The position numbers were made by a program, and so were the translations under genes. From an archaeon (GTDB lineage Archaea > Asgardarchaeota > Thorarchaeia > Thorarchaeales > Thorarchaeaceae), in assembly GCA_024275415.1 (NCBI GenBank), contig JAJRZD010000033.1, forward strand, positions 50,551 to 82,550: DNA of 32,000 bases, written 5' to 3'. This document shows positions 1 through 32,000 of the stretch, in pieces. The notes beneath the pieces were generated by a model. The model was not told where the DNA came from and ran no database searches. It saw nothing but the letters and a program-made list of their open reading frames with translations. Each line of letters begins with the position of its first letter. Positions within the stretch are counted from its first letter, which is position 1.

Positions 1-1
1 T

Positions 2-1045
2 GACGAGTTCTCTGGTGCACTTACCCGTATATTCGACAAGACCTCTCAGAAGGAGTTCATCCAGGGGTCTGGTGTCCACCCTATTATCGAGCCGGACATG
101 GGAGATCTCTATCGATTTGCACCATCTCTTCTTAGCGGCGAATCTTCAGTCATTGACTCGCTCAGGATTCCTGGAAAACTCAAATTCATCGAGTCCGGAC
201 CGGTTCGCATAGTGACAGAAGTGATCCAATCCCTCTCAGAATCGACTATCATCCAGAGGGTGACAGTCTATAGGTCTCTACCGCGAATCGACATCGAGGT
301 CGAGGTCAATTTCAGAGAAGAACACAAGAGATGCAGGTACGTGATTCCTACTCCCATCTTCACAGACTCGATAGTCACAGGCGCTCAGTTCTACGCTAAT
401 GAACGGCATATAGCTCCGTTTGATGCTGAGTCTGATGATCATGGTCACGGTGCTTTCTCAGCGTTGGATTGGGTGGATGTGCAAGGTCCCGATGCAGGAC
501 TGGGAGTCGCTGTCTTCGGGTTACATGAGTTCCAGTATCGCGATGGCAAGTTATCGATAACCATGCTCAGGAGTCCTTCTGTGCTCTCTCACGGCAAGGA
601 CGACGATGCAGTCCAATCAATGAGTGCAAGGGACCATTCGAGCCACACCTTTCGCATCTCTCTGTTCCCCCATAATGAGGACTGGAAGAAGACCGGCATC
701 CACCGTCAGGCCACAGAAACACGACTCCCCCTTATTGCTTCCGTGCTTGATGGGCACCCTGATGCAACCCCCATGTTTAGCGGACTAGTTTCTGTTGAAG
801 GTGTGCCTCTTGAACTGTCATCGTATCGACCAACAGAACACGAATCCGAGGTCATCATAAGGATGTATGAGGTTCTAGGTTCGAGTGGCACGAGCATACT
901 GAAGTTCAACAGGAGTATTGAGCGTGCGGTGTTGACTGACCTAGTCGGTAATGAGATTGGTGAGATCGCTGTGAACTCGAACATGGTATCCGTACCTGTC
1001 GATGGCTATTCCATCATCACATTGAAGGTACGACTGGGCACTTGA
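2..1045 (+). CDS. Alpha-mannosidase (GH38 family), C-terminal part; gene starts upstream of the window
   Basis: The frame is open from position 2 (DEFSGALTRIFDKTSQKEF...EPDMGDLY). It shows GH38 C-terminal beta-sandwich motifs: GPVRIVTEV, LPRIDIEVEVNFREEHKRCRYVIPT, WVDVQG...G+AVFGLHEF, LSITMLRSP, H+F..SLFPH and IIRMYE..G...YSIITLK. Confidence 0.8.
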   Translation, partial: DEFSGALTRIFDKTSQKEFIQGSGVHPIIEPDMGDLYRFAPSLLSGESSVIDSLRIPGKLKFIESGPVRIVTEVIQSLSESTIIQRVTVYRSLPRIDIEVEVNFREEHKRCRYVIPTPIFTDSIVTGAQFYANERHIAPFDAESDDHGHGAFSALDWVDVQGPDAGLGVAVFGLHEFQYRDGKLSITMLRSPSVLSHGKDDDAVQSMSARDHSSHTFRISLFPHNEDWKKTGIHRQATETRLPLIASVLDGHPDATPMFSGLVSVEGVPLELSSYRPTEHESEVIIRMYEVLGSSGTSILKFNRSIERAVLTDLVGNEIGEIAVNSNMVSVPVDGYSIITLKVRLGT

Positions 1046-1106
1046 GTGTAAGAAACTATGGCTCCGATATGCTTTTGAGGAATCCTGAAAACTAAGACAA
1101 AGTAGT

Positions 1107-1979
1107 GTGTCAAAGATGTCTGCGTTCTATCCTATCTCACCCCCCGTCCTGATAACCAACACAAGCTTCTCGGCGCAAGCAGGTGTGATGGACGAGATGT
1201 GGGCCTGCCGAGTTATCCGGGGAAAGAAGATCCTTATTGAGAAGACAATGCCCGAACTCAGTCTGGACAACTTTGTTGGTATCATCTACGGACACATCCG
1301 GGTCGAGGGACTCAGCAGGCACGCCGTGGCAATGTGCGCAGGTCGCCTGATGCAGTATGCTAGGAAATACCAGTCTTCCGGTGTTTGTCCTAATTATGAG
1401 GTTCCAGACTTTTATTATGACGATGGCGAGTCCTATATCGCAGTTGGTGATTCCAGCTCTTCAGAAGGTGGTAGTGTAGCTACTGCTGAGGTTCATGAAC
1501 TCCCGCATATGCCTGTTGGACACCTTCCCACAATCACCCCACAAGAGGGAAAGAATGCGTGGAAGGTCATTGCTGAAACTCACGGCGCAGCAGTATGTGA
1601 GTTTGCAATCTATGCAGCAGGTCTCTCAGAAGGACATCTTAAAGCGATGTTCGAGCAGTTCGCAGACCGACTTGTTCATTCTTGGATTGATCCTGAAGAC
1701 CCAATCATTCTTCCCATCAGGTTCGGTGAACTTATCTACAGCTGTTCTGGTGAGAGTCAGCTTCCCAAGACTGGGACGCTGAATGTGTCAGTAGAAACCC
1801 AAGGCTGTGTGCTACTGAAGATGACAAGGGAATTTGACCCTGACGGAAGTAGGATGCCCGCCGGCTATCCCTGTGCGTTCCATGAGATGATCGCACGTAA
1901 GGTGGCTCAGGTGACCGACCTGAAAATCGGGGTCAACACGTCCTCTACGGGCTGCATAGTGACCATGTCCATCGAGTAA
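1107..1979 (+). CDS. Hypothetical protein; C-terminal part resembles V4R/methanogen-output-type small-ligand-binding domains
   Basis: 290-aa ORF (GTG start, alternative ATG at 1116). The C-terminal Cys pattern GCV...YPCAFHEMIARKV...GCIVTMSI resembles the V4R-like fold. The family call is tentative. Confidence 0.5.
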   Translation: MSKMSAFYPISPPVLITNTSFSAQAGVMDEMWACRVIRGKKILIEKTMPELSLDNFVGIIYGHIRVEGLSRHAVAMCAGRLMQYARKYQSSGVCPNYEVPDFYYDDGESYIAVGDSSSSEGGSVATAEVHELPHMPVGHLPTITPQEGKNAWKVIAETHGAAVCEFAIYAAGLSEGHLKAMFEQFADRLVHSWIDPEDPIILPIRFGELIYSCSGESQLPKTGTLNVSVETQGCVLLKMTREFDPDGSRMPAGYPCAFHEMIARKVAQVTDLKIGVNTSSTGCIVTMSIE

Positions 1980-2083
1980 ACCACACTCTGGATGCTCGCG
2001 CAATAATCTTAAATCACTCCCCACACATGGTGGTTTGATGTACTGAACGGAATAAAATCCGTGACAGTCAGGGAGATCTAAAT

Positions 2084-2359
2084 ATGTCTTATCTCACATG
2101 GCGCGAATATGTGCGTTCAGGACCCATATGCTTGGGTGTGCTCCTGATCATTGTTGGAGCGGTCTTTGTGCTTCTTCAAACAATGGATTTCGTTGTGGTG
2201 GCGGGTTATGACTCCATCATAGGTGCAGTCCTTGCAGTGGTGGGTGTCGTGTTTGTCATCTGCGGGTTCTTCTTCACCAAGAAGAAGCGGGATTCCGTGC
2301 TGACCCCAGTTTCCACGAAGGTTGATGACACACCTCCTCCTCCACCGCCGCCGGACTGA
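2084..2359 (+). CDS. Small two-TM membrane protein with a C-terminal poly-proline tail
   Basis: Two hydrophobic segments (ICLGVLLIIVGAVFVLL; IIGAVLAVVGVVFVICGFFF), a basic stop-transfer KKKR and the C-terminus DDTPPPPPPPD. A T-rich tract follows at about 2425-2436. Confidence 0.75.
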   Translation: MSYLTWREYVRSGPICLGVLLIIVGAVFVLLQTMDFVVVAGYDSIIGAVLAVVGVVFVICGFFFTKKKRDSVLTPVSTKVDDTPPPPPPPD

Positions 2360-2528
2360 TTCCTTCAACTCTGTATCTAATTTGATGTGAGCCATTCCTT
2401 TTCAAGAGCCGAATGGCTCACCGCTTCTCTTTTTTCCCTGATTTGCGCCATACTTCATCCGCCAAACCCATATATGTAAGAGTTATATTCAGTTCACAGA
2501 AATGGATTAAGAGAAGGGACTGAAATCA

Positions 2529-2819
2529 ATGACGTTTCTAGAATACCGCGACAGTCAATTTCGTGAGTGCTCGGGACAACCAAGCACTGACATCAATCTG
2601 AAAGTAGATGAATCACAGAAGAAGCTCATTCTGACTGTTCCTGAGGGCGTATCAATGATCCAACGACGGTCAGCGGAACGGGCTGCTCGTGGGATTGCCA
2701 AAGCAGGATACCTGAGCAGCCAAGGTGCCACTATAGGACGAGGATTTGAGCTTGTGATCGAGGGACACGGTGGAAATCTGCCGGACAGGTTGAAGCATTC
2801 CCCCCGAGAGGTCTACTAA
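2529..2819 (+). CDS. Hypothetical protein, 96 aa (possible degenerate gelsolin-like fold, weak)
   Basis: Clean ORF in the same orientation as its neighbours. The strand-helix-strand pattern KVDESQKKLILTVPEGVSMIQRRSAERAARGI...FELVIEG only loosely resembles a gelsolin repeat. Confidence 0.6.
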   Translation: MTFLEYRDSQFRECSGQPSTDINLKVDESQKKLILTVPEGVSMIQRRSAERAARGIAKAGYLSSQGATIGRGFELVIEGHGGNLPDRLKHSPREVY

Positions 2820-2918
2820 CCAAAGCGGCAATCACAATCCCCCAAAACTCAAATGCCAGAAAAGTGATAACGTTAGTTGGTAATAGGCAATCAATACCTC
2901 TGAAAGGAGATATATCGT

Positions 2919-4694
2919 ATGTCGCAGGATGATATCAGACGGATGGTTGAGGAGGCAACGAAGGAAGCCATGAAGCGTTCCTTCACTGAGGCCGGAAAGA
3001 AATTCCTTGATGCTGCACGAGTCAGCGAGCAGAAAGGGGACTATGGCAATGTCGAGAATCTGCAACGACAGGCTGCTGAGAACTTCACAAAAGCCGCTGA
3101 AGAGTACCGCGCAGCAAAGAGCTACAAGGCAGCATCCCTGAATATGTGCATGGCTGGTGATGTGTATTCAGAGCTGGCTGATGCTGCGAATGCACTCAAG
3201 GCATATGAACAGGGCGCCAACGACCTTTTTGGTGCTTCCACTGAGCATCTTATGTGGAACGAGGACGCAGAAACCAAGAAGGGCACCGCACTGGCAGTTG
3301 CCGGTAGCATGATCCTTCTTATGATCGGCAAAGAGGATGAAGCCTTTACTAGGGCTCGGAGGTTCGCGTCTGATAATGCGTCTAAACTGCGATTCCCAGG
3401 AGTTGTCAGGCTAAGTCAGATACCTCAGATGATTGAGAGTGCAATCAACTCCATGGATCTCAATGCTTTCGCCGACGCCGAAACCGCAGCAGTTACCGAA
3501 TTGAAGGCGTCTCTAGCAAGCGCCAAGGCACAGGAATTCGTTCCTTACGTAGACAAAGGTATCGAGATGGTTCGTGAGATATTGCGTGGCAAGCTCAAGG
3601 TGCCCAAGATATCCTCGCAACTCGACCTCCCTGTTGACATGACTTTCAAAGAGGAATTTGAGATCCGTGCCATCGTTGAGAACAATGGTGATGGCCCCGC
3701 TAACGATGTCAAGATCGAATGGCATATCGATGAAGGTATCAAGATCCTGTCTGGTGAGATAAAGCAGACAGTGGGTCAGATCCCTGCTGGAGAAACCCGC
3801 TTCTTCGTATTGGTTGCCAAATCCGCTCAGGATCATATGGGCGTAAAGGAATTCTCAGTCGTGCTTCGTGGTTCCTATTTCGATGACCTGCGGACCGAGT
3901 ACTCCCTTCAAGCAGGACCTGGCACATTCGTCCTCAAGGACTTCAAGGAAACCGAGAAGCTACTTCAGGACGTGGACGTATCCGAGGGTCGGGTGAGCAT
4001 CTTGTACCCTTCCATCGATTCTTCAAAGTTCGAGTCGGAGCCGATTATGCATATCGTGTCTTCATTGGAGTCGGCCTTGAAACTGGCTAGGACAGAGATT
4101 GCCCAGAAGGAGCTCTCTGCTGCAAAGGCGAGGATTGCCATTGTCAATTCGCTCGTAGATGCAGTTGACAAGATCCTTGGGGATGAGGAGATGCAAGCAA
4201 AGATCGAGAAGACGCGTCTTGAACAAAAGAAAGAATATGCCAAGGAACAGCTCTCTACATTGCGCTCCGATATCTTGAGGAAGTTCGACGAGTATCAACA
4301 GCGTGTACGGGCAGAGAATGACACCCTCCTAGCAGCGTGGGACTCGAAGGCGGCTGAGAAGAAAAAGGCACAGGATGAAGTCGCCGGTGTGAAAAGTAAG
4401 ATTTCCTCGCTTGTCGCCGAAGTGAGTTCAGCATATGACTCGATCCCAATGGCGAGTGCTTCCGACTCTCAGGAAATAGCAGAGGCACGGACCAAAGCAA
4501 GGACTGCTTTAGAGAAAGTGAAGTCGACCCTCTCCTCAATAGCCTCAGATGTAGATTCCATAGGCAGTATGAACGCACTCGCCTCCGAATCGCGACCAGC
4601 AGAACATCCTGCCATCGCCAAAGTCATGGCTATCCTTGAAGAGATGAAACGGGATTTGTCCTCAGCGATTGATTCAAAATTGGGCGGGACATGA
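2919..4694 (+). CDS. Multidomain protein: N-terminal SNAP/TPR-like helical repeats, central CARDB/Ig-like domain, C-terminal coiled coil
   Basis: GGAGA ribosome-binding site upstream. AAENFTKAAEEYRAAKSYKAASLNMCMAGDVYSEL...ALKAYEQGA resembles alpha-SNAP helical hairpins. IRAIVENNGDGPANDVKIEW...VGQIPAGETRFF is CARDB-like. The last ~200 aa are heptad-rich helix. Confidence 0.75.
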   Translation: MSQDDIRRMVEEATKEAMKRSFTEAGKKFLDAARVSEQKGDYGNVENLQRQAAENFTKAAEEYRAAKSYKAASLNMCMAGDVYSELADAANALKAYEQGANDLFGASTEHLMWNEDAETKKGTALAVAGSMILLMIGKEDEAFTRARRFASDNASKLRFPGVVRLSQIPQMIESAINSMDLNAFADAETAAVTELKASLASAKAQEFVPYVDKGIEMVREILRGKLKVPKISSQLDLPVDMTFKEEFEIRAIVENNGDGPANDVKIEWHIDEGIKILSGEIKQTVGQIPAGETRFFVLVAKSAQDHMGVKEFSVVLRGSYFDDLRTEYSLQAGPGTFVLKDFKETEKLLQDVDVSEGRVSILYPSIDSSKFESEPIMHIVSSLESALKLARTEIAQKELSAAKARIAIVNSLVDAVDKILGDEEMQAKIEKTRLEQKKEYAKEQLSTLRSDILRKFDEYQQRVRAENDTLLAAWDSKAAEKKKAQDEVAGVKSKISSLVAEVSSAYDSIPMASASDSQEIAEARTKARTALEKVKSTLSSIASDVDSIGSMNALASESRPAEHPAIAKVMAILEEMKRDLSSAIDSKLGGT

Positions 4695-4746
4695 TGCATA
4701 TCGGAGCTGTATGAAACAGTTCGCCTTACACTCCGACTTGGCTCGC

Positions 4747-5946
4747 CTATTGCTTGTCCATGAATCCCTCAAGTCGGTTCATGGCTTCCTCGATCATGTC
4801 AGGGGGCGGTAGGAATACGCTCCTGAAATGAGATGCGCCAAACTCGGGGTCGAACCCAGAGCCAGGTACGAACACGACTCCGGTTTCATCGAGGACTGAC
4901 TTTACGAACTCTGTGTCGTCCTTCCATCTCCCTCGCAGGTCGATTTTAGGCATGATGTAGAATGCTGCCTCGGGGAGCCTTGTCGAGATGGAATCTATCT
5001 CGTTCAATCGCTTGTGGATGAGATCTCGTCGTTCCCTGAGCCCGACCATGGTTTCTTTGAGGTGTTCTCCATCGCTTCTCAACGCGGCGATAGATGCGAC
5101 CTGTGCTGTCGCGTTCAGACATATCCTCACTCTTGCCTGCCGGATCATGGCATCGTACAGGGGGTCGAGTTCCCTGTCCGTGTCGTGGAAGTACGCATAC
5201 CCGACTCTCCATCCAGGTGCTAGATACACCTTGCTGACTCCGTTAAAGCCGATGACTGGCACATCTCCTGCGATACTGACCATTGGGGTCTGGGGCTCGT
5301 CATAGGTCAGCTGGTCATAGATCTCGTCAGAGATGAGCGGAAGCCCGTGTTCACCAGCGATGTTCACTATCTCGCGCAGGGTCTTCTCGTTGTACACGGA
5401 ACCGGTCGGGTTGTTCGGGTTGATGACAAGGATCGCCACAGTCTTGTCGGTAATCTTCTTTCGCAGGTCCTCAGGGTCTGGGTTCCAGTCTTCCTCCTCG
5501 ATGGTGCGGTAGGTGACAGGTATGCCACCGAAGAACTTTACGTAACTGATGTAGGGTGGATAGGACGGGCCTGGGATGAGGAACTCGGATCCGGGATGCA
5601 CTAGAGCCCCGGTGAGGAACTGGATAGCCTCAGAAACCCCGGCTGTCACGAGGATACGCTCAGGGTCGATATCTATGCCGTTCACACGTTTTTCTTTTTC
5701 TGCAGCAGCCAGCCGGAGCTCGGGCTCGCCAGCAGAGGGCGAGTACCCGTTCCAGCCAAGTCTGGCGGCCTCGCATACCGCATCTACCATGAAGTCAGGC
5801 GTCTTCCAGTCATACTTGATTGGGTCACCAATATTCAGATAGAGGGGCTTATCGCCTGTGCGTTTCTCATAACTTTTTGCTGCTACCACAATGTCGCGTA
5901 TTGCATATTGCAGGTTTGATGCCCTTGGACTGATGTCGAGCTTCAT
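4747..5946 (-). CDS. PLP-dependent class I/II aminotransferase (archaeal alanine/aspartate aminotransferase type)
   Basis: Motifs LNIGDP, GYSPSAGEPELR, ILVTAGVSEAI, INPNNPTGSVY, ISDEIYD, NGVSKVYLAPGWRVG (PLP lysine), AFYIMP and FVPGSGF. The likely start is ATG 5946 (MKLDISPRA), not 6078. Confidence 0.95.
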   Translation of the reverse strand: MKLDISPRASNLQYAIRDIVVAAKSYEKRTGDKPLYLNIGDPIKYDWKTPDFMVDAVCEAARLGWNGYSPSAGEPELRLAAAEKEKRVNGIDIDPERILVTAGVSEAIQFLTGALVHPGSEFLIPGPSYPPYISYVKFFGGIPVTYRTIEEEDWNPDPEDLRKKITDKTVAILVINPNNPTGSVYNEKTLREIVNIAGEHGLPLISDEIYDQLTYDEPQTPMVSIAGDVPVIGFNGVSKVYLAPGWRVGYAYFHDTDRELDPLYDAMIRQARVRICLNATAQVASIAALRSDGEHLKETMVGLRERRDLIHKRLNEIDSISTRLPEAAFYIMPKIDLRGRWKDDTEFVKSVLDETGVVFVPGSGFDPEFGASHFRSVFLPPPDMIEEAMNRLEGFMDKQ

Positions 5947-6239
5947 ATCTTGCCCCTGTCCGTGAGGCAAGACTACCCACGTATATTGTTTACTGTCAAG
6001 GATATTAACTTTCGAGTAGTTGGCAGGACGAAAAGACCATGCTTGTCGTTGGTTTATTGTATGAATGGAATCATTCATTGCATTTTGCGGCTCACCACAT
6101 GCACTTGCTGTTACATGTCAATCTCGCAGTCGAGAAAAGAGGTTTCGTAGTCCAAAGAGATACGCAATCTACGAACTATAATCCTCTCCTTGATGACATG
6201 CTTATAAGCGTCGAACGTGTAAGAAGGATAAGAGCGAAC

Positions 6240-7124
6240 ATGACCGTTGAGAAGCCTGATGACAAGACCGCAGAGAAGGTCATTGCCGCATTGGAGAGGA
6301 ACCCCCTACTCCGTACTAGGCTCTTGCAGGTGATCGAACCCGGCGAATATGTGAAACGTGATGAGCTGGCCGAGGTTCTGAAGGAGATCCGTGTTCTACG
6401 AGAGGATCAAGCGAAACGTTTCGAGGCTATGGACAAGCGCTTCGAGGCCATGCAGAAACACTCTGACGAGCGTTTCGAGGCTATGCAGAAGCAGCTTGAT
6501 GACCGTTTCGAAGCTATGGACAAACGTTTCGAGGCCATGCAGAAACAGATTGACAAGCGCTTCGAGGCTATGCAGAAGCAGCTTGATGACCGTTTCGAAG
6601 CTATGGACAAACGTTTCGAGGCTATGCAGAAACAGATTGACAAACGCTTCGAAGCCGTGGACAAGCGTTTTGAAACAATGGACAAGCGCTTCGAAGCTAT
6701 GATTCAGGGGTTGCAAAAGGGCTTCGACACCGTGCGTCGTGATGTGGCCACCATGTCCACCAGGTACGGGCTTCGCCTGGAGGACATTTTCCGAGAGGTC
6801 TTCAGGGAGGCACTGTTGACTGAGGGGGTGGATCCCGAGAAGATCCGGCGACTGGATGTCCTCGATGACGAAGGGGTGGTAGTGCCCCCGGGTGAGGTGA
6901 CCGACATCGACATGATGGGAAGCGACTCCCAGTGTGTGTTCGTGGAGGTCAAGGCACACATGGACATGCACGACATCTGGCGGTTCCTCAAGGTGGTGAG
7001 GTTGGCAGAGGAACAGGAGAAGGTGAAAGCATCCAAGCTGATAGCCGTGACGCTGGACATCTCGCCGAAGGACAAGGTCAAGGCTGAACGAATGGGAGTG
7101 AAGGTCATCACCTCAGAGGCATGA
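6240..7124 (+). CDS. Coiled-coil-repeat protein with a C-terminal PD-(D/E)XK nuclease-like domain (DUF3782/DUF1626-like archaeal family)
   Basis: Likely start MTVEKPDD at 6240. Central RFEAM repeats are followed by STRYG...EDIFRE, EVTDIDMM...VFVEVKAHMD..DIWRF and AERMGVKVI, typical of this archaeal family. Confidence 0.8.
   Translation: MTVEKPDDKTAEKVIAALERNPLLRTRLLQVIEPGEYVKRDELAEVLKEIRVLREDQAKRFEAMDKRFEAMQKHSDERFEAMQKQLDDRFEAMDKRFEAMQKQIDKRFEAMQKQLDDRFEAMDKRFEAMQKQIDKRFEAVDKRFETMDKRFEAMIQGLQKGFDTVRRDVATMSTRYGLRLEDIFREVFREALLTEGVDPEKIRRLDVLDDEGVVVPPGEVTDIDMMGSDSQCVFVEVKAHMDMHDIWRFLKVVRLAEEQEKVKASKLIAVTLDISPKDKVKAERMGVKVITSEA
6414..6701 (+). repeat. Intragenic tandem repeat: 11 RFEA(M/V)-type units mixing 21-bp and 33-bp periods, including a near-perfect 87-bp unit twice (6486-6572, 6573-6659)
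   Basis: Read directly from the DNA and the translation: DKRFEAM (7 aa) and QKQ(L/I)D(D/K)RFEAM (11 aa) units. Confidence 0.95.
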
Positions 7125-7139
7125 CAGCGGTCAGGCAAC

Positions 7140-8087
7140 TCAACACAGTTCCAACAATGGCGTTGCAGCGTATGTAATTTCGTAGTGCTGTCCAGTTTTA
7201 TCGTCACACCCGCTGGCAAAAAAACGTGAACATCCTCTTGGGAGTTCATGTCCTCTGGAATTGAAATCCACGAGCCGAAAGATATACTCTGCCATACCTG
7301 CACTGATATACGTGGGGAGTTCTACAGCATCGGTTTTAGACATGTTCCGCACTTTGATACTGAACCCGATATCTATAAGGGCATTCTTCAGACCTGCAAG
7401 CTCGACCATCGCTCAGTAGCGTTCCAAGCCAAGACTCCGTACAATCTCGAACCCATAAGTCGTCAGGACGAGATGGCTAAGATCCAGTTTCTTTTGCCTC
7501 CTATGGATGGTGACTGCCTCCATCTCCTTCTGCCGTAGAGTGATGATCTGCTCTGCCACTCCGGCAAGTTCGTCAACATCAGATACGGATTCCAGAAGAA
7601 CATCGATGGTGATACCTCCCCTTCCGATCTGCTCTATAAAGCACTCGATGAGTTCCTTGCGGACGATCTCCTCGAAGTCCGGTTCCTCCTATCCTTGCAT
7701 AGTTCTTTCAAACCTCTCGATATCGATATCCAGCAACCCCGCCCAGTGAAGTCCGAGGGCAGAAAAGGTGCATTGGACGAGATGGTGTACTTTCCATACA
7801 GGTTCGAATTCCACGACTCTCGGTAAGAGTTGCACGATGACCTTGATAGACCGTTTGGACGAGAAGGGAAATTCGGTTCTTGTGTAGTCGGTATGAAACT
7901 TGGGAATCACCCGTTTCCAAGTGTCAGTAGAAAGGATGGATTCAAGAATCAGTAGTCCGTTTTCGTCGAACCCTACTAATTCAACTTCTCTCAACCGTTT
8001 ATTGTAAGTTGTACAGACTTGACACCAGAGTGTTGTACTCCCAGAGAACGGCACTGGGTGGACTCTGCGAGGCCGTTTGCGTGTCAT
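7140..8087 (-). pseudogene. Hypothetical gene of about 315 codons interrupted by two in-frame stops (TAG 7691-7689, TGA 7415-7413)
   Basis: Track ORFs 7689..8087 and 7140..7409 lie in the same frame. The stretch between them (EEPDFEEIVRKELIECFIEQIGRGGITIDVLLESVSDVDELAGVAEQIITLRQKE...ERY) is open and protein-like. A GAGGT RBS lies just upstream of ATG 8087. Confidence 0.7.
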
Positions 8088-8391
8088 GCCGACCTCATAC
8101 TCCTGTGGGAGTGCTCGAGTCTATAAAGCCCTATAAATTACTTCAAGTGTTCATCTAAGGGATGTCCACGTTTGGGTAACGTGTAGCGCAGCTGTTTGCA
8201 ACCTTTTTTCCCGTGTCATATCCATGGCGATTAGCCCGCACCCCATGAATCGTTACATACCTTTTCATAGCAAACCAACTGTATCACCGAGCCGATTTGG
8301 ATAAATATTTTTGCGAGTTTTAGTTTCTGTCCAATAGATCACTTCTCGCAACACTCCAAGAAGTCCAGACGGTGGATGTTGTGAAGCAGCA

Positions 8392-8574
8392 CCTCTCCAT
8401 CAACCGACTCCGCATCCGTGTGGTATCTCTCAGATCCTTAATGGTTCCCGTAGGGACGTAGGAAGATCTCACAAATCCAGCTCTGAGCAGGACGACCAAC
8501 CAGACACAGTCCTTCAGGTCGGTTTTGTGCGATGACATGTCCTTGACCTGTCGGGCATAGTTTAATAGTTTCAT
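8392..8574 (-). mobile_element. IS110-family transposase remnant (fragment of the DEDD/RuvC-like domain)
   Basis: ARQVKDMSSHKTDLKDCVWLVVLLRAGFVRSSYVPTGTIKDLRDTTRMR matches the IS110 signature KTD..DA.WLA.LL..G.L..S.VP.....LR.L.R.R. The rest of the gene is absent or decayed. Confidence 0.8.
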
Positions 8575-8838
8575 TCCAGTCATGCTACGTGACCTCCTAG
8601 TTTTATCTAGGACTGTTGCCGGACTAACATTACAATTTTCAATACGTGTCCGCAACACAAATGGATAACTTCATCTGTTCGTTTCAGGTCATTTCTCACA
8701 CCGTCGTCCAGATGGCAGAGTCTACTCCAATCAGTCTAGTCTTGAAAGAGCATAGTATGGGAACGCACTCATGTTTTTTCACACGGGGCCCAGATGAAGG
8801 ATACTCTTATATTATCGAAAAGATTAACTAAACGAATT

Positions 8839-10473
8839 ATGTGCTTTGTAAGTGAGGACTACATTTGCTCAATATTTACCCAGCCATCCAGATCCAATTT
8901 CTTTGTAGATCTTAAGGGGAAGACAGATGTTCTGATACCTACCTTCCTTACCTTGAAAAAGATCGGAGTAAACAAGAATAGAAGTGTGGACTATAATGAG
9001 GATGCAGCACGTGAAGCCGTTTTCCTGCTTAATTGTCCATATTTAAGCACAGAACCCCATCCTGAGAATAAATACCTTATCAATCCATTCAGCCGCAGCT
9101 TTATCAAGACGACCGGAGCGAAAAAATATTGGAGATCTGAATCACTAGATAGATATGTAAAACTTGGCAGTCACGGTTTATGCAATAACTATGTTGGTGG
9201 AGGTACTATATGGGATCGGATTTTAGCGACATCTGAAAAGTCTCCAATTAGGTTTCGGGTTAATTACATCGACGAAATTAAGAAAGCGTGTGGGATATCT
9301 TATAATAATCGAATAGACATAACGAAATTAGCCGGTTGGTGCTTTAGAGAAGTCTCATTTGATAAAGGTCTTTCTAAAAATGAGTTAACTCAGTCTGCAA
9401 TAGAGCTGTTTCTTGGTACATTTAATATCACTAACGAAGAAATGAAAGCACTCTTCGAAATAACCGGAGATCTGATTCGATTCTCATCTAATCTACTAAA
9501 CATGTCGAATGTGAGAGCCAACTGCTTCAACTTTGACCCTCCTGGATCACTCATTAGCAATAAACTCATAGACATCGATGCGATGTCTATGGATAGGAGG
9601 CATTACTTTATGAGTTCAAATCCTAAACTTGAAAAAATCATAGAGATATTGAGAGAGAAAAAGCAACTAGTACTCTACGGACCTCCAGGTGTAGGCAAGA
9701 CTTGGATCGCTAAGCAAATTGCCAAATGCAAAGATTGGAAGAAGACGGAAATTGTGCAGTTTCATCCAAGTTATGGTTTTGAGCAGTTCATAGGAGGATA
9801 TTTTCCAGTAAGTGAGTCTGATCCAGAGGGAAAAGATGTCAGCATTGCCTATCGAGAAGGTATTCTTCTGCGGTTTATAGAACTGGCTGAGAAGGATCCA
9901 GCCTTGTTGATCATCGATGAGATAAATCGGGGCAACCTCTCAAAGATCCTTGGGGAGGCCATAATGGCTCTTGATCGTGGCTATGAGGTCAACATTGGCT
10001 CACATCCTAAAGAAAAAAAGCTAATTCTCCCAGATAATCTACATATCATTGGCACAATGAATTCGACAGATAGGAGTATTGCTTTCGTGGATTTTGCTCT
10101 TAGGAGAAGATTTGCTTTTGTAAGACTCGATCCAGATGCTGAAGTGATTCGTGAACACTATAAGAGAAACACAAGAATCGAGTCTGACGGCAAGAGCTTC
10201 GATCTAATCGATCTATTCGTTAAAATCAATGAGAGGATTGCCTGCCACGCTGCATTGGGAAGAGAATTTCAAATAGGCCATTCCTATTACATGCTTCAGA
10301 TGAGTGACTTGAGTTTGTTCTATGATTCGTTCTTATATTTCATCTTACCATTAGTGGAGGAATACTCGTACGGCAATCTATCAGTATTGACTGATATTCT
10401 TGGAGAACGTCTTCCTTATACTAAGAGTGAAGATGACTTTCTGGATGCCGTTATAGAGTATTTGGAATCATGA
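8839..10473 (+). CDS. mcrB: McrB-like AAA+ GTPase (restriction system motor subunit) with an unrecognised N-terminal domain
   Basis: Walker A LYGPPGVGKT, QFHPSYGFEQFIGG, Walker B LIIDEINRGN, the McrB signature GTMNSTDRS and DFALRRRF, plus QIGHSY. Start may be 8794 or 8839; a TTATAT box at 8807 favours 8839. Confidence 0.92.
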   Translation: MCFVSEDYICSIFTQPSRSNFFVDLKGKTDVLIPTFLTLKKIGVNKNRSVDYNEDAAREAVFLLNCPYLSTEPHPENKYLINPFSRSFIKTTGAKKYWRSESLDRYVKLGSHGLCNNYVGGGTIWDRILATSEKSPIRFRVNYIDEIKKACGISYNNRIDITKLAGWCFREVSFDKGLSKNELTQSAIELFLGTFNITNEEMKALFEITGDLIRFSSNLLNMSNVRANCFNFDPPGSLISNKLIDIDAMSMDRRHYFMSSNPKLEKIIEILREKKQLVLYGPPGVGKTWIAKQIAKCKDWKKTEIVQFHPSYGFEQFIGGYFPVSESDPEGKDVSIAYREGILLRFIELAEKDPALLIIDEINRGNLSKILGEAIMALDRGYEVNIGSHPKEKKLILPDNLHIIGTMNSTDRSIAFVDFALRRRFAFVRLDPDAEVIREHYKRNTRIESDGKSFDLIDLFVKINERIACHAALGREFQIGHSYYMLQMSDLSLFYDSFLYFILPLVEEYSYGNLSVLTDILGERLPYTKSEDDFLDAVIEYLES

Positions 10474-10486
10474 TTACCAAATCCAG

Positions 10487-11734
10487 TTGGTGGTGGTATT
10501 GTCGTTTCCAGAAATTTATTATGATAATCAGATAATCGAGCTTACCGAAACTGAAGTGACCGAGTTATTGAGTGTCACAGAGAAACTTGATATCGATATC
10601 ACTATTCAAAAGGTTGATGACCGCTATCTGTTCGTTCCTAGCGGTCTAGTTGGTACAGTGAGATTATCTACTCGAAGTGTGATTATTGCTCCACGCCATT
10701 CTGTATTTGACTTCGATGTTATACTTCGTATGTGGCTTTTTGTGAACTTTGGAAACCTTGACATGCCATTATCCCACTTAGACACAAAACCCGATAATCT
10801 TGCCAGCTATGTAATCTCACTATTCCTCAATGAGCTAAACCGTATTAGCTCACTACGTGCGAGGTATATCCAATACATAGAATCTCTACCGTATCTACGT
10901 GGGAACCTAAAGCTCCCAGAACATCTTATCCAGAGCATTGGTCAACCCTTTTCGCTTCTCTGTGTATATGATGACTTAACCCTCGATAATCCCATAAATC
11001 AGATGCTTGCATCTGCCATCCGAAAGGTGAAGCGATCTGGCTTTGGCTCGGACAGCTTCTTGCTGAATCGACTGTTGAATCGTTTCAAAATCATATCAAA
11101 TCTTTCTGGCTCTGACAATGATTCACGATTAGATTCGATAATAGCCCACGCACGCAGTTCGTCCATAGACAAGCATTACGAATTGGTTCTGACTCTCGCG
11201 AAAGTGATTCTCCTCGACCTAGGTAGCACTGTTGGTGTAGGAGGTAGTGTGATACAAGCATTTCTTGTGAACTATGATTCCCTTTTTCAAGATTTTGTCA
11301 CAAAAGTTCTAATGAATTTCACAAACATAAAACTAACACCTACACCAGAAATTATTTATGCAGATTGGCAAGATGATTTGGGGCATGACCATATTAAGAA
11401 GATTCAACCAGACATCACTCATGCCTTCAATCCAGTAACTCAAACCTGTTTAACTGTAATTGATGTGAAGAATAAGGTTCCAGTGGCGAGAAGTAATTAC
11501 TTCTCACCTGCTGATGTGTATGAGGTTAGTTTCTACTCTCTGATTCTGAAAGCTGAGAGAGTCATTCTAGTTTACCCCTTGAACTCCTTTCGAGAGAATT
11601 ATATTATGAGTATTGTGAGTGGGGCGAAGATCCTTCATCTTACTGCTGTATTTCTAAATCTTTCACATAATAACTCGGTAGATTTTTATCAAGAGATTAG
11701 AAGATTCTGTGACAGTGTTTCGCGCCTCTTATGA
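10487..11734 (+). CDS. mcrC: McrC-like PD-(D/E)XK nuclease subunit
   Basis: Directly follows mcrB. It has G.V....+...I.PR, Y....YLRG.L, YDDLTLDNPINQML, NYDSLFQDFV and the catalytic IQPDI...VIDVKNK, followed by ADVYEV.FY. Confidence 0.85.
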   Translation: MVVVLSFPEIYYDNQIIELTETEVTELLSVTEKLDIDITIQKVDDRYLFVPSGLVGTVRLSTRSVIIAPRHSVFDFDVILRMWLFVNFGNLDMPLSHLDTKPDNLASYVISLFLNELNRISSLRARYIQYIESLPYLRGNLKLPEHLIQSIGQPFSLLCVYDDLTLDNPINQMLASAIRKVKRSGFGSDSFLLNRLLNRFKIISNLSGSDNDSRLDSIIAHARSSSIDKHYELVLTLAKVILLDLGSTVGVGGSVIQAFLVNYDSLFQDFVTKVLMNFTNIKLTPTPEIIYADWQDDLGHDHIKKIQPDITHAFNPVTQTCLTVIDVKNKVPVARSNYFSPADVYEVSFYSLILKAERVILVYPLNSFRENYIMSIVSGAKILHLTAVFLNLSHNNSVDFYQEIRRFCDSVSRLL

Positions 11735-11755
11735 AAGATGATATGTTTCAGAAAA

Positions 11756-11932
11756 CTACTCCTCTATTTTATAATAAACTCTACTAATAGTTTCCTCTAG
11801 AGACTTGACCCTCAAATGAAGTGCGCGGATTTCTTCTAGTATGTAGCCTAGCTTCTCATCCGTAGTCATCTTCCCGTTTCTAGTAATGGGAAAGCCATCA
11901 TTATCCGTCTTCACTTTTTTCCAATCAGGCAT
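11756..11932 (-). CDS. Small hypothetical protein (58 aa) with a C-terminal coiled coil; below the ORF-track cutoff
   Basis: Manual translation MPDWKKVKTDNDGFPITRNGKMTTDEKLGYILEEIRALHLRVKSLEETISRVYYKIEE*. It starts 16 nt after the MTase stop with a GAGGA upstream and fills the gap between mcrC and the MTase. Confidence 0.55.
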   Translation of the reverse strand: MPDWKKVKTDNDGFPITRNGKMTTDEKLGYILEEIRALHLRVKSLEETISRVYYKIEE

Positions 11933-11948
11933 GTCTTTATCATCCTCG

Positions 11949-13361
11949 TCACTTTTCGAAGAATAGAATACTTTCTCGTAATATGAAGGATCTTCTTACG
12001 CCAGACCTTCTCACGCGGTCTATCTCTAATCTTTTCAACCTGTATCCAATAACATCAGCAATCATCATCGTAAGAAGATCAGTAGGAATGTAGACATCTA
12101 GGATGAGTGAATCTCCTACAACCCATGCCACCTTTGCACCACTTTTCATGGAATCATACATCCTTCGCAGAACGTAATAGATATCTTCAAAGTACTTCCT
12201 TAGAAGGATAGGATAGTCTCTTCTTCTAATACCTAGACGTTCTCTCATTCTTGGTTCAACAGCAGCTGTCACATAGTCAAGCCAATCAATAGACAAGAGC
12301 GGGGGGTTCTGAGCATATTCCTTTATCATCTTTCGTGATACATTGTCACAGAGAACCATCCGATCCCTAAGCTCTTGCATGTCCTTGGTTGATTTAGCGT
12401 CACCCATCCATCCGATCTCTAGCTTGTAGTTTCCGACATAATCGAACGAGTTTAAATACGGTGGCGAGGTAATCACTGCATCAACTTTGATATCCTCTGG
12501 AAGTGAGAACACCTTGGAATCCTCACAGAAATTATTAGAAGACCCAGGTTTCTTGACGCTTTTCCTAACAATACGTAGATCTCTTACTATCATCTCGATT
12601 TTCTTTTTGAAGATCTCTACGGGTAGTTCAGGATAGATATTCTTAGTCTGTTTCTTATCGTACCCTATCGATGGTGATCTTCTCAAATTGCTTGAGGGCA
12701 GAAGGATTGTTATAAAAGCTAGATCAAAATACGATTTAATTGACGTATCTTCTATCAGTTCGATTTGTTCTTTTATCTTTAGAATTCGCTTCAATATTTC
12801 TGGTTTGAACTGCCGATCCACTTTCATGAAGGACGGTGCCCTAGTTGACGGTTCCCCTGAGAAGTCCATCTTGTTGTACTCGTCTAGAATCAGCTTTGGG
12901 TCTGTCTTCCAGCATGTTTTCGTTTCTAAAATCCTATATATTGTAGGATTAATTTCGATTCCAATAGAATCTATACTCTTCATCATTGCACAAACATTGA
13001 CGGTTCCCGAACCAGCAAAAGGGTCAAGAATAACGTGTCCCTCGCTTAGTTCAAACTGGTTTATAATCTCATAGACAAAATCGTCAGAGAAGCCCTCTAA
13101 ATAGCTAGTCCATCGATGAATGGGTTTTTTTTTGTTGTTTACAAAATTCAAGCCTCGGTTTAGTAAGCTATGCTCGATGACAACCCCAGGATATCGTTTT
13201 TTGAACTCAAAGAGATATGTATCAGGTGTCTTGAAATGATAACCCATTGATTTCCATAAGTCAAAGTTCTTTCTGTAGAATGATCTTACTTCTGTTATCA
13301 TATTAGCCTCTCTTGGGTTTTCGATATCAAGATAGTCCTCGAGAGTATTCAATGGTTTCAC
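11949..13361 (-). CDS. Amino-DNA methyltransferase, alpha-class motif order, probably N4-cytosine
   Basis: NKKKPIHRWTSYLEGFS, motif I ILDPFAGSGT preceding motif IV VITSPPY (SPPY is typical of m4C enzymes), and C-terminal WVVGDS. Confidence 0.9.
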   Translation of the reverse strand: MKPLNTLEDYLDIENPREANMITEVRSFYRKNFDLWKSMGYHFKTPDTYLFEFKKRYPGVVIEHSLLNRGLNFVNNKKKPIHRWTSYLEGFSDDFVYEIINQFELSEGHVILDPFAGSGTVNVCAMMKSIDSIGIEINPTIYRILETKTCWKTDPKLILDEYNKMDFSGEPSTRAPSFMKVDRQFKPEILKRILKIKEQIELIEDTSIKSYFDLAFITILLPSSNLRRSPSIGYDKKQTKNIYPELPVEIFKKKIEMIVRDLRIVRKSVKKPGSSNNFCEDSKVFSLPEDIKVDAVITSPPYLNSFDYVGNYKLEIGWMGDAKSTKDMQELRDRMVLCDNVSRKMIKEYAQNPPLLSIDWLDYVTAAVEPRMRERLGIRRRDYPILLRKYFEDIYYVLRRMYDSMKSGAKVAWVVGDSLILDVYIPTDLLTMMIADVIGYRLKRLEIDRVRRSGVRRSFILRESILFFEK

Positions 13362-13510
13362 CTTATAATACGATTTGATTGTAATTCCCTAATGATTCTT
13401 AAGTTCTTGGTAATTTAAACACGTAGGATATTATTACGCCTTAAGACCTCTCGAAGATAACAATTGCAGCAACAACGAATATCATGAAATACAAATAACA
13501 CAGTGATATT

Positions 13511-13911
13511 ATGAGTGCCACCCGAAAAATGATAGAAGTGATACTACCTCGTCATAGACGCTTATCTCGCAAGTTTGCAAAATGGTTGGCTAACAAAGGC
13601 TGTGATGGAATTAAGGTTGAGAGGGATCAGATTGATGTGAGCTTTCGAAATAAAGGTGTTACGTACATGGTAGAAATCAAGATCATCTACAAAGTTTCCA
13701 CGAAACATGCAATAAGAGAAGCAATTGGGCAAGTCCTTGAATACAATTATTATGAGAAACGAAAACCTGCTGACAATTGGATTATTTTGATAGATTCTGA
13801 ACCAACAGATGACAATATTCGATATCTGAAAAGGTCAAGAAAATGCACAGTTTGCCACTTAACTTATGTTGGCCAAAGGGTAGTGATTTCATTTTCATGC
13901 AGAAATTCTGA
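13511..13911 (+). pseudogene. PD-(D/E)XK endonuclease-like gene with a one-base frameshift at about 13829-13832
   Basis: PRHRRLSRKFAKWL, ERDQIDVSF...YMVEIK and IREAIGQVLEY are nuclease motifs. Shifting -1 at the AAAA run gives a protein-like tail KVKKMHSLPLNLCWPKGSDFIFMQKF* (stop 13909-13911), whereas the track's tail runs into the next gene. Confidence 0.65.
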
Positions 13912-14039
13912 CAGGGAGCGTATACTAAGGTGGTTAATGATCATTGAATTTATTCTCCCATCTCCTAAATCTTGCATGATTTTTTCATACAGTATTGGTT
14001 TTCTTTCATTTAGATGCATGACAATATTATACATAACAC

Positions 14040-15056
14040 ATGAAACTCTTAACAACTAATCAATGGGACTTGCCCGGATTCGGAGCAGGTACGAAACATC
14101 GTAGAATCGAAGGATATCTTCATGAGATGCGTATCTTCGTCAATAGTGTCTGTAACCACAGATGCAGGTTCCCAGAGGGGCAGACTTGGTGCCACTCACG
14201 AGATGGGATGGTAGGTTTGGGAAGAGACATGGATTCGGAGAGTTGGCTATACCTTCTGGAAGGACTGGATCGATGGAACATGCATTCATTGAAGATTGCA
14301 GGAATGGAACCAACGTTACACCCAGATCTACCAAGTCTGATATCTGCAACTCAGTCTTTCAATATGAAAGATATTAGTATGACCACAAACGGGTTCCGGT
14401 TGGTACCCATACTACCTAATCTTGTCGAAGCTGGATTGAACCGACTAACTGTATCACTACATACTTTGAATCCATCTATCTTCAAGACCATAACTGGCGG
14501 AAGCGTCTTTCCAGTCCGTGAAGCTCTAGATTTGTGCGCAGATTTTGGAATACCGACAAAGTTGAATGTAGTTCTTCTTCGTGGAGTTAATGATGACATT
14601 CGAAACCTTCTAGAATATGCATCAAGCCGCCAGTTTGAGATCAAATTATATACTCTTCTCTGGCAACCTCATTTCGAATCAGACTACAACCGATACTTCG
14701 TTTCATGGGATGAGGTGATTCAACCTCTATCTAATGATTGGAGAGGAATTGAACTGGTCGAATTCGTGAATTCTCAGCGGTATCGCTACACACTTGAAAC
14801 TGAGAATGGCATAAAGGTCACAACAAGTTGGTTTCAACACAAGACCAACAGCATATATAACATCTGCAGGAACTGCCCACTGAACTCTAGGTGTGAGGAG
14901 GGATTCATGGGTTACGGGTTTGAAACAGACTCAAATTTCTTAGTGAATCCGTGCTATCTTCGACCAGAACTACGGTTTGACCTGAAACCTTTCTTGGAAC
15001 GGAAGTATTGTAGTGTAGAGAAACGACTTGATCGGATTGCAAATGATGGAGGGTGA
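14040..15056 (+). CDS. MoaA-related radical SAM enzyme with an atypical CX3CX8C motif and a four-Cys C-terminal cluster motif
   Basis: MRIFVNSVCNHRCRFPEGQTWCH, KIAGMEP, ISMTTNG, AGLNRLTVSLHTL.P..F..ITG, KLNVVLLRGVND and C-terminal CRNCPLNSRCEEG...NPC all align with the MoaA scaffold. No other moa/moe genes are nearby. Confidence 0.85.
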   Translation: MKLLTTNQWDLPGFGAGTKHRRIEGYLHEMRIFVNSVCNHRCRFPEGQTWCHSRDGMVGLGRDMDSESWLYLLEGLDRWNMHSLKIAGMEPTLHPDLPSLISATQSFNMKDISMTTNGFRLVPILPNLVEAGLNRLTVSLHTLNPSIFKTITGGSVFPVREALDLCADFGIPTKLNVVLLRGVNDDIRNLLEYASSRQFEIKLYTLLWQPHFESDYNRYFVSWDEVIQPLSNDWRGIELVEFVNSQRYRYTLETENGIKVTTSWFQHKTNSIYNICRNCPLNSRCEEGFMGYGFETDSNFLVNPCYLRPELRFDLKPFLERKYCSVEKRLDRIANDGG

Positions 15057-15059
15057 AAG

Positions 15060-18000
15060 GTGAAACGCAAGAAAAGGAAGGAGTTCGACAAAGAAGATAT
15101 TCTCCAACTGCTCCGAGACCTCAATATTGATAGAGTAATAGAAGATGCTCATCTGCTTTTGGATTTGAATCGTGATGGGAAGTGGTCCATTCGACTTCTT
15201 TTGCTCTCCTACCTTCTGAAAGAGAATGAACTACAGACAATACGTGAGTTTGTGGATTTCGGATTCTCAAAGATTGCAGATGACTCGTTGTTTCAAAGGT
15301 TCAATTTCAAGAAAATTAGAAGTACTCTAGCCATGCCCGAGAAATGGTTTACAGATGAAGGTGGTAGTGAATACATTCCTGGTTCTGGCAATGCAAGAAG
15401 TATCCTGAGCAAAAGAACAGATCTGTTTACAAAGATTGGCTCAAGGTACGTACTAAATGAGAAAAATGGTAGCAGGGATCTTGCACTCGTTCTCTTCATA
15501 TTCCTGTTGAAAGCGCGCGGAATCGATTTAGAAAAGATTCCTGATGCAGATGAAGTGGAGAGTGGGTCAGTTTCAGAAGGAACATATCGGCAACTATTCT
15601 TGATTGATTCCACCGGCAAGCCAACGTCGCTTTCTCACAAAGTTCAAGACATTGTAGAAGACTGTCCAGTACTAATCCAAGCGGAGGAATTTGATAAAGA
15701 TACGAAGAACATTCTTCCACACATTCAGAGAACAATACTCGACTTGCTTCAGCGACATCACAGTGCATTCACAAACCCCCCGCATAAGAGGAAATTAGCA
15801 ATAATCTGTAAACCGATCTACAGCTTACCTGCTAGAAGCAAGAATGAGGAGTTCACTATCAACAGCTTGCTGACTCCTTCAACAAGCGAGAAGGAGCATT
15901 CCATGAATGGTGTGGATGGAGAAAGCATTGAAGATTCAGATACTAATCCGGTTCTGCTTACAGGTAGTGCGGGAAGTGGAAAGTCATTCTGGATGATCAA
16001 ACTAGCTTTGGACTTGTGGAATCATTCATTTAAGTCAGGCAGCCCTAACAGGAGTGACAGGGTTATCCCACTCTTCATAGGACTTGGATCTGTTTTTCTT
16101 GACAAGACTAAACACGGTGAATCTCTGGTATATGGCGAAGAAAAAGCTACACTATGGCACATAGATGAACCACCTGACGAGATTCCTCGTAGATCTTTGA
16201 TAGACCGGTTTCTAGGAGCAATGCTCAAGAAATCACCTCAATATATCCGGAAAATTCTCGACCGAGTAGATTGGCACGAGGTCAAGTTCGTATTTCTCTT
16301 AGATGGGTGGGATGAACTTGGTCGTCGAGAGAGGAAAGAGATGATACGGCTCATCAAGTCAAGTCCGATAAACCAACTACCTTGCATCATTAGTTCCAGA
16401 AACAAGGACAGCGATTTTGATAGTATAGAAATTGAGCATATCCGATTAGAGAAACCCACCATTGACAATTGTAAGGACTATCTGCGTTCTCGTGGAATGG
16501 AAGAAGAAGTTCTCGACAAGGTCAAAGAATGGTTCCCCGATCCCTCTCCTCTTGACTTGGAGATTTTAGGTCGAGTACCAAAGATGGAGGAGATCTCCAG
16601 TGGTCGCGTTCCCGTTTATAGAACGTGGATTGAACTGCAAATCTTGTCCTCTATCCGGAGCGATATTCTACAAGATTTACGGTCACGTTCTCAGATTGAC
16701 ACATTTATAGAAGGCGAGTTTTTCCGTGACAAATCGTTGAAGGACTGGATTCGAAGCCGAAACAATTCTCATTCGGTCTGGAGATGCCTGCCATATATTG
16801 CATATCTGCAGAAAGATGGACTAAATACATCTCTTAGTTATGATCAAGTCGTTCAAGATAATCCTCTATTGAAGGAGTTCCTAGAGAAGCGTTATGGCTC
16901 TGGAGATTCACCTCATCCTGAAATTTCAAGGAATAACTTGGTTCCGTATTTGTCCGCTGAGTATGTTTTCAGATCATATCTATCGGGAAAATACCCTCCT
17001 ATTAGAGGGGATTTACAAACCTTCAGATTCCTAGTTGAGATATTGTCATATGATTTAGAGCGGCGACATGATAGAGAATTAATTCCGAGAAGTGCCGAGT
17101 TGACGCCACTACAAACTGCTGCAATGATATGTCTTCAGGGAGAATCTGAAGCCTATACTAATGGAGCAAGAATTCGCCCATTTATCGCTGAGGGAAAGTC
17201 AGGGTCAACTCCTTTCTATACTGCGTTGTTTGATGGTTTTGTTAAGTATTGGAGCCAAACATCAACTTGCTGTGTACGAAGGAATATTCTTGATGCATTC
17301 ACGAAGTTAATTCGCACGTTTATAGTTGAAGAGAAAGAAGGAAACCCCGCACAGTTCATTGTCCCGTTATTAGAGATCGAACAGGCATTTGATTCTAATA
17401 CCTTCTCCAAGTTGATAACAGAAGAACCTGATACGTCTGTAGACCTAGAAATTTGTGATTCGTCAGGATACACACTCTATTATCTCGATTATGAGAAAGT
17501 CCAGGATTGGCTCTTACAGCTTTCCGTTAAGAAGCCTTGGTTGACTCCTTGGACTGTGAGAGTAGTAAAGCAAGAGAACCGATTGAAAATTCGGGATATA
17601 ATTGATGAAGCCCCTGATGAGTGGATGATTTACGAAGTTCTGAACTACGTTACGTCCGGATTCACATCAATTGACTCTGAATGGTTTGAGAGCATCCATA
17701 GAAATGCACTACGCCTTGAATCCGACTTGTTATGGAATTCCATTGCAATTGGCCTTCAAATGTCGCGCGGAGAGATAGACGACTACAGATTCTCGAAAAT
17801 ACTTGAAGTTCTGGGCTCTCCATGCGTTGAGGAAAGATGGAAGTTTGGATTGATAGTCAATTTGGGGAAAGTCAGACTGCCTGAACGATACACAAGAGAG
17901 GTATGGCGATCTACTGAGCAAGGGAAAATCGGTTTAAAATATGGCATAGCACTTTGCCTATCCCAGGAGCTACCAGATATAGCCATAGATGATATCCTTG

Positions 18001-19772
18001 ATGCAATTCGGGATAGCGAAGGATCCGGGTGGCTGAGGCTGCTATTACCGGGGATTCTCCAAGAGGAATATGATGAAGAAGAAATCAATAGTCGTTTTGT
18101 TCAGCTCAGTTATACCATCGTGCAGGCAATCACACGAGTTAGGGTTGTTCCATGGGATGAAGCCCGTTTAAATAGTTTAATTGATATGTGGTGGGATTCA
18201 AACCTCAAGACATTGGAAGATGCACTATCTCTAATCAAGACAATATCGAAGAAACGGAGAGAGAACCAGCTAGCTATTCTGGATTGGAGAGAAACTGAGG
18301 CTCTCAAACGACTAGTAGTGTGGTTAGGGAGTTCGCGGAAATCCACCAAGAAGAAGTTCTTCAGGAAACTCATAGAATCTGAGATTGATATGACGGATTT
18401 CTCAGTAAGAGAACATCTATATCCCATCTATCAGGAAATCGATAACAGAACAGATCTTGATGAACTCCTTGTTGCGCGTTATCCGCTTTACCATTGCAGT
18501 ATATCGATACTCCCCTTGTCAAGAGAGTCGTGGTTAACTCATATCGACAAAGTGGATCGTGAAGAACTCCTAGAAAGTAACTGGTTGATGGAGATATACC
18601 TCGAAGCCGGAAACGTGGCAACCATCGATGGAGCTATTAGCCTTCTCAATGAAATACAGAATCAAAGTGATTATCTAATAGAAACCTTCGACTCATTAGT
18701 AAAATGGGTTCTTCAAAGGCCCACTGATGAGATTGCACCGTTTATACTTCAACTCCTTAAGGAGAATCCTGCAACTACAAGGATGGGTTATTGGCGAAGA
18801 GTAAAGGAGAGTGGCCTGATTAAAGCTCTTGTTCCTGTTTCGAAAAACAGTCCTGAAGTGTATACTCGAATTCTGGAGATTGCAAAGGAAATACCAGGTC
18901 TTCAGATCGATAAACGTTCTGAGCTTCAATTCCTTTTCGAGGCACTAGCACCTGATGATCAAATGAGAGTTGTTCGGGCTCACTTTGAGAGATTTGTGGG
19001 GAAGGAGTCCTTCTTTTTCGGAAAGACCCTAGAAGAGATAATCCTGATTCATGGTAATAAGAACGATGTAGATTCACTCGTTCGCTCATTAAATAAAGAA
19101 CCAAGAAACCTTGGGAACATTTGGTCGAAGAATCCGGAACGGGCAACGGAAATCTCAAAGAGGCTATCCAATCCCTTCTCGTGTCTTCTATATGAAATTG
19201 ATATGATTGGAGGTTGGGCTGAGTACAAGAGGGAATTAGAGAAGAATCCAAAGAAGGTTGAGAAAGATCTACTGCTATTCCTCAAGAATGATTGGATCCA
19301 TAAAGGCTATGAATTCCTTGTCGCAGGAGGAGTCTTGAGAGAGGTTGCATTGAAGCATTGGAAGCGGATATTTCAAAGTGACAAGGCCTCGAGAAACGAG
19401 ATTGAGTTATACCTTGGTGCTCTCTTTGAACCCGATGATGATGAGATTGTTGAGTATGTAGCAAGCGAAGTCGATGAAATCCACAGAAACCTCAAAGAAA
19501 GGGAAAAGGAAATAGCAAAGGCATATCGTACCCCTTGGTATTCTTGGAATATCCCTGTTCTTGATAAAATTCAAAATAGACACGGTTATACTGGTCTTAA
19601 ACGATTGCTTATGAAAGTAAAAGATCAATATTCAATTGAAGGTGTAATGACATATCTGGTGAAATCGGCGAAAAAAGAAGGAATTCCAAAATCTGAGATT
19701 GTATCACTGGACGAATACCTCAAGCTAAGCAGGGCGATCAGATGGCATTTGATGAAGGAATACGAAGACTAA
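15060..19772 (+). CDS. Large STAND NTPase of the NACHT class (NLR/Avs-like architecture)
   Basis: Walker A VLLTGSAGSGKS (about 15963), Walker B FVFLLDGWDEL (about 16300), sensor CIISSR and a GxP-equivalent PSPLDLEIL. An ~290-aa N-terminal region and an ~1000-aa helical C-terminal region flank the NTPase. The GTG start lies 3 nt after the radical SAM stop, with GGAGGGTGA upstream. Confidence 0.88.
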   Translation: MKRKKRKEFDKEDILQLLRDLNIDRVIEDAHLLLDLNRDGKWSIRLLLLSYLLKENELQTIREFVDFGFSKIADDSLFQRFNFKKIRSTLAMPEKWFTDEGGSEYIPGSGNARSILSKRTDLFTKIGSRYVLNEKNGSRDLALVLFIFLLKARGIDLEKIPDADEVESGSVSEGTYRQLFLIDSTGKPTSLSHKVQDIVEDCPVLIQAEEFDKDTKNILPHIQRTILDLLQRHHSAFTNPPHKRKLAIICKPIYSLPARSKNEEFTINSLLTPSTSEKEHSMNGVDGESIEDSDTNPVLLTGSAGSGKSFWMIKLALDLWNHSFKSGSPNRSDRVIPLFIGLGSVFLDKTKHGESLVYGEEKATLWHIDEPPDEIPRRSLIDRFLGAMLKKSPQYIRKILDRVDWHEVKFVFLLDGWDELGRRERKEMIRLIKSSPINQLPCIISSRNKDSDFDSIEIEHIRLEKPTIDNCKDYLRSRGMEEEVLDKVKEWFPDPSPLDLEILGRVPKMEEISSGRVPVYRTWIELQILSSIRSDILQDLRSRSQIDTFIEGEFFRDKSLKDWIRSRNNSHSVWRCLPYIAYLQKDGLNTSLSYDQVVQDNPLLKEFLEKRYGSGDSPHPEISRNNLVPYLSAEYVFRSYLSGKYPPIRGDLQTFRFLVEILSYDLERRHDRELIPRSAELTPLQTAAMICLQGESEAYTNGARIRPFIAEGKSGSTPFYTALFDGFVKYWSQTSTCCVRRNILDAFTKLIRTFIVEEKEGNPAQFIVPLLEIEQAFDSNTFSKLITEEPDTSVDLEICDSSGYTLYYLDYEKVQDWLLQLSVKKPWLTPWTVRVVKQENRLKIRDIIDEAPDEWMIYEVLNYVTSGFTSIDSEWFESIHRNALRLESDLLWNSIAIGLQMSRGEIDDYRFSKILEVLGSPCVEERWKFGLIVNLGKVRLPERYTREVWRSTEQGKIGLKYGIALCLSQELPDIAIDDILDAIRDSEGSGWLRLLLPGILQEEYDEEEINSRFVQLSYTIVQAITRVRVVPWDEARLNSLIDMWWDSNLKTLEDALSLIKTISKKRRENQLAILDWRETEALKRLVVWLGSSRKSTKKKFFRKLIESEIDMTDFSVREHLYPIYQEIDNRTDLDELLVARYPLYHCSISILPLSRESWLTHIDKVDREELLESNWLMEIYLEAGNVATIDGAISLLNEIQNQSDYLIETFDSLVKWVLQRPTDEIAPFILQLLKENPATTRMGYWRRVKESGLIKALVPVSKNSPEVYTRILEIAKEIPGLQIDKRSELQFLFEALAPDDQMRVVRAHFERFVGKESFFFGKTLEEIILIHGNKNDVDSLVRSLNKEPRNLGNIWSKNPERATEISKRLSNPFSCLLYEIDMIGGWAEYKRELEKNPKKVEKDLLLFLKNDWIHKGYEFLVAGGVLREVALKHWKRIFQSDKASRNEIELYLGALFEPDDDEIVEYVASEVDEIHRNLKEREKEIAKAYRTPWYSWNIPVLDKIQNRHGYTGLKRLLMKVKDQYSIEGVMTYLVKSAKKEGIPKSEIVSLDEYLKLSRAIRWHLMKEYED

Positions 19773-19908
19773 TCTGCCTTTGATGAGTCCTTGTTGAATA
19801 ACTGAACCCGGAATTTGCAGATGGTCGATAGATTGAAGAAACGGTATGCTTTGTACAAATCACAATGTTACCGAACCAAGGGGGATAATAGCCACTTCAC
19901 AAATGGAT

Positions 19909-20012
19909 ATAATCATCTGGGTTGCCAGCATTATTCTGAGAACCTGTCTGACACGTTTCATCTCTCTATCGTCTGCTTCTGCAACTTGCTCCACCGCTCT
20001 GGGCTGATCAAG
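19909..20012. repeat. Direct repeat copy A: detached 3' end of the mazF-like gene (partner at 24367-24470)
   Basis: 96 of 104 positions are identical to 24367-24470, with a perfect 57-bp core (19920-19976 = 24378-24434). The minus strand reads LDQPRAVEQVAEADDREMKRVRQVLRIMLAT. Confidence 0.95.
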
Positions 20013-20110
20013 TACCATTAAGCCTACTTTTATCCCTCAAAAAGGCTAATATGTTCCGTAGCTAAGAATATAATGACCTAATAAGGAATCATACTGTTTA
20101 TGTAGAGGGA

Positions 20111-21591
20111 TTGATTACCATGGCTAGTATCTGGATGCTCTCAAAGGATGCAATGAGAGGAATGGACATAGTTGGTGCAATCTCTGAATTTCTTGACGAG
20201 TACCAAACAAAAGGACGTCCTACTTCCGAGTCCAGTGACCGCGTGCTATATGTTATAGAAAGACTCATCTTAGGTGCCAGAAGTTTCTTAGATTCTAATG
20301 TCAGAATTGACTCATTCTCGATGATGATTGCAGAGGCAGTACATACCGAGATGTCGAAGACACCAAATGAACTCATCTCAATCCTCGAAAGATGTGCAGA
20401 ACATATCCGTTCGCAGAGCGAGCACCTGAACGATTGCTTGGACATCCTACGCATCATCTCTAAGAATGTGATGCGAGTGACATCGAGGAGAGTGGATACA
20501 AGATCACTTGTCCTACATTAGTTGAAAAGCTGATTCATGAAACACGATCCAAGCTGAACAGGTTCAAGAATCAGACCGTTTCGATTCGTGGTATGCCCTA
20601 TTTTGAACCATTCTACAATTTCTCTATTTCCATGGTATCTAAGATATCAAGCTTTATCGATAGAGTGGAAAGAAGTTCGAATCCTTCAGATAGATTGACC
20701 CACATTTGGCTTTCTCAAGCATCACTCGACTGGCTTCTTATCCAGCATGGCTTCTTCAAGATGTCCTATCATGACTCCACAACAAACAAGTGGTGTGCAC
20801 TTCAAGGACTGGTCAAAACAGGTTCTGAGCTGTTTGAAATTGGCGCGCCAGTCCTTGGTACATTCTATAACACATATGGCTCCACTGGTACGTTCATTCT
20901 GAATAGGAGGATAGGCCAGCTATCTGGCGATGATTACTTTATGGTTATAACGGACGAACTGGATCCACCAATCTTTTGGCCGCTTGTGATTCATGAATTG
21001 GCTCATTGTTGGCTGAGTTCTCAGACAATTGTCGAGGAAATCAGCTCAAAAGTCCATTATAACAATGAGTCAAGTATTATAGAACGACGCGTCGAAGAAG
21101 CACTATGTGATGCAATTGCAACATCATTCATGGGACCTTCTTATGTTTACTCCTACATCAACCGTTTGTGGCACAGCTTTATGATGATGGATAGTTTCGA
21201 ATACCCCAAGAACTCTTTTCGTCTTGAGGTCATGATTAGAACTCTAGAACAAGCAAATTATGACGAAGTGGAGGATCTTAAAATCATAATTGAGGAAACC
21301 AGCACTGTAGACTGGGAGGATGAAGCAATTGTGGATTCTCTAGCACCAATTGAAGAGTTTGCAAAGCAATTGCCCTTCATTACTAAACCCAACTCTCTTG
21401 TAACAGATATAGAGAGTGTCAACGAGTTTGTGAATGCTCCACCAGCAAACCTACAGAAGCTCTTTCATGTGGGGTGGATGTTATTGAATACGTCAGACAT
21501 GAAAACATATTCTGATGAATTCAATAGCATTAACTCCACAATTCAGGAATCATTAGAACGGAACTATGCCACGTTCAATACCCAAACTTAG
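20111..21591 (+). pseudogene. HExxH (zincin-like) protein of about 490 aa split by a one-base frameshift near 20462; track ORFs 20111..20521 and 20593..21591 are one gene
   Basis: The frame of 20593 is open back to 20464 (ECDASDIEESGYKITCPTLVEKLIHETRSKLNRFKNQTVSIRGMPYF), and adding one A at 20462-3 joins both ORFs. Motifs WPLVIHELAHCWL and VEEALCDAIATSFMGPSY, plus YP.NSFRL. Confidence 0.7.
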
Positions 21592-23853
21592 CTCTCTGGC
21601 AATTCTATGAGCCATTCTAAGTGGTGCTGGGGTCGAATAACTTTTCCCCGGAGATCCCCAGTTGAGATACGATAATTTGAATACATCTTCAAACGCTTTG
21701 AATTGATTAACTGAACCAGTAATATGAATAAAACCAATAGTGATGGGCCTGGGAGTGCCATGTTCATATTCATCTGCACCAGCTGCACATAGAACCATAT
21801 TTGACTCATCTAGGATATAGTAGTTTCCAGAGTCTGGTCTCCAGATATCGGACTGCCTTCCACGATATATCCTGAAGGGAGTAGTTTCCCTAATAGTAAT
21901 AATAGCTGAATGAGCAATACCTGATTTCTTCACAACAAACTCAAAATCACTTCTTTCTTGATCATAGACACTACCATCCCGAAGATAGAGAAGTGATTTT
22001 ATATCAGGGACAAGTGCCTTAGCATCTTCTATGCACCTCGACAGACTATCTCTATCGATACTCTCCCCGACAGCAAGTTTTGTTTGACCAATTTGGTATT
22101 TCCCTATCTTGTCATATACTATCATCATTACCCAGTTCTCTGATTTAGCTCGCCCAACGTCTATTGCAATATAGCAATCATATGTAAGTTGAGAATCTAG
22201 AACCCACGGAATACAGTTCGCGCGGGTAAGCAATGATGCAGCATATCCAGCCAACGGAAAGGTTTTTTTCTGTTTCACAATTTTGTTAATAGTTCGTGTT
22301 GTTATACACTTTGCAGGCACCTTAAGGCGTCCGCAAATATTCGTAATATCATCATGAAGATTCGTGTTACCATCATCAATGATGGCCACAACGATTGCAT
22401 TTCTAGTATCGAAAGTGCGGGACTTCTGAAGTTGTTTTTCCATGTTTCTCATATTTGGTTCCAAGAGAGTTGGTTTCTGAGGAAGTCTGACTTTGAAGTT
22501 CCTGTCTGTGTATTTTACCAGTGAATCATAGAATGACAATGCTAAATCCCTGTTCCCAGAGGAGTACAGGTATGCCCTTTTGATAGGTGTGACTTGATAC
22601 AGCCCTCTCTTTATCTCATCTCTAATCCTCGAAGGTGAAACCGCATTTTGACTAGCCGCGACAAGTTTAGGCAATGGAATCCGATTGGATGAGGGGAATT
22701 CCAGCGGTGATTCAAATTCGATTTGGTACGGACCAAGTTTAAGAGCAGAAAACTCATACTCATCGAACAGATCCATTGTTTTCTCCCAGCGGGTTCGTGC
22801 TGTGTGCTCTGGGTCACGGCTTCCCGGATGAGCATTATCCGAATAATAGGTATGTTCAGCAGTTATCCTAGATGGGACATCCTGAAATCGTACATTCTTG
22901 TGAAGAAATTGGGGTGCAAATGCAAATTCCCCTCTTCGCAACCCCGGCTGATTCATATCCAACCAGTTTCTTGGTTTCCGGTCGCCATACTTTGTAATCA
23001 GGTAATCAGCAATAGATTGTTTCGCATCAGCAGGAATCTTACTAATCGGCCTTTCGTCTATCCCATCTATCCCCACATCCATTGGAGCTAGACTGTAGAA
23101 GAAATGAACACCCCTGAATGACTTTCCCAGTCGTTTCATTTCCCACTTTCTCAGGTTGATTTCCCGTCTGAGTGATTCTAATCCCGAGGCCTTGATATGT
23201 TCAAGATACGGGCGTGAGTCAATATATCTTGTTGCCACATCTAGAGAGAGTATAATTCTTCCGTCATTCAGCACATTATATCGATACCTAGGCCCCCTGA
23301 ACAGTGTAAGAGGCACTTGATAGTCATTTGTAAGATCGATTCCTACTACCGGGAAATACGTGTGTGTTCCTCCATTCCAGAGGACTCTTTTAGTGCTAGA
23401 TTCCTTGGTCTTATTGAGTAGTGCTGTTAGAGATTTGTGACCCGCTATTCCGTGCTCTAGATCAAGCTTTCCCACGTATATAGCTCTTGCAGAACCAACG
23501 GATACTTGCTCTTGGATAGGGTTGCGATTCAATAAACCAACAGCAAGGTTCTTTCCTCGTGCTGAATAGAATACAAATGGGGTTTTGTTATCCCATTGCA
23601 ATTTGCTTATGGTCTTCCCAACAAGACCGTATTTGTTCGCTCCAGAACCTACACCTTCGAGTTCGAAAGCATCGAGTCGTTGTGACACTTCATTGAATGA
23701 CAAGCTGCCTGTGAACACGTTTGAAACAATCGACCAGTTATCGCCAACCACGAATACTCCCTCCTGTTCTACTACGTCCTGCAAATTTTTTATATGTATG
23801 TATTGGATTGAGGATGTCAGCTTAAGGTGGGATGCAAGAAGAACAGCATTCAC
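21553..23853 (-). CDS. ago: Full-length (long) prokaryotic Argonaute with an intact DEDH catalytic tetrad
   Basis: 766 aa. L1 (IILSLDVATRY), PAZ (SIADYLITKYG...NQPGL...FAPQFL), MID (IVVAII...VPAKCI...LLTRANCIPWVL) and PIWI (YIAIDVG, GESID, YLRDG, GTPRPI, KLSYLNW, PAPLRMAHRIA). Confidence 0.95.
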   Translation of the reverse strand: MNAVLLASHLKLTSSIQYIHIKNLQDVVEQEGVFVVGDNWSIVSNVFTGSLSFNEVSQRLDAFELEGVGSGANKYGLVGKTISKLQWDNKTPFVFYSARGKNLAVGLLNRNPIQEQVSVGSARAIYVGKLDLEHGIAGHKSLTALLNKTKESSTKRVLWNGGTHTYFPVVGIDLTNDYQVPLTLFRGPRYRYNVLNDGRIILSLDVATRYIDSRPYLEHIKASGLESLRREINLRKWEMKRLGKSFRGVHFFYSLAPMDVGIDGIDERPISKIPADAKQSIADYLITKYGDRKPRNWLDMNQPGLRRGEFAFAPQFLHKNVRFQDVPSRITAEHTYYSDNAHPGSRDPEHTARTRWEKTMDLFDEYEFSALKLGPYQIEFESPLEFPSSNRIPLPKLVAASQNAVSPSRIRDEIKRGLYQVTPIKRAYLYSSGNRDLALSFYDSLVKYTDRNFKVRLPQKPTLLEPNMRNMEKQLQKSRTFDTRNAIVVAIIDDGNTNLHDDITNICGRLKVPAKCITTRTINKIVKQKKTFPLAGYAASLLTRANCIPWVLDSQLTYDCYIAIDVGRAKSENWVMMIVYDKIGKYQIGQTKLAVGESIDRDSLSRCIEDAKALVPDIKSLLYLRDGSVYDQERSDFEFVVKKSGIAHSAIITIRETTPFRIYRGRQSDIWRPDSGNYYILDESNMVLCAAGADEYEHGTPRPITIGFIHITGSVNQFKAFEDVFKLSYLNWGSPGKSYSTPAPLRMAHRIARELSLGIERGIVPF

Positions 23854-24366
23854 TGCGATCGGGGAATCATGTTAGACTGAATGAAAGAAGCCCTGAGAGT
23901 TCTCTTGTACTCAATTCGGTTCTAGACCAAATCTTGCTTGGTGGCAGCCATCTTCCGTCCCGTTTAACAAACGCTTCTAATACTTCCCCTTTTGGAATGC
24001 CCTAGAACTTCATATTTACAGAATCCTGAGGTTTGGATCAGGGGTTGTGGTTATTCAAGCATTAGGTGAGTGGGACAAGTACCAGCACCAAAACCATTGC
24101 AATCATTGCATCCATCACTGTCAGACGCTCCACTTGTTGATAACCAGCCAATGTTATAGATTATCAGATTTCCTATTCACATGTTGAATCCTGCAATTTC
24201 TTCCATGTCATTCAAATTATTCCACAGAGCCGAAGTTGTGCAATTTATAGCATCACAGTCGGTTATGATGGTATCAAGTAACTCATTGAAACACGAGAAT
24301 AATGGGATGCTGGCATTCGTGGCAGATATGCACCTGATACAGATTCTCATTAACCCTACAAATGGG

Positions 24367-24470
24367 ATAATCATCTAGGTTGCCAGCATTATTCTGAGAA
24401 CCTGTCTGACACGTTTCATCTCTCTATCGTCTGCCTCTGCAACTTGCTCTACTGCTCGGGACTGGTCGAG
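24367..24470. repeat. Direct repeat copy B: 3' end of the intact mazF-like gene (partner at 19909-20012)
   Basis: See copy A. This copy carries the TAG stop where copy A has CAG. Confidence 0.95.
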
Positions 24471-24728
24471 CGCTCTTATCTGGTGACAGAGGATGAACGA
24501 GTCGTTCTTCAGTTTCCCTTTCTTTTTTACAGGTATCTCAGTCCAGAAATTCTTCTGTGATGAGGTGAGTGGCACTATAACAACGATTCCTGATGGCCCC
24601 TTTACACCGGCCCGTGTGGATGGATTTGCAACCACTAGACAGGGTCTAACTTTGTTGGTTTCACGACCCCTTGTTGGATCAAGGTCAAAGTAGGCAATAT
24701 CGCCTTGCTGGAGATGAGATGAACTCAT
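24375..24728 (-). CDS. mazF: PemK/MazF-family mRNA interferase toxin
   Basis: QGDIAYFDLDPTRGRETNKVRPCLVV, IVVIVPLTS and SFILCHQIRALD; the catalytic RP and PLTS motifs are retained. Confidence 0.93.
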   Translation of the reverse strand: MSSSHLQQGDIAYFDLDPTRGRETNKVRPCLVVANPSTRAGVKGPSGIVVIVPLTSSQKNFWTEIPVKKKGKLKNDSFILCHQIRALDQSRAVEQVAEADDREMKRVRQVLRIMLAT

Positions 24729-24738
24729 TGACCCGAGA

Positions 24739-25539
24739 TCACTCCAGCTTTTTCAAATAGTCATCTAGCCCCATCTCTGCTAAAGCGCTGTCCTCCTCAT
24801 GAACTGGCACGGCAATGCTGAGTGGTTCACTGACATCGAGTTCAGTGTCTAGCGATTCATCGACCTGAATCAGGATGTCCAAAGTCCAATCACGCAACAG
24901 CTGTTCCATCTGCGCGATCTGGGCCGCGTTTATCTCATCCTCATAGCGAACAAGAAACATAGTCAGCATGACCAACGTTATGAATGATCCCATGTTGCAT
25001 GTAAAGACGATAGACTGGATCATCTTGTGCAATGTTGGGTCAGTTTCAACAAGTATCTCAGACGGGTATTGCAATTCAGAATCATGTGCATATGAAGCCA
25101 TTATCTTGCTTCCCATGGCATGCGTGATGAGATCTGGATCGATTGTGATATCTGACATAACAATGTTGTTGAGCTTGCTCTCCATAAGACGAAAGAATGC
25201 CATCATCGTGTTCATCGTCAGACCGAAATTGGATGCCAGAACAGGACCGTATTTCTGCTCTAGCAAGAACTGTATCTTTTGTTCTCGAATGGAACTATAG
25301 TAAGACTCCAGAACATCAAATGTTCCAGATGCCTGTTCAAGGGCAGTATCCAGGTTTCTTAGAACATGCTCTATCCTATGTGACATTAGTTCTACAGTCA
25401 ACTGCTTGATATTTCGCCCAATATTGCCTACGAGCAGATTTTCAGGCATTCTCGGAGATAAGCAGAACTCATCCTTGTTAGCAATCCCGACAGGCATTAT
25501 CGGAAGAATCTGAATCATTGTAGCAACTCCCACAGTCAT
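24739..25539 (-). CDS. Putative antitoxin/partner of MazF (266 aa, unusually large)
   Basis: Lies 10 nt upstream of mazF on the same strand. The acidic C-terminal tail EEDSALAEMGLDDYLKKLE resembles toxin-binding tails of MazF antitoxins; the rest is helical and unrecognised. Confidence 0.55.
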   Translation of the reverse strand: MTVGVATMIQILPIMPVGIANKDEFCLSPRMPENLLVGNIGRNIKQLTVELMSHRIEHVLRNLDTALEQASGTFDVLESYYSSIREQKIQFLLEQKYGPVLASNFGLTMNTMMAFFRLMESKLNNIVMSDITIDPDLITHAMGSKIMASYAHDSELQYPSEILVETDPTLHKMIQSIVFTCNMGSFITLVMLTMFLVRYEDEINAAQIAQMEQLLRDWTLDILIQVDESLDTELDVSEPLSIAVPVHEEDSALAEMGLDDYLKKLE

Positions 25540-25607
25540 AGTAAACGGTCAATTCCTAATATACATACTCCGTCTTGTGCACATTCCCTGGCTGGACGAG
25601 AATCATA

Positions 25608-25802
25608 TCAACAAGTGTAATAATCGGTTTGGCTGTTAGGAAACGGTCGTATCGCATCAGCGTCCTCGAGATACAACTCTAGGGCTTCCTTGAGGTTTGC
25701 AAGAGCTTCTTCTATCGTCTTTCTCTGACTTACCACATCCACCTCAGGAGCAAGAGCCACGTACAAACTTCCTTCCCGAGTTACAACTGCTGTGAACAGC
25801 AT
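25608..25802 (-). CDS. hicB: HicB/UPF0150-family antitoxin-like protein (orphan, short)
   Basis: MLFTAVVTREGSLYVALAPEVDVVSQRKTIEEALANLKEALELYLED matches the HicB N-terminal RNase H-like fold. The conserved SQG is SQR here, and no hicA is adjacent. Confidence 0.8.
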   Translation of the reverse strand: MLFTAVVTREGSLYVALAPEVDVVSQRKTIEEALANLKEALELYLEDADAIRPFPNSQTDYYTC

Positions 25803-25906
25803 CCATATCAGCACCACTGTCACTACAATTCCTATTAACCTTTTTCACTCGAAACTCATTGACAGAGCAACTGCGGAATGCCCTGGCCATTCTCTGGGCA
25901 GGAGCC

Positions 25907-26040
25907 CTGTAGAAAAAATCTACTGGTTCACAATTGTTTGCTGAGAATCGTGAGCCATTCTCCTTCGGGCTGTCTGAAACGTGACAGGACCGAGTTCGGG
26001 TCTTGCTGTTTTCCTCTGCCACGTTCGAATTTTTCTACAG
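25907..26040. mobile_element. 134-bp MITE with 14-bp terminal inverted repeats and a 5-bp target-site duplication (GAGCC)
   Basis: The left end CTGTAGAAAAAATC and the reverse complement of the right end CTGTAGAAAAATTC match at 13/14. GAGCC flanks both sides (25902-25906 and 26041-26045). There is no transposase inside. Confidence 0.85.
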
Positions 26041-26116
26041 GAGCCCTGTGATCCCTCATTAGGAAACATTACCAATAACACATTTATACTCTGATAGTGT
26101 TTGAATGTTAGGGGTT

Positions 26117-27172
26117 ATGAGTTTGGCAGAAGAGGGACTTGCTGACAAATGGATTGACAAAATCAGTCAACTGGTTCTTGATGCGTGTGACCAATTTGAT
26201 GAACTTCAGCGTAATGTGAAGAATGTTCGCCTACAGTTCAAAATGCCGGCGAAACACCACAGTTCATTCTCATTTGCATTTGTCGACGGTGGCTCTGGTT
26301 ATGTTGATCTTGCTGGCGGATCCATCTATTTTATCCGTGCAGCTGGGGCTTTCTTCAAAAATCCCGATAAGCCAATATGGGAGTCTGATGTCGGTGCAGG
26401 GTTCACAATTCTATCTCGAAATGTTGATCGATTTGTCGGAATTGAAAGGGACATCTTGGAGATACAGACAGCAATCGAACTGTTACAGTACAAGCCAGAC
26501 ATGATAGTAATGGATAATTCTCTTGCATCATACGCAGGTATGGGCGTTCCATACTCCATTTTGCATCGCTTTCAAGACCCCCGACCTGATGGTAGTCCCG
26601 AGTTCCAATACTTCAACCGATTCGTCACATTAATGAAACGATTCGATGCGCTCATCACAGAGTGTTTGCTAAATGACATCCTTCTGGTAGGTATAACGAA
26701 GGATCCAAGGTCTAGGGGTTACGCAAAGAATCTGCAATTGGGGAATAGTGTTATGGACATCACTGCTGTTTCTCTGATTGCAGATGGACAGGTCGGATTC
26801 ACGCCAGAGTTTGACTCGCAATACATTAGAATTGATAGAATTGAGGAATATCTCAAAAAGCATAAGATCCTCACTGATAATAGAGGGGATTTCATGACTT
26901 GTTTTTGCATTCTCTCTCCAAAAGCTAATCCCTTCAAGATTGACTATCTCAAATCACAAAAAAATCAGGCTCGGGAAATCCGGGAAATGATAGTTTCCCT
27001 ACATGATGGAAGTGGATACCTTCTGCCATCTCATATTGTGCACGATCATGCCACAATATCCTCAGAACTAGCTGAGGGGCTTACACAACTTGTCTTGAAG
27101 AGGACAGCTGAGCGGAACATGAGAACAGCTGAAACAATCCTTAGAGCGCAAAGAAGGAGTAGATTCGGATGA
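26117..27172 (+). CDS. nurA: NurA 5'-3' nuclease
   Basis: FAFVDGGSG (first catalytic Asp), IVMDNSL (second Asp), LVGITKD and GYLLPSHIVHDHA. First gene of the herA-mre11-rad50 operon. Start may be 26105 or 26117; TTTATA at 26083 favours 26117. Confidence 0.88.
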   Translation: MSLAEEGLADKWIDKISQLVLDACDQFDELQRNVKNVRLQFKMPAKHHSSFSFAFVDGGSGYVDLAGGSIYFIRAAGAFFKNPDKPIWESDVGAGFTILSRNVDRFVGIERDILEIQTAIELLQYKPDMIVMDNSLASYAGMGVPYSILHRFQDPRPDGSPEFQYFNRFVTLMKRFDALITECLLNDILLVGITKDPRSRGYAKNLQLGNSVMDITAVSLIADGQVGFTPEFDSQYIRIDRIEEYLKKHKILTDNRGDFMTCFCILSPKANPFKIDYLKSQKNQAREIREMIVSLHDGSGYLLPSHIVHDHATISSELAEGLTQLVLKRTAERNMRTAETILRAQRRSRFG

Positions 27173-28785
27173 GCAACAAAGAACTAGTAGGCAATCTGAT
27201 AGGAATCACTAACCCAGTCGAACTAGTCGTTAGGATAAGACCTGACATTATTCGGAAAAACCCTCTCGAGCTTGGAGAACATGTGGTCATCGAATATCAA
27301 AGTGCGGACATGGACAAAGATGTGTTGGGGAGGGTATCTGAAATCCATCTTGAGAACTTGAACATGCCATCGACTCTATTGAATTCCCCTCAGGATTTTG
27401 AGGCTTTGGCAAGGCTCGGTGATCTCTCAGATGGAGAGGTATTGACCGCACAGGTGACAGTCATTGGGTATCTCACAGAGAAGAACAAGCTGGAGATCCC
27501 TCGTTACGCACCTCCTCCAGGCGCGAATGTCTACCGTGCACCGACTGATATACTGAACAGGGCTTTTGGTCAAGGACACTGTAGAATCGGCTCTTTGAGA
27601 GCAAATCAAGAAGTCGAGGTCAAGGTGAATGTCAACGAGCTAGTCAGACGTCACTTCGCTGTTCTTGCGATAACCGGTGGTGGAAAAGGGAACACCATAG
27701 CTGTGTTAGTCAAGCAGATGATTGCAATTGGGGGTACCATCATTATTATCGATCCCCATAGCGAATACTCCACAATGCGTCGTGATGTTCAGGGGCGTTT
27801 AATCACATTCTCTACAGACACAGACTTGGAGAATGGATCTTATGGTCTCCGACTGAGATACAGTAGCCTTAGTTTCAGAGACCTCACAGACATTTTGAGG
27901 GTACCATCAAAGGCAGACCGGATGCGTGCTTTATTGAGGGATGCCTACAACATACTCGAGGGAACTAACTGGGATCTCGATGATCTCCGCAATGCTCTGA
28001 AGACGGCATCTGAGTCAGGAAAAGACCGTTCATCACAGTACTATTCGCTAATGGATAGGATTGAAAACGCGACCGAGTTTCTTGTTTTTGACAAGACTGA
28101 GGAAGTTCCTTTGGTGGGAGATGGACAATCAAAAGTTGGACTGCTAAACAAAGGTTTTGTGACAGTACTTGCACTTTCAGGGCTACCAGATGAGGTTCAA
28201 CAGGCAATAACCAAGACAGTAGCTACTAGGATATTCAAAGGCGGTATGTCTTGGAGGCATAATGATGATACTGCTACTCCAATCCCCGGGCCAGTACTAC
28301 TTATTGTCGAGGAGGCACACATCTTCGTGCCAGCAGGGGGAGGTTCTGCAGCAATGGCGATTCTCAAACGTATCGCCTCTGAGGGGAGGAAGTTCGGTGT
28401 TGGTCTTGGTCTGGTATCCCAGCGACCTGGAAAACTAGACTCTGACGTTCTCTCGCAATGTAACAGTATGATTGTCCTGAAAATAGTCAACCCCTATGAC
28501 CAGAACAACATCGAAAAATCTGCTGAAGCACTTAGTAAGGATCTCATGAAGGAGCTTCCTTCTTTGAATGTTGGGGAAGCCGTTGTCTTTGGGTCTGCAT
28601 TCAACCTTCCTACCGTTGTCAAAGTAGACAAATACGAAGGGACGCTCGGTGGTTCTGATATAGATGTTGTTGATAACTGGAATCAAACATATTCAAATAT
28701 AGGTACTACACCGGCACAGGACTACGATGGCGGAAGCGAGGGTTTCGAGGAGGTTGATTGGGATGAGCACGCAAGAGGTAATTAA
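27169..28785 (+). CDS. herA: HerA bipolar DNA helicase/ATPase
   Basis: N-terminal HAS barrel, RHFAVLAITGGGKGNT, IIDPHSEY, Walker B IVEEAH, EGRKFG and SQRP.KLDSDVLSQC. Overlaps nurA by 4 nt (ATGA). Confidence 0.95.
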   Translation: MSNKELVGNLIGITNPVELVVRIRPDIIRKNPLELGEHVVIEYQSADMDKDVLGRVSEIHLENLNMPSTLLNSPQDFEALARLGDLSDGEVLTAQVTVIGYLTEKNKLEIPRYAPPPGANVYRAPTDILNRAFGQGHCRIGSLRANQEVEVKVNVNELVRRHFAVLAITGGGKGNTIAVLVKQMIAIGGTIIIIDPHSEYSTMRRDVQGRLITFSTDTDLENGSYGLRLRYSSLSFRDLTDILRVPSKADRMRALLRDAYNILEGTNWDLDDLRNALKTASESGKDRSSQYYSLMDRIENATEFLVFDKTEEVPLVGDGQSKVGLLNKGFVTVLALSGLPDEVQQAITKTVATRIFKGGMSWRHNDDTATPIPGPVLLIVEEAHIFVPAGGGSAAMAILKRIASEGRKFGVGLGLVSQRPGKLDSDVLSQCNSMIVLKIVNPYDQNNIEKSAEALSKDLMKELPSLNVGEAVVFGSAFNLPTVVKVDKYEGTLGGSDIDVVDNWNQTYSNIGTTPAQDYDGGSEGFEEVDWDEHARGN

Positions 28786-30022
28786 GATCGGTCAGATGGC
28801 TGACCTGCATCTTGGCTTTAGGCAATATGGTCTGTTTGAGAGAGTAGAAGATTTCTGGAACGCCGCAAGGACTGCATCTCAGAAACTAATTGATGCCGAA
28901 GTCCAGCTTGTGGTAATCCCAGGGGACATCTATAATGACAAACGTCCCTATCCCATTGCTCAACGACATGCAATGAGAATCCTTCAAATGTTCAAGGAGA
29001 AAGACATCCCTGTCTATGTGACCCGAGGGAACCATGATGCGTCCTATGCGTGGCGTGAGCGACAGGGCGGAGATTCCCTTGATATCTTGAATGACCTTGG
29101 CTTAGTTCATTATATCAACGACACCGTTGTCGAACCAAAGAACCTCAATGTCCGGATATGGGGATTGGGATATTATGGCAAGGCAACAGGTAGCAAACTA
29201 GTTGATTTGATTGAGCAGAATCATGAATTACTTGAAGACAAATCCAAAGCCAATATTCTTCTTTTACATGCATATCTTGATTCAATGATAGAAGGTGAGG
29301 ATCTAAGTGAATACGAGCTCGGGATTCATAACTTTGATTATGTAGCAATCGGGCATTATCACAAATGGTGGGTATCAGGCTCAAAACGTATAGTCTGCAG
29401 CGGTTCAACTGAGCACACGCTATCTTCAGACTGGGATGAACCGAAGAGGTCTGCTGCTGTTGTGGAACTATCTAAGAAAGGGCCATCATGGCATATTGTA
29501 GTGAACCGCTTGAGGTACAATGTGCGACCAAAAATCGCACGCATCCTTGACTTGGGACTAATTGACGCTGATCATGCCATGGTTACTGCCAAGGACACAC
29601 TACGCGAGATTGACGAAGATAAAGCTCTTATCCGTCTCGAGTTGCATGGAAAACTCAAGGACGTATCAAGAAGTGTGGACTCGCGGGAAATTGCAAATAC
29701 TGCGACAAAAGCCCTTCATGTTCGTGTTATTGATATGTTCGACTTTGGGGGAATTGCAATAAAACATGATATATCCGTGGATCAAGTCATGGCTGAGGTG
29801 TTCAAGAAACAGTTCAATATCGATAATAGTGAAACGAATCTTTGGGTTGCTTTGGCTTTAGAAGCAAAAGATGCACTCTTAGGAAGAGGAGTGGATCATG
29901 GATCGACAGTAGAGAAATTGCTACAGGATTACTCGAATCGTATCCCCTCACTGAGTACAGATAAAACTCAATCTGGAGGCAAGCGAACTTCAAAGCGAGG
30001 AAGCAGGGGGAAGGCCAATTGA
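28763..30022 (+). CDS. mre11: Mre11 nuclease
   Basis: Phosphoesterase motifs ADLHLG, GDIYN, GNHD, LLH and GHYH. The likely start is ATG 28763 (MSTQEVIKIGQMADLH). Confidence 0.95.
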   Translation: MSTQEVIKIGQMADLHLGFRQYGLFERVEDFWNAARTASQKLIDAEVQLVVIPGDIYNDKRPYPIAQRHAMRILQMFKEKDIPVYVTRGNHDASYAWRERQGGDSLDILNDLGLVHYINDTVVEPKNLNVRIWGLGYYGKATGSKLVDLIEQNHELLEDKSKANILLLHAYLDSMIEGEDLSEYELGIHNFDYVAIGHYHKWWVSGSKRIVCSGSTEHTLSSDWDEPKRSAAVVELSKKGPSWHIVVNRLRYNVRPKIARILDLGLIDADHAMVTAKDTLREIDEDKALIRLELHGKLKDVSRSVDSREIANTATKALHVRVIDMFDFGGIAIKHDISVDQVMAEVFKKQFNIDNSETNLWVALALEAKDALLGRGVDHGSTVEKLLQDYSNRIPSLSTDKTQSGGKRTSKRGSRGKAN

Positions 30023-32000
30023 TTCTGAAGACACTCGAATTGAAAAATGTAAAATGCTTCAAGAAACTGAAAGTTGACTTCACTGAGGGAAAGAATCTCC
30101 TTGTGGGCAGAATCGGGTCTGGCAAGAGCACAATCCTCGAATCTATCTTCTATGCTCTTTTTGCAAAGTACTACAAAGGAACTTTGGCTGACCTCATTCG
30201 GAGGGGTGAAAATGAAGCCCAATTTGCACTAGTGTTTGAACACAATGACACTGAATATTCTGTCAAGAGGACGCTCAAAAGAACAGGAGGTCAAACTGCC
30301 TATCTCTGGAGAACCGGAAAGGATGAACCCATTGCTGAAAGGCAATCAACTGTCACGGCGGAAATAGCAACTCTATTGAATGTAGATACTGATACTTTTG
30401 CAAATCTGGTTCATGTGAAACAGGGTGAGATCACAAGAATAATCCATGTAACTCCAAGTGAAAGGAAAAAGCTGTTCGACAAACTCTTAGGTATTAGTGA
30501 CTACGAGAAAGCCCATACTGAATGTACCCCTCTTCTCTCACAAATCGAAACAAAACTAGAACGTATCAACGCCCTCAGAGAACGATATCAAGAAGACGCG
30601 GACAAGTTCAAGGATGCCAAAAAGAAATTGGCAGAATTAAAGAAGAAAAAGAAGGAAACTAAAGGCAATCTCAAGCGACTGTTGACTGAGAAAAAGAATC
30701 TTGATGCCCAATACAAAAAACTCGATAGACTCAGAACCAAGCTAACGAAGGTTCGAGCAAATATCGAGAACGCTGAAATGAATCTGAAAGCACACAACGA
30801 AAAGAAACAAGAGCTCCAACAGAAGGTTGTCCAACTGTGTCTTGAAACAAAAATCCGAAAGATGAAGGATCCAACTCGAATGCTAGACAATGCAGAAACA
30901 AAACTGGCATCTGCACAGACTGAACTTGCATCAGTGCGAGCAGAAAAAGACAAGCTCGTTGGAACATTGGAGAAACTGAAATACAAACGCATAGAGCGTG
31001 AGAATCTCAGCGAATCTATTAGAAAATCTGAAGAAACTGTTGACGCGATGAAAACTCTTCTGACCTCCCATTATCCTGAACTTCTAACAACTGAAACTAC
31101 AAGTTGGATGGGACAAATCCAATTGAAGATGGACGAATTGGAACAGTCAAAGAAACTTGTAGAAGACCAGATTGAAGCAGCAAGAACCATTAAGGAGGAC
31201 TATGAACGAAAGAAGAACGCCATTAGAGACCTCCAACGCCAGATCAAAAGTCAACGTGCGATAATACGGGATACTACCGCCCTCGCTAGACAATCAGGTG
31301 GGAAAAATTGGAGAGAAATCGCTTCAGAGGATGTTGCGGATTTAGAGTCCCGAAGTAGTGAAATACGCGCGACCTTAGAAACATACTCTTCTAGAAGGGA
31401 CGAAGCAATAAAATCGAAGACCAAAGTGGAAAAACGAATCGAAGATTACGAATCAAGTTTACAATCGCTCACTGGAATGGCAGGAAAGAAATGCCCTAGG
31501 TGTGGTCAAAGAATAACCAAAAGCCATGCAGAGAAACTCGCAAAGGACATCACGGAGAAACTTGAACAGGCACAAGAAACACTGACCGAAACCGAGCGAA
31601 CCCTTGATGAAATTGACATCAAGATAAAAGACAAAAAAGCCGAGCTGCAAAGGCTAGGTGATAACATAGCTCTTGTCAATAAACTCTCATCATACCTTGG
31701 CTCTCTGTTACCAATCGAAGACGAGATTACTAAACTCCAAAGCAATCTGGATACAGCCAGGACTGATTTACACAAGTTGAAAGAGATCTATGAACCTCAA
31801 GCAGCTTCAAGATTAAAAGCGCAATTGAAATCAATTGAGAAAGAGATGAAGACCTATACTAGTATTTCTGCCAAGGTTGAACAAGGTCTGAAAGAGATGG
31901 ATAACATAAAAGAACTCGAGAACAAACGCAAAAAAGTCATACAGGAACTTGCAAGTCTAGAATCAAAGGTGAAGTCTAAATCCATTGACAAATTTGACAA
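30019..32000 (+). CDS. rad50: Rad50 ABC-ATPase, partial (runs off the window; absent from the ORF track)
   Basis: The TTG start overlaps the mre11 stop (TTGA). LELKNVKCFKKLKVDF, Walker A LLVGRIGSGKSTILESIFYALF, Q-loop VHVKQGEI, a long coiled coil and the zinc hook KKCPRCGQ at about 31492. The frame is open to the window end. Confidence 0.95.
   Translation, partial: MILKTLELKNVKCFKKLKVDFTEGKNLLVGRIGSGKSTILESIFYALFAKYYKGTLADLIRRGENEAQFALVFEHNDTEYSVKRTLKRTGGQTAYLWRTGKDEPIAERQSTVTAEIATLLNVDTDTFANLVHVKQGEITRIIHVTPSERKKLFDKLLGISDYEKAHTECTPLLSQIETKLERINALRERYQEDADKFKDAKKKLAELKKKKKETKGNLKRLLTEKKNLDAQYKKLDRLRTKLTKVRANIENAEMNLKAHNEKKQELQQKVVQLCLETKIRKMKDPTRMLDNAETKLASAQTELASVRAEKDKLVGTLEKLKYKRIERENLSESIRKSEETVDAMKTLLTSHYPELLTTETTSWMGQIQLKMDELEQSKKLVEDQIEAARTIKEDYERKKNAIRDLQRQIKSQRAIIRDTTALARQSGGKNWREIASEDVADLESRSSEIRATLETYSSRRDEAIKSKTKVEKRIEDYESSLQSLTGMAGKKCPRCGQRITKSHAEKLAKDITEKLEQAQETLTETERTLDEIDIKIKDKKAELQRLGDNIALVNKLSSYLGSLLPIEDEITKLQSNLDTARTDLHKLKEIYEPQAASRLKAQLKSIEKEMKTYTSISAKVEQGLKEMDNIKELENKRKKVIQELASLESKVKSKSIDKFD

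What the first reader, a model, noticed from the sequence alone, without database searches (positions are those of the whole stretch)
14040..19772. Candidate new two-gene immune system: MoaA-derived radical SAM enzyme coupled to a giant NACHT/STAND NTPase
Seen: the radical SAM gene stops at 15056 and the NACHT gene starts at 15060, with a GGAGGGTGA RBS overlapping the stop. The pair sits inside a defence island with no molybdopterin genes. Established: NACHT/STAND proteins (Avs, bacterial NLR-like) are phage sensors, and viperins are MoaA-related radical SAM enzymes that turn NTPs into antiviral ddhNTPs. I do not recognise a named system pairing a MoaA-like enzyme with a NACHT protein. Inference: the enzyme either makes a modified nucleotide (effector or second messenger) that works with the STAND sensor, or is the effector that the NACHT oligomer activates.
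Basis: partly seen in the sequence, partly recalled or inferred. Interest (0 to 1): 0.85.

Follow-up and report, generated by a model that had tools for sequence, protein, structure and literature searches.

The report
MoaA-derived radical SAM enzyme with NLR-like partner
A rare two-gene unit of Asgard archaea always joins a rewired copy of the molybdenum-cofactor enzyme MoaA to a 1570-residue NLR-like switch protein that has no enzymatic domain of its own; it sits in a defence island and is most likely an antiviral system whose killing or signalling chemistry is done by the radical SAM enzyme.

Summary
The radical SAM gene is 14040-15056. The giant gene is 15060-19772, three bases on, with a GGAGG just upstream of its start.

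The pair is a conserved two-gene unit. Every close homologue of either gene whose neighbour is visible has the other beside it: seven independent contigs in all, including three of 400 Asgard genomes. Flanks differ between loci.

The enzyme derives from MoaA but is not MoaA. A true MoaA lies on another contig. The family has CX3CX8C in place of CX3CX2C, lacks the essential Arg266 and Arg268, and has an extra conserved Cys by the auxiliary cluster. It is not a viperin.

The giant is a probable winged helix, then a divergent NACHT NTPase, then about 850 residues of unknown fold. I found no enzymatic effector domain in it.

New here: all five promoters share a palindrome (TGCATGAA-N3-TTCATGCA) and a TATA-like box, which suggests autoregulation by the winged helix.

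The pairing is not without precedent. The validated KpAvs2 operon carries a radical SAM accessory (Avap1) of unknown role. This scan has also noted other unnamed NACHT plus radical SAM cassettes on other DNA.

Verdict: a new variant of a known kind. Defence function and chemistry are inferred, not shown.

The parts
13973..13991 (+). Operator-like palindrome in the promoter. The window reads TGCATGATTTTTTCATACA, a degenerate form of TGCATGAA-N3-TTCATGCA.
   Evidence: The stretch is conserved upstream of the enzyme gene in all five loci, although synonymous sites between them are near saturation. The palindrome is perfect in L009 and L013. In the window there is 1 match against 0.01 expected. 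The whole genome holds only one other match, with a different spacer. The changes between loci show no compensatory pairing, and there is no Rfam match.
14009..14016 (+). TATA-like box TTTAGATG at -31 to -24 from the ATG, followed by a third TGCATGA half-site. This implies a leaderless or near-leaderless transcript.
   Evidence: TTAGATGCAT is nearly invariant in the five-locus alignment. The position relative to the ATG was read. The promoter role is inferred.
14040..15056 (+). MoaA-derived radical SAM enzyme, 338 aa.
   Evidence: dN/dS is 0.09-0.15 where dS is not saturated.
14151..14192 (+). SAM-cluster motif CX3CX8C (Cys38, Cys42, Cys51), with a six-residue insert relative to MoaA's CX3CX2C.
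   Evidence: All three Cys are invariant in 7 family members, and the insert is family-wide.
14865..14954 (+). Auxiliary-cluster region CX2CX5CX19C. Cys276, Cys279 and Cys305 are as in MoaA. Cys285-Glu-Glu-Gly is family-specific. MoaA's RxR is missing.
   Evidence: The roles of the MoaA residues are taken from PMC9026282 and PMC12625886.
15048..15052 (+). GGAGG Shine-Dalgarno-like motif made by the enzyme's terminal Gly-Gly codons, 8-12 nt before the giant gene's GTG.
   Evidence: The motif is conserved in 4 of 5 loci and reads GGGGG in the fifth.
15060..19772 (+). Giant NLR-like protein, 1570 aa.
   Evidence: dN/dS is 0.14-0.21.
15135..15524 (+). Probable winged-helix domain (residues about 26-155) within the N-terminal region 1-295.
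   Evidence: The AlphaFold2 model with 12 sequences has mean pLDDT 72.6, and 80-93 over residues 10-160. All 50 best chains by VIA-align are winged-helix proteins. The best is 3df8 at Z 7.3, rmsd 2.6 A, 83 residues aligned. Foldseek found nothing significant.
15963..16400 (+). NACHT-type NTPase core: Walker A GSAGSGKS (302-309), Walker B LLDGWDEL (413-420), sensor IISSR (443-447).
   Evidence: Pfam NACHT scores 28.2 bits on the excised domain against a cut-off of 26.7, and 24.3 bits on the whole protein. G305, G307, K308 and D415 are invariant, and G416, E419 and R447 nearly so, in 13 relatives. NLRC4 is the best PDB profile hit, weakly, at E 0.01. ESM Atlas neighbours are NACHT clusters at 0.96.
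17217..19769 (+). C-terminal region of about 850 residues with no recognised family; presumed sensor.
   Evidence: No Pfam, PDB or Atlas assignment. The sensor role is inferred from STAND architecture.

Best explanation
This is a self-contained, probably autoregulated, two-gene conflict module. It is most likely antiviral and moves horizontally among Asgard archaea.

The 1570-residue protein is the sensor and switch. It has an N-terminal winged helix, a NACHT-type NTPase that would oligomerise on activation, and a long C-terminal region that would recognise the trigger.

I found no enzymatic domain in it. The translationally coupled MoaA-derived radical SAM enzyme is therefore the module's only catalyst and hence its effector.

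The enzyme keeps MoaA's TIM-barrel core, both iron-sulfur clusters, the catalytic Arg17 equivalent (R31) and the C-terminal Gly-Gly tail. It has lost the two arginines that hold guanine O6 and dock that tail, and has an acidic Cys-Glu-Glu-Gly insert in their place. It therefore most likely performs radical chemistry on a nucleotide other than the GTP-to-3',8-cH2GTP reaction. Either it makes a toxic or signalling nucleotide, or it depletes one.

The winged helix probably binds the conserved palindrome in the module's own promoter.

Shown here: gene structure, strict pairing, family placement, motif changes, purifying selection, island setting and the conserved promoter element.

Inferred: defence function, nucleotide substrate, effector role, and DNA binding by the winged helix.
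For: Pairing:
- Only 8 close homologues of the enzyme exist among 5.8 billion proteins.
- Only 16 relatives of the giant exist among 1.84 billion representatives.
- Wherever the neighbour is visible, the partner is adjacent: the window, L009, L010, L011/L012, L013, L014 and the P0010 contig.
- Among 400 genomes of the phylum, the enzyme family occurs in 3, each time next to the giant.
- The junction is 3 nt or overlapping, with a conserved GGAGG.

Accessory and mobile character:
- The giant is found in 4 of 85 genomes of the family and 0 of 6 of the genus.
- Flanks differ between loci. Identity along the module is mosaic between loci.
- The window's island has low GC.

Defence setting:
- Window: McrBC, a methyltransferase, MazF and a long pAgo.
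- L013: ParE, PIN and a Schlafen-fused short pAgo.
- L009: a HinfI restriction-modification pair and a PDC-M57A-like gene.
- L012: an integrase.

The enzyme is not housekeeping MoaA:
- A true MoaA lies on contig C122, at 345 bits.
- The family scores 122.9 bits against a cut-off of 325.
- The family is a monophyletic clade on a 2.66 stem, on the MoaA side of the tree and apart from viperins.
- 32 of 67 conserved MoaA columns are kept. R266, R268 and RFIE are lost.

The enzyme is likely active: all cluster cysteines are invariant, and dN/dS is about 0.1.

The giant is winged helix plus NACHT, with no effector domain found.

The promoter palindrome is conserved and nearly unique in the genome.

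Precedent: in KpAvs2, the radical SAM accessory Avap1 is needed for defence against phage T2 (PMC11564622).
Against: - No experiment shows protection, and no defence HMM matches the giant (PADLOC: 0 families).
- The family is tiny, so the island association rests on four or five loci. L010's visible neighbours (MatE, a histidine phosphatase) are not defence genes.
- Distant relatives of the giant (22-29% identity) have no radical SAM neighbour where the flank is visible (L034/L035; G352) and, where I searched the genome (G352, G128), none of this family. The giant's lineage therefore does not need this enzyme.
- The nucleotide substrate is inferred from retained MoaA residues only. A fully ligated auxiliary cluster would fit protein or small-molecule chemistry equally well.
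- The Gly-Gly codons also form the Shine-Dalgarno motif, so their conservation may not reflect catalysis.
- The winged-helix match is middling (Z 7.3), and about 850 residues of the giant remain unfolded and unassigned.
Confidence: 0.5

Rival explanations
1. Protein-directed radical SAM partner. The module is still a conflict system, but the enzyme does not act on a free nucleotide. It modifies or matures the giant NACHT protein itself or another protein, as has been suggested for the SPASM-type partners of other NACHT cassettes. The effector activity lies in the unassigned C-terminal 850 residues or in oligomer-driven DNA binding.
For: - The extra invariant Cys285 could give a fully ligated auxiliary cluster, as in twitch/SPASM enzymes. 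That would remove the open iron site that binds GTP N1 in MoaA (PMC9026282).
- The guanine-binding RxR is replaced by acidic Glu-Glu.
- Strict 1:1 translational coupling suits a stoichiometric partner.
- The enzyme-linked clade of the giant has its own invariant loop, SGDSPHPEI at 614-622, which the unlinked distant relatives lack.
- For Avap1, the authors found no viperin-type nucleotides and no NTP pocket.
Against: - The family sits with MoaA, a nucleotide enzyme, not with peptide-modifying SPASM enzymes. Its best SPASM-type scores are 25-40 bits, against 123 for MoaA.
- R31 (the Arg17 equivalent), K174, the TTNG motif and the Gly-Gly tail of MoaA's substrate-gating system are retained.
- No small precursor gene is conserved beside the pair.
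Confidence: 0.2
2. Not immunity. The giant is a STAND-class transcription factor of the AfsR/MalT kind (DNA-binding domain, NTPase, sensor repeats). It switches on its own operon in response to a metabolite, and the radical SAM enzyme makes an accessory cofactor or small molecule.
For: - An N-terminal winged helix plus a STAND NTPase plus a long C-terminal region is the architecture of large ATP-binding regulators (the architecture comparison is from my own knowledge).
- A conserved palindromic operator lies in the module's own promoter.
- L010's neighbours are not defence genes.
Against: - A 1570-residue regulator translationally coupled to a single enzyme is unusual, and no other biosynthetic or transport gene is conserved with the pair.
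- The distribution is very patchy, the module is mosaic between loci, and it lies repeatedly beside restriction, toxin-antitoxin and Argonaute genes.
- There is no Pfam match to SARP, LuxR or other regulator families.
Confidence: 0.2
3. Ordinary molybdenum-cofactor MoaA, or a viperin, that merely happens to lie next to a large gene.
For: The best family models are MoaA. PADLOC gives weak pVip hits at 1.5e-11.
Against: - The score is far below both MoaA cut-offs (122.9 and 113.4 bits against 325 and 284) and below the viperin cut-off (37 against 180).
- A true MoaA lies elsewhere in the genome.
- R266 and R268, essential in MoaA, are absent (PMC12625886).
- The family is separated from viperins with 99% SH-aLRT support.
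- Adjacency is conserved in seven loci with different flanks.
Confidence: 0.03

Closest known systems
KpAvs2-Avap1-Avap2 operon of Klebsiella pneumoniae (Bechon et al. 2024, Nat Commun, PMC11564622)
   Same: A STAND/NLR-like immune NTPase is encoded in one operon with a radical SAM protein. The radical SAM partner contributes to defence (against phage T2), and its chemistry is unknown.
   Different: - KpAvs2 carries its own Mrr nuclease effector. Here I found no enzymatic domain, and the N-terminus is a probable winged helix.
- There is no Avap2 (DUF6375) equivalent and no third conserved gene.
- The NTPase here is NACHT-like and matches no PADLOC model.
- The enzyme here is clearly MoaA-derived and keeps MoaA substrate-side residues. 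Avap1 was reported to lack an NTP pocket.
- The host is an Asgard archaeon.
- I could not compare sequences with Avap1, because none was available to the tools.
MoaA, GTP 3',8-cyclase (S. aureus structures 1TV8/2FB3)
   Same: - It is the closest solved structure by sequence (E 5e-17).
- The barrel core is the same, and both cluster Cys triads are present.
- R17, K163, TTNG and the C-terminal Gly-Gly are retained.
   Different: - CX3CX8C replaces CX3CX2C.
- R266 and R268 are lost; RFIE has become KLYx; GGEP has become GMEP.
- There is a 12-residue insert with a fourth Cys and Glu-Glu.
- It is a paralogue beside a true MoaA, and it has no Moco gene context.
Prokaryotic and Asgard viperins (pVip/asVip)
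   Same: They are radical SAM enzymes of the same broad MoaA-related group that serve immunity by modifying nucleotides. This is the working analogy for the effector role.
   Different: The enzyme here is not a family member: 37 bits against a cut-off of 180, and a separate clade. Viperins act alone or with a kinase, not with a STAND partner. The window's genome has no viperin.
Bacterial NACHT / NLR-related antiviral proteins and Avs
   Same: Tripartite layout with a central NACHT-type NTPase and a long C-terminal region; patchy distribution; defence-island setting.
   Different: Those proteins usually fuse an effector (nuclease, TIR, SIR2, protease) to the NTPase. Here the N-terminal domain looks like a DNA-binding winged helix, and the only enzyme is a separate gene.
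STAND-class transcription regulators (AfsR/SARP-LAL, MalT)
   Same: A DNA-binding domain plus a STAND NTPase plus a long sensor region; a conserved operator in the promoter it would control.
   Different: There is no sequence match to SARP, BTAD or LuxR-type domains. The NTPase is NACHT-like rather than NB-ARC or MalT-type. The host is archaeal. The protein is co-translated with its presumed target enzyme.

Membership tests
MoaA (GTP 3',8-cyclase, TIGR02668/TIGR02666) | Score above the curated equivalog cut-off | tested here: not met
   122.9 bits against 325.25, and 113.4 against 284.05. The genome's true MoaA scores 345.2.
MoaA (GTP 3',8-cyclase, TIGR02668/TIGR02666) | Canonical CX3CX2C radical SAM cluster motif | tested here: not met
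   CX3CX8C in all 7 family members and in two further fragments.
MoaA (GTP 3',8-cyclase, TIGR02668/TIGR02666) | Three-Cys auxiliary cluster in the C-terminal part | tested here: met
   C276, C279 and C305 are invariant and align with MoaA's triad. An extra invariant C285 is present.
MoaA (GTP 3',8-cyclase, TIGR02668/TIGR02666) | Essential arginines R17, R266 and R268 (S. aureus numbering; PMC9026282, PMC12625886) | tested here: not met
   R17 is kept as R31. R266 has become L/Y and R268 has become S/N/L, although both are 100% conserved in 106 MoaA sequences.
MoaA (GTP 3',8-cyclase, TIGR02668/TIGR02666) | C-terminal Gly-Gly tail | tested here: met
   Both glycines are at the MoaA positions in 5 of 7 members, and the first in all 7. 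Caveat: the codons double as the Shine-Dalgarno motif for the next gene.
MoaA (GTP 3',8-cyclase, TIGR02668/TIGR02666) | Sole copy in the genome, or linked to Moco genes | tested here: not met
   It is a second copy beside a true MoaA on contig C122. No Moco gene is in the window.
Viperin (NF038283, PADLOC pVip) | Score above the curated cut-off, and placement in the viperin clade | tested here: not met
   37.2 bits against a cut-off of 180. Seven Asgard viperins form a separate clade with 99% SH-aLRT support.
NACHT / STAND NTPase (PF05729) | Walker A GxxGxGK[ST], Walker B hhhhDGxDE, sensor-1 arginine | tested here: met
   GSAGSGKS, LLDGWDEL and IISSR. G305, G307, K308 and D415 are invariant, and G416, E419 and R447 nearly invariant, in 13 relatives.
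NACHT / STAND NTPase (PF05729) | Pfam gathering score | tested here: inconclusive
   24.3 bits on the whole protein, below the 26.7 cut-off. 28.2 bits on residues 270-720 alone. NLRC4 is the best PDB profile hit, but only at E 0.01. Atlas neighbours are NACHT clusters at 0.96.
NACHT / STAND NTPase (PF05729) | Helical and winged-helix domains after the NTPase core | tested here: inconclusive
   The AlphaFold2 model of residues 1-740 with 6 sequences was too poor to read (pLDDT 41).
Avs / known defence STANDs (PADLOC-DB 2.0) | Match to a defence-system HMM | tested here: not met
   0 PADLOC families for the giant protein.
KpAvs2-Avap1-Avap2 type operon | STAND gene and radical SAM gene in one operon | tested here: met
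   The gap is 3 nt or the genes overlap in five loci.
KpAvs2-Avap1-Avap2 type operon | Avap2 (DUF6375) partner and a nuclease domain on the STAND protein | tested here: not met
   No third conserved gene. There is no Pfam nuclease match, and the N-terminus folds as a winged helix.
STAND-class transcription regulators | DNA-binding domain joined to a STAND NTPase | tested here: inconclusive
   All 50 best structural matches to residues 26-155 are winged helices, but the best Z is only 7.3. No regulator Pfam family matches. DNA binding was not tested.

The most novel reading that the evidence does not exclude
Asgard archaea evolved, independently of viperin, a second radical SAM immune effector from MoaA. 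An NLR-like sensor with its own DNA-binding domain controls it, by promoter control, by direct activation, or both. The rewired enzyme (CX3CX8C, four-Cys auxiliary site, Glu-Glu in place of Arg-x-Arg) then converts a non-guanine NTP into a previously unknown antiviral or signalling nucleotide.
Probability: 0.25. Interest if true: 0.85.

Novelty: new variant of a known kind. Interest (0 to 1): 0.62.

Why it matters
- It would be the first case in which a radical SAM enzyme is the only catalytic part of an NLR-like system. That would make the unexplained role of radical SAM partners of STAND proteins (Avap1 and related cassettes) directly testable in a minimal two-gene setting.
- The enzyme is a natural experiment on MoaA. 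It has a new SAM-cluster spacing. It has lost the arginines that couple GTP binding to radical initiation. It keeps the Gly-Gly sensor tail. Its product could be a new nucleotide analogue.
- The host lineage is the closest prokaryotic relative of eukaryotes, where NLRs and viperin are both central to innate immunity.
- The family is very rare, at about ten loci known, which limits its general reach.

Tried and rejected
- AlphaFold2 of giant residues 1-740 with six orthologues gave pLDDT 41 and was unusable.
- Foldseek of the N-terminal model against PDB and AlphaFold DB clusters gave nothing significant. Only the exhaustive VIA-align search gave a consistent winged-helix answer.
- Profile searches of the whole giant and of its N-terminus against PDB sequences gave nothing useful. 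The C-terminal 850 residues stay unassigned.
- Complex prediction with the enzyme against giant residues 1-295 and 285-649 returned no verdict (score 0.02 against a mark of 0.32). This is neither for nor against binding.
- I found no fused enzyme-NTPase protein. The 'longer' search returned none, which is weak evidence.
- I found no copy of either gene in viral contigs.
- The genome and metagenome scans with the enzyme alignment added only two truncated relatives, L040 and L041.
- The 182-aa ORF at 13511-14059 was considered as a third gene and rejected. It is not conserved upstream in any other locus, and its 3' third runs across the conserved promoter.
- The upstream gene of the distant relative in G352 is not a radical SAM enzyme.
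- An RNA element in the promoter region was considered and rejected: no Rfam match and no covariation.
- The enzyme's position among archaeal versus bacterial MoaA is unresolved. It is sister to the genome's own MoaA with only 83% SH-aLRT support, and long-branch attraction was flagged.

Full report
**What is in the sequence**

The enzyme gene stops with TGA at 15054-15056. The giant gene starts with GTG at 15060. GGAGG at 15048-15052 is formed by the enzyme's last two glycine codons.

The same arrangement recurs in four other loci. The gap is three bases or the genes overlap by 1-4 bases, preceded by GGAGG or GGGGG. Translational coupling is therefore a conserved feature.

**The setting**

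The pair lies in a stretch of 36-45% GC, about 8.3-25.6 kb. On one side are a GH38 fragment, an aminotransferase and an IS110 fragment, in DNA of about 50% GC. On the other side is a NurA-HerA-Mre11-Rad50 operon.

Inside the stretch are McrB and McrC, a divergent DNA methyltransferase, the pair, a long pAgo and a MazF toxin. None of the ORFs I scanned is a molybdopterin gene.

**The pair is a unit**

- A word-indexed search of 5.8 billion proteins found only eight close homologues of the enzyme (41-100% identity). After them comes a gap of sixty orders of magnitude in E-value before ordinary MoaA proteins begin.
- An exhaustive HMMER search of 1.84 billion representatives with a profile of the giant's first 1200 residues found only 16 proteins.
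- I fetched every contig on which the neighbour could be seen. In the window, L009, L010, L011/L012, L013, L014 and the P0010 contig, the enzyme gene is immediately followed by the giant gene. The flanking genes are different each time.
- In 400 genomes of the same phylum, the enzyme family occurs in three (G000, G313, G336), each time next to the giant. A fourth genome, 74% complete, holds only a contig-end fragment of the giant.
- None of the six other genomes of the same genus has it.
- NCBI labels the source MAGs Lokiarchaeota/Promethearchaeota and Thorarchaeota.
- Both genes are under purifying selection, with dN/dS of 0.09-0.21 where dS is not saturated.
- Identity along the module is mosaic between loci. 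The enzyme is closest to L011, and the NTPase core is closest to L009. This points to recombination between variants.
- Neither gene was found in viral contigs.

**The other loci are also islands**

- L013 has a ParE toxin, a PIN protein and a Schlafen-fused short pAgo 6.4 kb downstream.
- L009 has a HinfI restriction-modification pair and a PDC-M57A-like gene.
- L012 has an integrase.
- L010 has only a MatE transporter and a histidine phosphatase nearby.

**The enzyme**

Pfam sees a radical SAM core. The best NCBIfam models are archaeal and bacterial MoaA, at 122.9 and 113.4 bits. These are far under the equivalog cut-offs of 325 and 284. Viperin reaches only 37 bits against a cut-off of 180.

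The genome has a real MoaA on another contig, at 345 bits. In a tree with 37 MoaA sequences and seven Asgard viperins, the seven family members form one clade with 100% support. The clade sits on a very long stem (2.66 changes per site), on the MoaA side and away from the viperins. Its exact place among MoaA sequences is not resolved.

Of the 67 alignment columns that are at least 85% conserved in 106 MoaA sequences, the family keeps 32.

Kept:
- the equivalent of Arg17 (R31);
- the first two cluster cysteines and a third;
- Gly-Glu-Pro, TTNG, Ser139 and Lys174;
- the three auxiliary-cluster cysteines;
- the C-terminal Gly-Gly.

Changed:
- The SAM-cluster motif is CX3CX8C throughout the family, through a six-residue insert.
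- GGEP reads GMEP, and RFIE reads KLYx.
- Arg266 and Arg268, invariant in MoaA, are L/Y and S/N/L.
- A 12-residue insert carries an invariant Cys-Glu-Glu-Gly.

The literature gives these changes weight. Arg17, Arg266 and Arg268 are essential in MoaA. The auxiliary cluster has three Cys ligands, and its fourth site binds guanine N1 (PMC9026282). Arg266 matters most for that coordination. Arg268 docks the carboxylate of the Gly-Gly tail, which senses GTP and triggers SAM cleavage. The base's O6 is essential for triggering (PMC12625886).

An enzyme without these arginines should not be a GTP 3',8-cyclase. The retained barrel, Arg31 and the Gly-Gly tail still point to a MoaA-like active site. Glu-Glu where Arg-x-Arg stood suggests a different base or a different class of substrate. 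That last step is inference.

Some gene callers started this gene at Met57, after the cysteine motif (P0003 and others). The first 56 residues are conserved at the protein level, so the long form is right.

**The giant protein**

The NTPase core has GSAGSGKS, LLDGWDEL and IISSR. G305, G307, K308 and D415 are invariant, and G416, E419 and R447 nearly so, across 13 relatives down to 18% identity.

Pfam NACHT scores 24.3 bits on the whole protein, just under its cut-off, and 28.2 bits on the excised domain. A profile search of PDB puts NLRC4 first, weakly. Language-model neighbours are NACHT clusters. I accept it as a divergent NACHT-type STAND NTPase.

The first fold attempt failed. A second attempt, on residues 1-295 with 12 more diverse sequences, gave pLDDT of 80-93 over residues 10-160. 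Foldseek found nothing. An exhaustive structural comparison returned only winged-helix proteins among its 50 best chains: HxlR, MarR, PadR and the Orc1/Cdc6 winged helix. The best Z was 7.3 over 83 residues. That Z is middling, but the answer is uniform and covers whole target domains.

No nuclease, TIR, SIR2 or protease signal was found anywhere in the protein. The last 850 residues remain unassigned.

**A new part: the promoter**

I aligned the 165 bases upstream of the enzyme gene from five loci. The alignment shows no similarity until about 75 bases before the ATG. From there it shows strong conservation, although synonymous sites between these loci are near saturation.

The conserved block holds:
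- the inverted repeat TGCATGAA-N3-TTCATGCA, which is perfect in L009 and L013 and degenerate in the window at 13973-13991;
- TTTAGATG at -31 to -24, which fits an archaeal TATA box for a leaderless message;
- a third TGCATGA half-site.

The palindrome pattern is expected 0.01 times in the window. It occurs only once more in the 3.5-Mb genome, with a different spacer. It shows no compensatory changes and matches no Rfam family.

The module's only candidate DNA-binding domain is the giant's winged helix. Autoregulation is therefore the simplest reading, though it is untested.

**Distant relatives**

Proteins that share the winged helix and NTPase at 22-29% identity lack a radical SAM neighbour where the upstream flank is visible. 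These are P0138/P0139 (about 2090 aa) and the G352 protein. P0138 sits after LRR proteins. P0132's contig begins at the gene, so its upstream neighbour cannot be seen. The genomes I searched, G352 and G128, hold no member of the enzyme family. The enzyme was therefore recruited by one clade of this NTPase lineage.

**How it most likely works**

The giant protein senses a trigger through its C-terminal region and switches through its NACHT NTPase. The MoaA-derived enzyme, the only catalyst in the module, delivers the output by radical chemistry on a nucleotide. The winged helix ties the system to its own promoter.

I put this at about 0.5. The main rivals, at about 0.2 each, are that the enzyme acts on the giant or on another protein, and that the pair is a regulator-plus-enzyme unit outside immunity. 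Plain MoaA or viperin identity is contradicted.

A complex prediction between the enzyme and the first 650 residues of the giant gave no verdict. No fused form was found.

**Comparison with what is known**

The KpAvs2 operon of Klebsiella encodes Avap1, a radical SAM protein needed for defence against phage T2, and Avap2. Avap1's role is unknown (PMC11564622).

This scan's own notes list several unnamed four-gene NACHT plus radical SAM/SPASM cassettes on other DNA. I did not test those notes.

The present pair differs from all of these in four ways:
- It has two genes only.
- The NTPase carries no effector domain that I could find.
- The enzyme is MoaA-derived, with a new cluster spacing.
- The host is an Asgard archaeon.

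Two surveys of Asgard and archaeal defence systems that I searched do not mention it (PMC11291487 and PMC12988326).

It is a new variant of a known kind. It is rare, but unusually clean for working out what a radical SAM enzyme does for an NLR-like protein.

Noticed in passing
window 13511-14059 (+): This is a 182-aa ORF. Its first 100 or so residues look like a small PD-(D/E)XK nuclease: a D...EIK motif, and a weak PDDEXK_9 hit at E 0.006. Its last third is low-complexity and runs across the conserved promoter of the radical SAM gene. It is probably a decayed restriction endonuclease that partnered the divergent methyltransferase at 11949-13361.
   Followed up: partly
window 8794-11734 (+) and 11949-13361 (-): A McrB-like AAA_5 GTPase (559 aa) and McrC (415 aa) converge on a type II-like DNA methyltransferase (PADLOC MTase_II, 5e-57).
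   Followed up: partly
window 21553-23853 (-), 20593-21591 (+), 24375-24728 (-): A long pAgo (PADLOC pAgo, 3.5e-43) overlaps convergently with a 332-aa ORF of no known family. A MazF/PemK toxin lies just beyond. Another first-reader note reports a direct repeat of the mazF 3' end bounding the pAgo cassette; I did not test that.
   Followed up: partly
L013 21112-23850 (Thorarchaeota-labelled MAG GCA_021498125.1): A second, unrelated Argonaute lies 6.4 kb downstream of that locus's copy of the pair. It is a Schlafen/AlbA_2-fused short pAgo (PADLOC pAgo_I, 4.7e-114). ParE and PIN genes are nearby.
   Followed up: partly
window 14040-19772 versus L009, L011, L013: Identity along the module is mosaic. 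The enzyme is closest to L011 (72-87% per 100-aa block). Giant residues 159-557 are closest to L009 (57-73%, against 44-66% for L011). This suggests recombination between module variants.
   Followed up: partly
giant residues 609-625 (window about 16885-16935): A Gly/Ser/Pro-rich loop, EKRYGSGDSPHPEISRN, is nearly invariant in the enzyme-linked clade. In distant relatives without the enzyme, unrelated sequence takes its place. It could be a docking or modification site.
   Followed up: no
L034 6723-7538, 8001-14267 and 18962-20231: A 2088-aa distant relative of the giant (winged helix plus NTPase) follows LRR-repeat proteins. About 5 kb downstream of it lies a separate radical SAM/SPASM gene (332 aa), preceded by an 88-aa ORF.
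   Followed up: no
window 8320-8658 (-) and 6039-7124 (+): An IS110-type transposase fragment (weak, 23.7 bits) and a DUF3782/PDDEXK_10 protein sit at the left edge of the low-GC island.
   Followed up: no
window 26105-32000 (+): A complete NurA, HerA, Mre11-like phosphoesterase and Rad50 operon marks the return to housekeeping DNA on the right of the island.
   Followed up: no

What the first reader, a model, noticed from the sequence alone, without database searches (positions are those of the whole stretch)
14151..14954. Radical SAM enzyme with rewired iron-sulfur motifs: CX3CX8C and a four-Cys auxiliary site
Seen: the SAM-cluster motif is C-NHR-C-RFPEGQTW-C (14151-14192), six residues longer than the canonical CX3CX2C. 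The GGEP motif reads GMEP. The C-terminal motif is CX2CX5CX19C (14865-14954) without the RxR that follows CX2C in MoaA, and the protein ends in GG. Established: MoaA's auxiliary cluster has three Cys and an open iron that binds GTP's guanine, and its C-terminal GG is functionally important in bacterial MoaA. Inference: a fourth Cys could close that site, while retained basic residues (MRIF, KIA, TKLN) suggest a phosphorylated substrate. That points to new chemistry on a nucleotide other than the GTP-to-3',8-cH2GTP reaction.
Basis: partly seen in the sequence, partly recalled or inferred. Interest (0 to 1): 0.65.

Follow-up and report, generated by a model that had tools for sequence, protein, structure and literature searches.

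The report
MoaA-derived radical SAM enzyme with NACHT partner
This Asgard-archaeal gene encodes a conserved offshoot of the molybdenum-cofactor enzyme MoaA with rewired iron-sulfur sites; it is always followed by a giant NLR-like ATPase gene and lies here in a defence island, so it is most likely the enzyme half of an undescribed antiviral system, not a cofactor gene.

Summary
ORF 14040-15056 (338 aa) carries CX3CX8C, GMEP in place of GGEP, CX2CX5CX19C without MoaA's RxR, and a terminal GG.

None of this is private or an artefact. All full-length close homologues share these features. About 40 database clusters (each grouping proteins at least 50% identical) form a well-supported clade with CX3CX8-14C, G(M/L)EP and a four-Cys auxiliary motif. 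That clade is separate from MoaA.

The genome has a genuine MoaA elsewhere. The fold is MoaA-like (Z 24.3), and MoaA's phosphate-binding positions are kept (R31, K85, K174, N176, K202).

The gene is translationally coupled to a 1570-aa NACHT-like NTPase. The two genes are adjacent in all three loci I could read and share a contig in two more. The pair occurs in 3 of 400 Asgard genomes.

A sister clade is circularly permuted, with the Cys loop at the C-terminus. One member sits beside a viperin-associated-type nucleotide kinase. This scan had already noted that permuted clade on other genomes.

Best reading (about 0.5): the nucleotide-modifying effector arm of a two-gene NLR-like defence system. 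The chemistry is untested. No paper describing it was found.

The parts
14040..15056 (+). Radical SAM gene (338 aa), a MoaA-derived paralogue. The true start is the ATG at 14040, not the database call at M57.
   Evidence: Pfam Radical_SAM 75.6 bits. MoaA models fall far below their cut-offs. The N-terminal 56 codons are conserved in homologues. AF2 model pLDDT 90.1. Best structural match is MoaA 1tv7, Z 24.3.
14151..14192 (+). Expanded radical-SAM cluster motif C38-x3-C42-x8-C51 (CNHRC-RFPEGQTW-C).
   Evidence: Read directly. Conserved in the close family and, with a spacer of 8-14, in 40 representative clusters.
14301..14312 (+). GMEP in place of the GGEP SAM-binding motif.
   Evidence: Invariant in the close family. 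Loss of the second Gly covaries with the loop insertion: GGE in 1/40 expanded-loop proteins against 88/88 canonical-loop proteins.
14865..14954 (+). Auxiliary-site motif C276-x2-C279-x5-C285-x19-C305. A 12-residue insertion (with C285 and the EEG..GYG element) replaces MoaA's RxR.
   Evidence: C276, C279 and C305 align with MoaA's three ligands. The C285 column is conserved in at least 90% of rows in the wider family.
15048..15056 (+). Terminal Gly-Gly codons and the stop codon. GGAGGGTGA also serves as a Shine-Dalgarno-like element for the next gene.
   Evidence: The G337/G338 columns align with the GG of bacterial MoaA.
15060..19772 (+). Partner gene: a 1570-aa NACHT-like STAND NTPase, starting 3 nt after the rSAM stop codon.
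   Evidence: Weak Pfam NACHT hit, 24.3 bits against a cut-off of 26.7. The nearest ESM-Atlas clusters are NACHT/SMEK proteins. The same gene pair, translationally coupled, is present in L001 and L027. Homologues share contigs with rSAM homologues.
15963..15986 (+). Walker A of the partner (GSAGSGKS, aa 302-309).
   Evidence: Read. Invariant in alignment A5.
16290..16316 (+). Walker B of the partner (VFLLDGWDE, aa 411-419), of the NACHT-type hhhhDGxDE form. It is followed by CIISSR (aa 442-447), a sensor-1-like motif.
   Evidence: Read. Invariant in A5. Calling this pattern 'NACHT-type' rests on my knowledge of the family.

Best explanation
The gene encodes a functional two-cluster radical SAM enzyme that descends from MoaA and has left molybdenum-cofactor synthesis.

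It keeps the MoaA barrel, the SAM-binding core and the basic residues that hold a nucleoside triphosphate. It has lost the two arginines that read guanine. It has gained a fourth cysteine (C285) that probably completes the auxiliary cluster. That cluster would then act as an electron relay rather than as a guanine-binding Lewis acid. The longer Cys loop (CX3CX8C), together with Gly-to-Met in GGEP, is a family-wide remodelling around the SAM cluster.

Inferred mechanism: 5'-deoxyadenosyl radical chemistry on the ribose or base of a nucleotide other than GTP in its MoaA binding mode, yielding a modified nucleotide.

The enzyme is made together with a 1570-aa NACHT-like STAND NTPase, and the two form a mobile two-gene cassette. 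By analogy with Avs/NLR-like systems and with viperin, the NTPase most likely senses infection. It would then switch on or scaffold the enzyme, whose product poisons or starves viral nucleic-acid synthesis.

Shown: the conserved family, the MoaA-like fold, the loss and retention of specific residues, the gene coupling, the patchy distribution and the defence-type neighbourhoods. Inferred: the substrate class, the role of C285, and the immune function and order of events.
For: Motifs and conservation.

Clade: the 40 expanded-loop proteins separate from MoaA at UFBoot 100 / SH-aLRT 98.

Not the housekeeping MoaA: far below the model cut-offs, and a genuine MoaA lies elsewhere in the genome.

Fold: AF2 pLDDT 90.1. 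MoaA Z 24.3, ahead of SuiB 21.9, GDGT-MAS 21.2 and viperin 20.4.

Residue mapping to S. aureus MoaA: R17=R31, R71=K85, T102=T115, K163=K174, N165=N176, R192=K202. R266/R268 are absent. The importance of R17/R266/R268 and GG in MoaA comes from PMC12625886.

Gene pair: rSAM and STAND genes are separated by 3 nt or overlap by 1-4 nt in three genomes whose flanks differ. Contig-length fingerprints place both genes on five contigs.

Distribution: 3 of 400 genomes of the phylum, and 0 of 6 congeners.

Neighbours: McrBC, a type II MTase and pAgo here. Schlafen/AlbA_2, PIN and HEPN in G313. A Csa3-like regulator beside a relative.

Nucleotide link: a permuted relative overlaps by 4 nt a thymidylate/cytidylate-kinase-like gene that matches PADLOC VakA (5e-19) and PDC-M51B, in an operon with PIN and ClpB-like ATPases.
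Against: - There is no biochemistry, and the substrate is unknown.
- No known defence-system model hits either protein beyond weak pVip matches.
- The third locus (L001) has non-defence neighbours, MatE and His phosphatases.
- The kinase link rests on one locus that I read myself, in the permuted sister clade, not in the Asgard subgroup.
- The partner's STAND/NACHT identity rests on motifs, a sub-threshold Pfam hit and language-model neighbours. Its AF2 model failed.
- A closed four-Cys auxiliary cluster and high structural scores to SuiB and anSME also fit peptide or protein substrates.
- Cys-Cys distances in the model could not be measured.
Confidence: 0.5

Rival explanations
1. Protein- or peptide-modifying maturase. 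The rSAM uses a fully ligated Twitch/SPASM-like auxiliary cluster to modify the co-translated STAND protein or another polypeptide (for example a crosslink, epimerisation or Cys/Ser oxidation) that is needed for its function.
For: The four-Cys CX2CX5C...C pattern resembles closed auxiliary sites of SPASM/Twitch enzymes (from my knowledge of those families). SuiB (Z 21.9) and anSME (Z 20.0) are close structural neighbours. The gene is tightly coupled to one large protein, with no third conserved gene.
Against: MoaA is the best match by sequence and structure. MoaA's phosphate-binding basic residues are kept. A sister-clade member is coupled to a nucleotide kinase, not to a precursor peptide. 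No SPASM model hits the C-terminal part.
Confidence: 0.15
2. Signal maker rather than effector. The rSAM converts a nucleotide into a small-molecule ligand that the NACHT-like NTPase binds. The enzyme would then act upstream of the NTPase, or prime it, and the NTPase's unknown N-terminal 290 aa would be the real effector.
For: The same evidence for a nucleotide substrate as the main reading. The partner has an unassigned N-terminal region of about 290 aa that could be an effector. A distant relative of the partner occurs without the rSAM in G352.
Against: No precedent was found for a radical-SAM-made ligand of a STAND protein. Radical SAM turnover is slow and needs a reductant, which suits a signalling step poorly (my inference).
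Confidence: 0.12
3. Non-immune metabolism. The enzyme is part of an alternative cofactor or secondary-metabolite pathway (for example a pterin or deazapurine-type product) whose expression or assembly involves a STAND-type regulator.
For: MoaA ancestry. JGI annotates relatives as cyclic pyranopterin phosphate synthase. The L001 flanks are not defence genes.
Against: No moaB/C/D/E or other pathway genes lie beside it in any of the three loci. The gene is very patchy: 3/400 genomes, and absent from congeners. The region is a low-GC island with McrBC, an MTase and pAgo. The partner has no detectable DNA-binding domain.
Confidence: 0.1
4. Catalytically dead relic. The stretched Cys loop and the GMEP change abolish SAM cleavage, and the protein serves only as a nucleotide- or SAM-binding regulatory subunit.
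For: Neither CX3CX8C nor GMEP has been validated experimentally. No paper with such a radical SAM motif was found.
Against: All seven Cys, the aromatic residue before Cys3, TTNG, VSLH and KLNVV are conserved across about 40 clusters that share under 50% identity. They are also kept through a circular permutation, which argues for selection on both clusters. The loop is modelled with confidence (pLDDT about 86-91).
Confidence: 0.07

Closest known systems
MoaA, GTP 3',8-cyclase (S. aureus structures 1TV7, 1TV8, 2FB3; TIGR02666/TIGR02668)
   Same: Best sequence and structure match. Same barrel with a C-terminal auxiliary-cluster domain. Three of the auxiliary Cys align. Equivalents of R17, R71, K163, N165 and R192 are kept. 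A Gly-Gly sits at the C-terminus. It has the archaeal-MoaA-like VSLHTL motif.
   Different: CX3CX8C instead of CX3CX2C. GMEP instead of GGEP. A 12-residue insertion with a fourth Cys replaces R266/R268. RFIEF becomes KLYxLLWQP. The tail before the GG is about 40 residues shorter. HMM scores are about a third of the cut-offs. There are no Moco genes nearby, and the real MoaA is elsewhere in the genome.
Prokaryotic viperins (pVip), with or without the associated nucleotide kinase (VakA)
   Same: A radical SAM enzyme related to MoaA, found in defence islands and acting on NTPs. Weak pVip HMM hits and Z of about 20 to viperin structures. A sister-clade member is coupled to a VakA-like kinase. Viperins are common in Asgard archaea (PMC11291487).
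   Different: Scores are far below the viperin cut-off (37 against 180 bits). Viperin has no auxiliary cluster and a canonical CX3CX2C. Viperin works without a STAND partner.
Circularly permuted MoaA-like radical SAM enzymes in kinase/CYTH/Gre-like cassettes
   Same: Sister clade in my tree. It has the same CX3CX8-14C loop with C.FP...WC, the same G/A(L/M)EP and the same four-Cys auxiliary motif.
   Different: In those proteins strand beta-1 and the Cys loop sit at the C-terminus. They are bacterial, lack the terminal GG, and pair with a nucleotide kinase rather than a NACHT-like NTPase.
Avs / bNACHT NLR-like antiviral STAND proteins
   Same: The partner is a giant P-loop protein with a NACHT-type Walker A, Walker B and sensor-1 pattern and a long helical C-terminal region. 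It is patchily distributed and lies in defence islands.
   Different: No PADLOC, NCBIfam or PDB hit. Its N-terminal 290 aa match nothing. Here the enzymatic activity is encoded by a separate upstream gene rather than fused to the NTPase.
Twitch/SPASM radical SAM enzymes with fully ligated auxiliary clusters (BtrN, anSME, SuiB)
   Same: Four Cys are available for the auxiliary cluster, in a CX2CX5C spacing. Structural Z is 15-22.
   Different: No CX3C extension and no second auxiliary cluster. No SPASM HMM hit on the C-terminal part. The phosphate-binding residues are of MoaA type.
Radical SAM enzymes with non-canonical cluster motifs (QueE CX14CX2C, HmdB CX5CX2C, ThiC CX2CX4C; recalled from the literature, not tested here)
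   Same: They set a precedent that the spacing of the three Cys can vary while SAM cleavage is kept.
   Different: In those enzymes the insertion lies between Cys1 and Cys2, or the motif sits in another domain. I found no description of an 8-14-residue spacer between Cys2 and Cys3.

Membership tests
MoaA (GTP 3',8-cyclase) | Score above the curated cut-off of TIGR02668/TIGR02666/NF001199 | tested here: not met
   122.9 against 325; 113.4 against 284; 111.1 against 231 bits. The genome's own MoaA scores 345.
MoaA (GTP 3',8-cyclase) | N-terminal CX3CX2C radical SAM motif and GGEP | tested here: not met
   The protein has CX3CX8C and GMEP. Canonical-loop MoaA-type relatives have GGE in 88/88.
MoaA (GTP 3',8-cyclase) | Three-Cys auxiliary site CX2CX13C followed by the guanine-binding RxR (R266/R268) | tested here: not met
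   The protein has CX2CX5CX19C with a 12-residue insertion and no RxR. RxR is present in 0/40 clade members against 73/88 MoaA-type proteins.
MoaA (GTP 3',8-cyclase) | Basic residues that bind the triphosphate (R17, R71, K163, R192) and a C-terminal GG | tested here: met
   R31, K85, K174, K202 and G337-G338 by alignment. K69 and N124 are not kept (S83, T137). The roles assigned to these MoaA residues are partly recalled and partly from PMC12625886.
MoaA (GTP 3',8-cyclase) | MoaA fold | tested here: met
   1tv7_A: Z 24.3, rmsd 3.4, 281 residues aligned. It is the top match by more than 2 Z units.
MoaA (GTP 3',8-cyclase) | GTP to 3',8-cH2GTP activity, with an open Fe on the auxiliary cluster | not testable with these tools
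   Needs an enzyme assay and spectroscopy.
Radical SAM superfamily (PF04055) | Pfam score above the gathering threshold, a partial TIM-barrel fold, and three conserved Cys in the beta1-alpha1 loop | tested here: met
   75.6 against 29.5 bits. Fold. C38, C42 and C51 are conserved in all full-length close homologues, and the expanded motif is present in all 40 clade representatives, though with non-canonical spacing.
Radical SAM superfamily (PF04055) | Reductive cleavage of SAM at a [4Fe-4S] cluster | not testable with these tools
   Biochemistry is required.
Viperin / pVip | Score above the NF038283 cut-off, and no auxiliary cluster | tested here: not met
   37.2 against 180 bits. PADLOC pVip hits at only 1.5e-11 over the core. 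A four-Cys C-terminal site is present.
SPASM/Twitch maturases | CX2CX5CX3C seven-Cys motif, or a SPASM HMM hit on the C-terminal domain | tested here: not met
   Only CX2CX5C is present, and Phe stands at the X3C position. SPASM-family HMMs match only residues of about 30-200. The structural similarity (Z 20-22) is inconclusive on its own.
NACHT-type STAND NTPase (partner gene) | Pfam NACHT above the gathering threshold | tested here: inconclusive
   24.3 against 26.7 bits, covering only the Walker A region. The nearest ESM-Atlas clusters are NACHT/SMEK/NCAB2 proteins. The AF2 model was unusable. No PDB sequence hit.
NACHT-type STAND NTPase (partner gene) | Walker A GxxGxGK[ST], Walker B hhhhDGxDE, and a sensor-1 (S/T)SR | tested here: met
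   GSAGSGKS, FLLDGWDE and IISSR are invariant in seven homologues.
Known anti-phage systems (PADLOC-DB v2) | Both proteins match models of one described system | tested here: not met
   The partner has no hit. The rSAM has only weak pVip hits.

The most novel reading that the evidence does not exclude
Asgard archaea carry a previously unrecognised immune module. In it, an NLR-like NACHT sensor controls a MoaA-derived radical SAM enzyme that makes a new antiviral nucleotide, chemically distinct from viperin's ddhNTPs. This would be a second, independent recruitment of the MoaA/viperin scaffold into immunity. It would belong to a clade whose SAM-cluster loop is so remodelled (CX3CX8-14C) that one branch even tolerates circular permutation.
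Probability: 0.35. Interest if true: 0.85.

Novelty: new variant of a known kind. Interest (0 to 1): 0.72.

Why it matters
If the reading holds, four things follow.
- It adds a radical SAM cluster motif (Cys2-Cys3 spacer of 8-14 residues, coupled to loss of the second Gly of GGEP) that motif-based annotation and some gene callers miss.
- It gives a natural test of what happens when MoaA's open, substrate-binding auxiliary iron is closed by a fourth Cys.
- It points to a new nucleotide-derived product, possibly antiviral.
- It links an NLR-like NTPase to a separately encoded radical enzyme in the archaeal lineage closest to eukaryotes. That lineage is already proposed as the source of eukaryotic viperin (PMC11291487).

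It also ties the circularly permuted radical SAM clade, which this scan saw in bacteria, to a non-permuted archaeal sister group. That supplies the comparison needed to study how the permutation arose.

Tried and rejected
Tools that failed or were unavailable:
The context of most family members could therefore not be read. I used whole-genome searches, contig-length fingerprints and one plasmid record instead.
- Model coordinates are not exposed, so Cys-Cys distances and superposition details could not be measured.
- AF2 of partner residues 1-720 gave pLDDT 40.8 and was discarded.

Searches that found nothing:
- A profile search of the partner against PDB sequences.
- Fused or longer forms of the rSAM (weak evidence).
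- Viral contigs, with two pattern scans (could not run).
- 182 genomes around a bacterial handle, searched for the permuted clade.
- tblastn of P0001, P0129 and P0135 against plasmids returned only ordinary MoaA, one of them in a molybdoenzyme operon.
- Literature searches for the motif, for permuted radical SAM enzymes, and for rSAM with NACHT found no description.
- The 2006 MoaA-GTP structure paper is not held, so some residue roles rest on recall.

Readings rejected:
- Sequencing or private artefact: the features are conserved in independent assemblies.
- Housekeeping MoaA: a real one exists elsewhere in the genome.
- The upstream 182-aa ORF and the MTase as parts of the cassette: neither is conserved in the other loci.
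- The long multi-rSAM proteins in the hit list as family members: they have canonical motifs.
Full report
**The observation**

ORF 14040-15056 (+) encodes 338 aa. Direct reading of the DNA confirms every motif at the stated coordinates:
- C38-NHR-C42-RFPEGQTW-C51 at 14151-14192;
- GMEP at residues 88-91;
- C276-x2-C279-x5-C285-x19-C305 at 14865-14954;
- a DGG end, followed by the stop at 15054-15056.

Pfam calls the protein Radical_SAM (75.6 bits). The best curated family is archaeal MoaA, but at 122.9 bits against a cut-off of 325.

**Not an artefact, and not private**

Only eight close homologues exist among 5.8 billion clusters. They reach E-values down to 5e-79; the next hits are ordinary MoaA at about 1e-20. 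All five full-length members keep CX3CX8C, GMEP, the four C-terminal Cys and a near-terminal GG. Four database entries, including the one for this very gene, start at M57 and so lack the Cys loop. The 56 upstream codons are conserved at protein level, so M1 is the real start.

A profile search of 1.84 billion representatives revealed a graded wider family. In a census of full-length relatives:

| Feature | Expanded Cys loop (n=40) | Canonical loop (n=88) |
|---|---|---|
| GGE | 1/40 | 88/88 |
| G/A(M/L/K)E(P/A) | 38/40 | 7/88 |
| CX2CX4-5C | 40/40 | 9/88 |
| RxR after CX2C | 0/40 | 73/88 |
| Ends in GG | 2/40 | 54/88 |

The Cys2-Cys3 spacer in the expanded group is 8 (11 proteins), 9 (22), 10 (3), 13 (3) or 14 (1). 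The loop insertion and the loss of the second Gly of GGEP therefore covary almost perfectly. That suggests the two changes are structurally coupled around the SAM cluster (inference). An aromatic residue directly before Cys3 is retained (W50), as in the canonical CX3CxΦC.

**Relation to MoaA**

MAFFT alignment with 55 MoaA-type sequences and the HMMER alignment to S. aureus MoaA give the following picture.
- The six extra residues lie between Cys2 and Cys3.
- C276, C279 and C305 align with MoaA's C261, C264 and C278.
- Between them is a 12-residue insertion (PLNSRCEEGFMGYGFE region). It carries C285 and replaces the R266-x-R268 segment.
- By alignment: R17=R31, R71=K85, T102=T115, S126=S139, K163=K174, N165=N176, R192=K202.
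- K69 (S83) and N124 (T137) are not kept.

PMC12625886 documents that R17, R266, R268 and the C-terminal GG are essential for GTP-triggered SAM cleavage in MoaA. So this protein keeps the phosphate and ribose side of MoaA's pocket and has lost its guanine-reading side. The terminal GG is kept only in the Asgard subgroup, and in several members 1-3 residues follow it. A MoaA-like C-terminal gate is therefore possible but not certain.

An AlphaFold2 model built on a 63-sequence alignment is confident (pLDDT 90.1, pTM 0.89). The Cys loop scores about 86-91. MoaA is the top solved structure: Foldseek TM 0.64-0.68, and VIA Z 24.3, rmsd 3.4 Å over 281 residues. It stands ahead of SuiB (21.9), GDGT-MAS (21.2), viperin (20.4) and anSME (20.0).

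**It is not the cell's MoaA**

The same genome (3.5 Mb, 92.9% complete) has a canonical MoaA on another contig. It scores 345 bits and has CX3CX2C, GGEA and CX2C-TRLR-X..C. It lies beside an ABC ATPase with a TOBE domain, of the type found in molybdate/tungstate importers. No Moco gene lies near the gene under study.

**Gene context**

The stop codon at 15054-15056 is followed three bases later by the GTG of a 1570-aa ORF (15060-19772). GGAGGGTGA serves as both the Gly-Gly-stop and a Shine-Dalgarno-like element.

The partner has invariant GSAGSGKS, FLLDGWDE and IISSR motifs. It gives a sub-threshold Pfam NACHT hit. Its nearest ESM-Atlas clusters are NACHT/SMEK/NCAB2 proteins. I call it NACHT-like with moderate confidence, because its AF2 model failed and neither PDB, PADLOC nor NCBIfam hits it.

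The same rSAM-then-NTPase pair, with a 1-4 nt overlap, occurs in two other Asgard MAGs:
- L001 = G336: 55% and 42% identity for the rSAM and the NTPase;
- L027 = G313.

The flanks are completely different in each case. Only nine homologues of the partner exist.

The pair is present in 3 of 400 genomes of the phylum and in none of six congeners. A distant relative of the partner in G352 has no rSAM upstream.

Here the pair lies in a low-GC island (0.40 against 0.50) with a McrB-like AAA_5 ATPase gene, a McrC-family gene, a type II methyltransferase and a pAgo. In G313 the neighbours include Schlafen/AlbA_2, PIN and HEPN proteins. In L001 they are MatE and histidine phosphatases.

**The wider clade**

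A maximum-likelihood tree was built on the collinear core (63 sequences, LG+C20+F+G4 PMSF).
- The 40 expanded-loop proteins separate from MoaA at UFBoot 100 / SH-aLRT 98.
- The Asgard subgroup is supported at 96/92.
- Twenty proteins form a clade (100/99) in which the protein begins just before G/A(L/M)EP. In these, strand beta-1 plus CN.xC.FP....WC sits at the extreme C-terminus. This is a circular permutation.

I saw the permutation before consulting the scan's notes. Those notes show that other agents had already reported the permuted clade on other genomes, in cassettes with a nucleotide kinase, a CYTH enzyme and a Gre-like factor.

I checked one instance myself, on Acinetobacter plasmid pNDM1_010055. 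There the permuted gene overlaps by 4 nt a 173-aa thymidylate/cytidylate-kinase-like gene. That kinase matches PADLOC VakA (5e-19) and PDC-M51B (3e-24). The operon also holds a PIN protein, a ClpB-like ATPase and a small second radical SAM protein.

A Csa3-like CARF/wHTH regulator lies next to another family member. Nine canonical-loop proteins already carry the CX2CX4-5C site. Two of them (P0159, P0170) fall on the MoaA side of the tree on long branches. This suggests the auxiliary site changed before the SAM-cluster loop did (inference; their placement is unsure).

**Mechanism proposed**

Shown:
- a conserved MoaA-derived two-cluster scaffold;
- retention of the SAM-binding and phosphate-binding positions;
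- loss of the guanine-binding arginines;
- a fourth conserved Cys;
- obligatory coupling to a NACHT-like NTPase;
- a patchy, island-borne distribution.

Inferred:
- the enzyme binds a nucleoside triphosphate differently from MoaA, with the invariant E286/E287/E295 of the insertion as candidate base or ribose readers;
- the auxiliary cluster is fully ligated and serves electron transfer, as in BtrN and anSME;
- the product is a modified nucleotide;
- by analogy with Avs/NLR-like systems and viperin, the NTPase senses infection and activates or scaffolds the enzyme.

I put this at about 0.5. The rivals are:
- protein or peptide maturase (0.15);
- maker of a ligand for the NTPase (0.12);
- non-immune metabolism (0.10);
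- dead enzyme (0.07).

**Novelty**

No paper in the held library describes a radical SAM enzyme with this Cys spacing, a permuted radical SAM enzyme, or a MoaA-like enzyme paired with a NACHT protein. Known radical SAM defence enzymes are viperin, Ophion OpnA (bioRxiv 10.1101/2025.09.30.679545) and HXS (PMC13128918, listed); none of these is paired with a STAND partner as far as I read. Public names for family members are only 'radical SAM protein' or a wrong 'cyclic pyranopterin phosphate synthase'.

I class it as a new variant of a known kind. It is a radical SAM enzyme of MoaA descent in a probably NLR-like defence module, with an undescribed cluster motif.

Noticed in passing
P0136, P0139, P0141, P0144-P0146, P0148, P0153, P0160, P0168, P0173, P0177, P0183, P0189, P0192, P0195, P0210, P0225, P0229, P0237 (alignment A4): A monophyletic sister clade (UFBoot 100) of circularly permuted enzymes. 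The protein starts just before G/A(L/M)EP, and strand beta-1 plus the CN.xC.FP....WC loop sits at the C-terminus. This scan had already reported the clade on other genomes.
   Followed up: partly
L038 (Acinetobacter sp. WCHA55 plasmid NZ_CP032284.1) 1-10450: Operon: AAA protein (cut at the locus edge; 3825 nt in the record), PIN protein (720 aa), hypothetical protein, ClpB-like AAA_2 ATPase, small Fer4_12 radical SAM protein (193 aa), VakA/PDC-M51B-like nucleotide kinase (173 aa), permuted rSAM (4-nt overlap with the kinase), 162-aa unknown protein. It looks like a defence-type nucleotide-modifying cassette on an NDM-1 plasmid.
   Followed up: partly
P0159, P0170, P0214, P0224, P0232, P0236, P0253, P0266, P0271: These proteins have a canonical CX3CX2C and GGEP but already carry the CX2CX4-5C four-Cys auxiliary pattern. 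They may be evolutionary intermediates between MoaA and the expanded-loop clade. Two were placed on long branches on the MoaA side of the tree.
   Followed up: partly
window 14040-14207: The public gene call for this ORF (P0002, 282 aa) and for three relatives starts at M57, which removes strand beta-1 and the whole Cys loop. A TTTAGAT element at 14009-14015 (25-31 nt before the ATG) could be an archaeal TATA box for a leaderless or short-leader transcript.
   Followed up: partly
window 13511-14059: A 182-aa ORF with a weak PD-(D/E)XK signal (PDDEXK_9, 16.9 bits). Its last 20 nt overlap the rSAM start, and its C-terminal third looks like read-through. It is not conserved beside the cassette in the other two loci. 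It may be the decayed nuclease partner of the divergent methyltransferase.
   Followed up: no
L037 1-2486 and L033 (G352 contigs C36, C240): A distant relative (23-26% identity) of the NACHT-like partner, split over two contig ends, has no rSAM upstream. Instead a 356-aa very acidic protein of unknown family and an 88-aa ORF lie upstream. This hints that the partner's accessory gene can be swapped.
   Followed up: partly
L014 210-848 (-) and 944-1660 (+): A Csa3-like CARF plus winged-helix regulator (Csa3_N, 34.5 bits) is divergently adjacent to a P0128-type member of the expanded-loop family on a short metagenome contig.
   Followed up: no
L005 (G000 contig C122) 368-2424: The genome's genuine MoaA (324 aa; canonical motifs; no terminal GG, ends GKSK) lies directly downstream of an ABC ATPase with a TOBE domain, presumably a molybdate/tungstate importer subunit.
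   Followed up: partly
L027 1-8403 (G313 contig C10): The neighbourhood of the cassette in the Thorarchaeota MAG holds a 917-aa Schlafen/AlbA_2 protein, a PIN protein and a HEPN protein. This is another defence-type island.
   Followed up: no

What the first reader, a model, noticed from the sequence alone, without database searches (positions are those of the whole stretch)
19909..24470. Argonaute + HExxH cassette bounded by a direct repeat of the mazF 3' end (integration into a toxin gene)
Seen: 19909-20012 and 24367-24470 match at 96/104 nt with a 57-bp perfect core. The layout is intact mazF, then a 4.4-kb cassette, then a detached copy of mazF's 3' end, which is the attL/attR geometry of elements that integrate into a gene's 3' end. 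Six of the eight differences are synonymous in the MazF frame (CTC/CTT, GAC/GAT, CGA/AGA, GCA/GCG, GTA/GTG, GAG/GAA), one is Ser/Pro and one is TAG/CAG. The second copy therefore derives from a separately evolving mazF allele rather than a fresh duplication. No integrase is present. Inference: a TA toxin gene acts as a recombination or landing site through which an Argonaute module was acquired and could be excised, giving cassette-like shuffling of defence genes.
Basis: partly seen in the sequence, partly recalled or inferred. Interest (0 to 1): 0.8.

Follow-up and report, generated by a model that had tools for sequence, protein, structure and literature searches.

The report
Displaced mazF gene end beside Argonaute cassette
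In an Asgard (Thorarchaeota) defence island, a dead spare copy of the last 31 codons of a MazF toxin gene lies 4.4 kb from the intact gene with an Argonaute gene trio in between; it is a real recombination scar from a second mazF allele, but nothing shows that mazF is a dedicated integration site.

Summary
The repeat is real: 19909-20012 and 24367-24470 match at 96/104 nt with a 57-nt perfect core, and these are the only two copies in the 3.5-Mb genome. Copy B is the end of an intact PemK/MazF gene. Copy A is a stub covering codons 87-117.

Six of seven coding differences are synonymous (P about 0.001), so the stub comes from a separately evolving functional allele. All six lie in codons 87-98, so the repeat is a mosaic.

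The cargo, pAgo-HExxH-p136, is a conserved trio found in at least 8 other Thorarchaeota loci. None of those has mazF pieces or flanking repeats. Ten other loci with close mazF orthologues have no stub, and the 82-kb contig has no integrase.

In two other genomes mazF sits directly next to the aminotransferase gene that is 18 kb away here, so the space after mazF is a variable slot.

The DNA between mazF and pAgo holds a gene fragment and part of a small mobile repeat (MITE).

Best reading: a 3'-end displacement scar from homology-guided recombination between two mazF alleles, not an att site. This scan has logged the same "gene end - cassette - gene end" footprint in many other genomes. Interest is moderate to low.

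The parts
19896..20012 (-). mazF stub (copy A): codons 87-117 of a second mazF allele, stop mutated to CAG, plus about 19 nt of post-stop homology with one indel. The strict 104-nt repeat is 19909-20012.
19920..19976 (-). 57-nt perfect core in copy A. Its partner in copy B is 24378-24434. It encodes MazF residues 99-117, the C-terminal helix.
24375..24728 (-). Intact PemK/MazF-family toxin gene (117 aa). Copy B of the repeat, 24367-24470, covers its last 31 sense codons, the stop and 8 nt beyond.
24739..25539 (-). p266: conserved upstream partner of this MazF clade, no Pfam family, predicted to bind MazF. Candidate antitoxin.
21553..23853 (-). Long prokaryotic Argonaute. Homologues start about 33 residues later, so the true start is probably near 23770.
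20593..21591 (+). HExxH protein (332 aa), always found with this pAgo clade. No clear fold match.
20111..20521 (+). p136: small protein, third constant member of the trio.
20030..20110 (+). Upstream region of p136 that is conserved between trio copies. It begins only about 18-28 nt from the inner edge of the stub.
23882..24124 (-). Pseudogene fragment: the first 83 residues of a protein like the 227-aa ORF on contig C37 of the same genome (48% identity), with an in-frame TAG, cut off before pAgo.
24179..24232 (+). Truncated 3' part of a roughly 135-nt MITE-like dispersed repeat, whose right inverted terminus is at 24217-24227. The next 80-90 nt (24223-24313) are 88% identical to DNA beside an ORF on C37 that I read by eye as an IS5-like transposase.
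25907..26040 (+). Full copy of the same MITE-like repeat, with perfect 11-nt inverted termini, lying between the HicB-like gene and nurA.
14040..19772 (+). Neighbouring radical-SAM + NACHT/STAND two-gene module. Its homology to other genomes ends at 19765, so the stub does not belong to it.

Best explanation
The stub is the displaced or truncated 3' end of a second, once-functional mazF allele. It is a scar of general recombination between two mazF alleles, homology-guided at one end and illegitimate at the other.

Inferred sequence of events: this lineage carried a p266-mazF toxin-antitoxin pair at a variable slot upstream of an aminotransferase gene. DNA carrying another p266-mazF allele recombined with it. 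Either the pAgo-HExxH-p136 trio or the rSAM-NACHT side came with that DNA. One join used mazF or flanking homology. The other join was illegitimate and fell between codons 86 and 87.

The result is one whole mazF, the trio, and then an orphan 3' end that has since lost its stop codon and gained S90P. The perfect 57-nt core between diverged arms marks a crossover or a later gene-conversion tract between the two copies.

No dedicated recombinase or att site is needed. The two direct repeats could still delete the 4.4 kb by homologous recombination. A crossover within the core would leave a mazF that reads through the lost stop for 19 extra codons.

Shown: the repeat, its coding-type divergence and mosaic pattern, the conserved trio, the variable slot, and the absence of a recombinase. 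Inferred: the order of events and the recombination route.
For: - Repeat and sharp inner edge.
- Six of 7 coding differences are synonymous (P 0.0009), all within codons 87-98 (P 0.002). A 57-nt perfect run is unlikely under uniform divergence (P 0.011).
- Both damaging changes are on the stub. S90 is kept in all ten orthologues, and the stop is lost only in the stub.
- The trio is a self-contained unit whose homology spans about 20030-23764. The rSAM-NACHT unit ends at 19765. So the stub lies between modules and belongs to neither.
- p266-mazF is missing from the six same-genus genomes but present in other genera, so it is an accessory, horizontally moving pair. Homology explains why two alleles of a rare gene ended up 4.4 kb apart in the same orientation.
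- G019 and L068 have mazF directly followed by the aminotransferase gene. Same-genus genomes keep the GH38-p290-p591-AT synteny with unrelated genes beyond it.
- No recombinase lies in the cassette or on the contig.
- Gene fragments and a MITE end next to mazF show repeated illegitimate events at this spot.
- Published precedents: displacement by homology-facilitated illegitimate recombination (PMC5361080) and integrase-free insertion of defence genes with long direct repeats (PMC2853133).
Against: - There is only one instance. No conspecific genome or reads were available, so neither the empty site nor the donor allele was seen.
- A single one-ended recombination predicts even divergence along the repeat. 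The perfect core therefore needs an extra step (gene conversion, or heteroduplex repair at a crossover).
- A core flanked by diverged arms with mostly synonymous changes is also what element-borne substitute gene ends look like (e14 or phage 21 in icd, from my own knowledge).
- A distant p266-like/mazF-like pair also sits just upstream of the trio, in the same orientation, in G016. That hints at a non-random mazF-pAgo link which this explanation does not require.
Confidence: 0.5

Rival explanations
1. Leftover of an unrelated second p266-mazF module. Two paralogous toxin-antitoxin modules once lay in tandem. An illegitimate insertion or deletion that brought the trio removed everything from codon 84 of the wHTH-like gene to codon 86 of the second mazF. 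The mazF homology played no part in the acquisition, and later gene conversion made the 57-nt core identical.
For: - The trio is flanked on both sides by truncated genes: a 5' fragment of a C37_227-like gene at 23882-24124 and the 3' mazF stub. This suits a plain illegitimate replacement.
- The island holds other decayed pieces, namely an IS110 fragment at 8320-8658 and a truncated MITE.
- The mosaic pattern needs gene conversion under the best explanation as well.
Against: - None of about 13 loci with close orthologues shows tandem p266-mazF modules.
- The pair is absent from all six congeners, so a long in-place divergence of two copies is not parsimonious.
- The only other p266-like gene in this genome is 22% identical and on another contig.
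Confidence: 0.3
2. True attL/attR. A 4.4-kb integrase-less cassette carrying a substitute mazF 3' end integrated by site-specific recombination within the 57-nt core. It would be mobilised in trans and could excise as a circle.
For: - The geometry is right: intact gene, cargo, then partial 3' copy in the same orientation.
- The repeat has a perfect core flanked by diverged arms, with P 0.011 for the run.
- Arm differences are synonymous, as in phage-borne substitute gene ends (own knowledge: e14 and phage 21 at icd).
- Tyrosine recombinase genes exist elsewhere in the genome, on C119 and C116.
Against: - There is no recombinase in the cassette or on the 82.5-kb contig.
- The core has no further copy in the genome.
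- No other mazF locus has a stub.
- The three trio loci scanned for repeats have none, and no trio locus has a mazF piece apart from the full-length mazF-like gene beside the trio in G016.
- The trio has no conserved terminal motifs.
- The supposed element would carry a truncated gene and half a MITE at its mazF-proximal end.
- Neither the trio nor mazF was found on viral contigs.
Confidence: 0.12
3. Assembly chimera. Two co-existing strains with different mazF alleles and neighbours were joined through the shared 57-nt core, so the two copies do not lie on one chromosome.
For: - The genome is a metagenome-assembled genome of 127 contigs with 4.5% contamination.
- Contigs of relatives often break in or near this mazF (G043 at codon 85, L056 at residue 96, L057 at residue 70).
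Against: - The stub has its own junction, with allele-specific bases followed by an abrupt switch into the trio's upstream region at 20012/20013. That junction must exist in real DNA.
- A switch of strain inside the core would still leave a strain that carries a stub.
- Reads were not available to test this.
Confidence: 0.05

Closest known systems
C-terminal (3'-end) displacement with orphan gene ends at Rhs, CDI and T6SS effector-immunity loci, attributed to homology-facilitated illegitimate recombination (Kirchberger et al. 2017, PMC5361080; Jackson et al. 2009 as cited there)
   Same: - An intact gene is followed by newly placed genes and then an orphaned 3' piece of an older allele in the same orientation.
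- No integrase is involved.
- The incoming DNA is anchored by homology to a conserved gene.
   Different: - In those loci the displaced end is the variable toxin tip and the cargo is its immunity gene, and orphans often form arrays that recur between strains.
- Here the displaced end is the conserved C-terminal helix of a small MazF toxin, the cargo is an unrelated Argonaute trio, and only one orphan in one genome is seen.
Insertion with long target duplication of restriction-modification genes (Nobusato et al. 2000 as cited in Furuta et al. 2010, PMC2853133)
   Same: - Defence genes with no mobility gene are bracketed by direct repeats longer than 30 bp that are unique in the genome and often overlap the 3' end of a gene.
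   Different: - Those repeats are near-identical duplications of one target, shown by an empty site in a sister strain.
- Here one arm differs at 7 of 36 nt, almost all synonymous, so the copies come from two alleles rather than a fresh duplication.
- No empty site in a sister strain is available.
- Furuta et al. report that no archaeal case passed their screen.
Integrative elements that insert into the 3' end of a protein gene and bring a substitute end (e14 and phage 21 at icd of E. coli; cited from my own knowledge, not read here)
   Same: - The gene stays intact with an element-derived end.
- The old end is left at the far side.
- The two ends differ mainly by synonymous changes around an identical core.
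   Different: - Those elements encode their own integrase, use the same att site in many strains and excise as circles.
- None of this is seen here.
Defence islands and integration hotspots (for example the E. coli defence island repertoire, PMC10121019; seen only as a title and abstract)
   Same: - Unrelated defence modules (McrBC, methylase, rSAM-NACHT, pAgo trio, toxin-antitoxin pair) are stacked at one variable slot between conserved genes.
   Different: - The E. coli study maps where defence systems cluster in that pan-genome; I saw only its title and abstract, so how those hotspots are defined was not checked.
- Here the slot is next to an accessory toxin-antitoxin pair in an Asgard archaeon, and the only mobility traces are IS and MITE fragments.

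Membership tests
attL/attR of an integrative element in a gene 3' end | Direct repeats bracket the element, with the intact target gene at one end and a partial 3' copy at the other | tested here: met
attL/attR of an integrative element in a gene 3' end | The element encodes, or lies next to, a site-specific recombinase | tested here: not met
   Pfam and PADLOC give no recombinase for any cassette ORF. PF00589 matches lie only on contigs C119, C116 and C43, not on C9. Serine recombinases were not searched for separately.
attL/attR of an integrative element in a gene 3' end | The same att core is reused, at other sites in the genome or with other cargo or empty sites in relatives | tested here: not met
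   There are only two copies in the genome. No stub is found among the 86 family genomes or in the further metagenomic mazF loci. No conspecific genome was available.
attL/attR of an integrative element in a gene 3' end | Excised circle or precise empty-site junctions | not testable with these tools
   Reads from the source metagenome are needed.
3'-end displacement by homology-guided recombination (Rhs/CDI/T6SS type) | The orphan 3' fragment lies downstream of the intact gene, in the same orientation, and derives from a different functional allele | tested here: met
   6 of 7 coding changes are synonymous (P 0.0009)
3'-end displacement by homology-guided recombination (Rhs/CDI/T6SS type) | Recurrence: arrays of orphans, or the same footprint in related strains | tested here: not met
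   There is a single orphan, and none at ten other mazF loci. The scan's notes report the same footprint at other genes in other genomes; I did not check those.
3'-end displacement by homology-guided recombination (Rhs/CDI/T6SS type) | No dedicated recombinase; one homologous and one illegitimate junction | tested here: inconclusive
   No recombinase is present. The inner junction is abrupt, with no more than a few nt of microhomology. The homologous junction cannot be located without the parental alleles.
Insertion with long target duplication | Defence genes without mobility genes, flanked by a direct repeat longer than 30 bp that is unique in the genome | tested here: met
Insertion with long target duplication | Both repeats descend from one target sequence, being near-identical and aligning to a single copy in an empty-site genome | tested here: not met
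   One arm differs at 7 of 36 nt with a coding-type pattern. No sister-strain empty site is available.
PemK/MazF type II toxin | Match to the family profile above the curated cut-off | tested here: met
   PF02452, E 3.3e-24, 85.6 bits against a cut-off of 23.1, covering the full profile
PemK/MazF type II toxin | Co-transcribed cognate antitoxin that binds the toxin | tested here: inconclusive
   - p266 lies 10 nt upstream and is conserved with this MazF clade.
- The complex model supports binding but does not show it. The score is 0.79 against a best control of 0.01. That mark was reached by 58 of 80 solved complexes and by 2 of 110 mismatched pairs.
- The runs agree in at least 55% of their contacts, and the partner's pLDDT is at least 77.
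- p266 has no known family. MazE-MazF complexes are solved, so some memory effect on the MazF side is possible.
- Toxicity and neutralisation were not tested.
Long prokaryotic Argonaute | PIWI/MID core recognised by profiles and by solved Argonautes | tested here: met
   PADLOC pAgo 3.5e-43. CpAgo 9jh7 matches at 1.9e-10 over residues 480-755. More distant members of this pAgo clade carry precomputed Pfam PF02171.
Long prokaryotic Argonaute | Catalytic DEDX tetrad | not tested
   This rests on motif inspection only (AIDVG, GES, LRDGS, MAHRIA in the ORF). All four motifs are invariant among the four trio pAgos. No structure-based alignment was made.

The most novel reading that the evidence does not exclude
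The mazF 3' end, through its 57-nt core, is a genuine capture site. A recombinase acting in trans would insert and excise integrase-less defence cassettes there, making a toxin-antitoxin gene an integron-like platform for swapping immune modules in Asgard archaea. The co-oriented mazF-like/pAgo adjacency in G016 would then be a second trace of this.

A weaker variant: the stub is expressed as a 52-residue peptide carrying the MazF helix that is predicted to contact p266, and so tunes the toxin-antitoxin balance.
Probability: 0.07. Interest if true: 0.75.

Novelty: new member of a known kind. Interest (0 to 1): 0.3.

Why it matters
How defence genes move between genomes without their own mobility enzymes is still poorly understood, and almost nothing is known for Asgard archaea. 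This locus gives one clean, dated-by-sequence example. Two alleles of an accessory toxin gene recombined, and a complete Argonaute module ended up between them, bracketed by repeats that could delete it again.

It adds an archaeal case, with a toxin gene as the anchor, to the "displaced gene end" footprint known from Rhs and T6SS loci and from restriction-modification insertions. It does not establish a new mechanism.

Three by-products may matter more than the repeat itself:
- a conserved pAgo-HExxH-p136 trio;
- a 266-residue candidate antitoxin of no known family;
- a possible link between the trio and NurA-HerA-Mre11-Rad50-like operons.

Tried and rejected
- **More copies of the repeat or core in the genome:** none beyond the two.
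- **Older, weaker mazF stubs elsewhere in the island:** a permissive tblastn of the window gave only noise. The apparent extension of the stub to codon 53 is stop-ridden BLAST padding.
- **Stubs in relatives:** none in a profile search of 86 family genomes or in self-searches of ten mazF loci.
- **Flanking repeats around the trio in G001, G092 and G016:** only short chance matches.
- **Wider scans:** the metagenome scan with the mazF alignment gave only 3 short contigs. The genome-contig scan with the pAgo alignment gave only the three loci already found. Viral contigs gave no trio, no mazF and no core.
- **Exact-protein look-up of MazF:** not on record. The closest homologue in 5.8 billion proteins is 73% identical, so the stub's parent allele was not found.
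- **The 65-aa ORF after mazF (24177-24374):** not conserved next to mazF in G013 or G019 (18-22% identity). Its DNA is instead MITE end plus a repeated flank.
- **Rfam over 19500-26200:** no match at E up to 1.
- **HExxH protein:** the model has mean pLDDT 75. Foldseek against PDB gave nothing at E up to 0.001. VIA-align gave only generic helical matches of Z 8.1 or less, with E. coli BepA (M48 peptidase) at Z 7.4 over 168 residues. So it is neither identified as a peptidase nor excluded, and it showed no recombinase-like match.
- **G043's contig ending at mazF codon 85:** this is one codon from the breakpoint, but the contig is exactly 2500 nt long, no overlapping contig exists, and two other contigs end at residues 70 and 96. 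I treat it as coincidence.
- **Continuation of G016's mazF-like gene into the trio:** the gene is full length with one in-frame TAG and is not truncated by the trio.

Full report
**1. The observation**

The two segments 19909-20012 and 24367-24470 align without gaps at 96/104 nt. Mismatches fall at repeat positions 11, 69, 84, 87, 92, 95, 99 and 102, which leaves a 57-nt perfect run. In the whole 3.5-Mb assembly (127 contigs; the window is C9:50551-82550 and ends at the contig end) these are the only two copies. The next best hits are noise at E above 1.

Copy B is the end of an intact 117-aa gene at 24375-24728 on the minus strand. That gene matches Pfam PemK_toxin end to end (E 3.3e-24). Copy A lies on the same strand and begins abruptly at codon 87. 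The apparent tblastn extension back to residue 53 is full of stops.

With one indel the similarity continues about 19 nt past the stop and then vanishes.

**2. What the repeat's internal pattern says**

- Six of seven coding changes being synonymous is very unlikely for random change (P about 0.0009; 23% of random single-base changes here would be synonymous). So the two copies diverged while both were working genes.
- S90 is kept in all ten close orthologues, and the stop is lost only in copy A. Both damaging changes therefore sit on the stub, as expected for decay after truncation.
- The divergence is uneven. All six synonymous changes lie in codons 87-98 (P 0.002), giving 7 differences in 36 nt. 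Next comes 57 nt without any change (P 0.011 for such a run). Then come the stop change, an indel and a mismatch within the next 20 or so nt.
- The repeat is therefore a mosaic: a perfect core between diverged arms. That implies a crossover or a gene-conversion tract between two distinct alleles. It is not a fresh duplication.

**3. The organism and the island**

Named homologues of MazF and of the Argonaute are from Candidatus Thorarchaeota, an Asgard lineage.

G+C falls from about 50% (1-8000) to 40-45% from 8500 onward. Read along the + strand, the window carries:
- GH38, two unknown genes and a class I/II aminotransferase (AT, 4747-6078, minus strand);
- a DUF3782/PD-(D/E)XK protein;
- an IS110 fragment;
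- McrBC;
- a DNA methylase;
- a radical-SAM gene plus a 1570-aa NACHT-like protein;
- the stub;
- p136, the HExxH protein and pAgo;
- mazF, p266 and a HicB-like gene;
- NurA-HerA-Mre11-Rad50.

**4. The toxin-antitoxin pair**

A 266-aa gene ends 10 nt before mazF. It has no Pfam or PADLOC family. It accompanies this MazF clade in G013, G019, G043 and several metagenomic contigs at 44-59% identity. More distant versions accompany distant MazF genes.

A complex prediction supports binding but does not show it. The score is 0.79 against a best control of 0.01. That mark was reached by 58 of 80 solved complexes and by 2 of 110 mismatched pairs. The runs agree in at least 55% of their contacts, and the partner's pLDDT is at least 77.

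The predicted MazF surface includes residues 102-116, the helix encoded by the perfect core. p266 is therefore a candidate antitoxin of a new kind. Toxicity was not tested.

The pair is accessory. No close orthologue was found in the six same-genus genomes searched (60-95% complete), but it occurs in three other genera.

**5. The cargo**

The 766-aa protein is a long pAgo (PADLOC 3.5e-43; CpAgo 1.9e-10).

pAgo, the HExxH protein and p136 occur together, in the same relative order and orientation, in every homologous locus examined: G001, G092, G016 and five metagenomic contigs, down to 41% pAgo identity. At the DNA level the shared unit spans about 20030 to 23764 of the window. The stub's inner edge (20012) is thus only 18-28 nt from the conserved upstream region of p136.

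The neighbours differ in every case:
- a type IIG restriction-modification gene;
- a TnpB-like gene;
- DUF488;
- UvrD/PD-(D/E)XK helicase-nucleases and a FokI-domain gene;
- Rad50-Mre11-HerA-NurA.

The three loci scanned for repeats (G001, G092, G016) have no flanking direct repeat, and none of the loci has a mazF piece.

There is one exception worth noting. In G016 a distant p266-like/mazF-like pair (25% and 35% identity) lies just upstream of pAgo in the same orientation. That mazF-like gene is full length with one in-frame TAG, and there is no stub.

The radical-SAM/NACHT pair is likewise a self-contained unit whose homology ends at 19765. The stub belongs to neither module.

**6. Empty sites and the slot**

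In G019 and in contig L068, p266-mazF is followed within 0.3-0.6 kb by the aminotransferase gene, in the same orientation as here. In the window about 18 kb separate them.

Same-genus genomes keep GH38-p290-p591-AT, but beyond AT they carry unrelated housekeeping-type genes and no mazF.

Downstream of other mazF orthologues lie a nucleotidyltransferase, an ORF that by my reading of its sequence resembles NYN-domain proteins, or a 547-aa unknown.

The space after mazF is therefore variable. G042 and G043 have both genes, but on separate contigs.

**7. The DNA between mazF and pAgo**

The roughly 600 nt from 23770 to 24366 are not a clean element edge. They contain:
- the first 83 codons of a gene like the 227-aa ORF on contig C37 (48% identity, E 1e-13), with an in-frame TAG and no continuation;
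- the right-hand third of a roughly 135-nt MITE-like repeat with termini CTGTRGAAAAA. It has at least 9 copies in the genome, including a full copy at 25907-26040;
- about 85 nt that recur next to an ORF on C37 that I read by eye as an IS5-like transposase; it was not searched against any family library.

So the trio is flanked by truncated genes on both sides.

**8. Recombinases**

No cassette ORF matches a recombinase. Pfam Phage_integrase matches lie only on C119, C116 and C43.

The HExxH protein could not be assigned to a fold. Foldseek gave nothing significant, and the best broad match of interest was BepA, an M48 peptidase, at Z 7.4.

**9. Interpretation**

Four points are established:
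- the geometry;
- the origin of the stub in an independent functional allele;
- the mosaic pattern;
- the location in a variable slot.

What is missing is everything that would mark a dedicated att site: a recombinase, reuse of the core, recurrence at other mazF loci, defined cassette ends, and excision products.

The closest described processes are:
- 3'-end displacement by homology-facilitated illegitimate recombination at Rhs, CDI and T6SS loci (PMC5361080);
- integrase-free insertion of defence genes with long direct repeats (PMC2853133). In that case the repeats come from one target, which is not so here.

I therefore read the stub as a scar of recombination between two mazF alleles that placed, or trapped, the Argonaute trio between them (confidence 0.5).

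A tandem-paralogue remnant with later gene conversion (0.3), a true att site served in trans (0.12) and an assembly chimera (0.05) remain possible. Which module arrived last cannot be told.

The repeats could delete the trio by homologous recombination. A crossover in the core would give a mazF reading through CAG for 19 more codons (inference).

**10. Standing**

The scan's own notes list many "gene end - cassette - gene end" scars in other genomes, mostly with toxin-antitoxin pairs as the cargo (not checked by me). Here a toxin gene is the anchor and an Argonaute module the cargo, in an Asgard archaeon. That makes it a new member of a known kind, of moderate to low interest unless population data show reuse of the site.

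Noticed in passing
window 24739-25539 (-), with L020, L021, L024, L057, L065, L067: p266 is a 250-275-aa protein of no known family. It always sits just upstream of this MazF clade and is predicted to bind MazF through MazF residues 58-66 and the C-terminal helix 102-116. The score was 0.79 against a best control of 0.01 (mark reached by 58 of 80 solved complexes and 2 of 110 mismatched pairs; runs agree in at least 55% of contacts; partner pLDDT at least 77). It may be a new antitoxin family in Asgard archaea.
   Followed up: partly
window 25907-26040 and 24179-24232; G000 contigs C37, C89, C30, C80, C106, C29, C114: A MITE-like dispersed repeat of about 135 nt with 11-nt inverted termini (CTGTRGAAAAA) has at least 9 copies in two subfamilies. 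Its termini resemble the end of the DNA beside a transposase-like ORF (IS5-like by eye) on C37. One full and one truncated copy, in the same orientation, bracket the HicB-like/p266/mazF block.
   Followed up: partly
window 23882-24124 (-): This is a pseudogene fragment. It covers the first 83 residues of a protein like the 227-aa ORF at G000:C37 (L094:1363-2046), has an in-frame TAG, and is cut off just before pAgo.
   Followed up: partly
window 26105-32000; L083 11893-17967; L085 11478-15121: The NurA-HerA-Mre11-Rad50 operon here has no close orthologue in five same-genus genomes (no NurA match at E 1e-30). A second HerA (31% identity) lies on C43. The pAgo trio also abuts a Rad50-Mre11-HerA-NurA operon in L083/L084, and genes with weak HerA-like and NurA-like matches in L085 (HerA-like only on the shorter L086). 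This may be an accessory end-resection module linked to this Argonaute clade.
   Followed up: partly
window 20111-23853; L062, L063, L064, L082-L086: pAgo, a 300-345-aa HExxH protein and a 132-139-aa protein form a constant trio across Thorarchaeota. The HExxH protein has invariant HExxHCWLS and EExxCD motifs and no convincing fold match.
   Followed up: partly
L024 (G043:C287) 2245-2500: This contig ends at mazF codon 85, one codon from the breakpoint seen in the window. The contig is exactly 2500 nt long and no overlapping contig was found, so this is probably coincidence.
   Followed up: yes
L034 (G042:C13) 2559-3317; L055 150-947; L056 2662-3459; L064 8312-8700: There are signs of decay or unusual decoding in relatives. 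G042 has a p266 orthologue with no detectable mazF after it. The p266 genes of L055 and L056 each carry one in-frame stop. G016's mazF-like gene carries one in-frame TAG.
   Followed up: no
window 14191-14274 (-), inside the radical-SAM gene: A 28-residue stretch is 46% identical to p266 residues 11-38 (tblastn E 4.5e-4 against the window), on the strand opposite the radical-SAM ORF. It is unexplained and may be chance.
   Followed up: no
window 6414-6701 (+): Imperfect tandem repeats with 21- and 33-nt spacing lie inside the DUF3782/PD-(D/E)XK gene (6039-7124).
   Followed up: no

Follow-up and report, generated by a model that had tools for sequence, protein, structure and literature searches.

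Does an apparently active archaeal Argonaute act alone, and is it kin to the Argonautes of eukaryotic RNA interference? Both questions are raised by a gene in the 32,000-nt stretch of archaeal DNA analysed here (GCA_024275415.1, JAJRZD010000033.1:50551-82550; hereafter, the window), which an earlier note, made from the sequence alone, had read as a stand-alone slicer with eukaryote-like features. Known prokaryotic Argonaute (pAgo) systems either cut their targets themselves or are inactive and engage a separate NADase, nuclease, or membrane effector, and all effector-coupled pAgos known to us are catalytically inactive. Comparison of related loci showed that the window encodes a long pAgo, catalytically competent as judged by its residues, that is inherited as a unit with proteins of 133 and 332 amino acid residues. 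We put at about 55% the probability that these genes form a pAgo system of three genes carried on a cassette, in which a protease acts as output or switch.

Results

The Argonaute gene and its start

On the minus strand, an open frame from 21553 to 23853 is stop-free over 766 aa in translation. The earlier note assigned the whole of this frame to the Argonaute (Ago); the frame is present as described, and its 5′ end as drawn is likely too long. Ago homologues have 729–737 aa and start at approximately residue 35 of the 766-aa frame, residues 1–37 were disordered in the AlphaFold2 model, and a GGAGG-like box stands 5 nt ahead of a GTG at 23751, with a TATA-like box farther upstream. Therefore, the gene most likely extends from 21553 to 23751 and encodes 732 aa. 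The two boxes are likely to function as ago expression signals. In the 615 nt upstream of ago, blastn and tblastx detected no conservation, Rfam gave no match, and no convincing ORF was found. Ago residue numbers below are those of the 766-aa frame.

21553–23751, minus strand: ago, long pAgo gene, most likely 732 aa with the GTG at 23751 as start (frame open as far as 23853)
23756–23800, minus strand: candidate ago expression signals, read from the sequence (A/T-rich TATA-like box, 23800–23784; GGAGG-like RBS box, 23764–23756)

Domain layout, active site, and MID pocket

The complete N-L1-PAZ-L2-MID-PIWI layout described earlier was borne out. The AlphaFold2 model (mean pLDDT 86.4, pTM 0.83) aligned with CbAgo, PliAgo, TtAgo, and eukaryotic Agos (eAgos) at TM 0.6–0.7 over approximately 800 columns in Foldseek, and an HMM alignment to CbAgo, which begins within PAZ, covered PAZ through PIWI. 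All motif strings quoted in the earlier note were found in the frame, namely IDVG (D565), GES (E597), RDG (D626), AHR (H749), SIADYLITKYG, and LSLDVAT. The DEDH tetrad was also intact: in the family profile alignment, D565, E597, D626, and H749 correspond to CbAgo positions 541, 577, 611, and 727, respectively. The CbAgo chain of crystal structure 6qzk has Ala at positions 541 and 611 and is presumably the catalytic double mutant. Among 19 family members, D565 and E597 were invariant and D626 was nearly so; at the fourth position, closer members have H and the most distant members have D. Judging from its sequence, the window Ago looks able to cut as a slicer.

The MID pocket was non-canonical. 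In the profile alignment, H500, T504, K515, and R544 occupy the positions of Y-K-Q-K in CbAgo and do not match the canonical 5′-phosphate motif (Y/H/R)-K-Q-K. Across the clade, the first position was H or Y, the second was never K, the third was K or Q, and the fourth was R or K. The PADLOC pAgo model matched the window Ago at 3.5e-43, and PDB searches also recognised it; a Pfam scan returned no family at E ≤ 0.01, not even Piwi, because the sequence has diverged too far for that model to recognise it. The second-best PADLOC model was PprPIWI, a name found in no paper.

Relationships of the Argonaute

The earlier suspicion of an Asgard host proved sound: among named homologues, MAG proteins of Candidatus Thorarchaeota are the closest, and a 68%-identical orthologue, Asgard_ASG203_01028, is labelled 'Thor'. 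By these sequence affinities, the host is an Asgard archaeon of the Thorarchaeota type. Placement of the window Ago rests on nine published tree files, through this orthologue, which lies in a long-branched Asgard clade within the long-A region, well away from both HrAgo1 and eAgos. ASG092_00089 is its companion there with 100% support, the haloarchaeal WP_077208232.1 and the PlAgo-containing clade lie nearby, and in none of the nine files does the orthologue group with HrAgo1 (FWG169_03248), ASG308_00888, or eAgos. Nor does it nest inside the well-characterised DNA-guided long-A pAgos, a possibility that the earlier note had raised; its clade is distinct and uncharacterised.

The best matches of the family profile were the mesophilic bacterial long-A proteins VbAgo (5.6e-33), CbAgo (1.4e-30), and CpAgo (9e-28), with animal PIWIs at approximately 1e-12. 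The catalytic and PAZ motifs of these bacterial proteins align with those of the window Ago, but identity is only 25–30%, mainly in MID-PIWI. To our knowledge, they act without conserved partner proteins. The PAZ string SIADYLITKYG and the L1 string LSLDVAT had been taken as eukaryote-like; they are general long-Ago features, because both align to CbAgo and VbAgo too.

On one further reading, the window Ago is an RNA-guided slicer of RNA that stands, within Asgard archaea, on the lineage to eAgos and is related to the Argonautes of eukaryotic RNAi. The Asgard host agrees with this, as do a family profile that scores animal PIWIs better than TtAgo and Foldseek E values for animal PIWI-clade structures (approximately 1e-32) near those of bacterial pAgos. 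It is opposed by the tree placement, by the absence of any AGO-clade or HrAgo1 match to the profile at E ≤ 1, by a Foldseek ranking led by PliAgo (TM 0.70) with HrAgo1 in 47th place, and by the finding of no RNase III or Dicer-like gene nearby. We give this reading almost no chance. HrAgo1 (PDB 8R3Z) shares the host phylum, the long architecture, and an active site with the window Ago, but it belongs to another clade in every published tree, and its gene cluster encodes proteins with eukaryotic Dicer domains, not a peptidase pair (Bastiaanssen et al. 2024, PMC11217426). The outcome is sobering for the Asgard question: the window Ago represents one of many horizontally mobile Asgard pAgo clades and provides no link to eukaryotic RNAi.

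Two accessory genes linked to ago

As had been noted, ago lies in a defence island comprising McrBC, a methyltransferase, a radical SAM protein plus STAND NTPase, and MazF, within lower-G+C DNA. The earlier statement that no accessory gene is co-oriented with ago holds for the immediate flank; it passed over two conserved convergent accessory genes, and a mazF pair is co-oriented upstream.

20120–20521, plus strand: ago-linked small helical protein, 133 aa (conservation and complex model; no known family)
20593–21591, plus strand: ago-linked HExxH protein, 332 aa (motifs, structure model, and linkage to ago)
21553–21591, no strand: 39 nt shared by the convergent ago and HExxH genes at their 3′ coding ends (gene coordinates)
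19909–20012, no strand: direct repeat, left copy, 104 nt, 92% identical to the right copy; displaced mazF 3′ end
24367–24470, no strand: direct repeat, right copy, 104 nt, within the 3′ end of intact mazF
24375–24728, minus strand: mazF/PemK toxin gene (PemK_toxin, 3.3e-24); context, not core
24739–25539, minus strand: 266-aa gene upstream of mazF; context, not core

The 104-nt repeats enclose exactly three genes, namely the small gene, the HExxH gene, and ago. The small and HExxH genes were joined to ago in 18 of 18 related loci having downstream DNA, which comprise 14 related loci with enough DNA downstream of ago and four more distant ones (Ago identity 25–34% to the window protein). The small gene always stood immediately before the HExxH gene. 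In two loci (L012 and L019), the order was ago, small gene, and HExxH gene, co-directional instead of convergent, and the linkage was kept. In a set of 400 Asgard species genomes, exactly four carried the HExxH family, the same four and no others carried the window Ago clade, and the two were adjacent there; a further 25 genomes had only other pAgo clades. Pairwise identities of the Ago co-varied with those of the HExxH and small proteins across 14 loci (Spearman 0.92 and 0.91). Of the 12 convergent Asgard-type loci in which the overlap of the ago and HExxH 3′ ends was measured, 11 had 33–39 nt and one had 12 nt. A look-up of RNA sequencing records listed no run for the cassette. Literature searches that paired Argonaute with metalloprotease, HExxH, or peptidase returned no account of such an association, and the trio has the look of an Argonaute defence system of a kind not yet described.

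Other arrangements were considered and rejected. The small and HExxH ORFs are not one frameshifted gene of approximately 490 aa, since at every locus they were separate, each with conserved ends of its own. As for mazF as a core partner or a guide-making RNase, a mazF-like pair upstream of ago occurred only in the window and one other locus (L003/L008). In the window, mazF and the 266-aa gene form a pair on the same strand as ago. A PD-(D/E)XK-like ORF at 13511 is part of another module outside the ago cassette.

The HExxH protein

The 332-aa protein contains the gluzincin signature, in which HExxH is joined by a downstream Glu of an ExxxD-type helix as the third ligand, as H134-E135-x-x-H138 and E169-x-x-C172-D173. 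H134, E135, H138, E169, C172, and D173 were invariant in 16 sequences with identity down to 22%, and the structure model (pLDDT 88.9) placed the motifs on helices 130–141 and 160–180. We regard the protein as a putative soluble, gluzincin-like zinc metallopeptidase of an unnamed family, the peptidase activity being inferred from the motifs.

When the model was compared for a zincin fold (mixed sheet, active-site helix, and Glu helix), the closest folds were M48-type BepA (6sar, Z 7.9) and 3c37 (Z 7.4), and Ste24, HtpX, and M13 peptidases were also listed; a Z of 7.9 is moderate, short of the range in which matches of helical models can be relied on. Foldseek against the PDB gave nothing at E ≤ 0.001 (best E at least 0.059), and M48/M56 clusters of the ESM Atlas matched the model at TM 0.38–0.43. 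In 17 family members, Pfam showed no M48, M56, or U49 match at E ≤ 1, with M78 (ImmA/IrrE) appearing in one member at E 0.22. The Lit/U49 and M48 identities suggested by ESM feature-search leads (score 0.80) were not confirmed by Pfam and were rejected. The protein resembles M48/M56 peptidases (BepA, HtpX, Ste24, and BlaR1-type) in its HExxH motif, its downstream Glu helix, and its best structural matches, but differs from them in having neither a Pfam M48/M56 match nor membrane segments and in fold scores under the confident range. The family profile found nothing meaningful among PDB sequences, tblastn of the protein against plasmids gave no match, and a second word-indexed search with a broader profile returned only Ago-linked relatives. 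The N-terminal helical hairpin and the C-terminal helical domain had no named structural match.

The small protein and its predicted contact with Ago

The N-terminus (MLSKxxMxGM) and C-terminus (TSRxV[DE]xxS) of the small protein are conserved, the extreme termini being its most conserved parts. No Pfam family, usable Atlas match, or HTH or repressor family was detected for it, and neither it nor the HExxH protein has a nuclease or nucleic-acid-binding family signature. Modelling of Ago with the small protein yielded an ipSAE of 0.73, the model's own confidence from alignments custom-built for this analysis, and the best control scored 0.00. In a benchmark, 0.73 was attained by 58 of 80 solved complexes and by 2 of 110 mismatched pairs. 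Three runs shared at least 95% of contacts, with a partner pLDDT of 81. The predicted binding site of the small protein is on the Ago MID domain, with an interface of Ago residues 435–482 and small-protein residues 55–83, including the conserved E72 and P82.

The same kind of pair beside haloarchaeal and PliAgo-type Argonautes

Some haloarchaeal plasmids encode pAgos whose catalytic residues are lost, and these pAgos retain homologues of both accessory genes as neighbours. In hhalign comparisons of window-type with haloarchaeal families, the probability was 96.9% for the HExxH family and 93–95% for the small family. WP_077208232.1 (Halorientalis sp. IM1011, plasmid pHOS300), which adjoins the window clade in published trees, has both homologues in the same convergent arrangement; pAgos like it differ from the window Ago in tetrad positions that read S/x/N/x and in a MID pocket nearer the canonical Y..Q..K, and they are uncharacterised.

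On a Rhizobium plasmid, an operon encodes an Ago that matches PliAgo (7r8f) at E 1e-172, followed by a 118-aa gene and then a 412-aa gene with HELAH...EEFFCD. A small gene and an HExxH...ExxCD gene thus directly follow ago, as a likeness to the window trio; taken alone, the 118-aa protein showed no significant homology in hhalign. The long-A pAgos of the PliAgo/RslAgo group cleave RNA under the guidance of DNA (Lisitskaya et al. 2022, PMC9360449; PDB 7R8F-K). The window Ago resembles this group as a long pAgo with an active tetrad, in its best structural match, in its neighbourhood to the PlAgo-containing clade, and in carrying a basic residue (R746; K759 in PliAgo) three positions ahead of the last catalytic one. 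[quoted passage not shown] A conserved C-terminal ...VPF in the window Ago, as a further difference, suggests normal use of the C-terminus. PliAgo-group operons carry PD-(D/E)XK nuclease and HTH regulator genes upstream of ago, both of which the window cassette lacks, and PliAgo-type accessory genes are translationally coupled downstream, whereas those of the window are convergent. By analogy, the PliAgo relatives weakly suggest that the window Ago may use DNA guides against RNA targets.

Discussion

In the mechanism that we favour, the Ago–small-protein complex would be a guide-loaded sensor of invader nucleic acid, and the small protein would relay target binding to the zinc peptidase as the output. 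Cleavage by the peptidase, whether of the small protein or of some protein of the cell or the virus, would arrest infection; in the Asgard clade, intact DEDH slicing would add direct destruction of the target. Effector-coupled pAgos (short pAgo, long-B, and SiAgo-like) combine an inactive PIWI with an effector gene, and the window trio departs from them in having partner genes but an intact tetrad, while its haloarchaeal relatives do fit the pattern of an inactive PIWI with a conserved partner. SiAgo-Aga1-Aga2 of Sulfolobus islandicus, a three-component short pAgo system (PMC11788926), likewise combines an archaeal pAgo, a small adaptor that binds the pAgo, and a separate effector; SiAgo, however, is short and inactive, Aga2 is a membrane effector, and the likeness is one of logic. 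Craspase, of CRISPR type III-E, joins gRAMP/Cas7-11 to the TPR-CHAT protease Csx29, whose substrate is Csx30. It may be a functional analogue, with a guide-directed nucleic-acid sensor, a protease, and a small protein substrate, but its proteins are unrelated, its protease is caspase-like with a catalytic cysteine and not, as the HExxH protein putatively is, a zincin, it belongs to CRISPR and not to Argonaute, and the coupling in the window trio is putative. More tentatively, and on balance somewhat improbably, target recognition by the Ago–small-protein complex may turn on a silent zinc peptidase, making an Argonaute-guided counterpart of Craspase common to Asgard, haloarchaeal, and PliAgo-type bacterial pAgos, with the convergent 33–39-nt mRNA overlap adding antisense self-control.

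Many long-A pAgos work alone, and the intact tetrad, the full set of domains, and the position of the accessory genes on the opposite strand could all be accommodated by the stand-alone slicer of the earlier note, with its neighbours as unrelated island cargo. The linkage data strongly disfavour this reading, which we judge very improbable. Two accessory genes accompany ago at every locus examined, the pair and the Ago clade are confined to the same 4 of 400 genomes, the linkage outlasts a switch in gene orientation, and the divergence of the three proteins co-varies; in addition, the small protein is predicted to form a complex with Ago, and the pair recurs beside related pAgo clades of haloarchaea and bacteria.

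If the three genes belong together, the pair could be a regulator and not an effector, because known effector-coupled pAgos are inactive and the window Ago keeps its tetrad. The small protein would then be a MID-bound safety catch that keeps Ago unloaded or inactive, and the peptidase would remove or process it on a signal, in the logic of ImmA/ImmR and IrrE/DdrO, the pair regulating Ago without being a killing output. Such a switch would suit a predicted contact with the domain that holds the guide 5′ end, a complete tetrad that needs no separate effector, the constant place of the small gene just ahead of the peptidase gene, and extreme termini conserved as expected of a degron or cleavage site. 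It is nevertheless unlikely: dead haloarchaeal pAgos keep the pair, although a regulator alone would leave an inactive Ago without any output, no HTH or repressor family was detected for the small protein, and the predicted interface does not include the pocket residues 500, 504, 515, and 544. The contact with MID would also fit a role of the pair in guide biogenesis or loading, for which there is a precedent among active long-A pAgos with conserved partners in AmAgo, whose guides are made by a HEPN RNase, Agap-HEPN (PMC11162769). We consider this role quite improbable, as both proteins lack nuclease and nucleic-acid-binding signatures and the conserved catalytic motif is of the peptidase type.

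If the preferred reading of a three-gene system with a protease output or switch is true, a pAgo clade with a zinc-peptidase-like protein and a MID-binding adaptor adds proteolysis to the outputs of Argonaute immunity, and active and inactive Agos can share one accessory module. PliAgo has already been studied as an RNA-targeting tool, and because the pair also follows ago in a PliAgo-type operon, part of the biology of the PliAgo system may have been overlooked.

Domain layout and catalytic site of the Argonaute

The features discussed here are located as follows.

19920–20147 (−), mazF fragment
20120–20521 (+), small gene, 133-aa ORF downstream of ago, convergent on ago
20593–21591 (+), HExxH gene, 332-aa ORF downstream of ago, convergent on ago
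21553–23853 (−), ago ORF, 766 open codons, translated

All of the strings quoted in the earlier note (IDVG, GES, RDG, AHR, SIADYLITKYG, and LSLDVAT) were found in the translation of ago. No Pfam family was matched by the Ago protein at E ≤ 0.01, and the PADLOC pAgo models recognised it (3.5e-43). A PDB sequence search placed CpAgo at the top (1.9e-10), followed by VbAgo, PfAgo, MjAgo, and TtAgo, and the family profile (19 members) matched VbAgo, CbAgo, and CpAgo at 5.6e-33, 1.4e-30, and 9e-28, respectively. Residue-level alignment paired D565, E597, D626, and H749 with CbAgo positions 541, 577, 611, and 727, respectively. The crystallised CbAgo chain has Ala at positions 541 and 611 and is presumably a catalytic double mutant. 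Within the Ago family, D565 and E597 were invariant and D626 was nearly invariant, and the fourth tetrad residue was Asp in the most distant members and His in the closer ones. The AlphaFold2 model (mean pLDDT 86.4, pTM 0.83) could be aligned from end to end with long Agos from all domains of life. Because of this whole-length match and the alignment to CbAgo, together with the family conservation, the six-domain layout and the intact DEDH site described earlier were confirmed.

The annotated start of ago is probably 34 codons too early, with the true start at the GTG at 23751. The homologues are 729–737 aa long and their alignment begins near residue 35, residues 1–37 are disordered in the model, and a GGAGG-like box lies 5 nt ahead of this GTG. 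A TATA-like box is located some 30 nt farther upstream.

Relationship to other Argonautes

A eukaryote-like character of the protein was not borne out: published trees, profile matches, and Foldseek placed it apart from eAgos and from HrAgo1, an eAgo-like Asgard Argonaute. Its family had already been sampled by Bastiaanssen et al. 2024 (PMC11217426) as Asgard_ASG203_01028 (Thor, 733 aa), a sequence that shares 68% identity with the window Ago and was also found in our homologue search. In nine tree files of that study, Asgard_ASG203_01028 and Asgard_ASG092_00089 (Loki) were paired on a long branch with 100% support, beside ASG207_00250/00814 and WP_077208232.1. A large clade with 'PlAgo' adjoined them, the backbone support there being weak to moderate, and HrAgo1 (FWG169_03248), ASG308_00888, and the eAgos were located elsewhere in the same files. 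The family profile matched animal PIWI-clade proteins at about 1e-12, far below bacterial long-A pAgos, and did not match human AGO or HrAgo1 at E ≤ 1. In the Foldseek search with the Ago model, PliAgo, a DNA-guided, RNA-cleaving long-A pAgo, had the best TM-score (0.70), and HrAgo1 ranked 47th. CbAgo and VbAgo also aligned with the PAZ and L1 segments that had been read as eukaryote-like. The clade is small, with only 22 clusters (50% identity) at E < 1e-30 among 1.8 billion representatives, and the window Ago is a new member of this published but uncharacterised Asgard pAgo clade.

In the alignment, the MID pocket of the window Ago consists of H500-T504-K515-R544 where CbAgo has Y-K-Q-K, and the second pocket position was Lys in no clade member. 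This H-T-K-R set differs from the pocket of PliAgo (R467/H498/S501/Y530). The window Ago and the PliAgo group have in common that the residue three positions ahead of the final catalytic one is basic (R746 here and K759 in PliAgo); this position is occupied by His in pAgos studied earlier, such as TtAgo (Lisitskaya et al. 2022, PMC9360449). A DNA guide and an RNA target would be only a guess for the window Ago, made from its nearest characterised relatives.

Linkage of ago with two accessory genes

The view of the Argonaute as stand-alone did not hold, as the small gene and the HExxH gene adjoined ago in every related locus with enough DNA. This pair was kept beside ago in 14 such loci from genome and metagenome collections and in four more distant loci, whose Agos are only 25–34% identical to that of the window. 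The two ORFs were separate genes in all loci, which refutes a reading of them as a single frameshifted gene. Two loci had the co-directional order ago, small, HExxH, and the linkage therefore survives rearrangement. In the window, the HExxH gene and ago overlap by 39 nt at their 3′ ends (21553–21591), and this overlap was 33–39 nt in 11 of the 12 convergent loci measured; the 3′ ends of the two transcripts would be complementary. The convergent overlap occurred at the corresponding place in 11 loci besides the window and persisted down to about 25% Ago identity.

The HExxH family was present in 4 of 400 Asgard species genomes, and full-length members of the Ago clade were found in exactly those same four, adjoining the HExxH gene, while 25 more genomes had other pAgo clades only. 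Pairwise identities of the three proteins co-varied (Spearman 0.92 and 0.91; 14 loci); since these loci are mutually related, the values are descriptive only. One genome with a complete trio also has a second, shortened HExxH copy (L025; G321:C16:37361-37693) with profile positions 1–111 and an in-frame TAG, which is probably a decayed cassette.

Cassette borders and defence island

The assignment to an Asgard defence island stands. The nearest named Ago homologues were from Candidatus Thorarchaeota MAGs (the genome that contains the window is 3.5 Mb and 93% complete), and G+C decreased from about 0.50 to 0.39–0.45 across about 8.4 to 26 kb of the window. Besides the Ago cassette and a MazF toxin pair, this stretch contains McrBC, a type II-like methyltransferase, and a radical SAM enzyme accompanied by a STAND NTPase of 1570 aa, all of which is typical defence-island content. 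The gene of the radical SAM enzyme, which gave weak pVip-like hits in PADLOC, directly precedes that of the STAND/NACHT-like NTPase (14040–19772), and the two are a candidate separate defence pair. A complete archaeal NurA-HerA-Mre11-Rad50 DNA-end-resection operon directly adjoins the island (26105–32000); it resembles an ordinary housekeeping operon and forms the right border.

A 104-nt direct repeat (92% identical; 19909–20012 and 24367–24470), a duplicated mazF 3′ end, brackets exactly the small gene, the HExxH gene, ago, and the ago upstream region (4.4 kb), and the trio is therefore regarded as one inserted cassette. It looks like the product of insertion into, or recombination at, the mazF toxin gene, and no integrase was found within it. 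A distant member of the Ago trio (L029; JGI Ga0374085_199418, 235-kb contig, 1–10232) has a phage-type integrase gene on one side and a large-terminase gene (Terminase_6N) on the other, and may be carried by a provirus or other mobile element.

Predicted properties of the accessory proteins

The 332-aa HExxH protein matched no Pfam family. H134-E135-x-x-H138 and E169-x-x-C172-D173 were invariant in 16 sequences down to 22% identity, and such HExxH and ExxxD-type motifs are the sequence signature of gluzincin metallopeptidases. The best structural neighbours of its confident model (pLDDT 88.9) were M48-type zinc peptidases (BepA, Z 7.9; 3c37, Z 7.4; then Ste24 and HtpX), followed by M13 enzymes, all with scores below the confident range. 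We regard the protein as a putative gluzincin-like peptidase of an unnamed family and not as an M48 member. C139 and C172, in HELAHC and EEALCD, are directly beside the zinc ligands, C172 being invariant and C139 nearly so across the family; they could bind a second metal or serve as a redox switch.

The 133-aa small protein is helical, belongs to no known family, and is most conserved at its extreme N- and C-termini. Its complex with Ago residues 35–766 was modelled in three runs with three controls, each protein being supplied as an alignment. The median ipSAE was 0.73, compared to 0.00 for the best control; 58 of 80 solved complexes reached that mark, as did 2 of 110 mismatched pairs, counts that are only rough here since our own alignments were used. 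The runs shared at least 95% of contacts, with a partner pLDDT of 81. The modelled interface joins Ago 435–482, the first helices and edge strand of MID, to residues 55–83 of the small protein, and holds the clade-conserved Ago LPxK...LE..M..Q stretch and the conserved E72 and P82 of the small protein. These models support a predicted binding of the small protein to the Ago MID domain.

Related pairs beside bacterial and haloarchaeal pAgos

A Rhizobium plasmid Ago matched PliAgo over its full length (E 1e-172) and occurs in the published operon form, an HTH regulator and a PD-(D/E)XK nuclease followed by pAgo. After this ago are a 118-aa gene and then a 412-aa gene with HELAH...EEFFCD...GPAY. 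The PliAgo operon was described as nuclease, regulator, and pAgo, and the word "protease" is absent from the text (Lisitskaya et al. 2022, PMC9360449). Four haloarchaeal plasmids (NZ_CP118159.1, NZ_CP031151.1, NZ_CP146627.1, and NZ_CP019068.1; L031–L034) carry a pAgo with a convergent 340–380-aa HExxH gene and a 112–150-aa gene. The Ago is full-length (728–737 aa) in three cases and shorter (573 aa) in one, from Halosimplex; catalytic residues are lost in all four, one of which is WP_077208232.1, the neighbour of the window clade in the published trees. In two of the plasmids these genes are followed by a large UvrD-helicase gene, and this gene, the pAgo, and the pair are annotated only as hypothetical proteins. 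Profile-profile comparison related the HExxH families with 96.9% probability (E about 1e-10) and the small proteins with 93–95%, the bacterial 118-aa protein taken alone being not significant.

Proposed mechanism

As judged by comparison of the loci, the trio is inherited as a unit, the slicer site is intact, the peptidase signature is invariant, and catalytically dead Agos keep the pair. The complex of Ago and the small protein would act as a guide-loaded sensor, and the HExxH peptidase would provide the system's output or, at a minimum, its switch. We give this reading as a whole a probability of roughly 55%. The output role is favoured because the inactive haloarchaeal Agos keep the pair without another evident effector. 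The chief alternative is a licensing switch: here the peptidase would strip a safety catch bound to MID. This alternative shares the predicted MID contact and is possible, if rather unlikely. A truly stand-alone slicer, which the intact tetrad would allow, is disfavoured by the constant presence of the pair and appears improbable. Still less credible is a eukaryote-like RNAi Ago, given the placement of the protein apart from HrAgo1 and eAgos.

Full-text literature searches found no paper tying Argonautes to such a peptidase. A pAgo combined with a zincin-like protein and an adaptor predicted to bind MID adds a variant to known pAgo immunity, and the literature searched holds no description of it.
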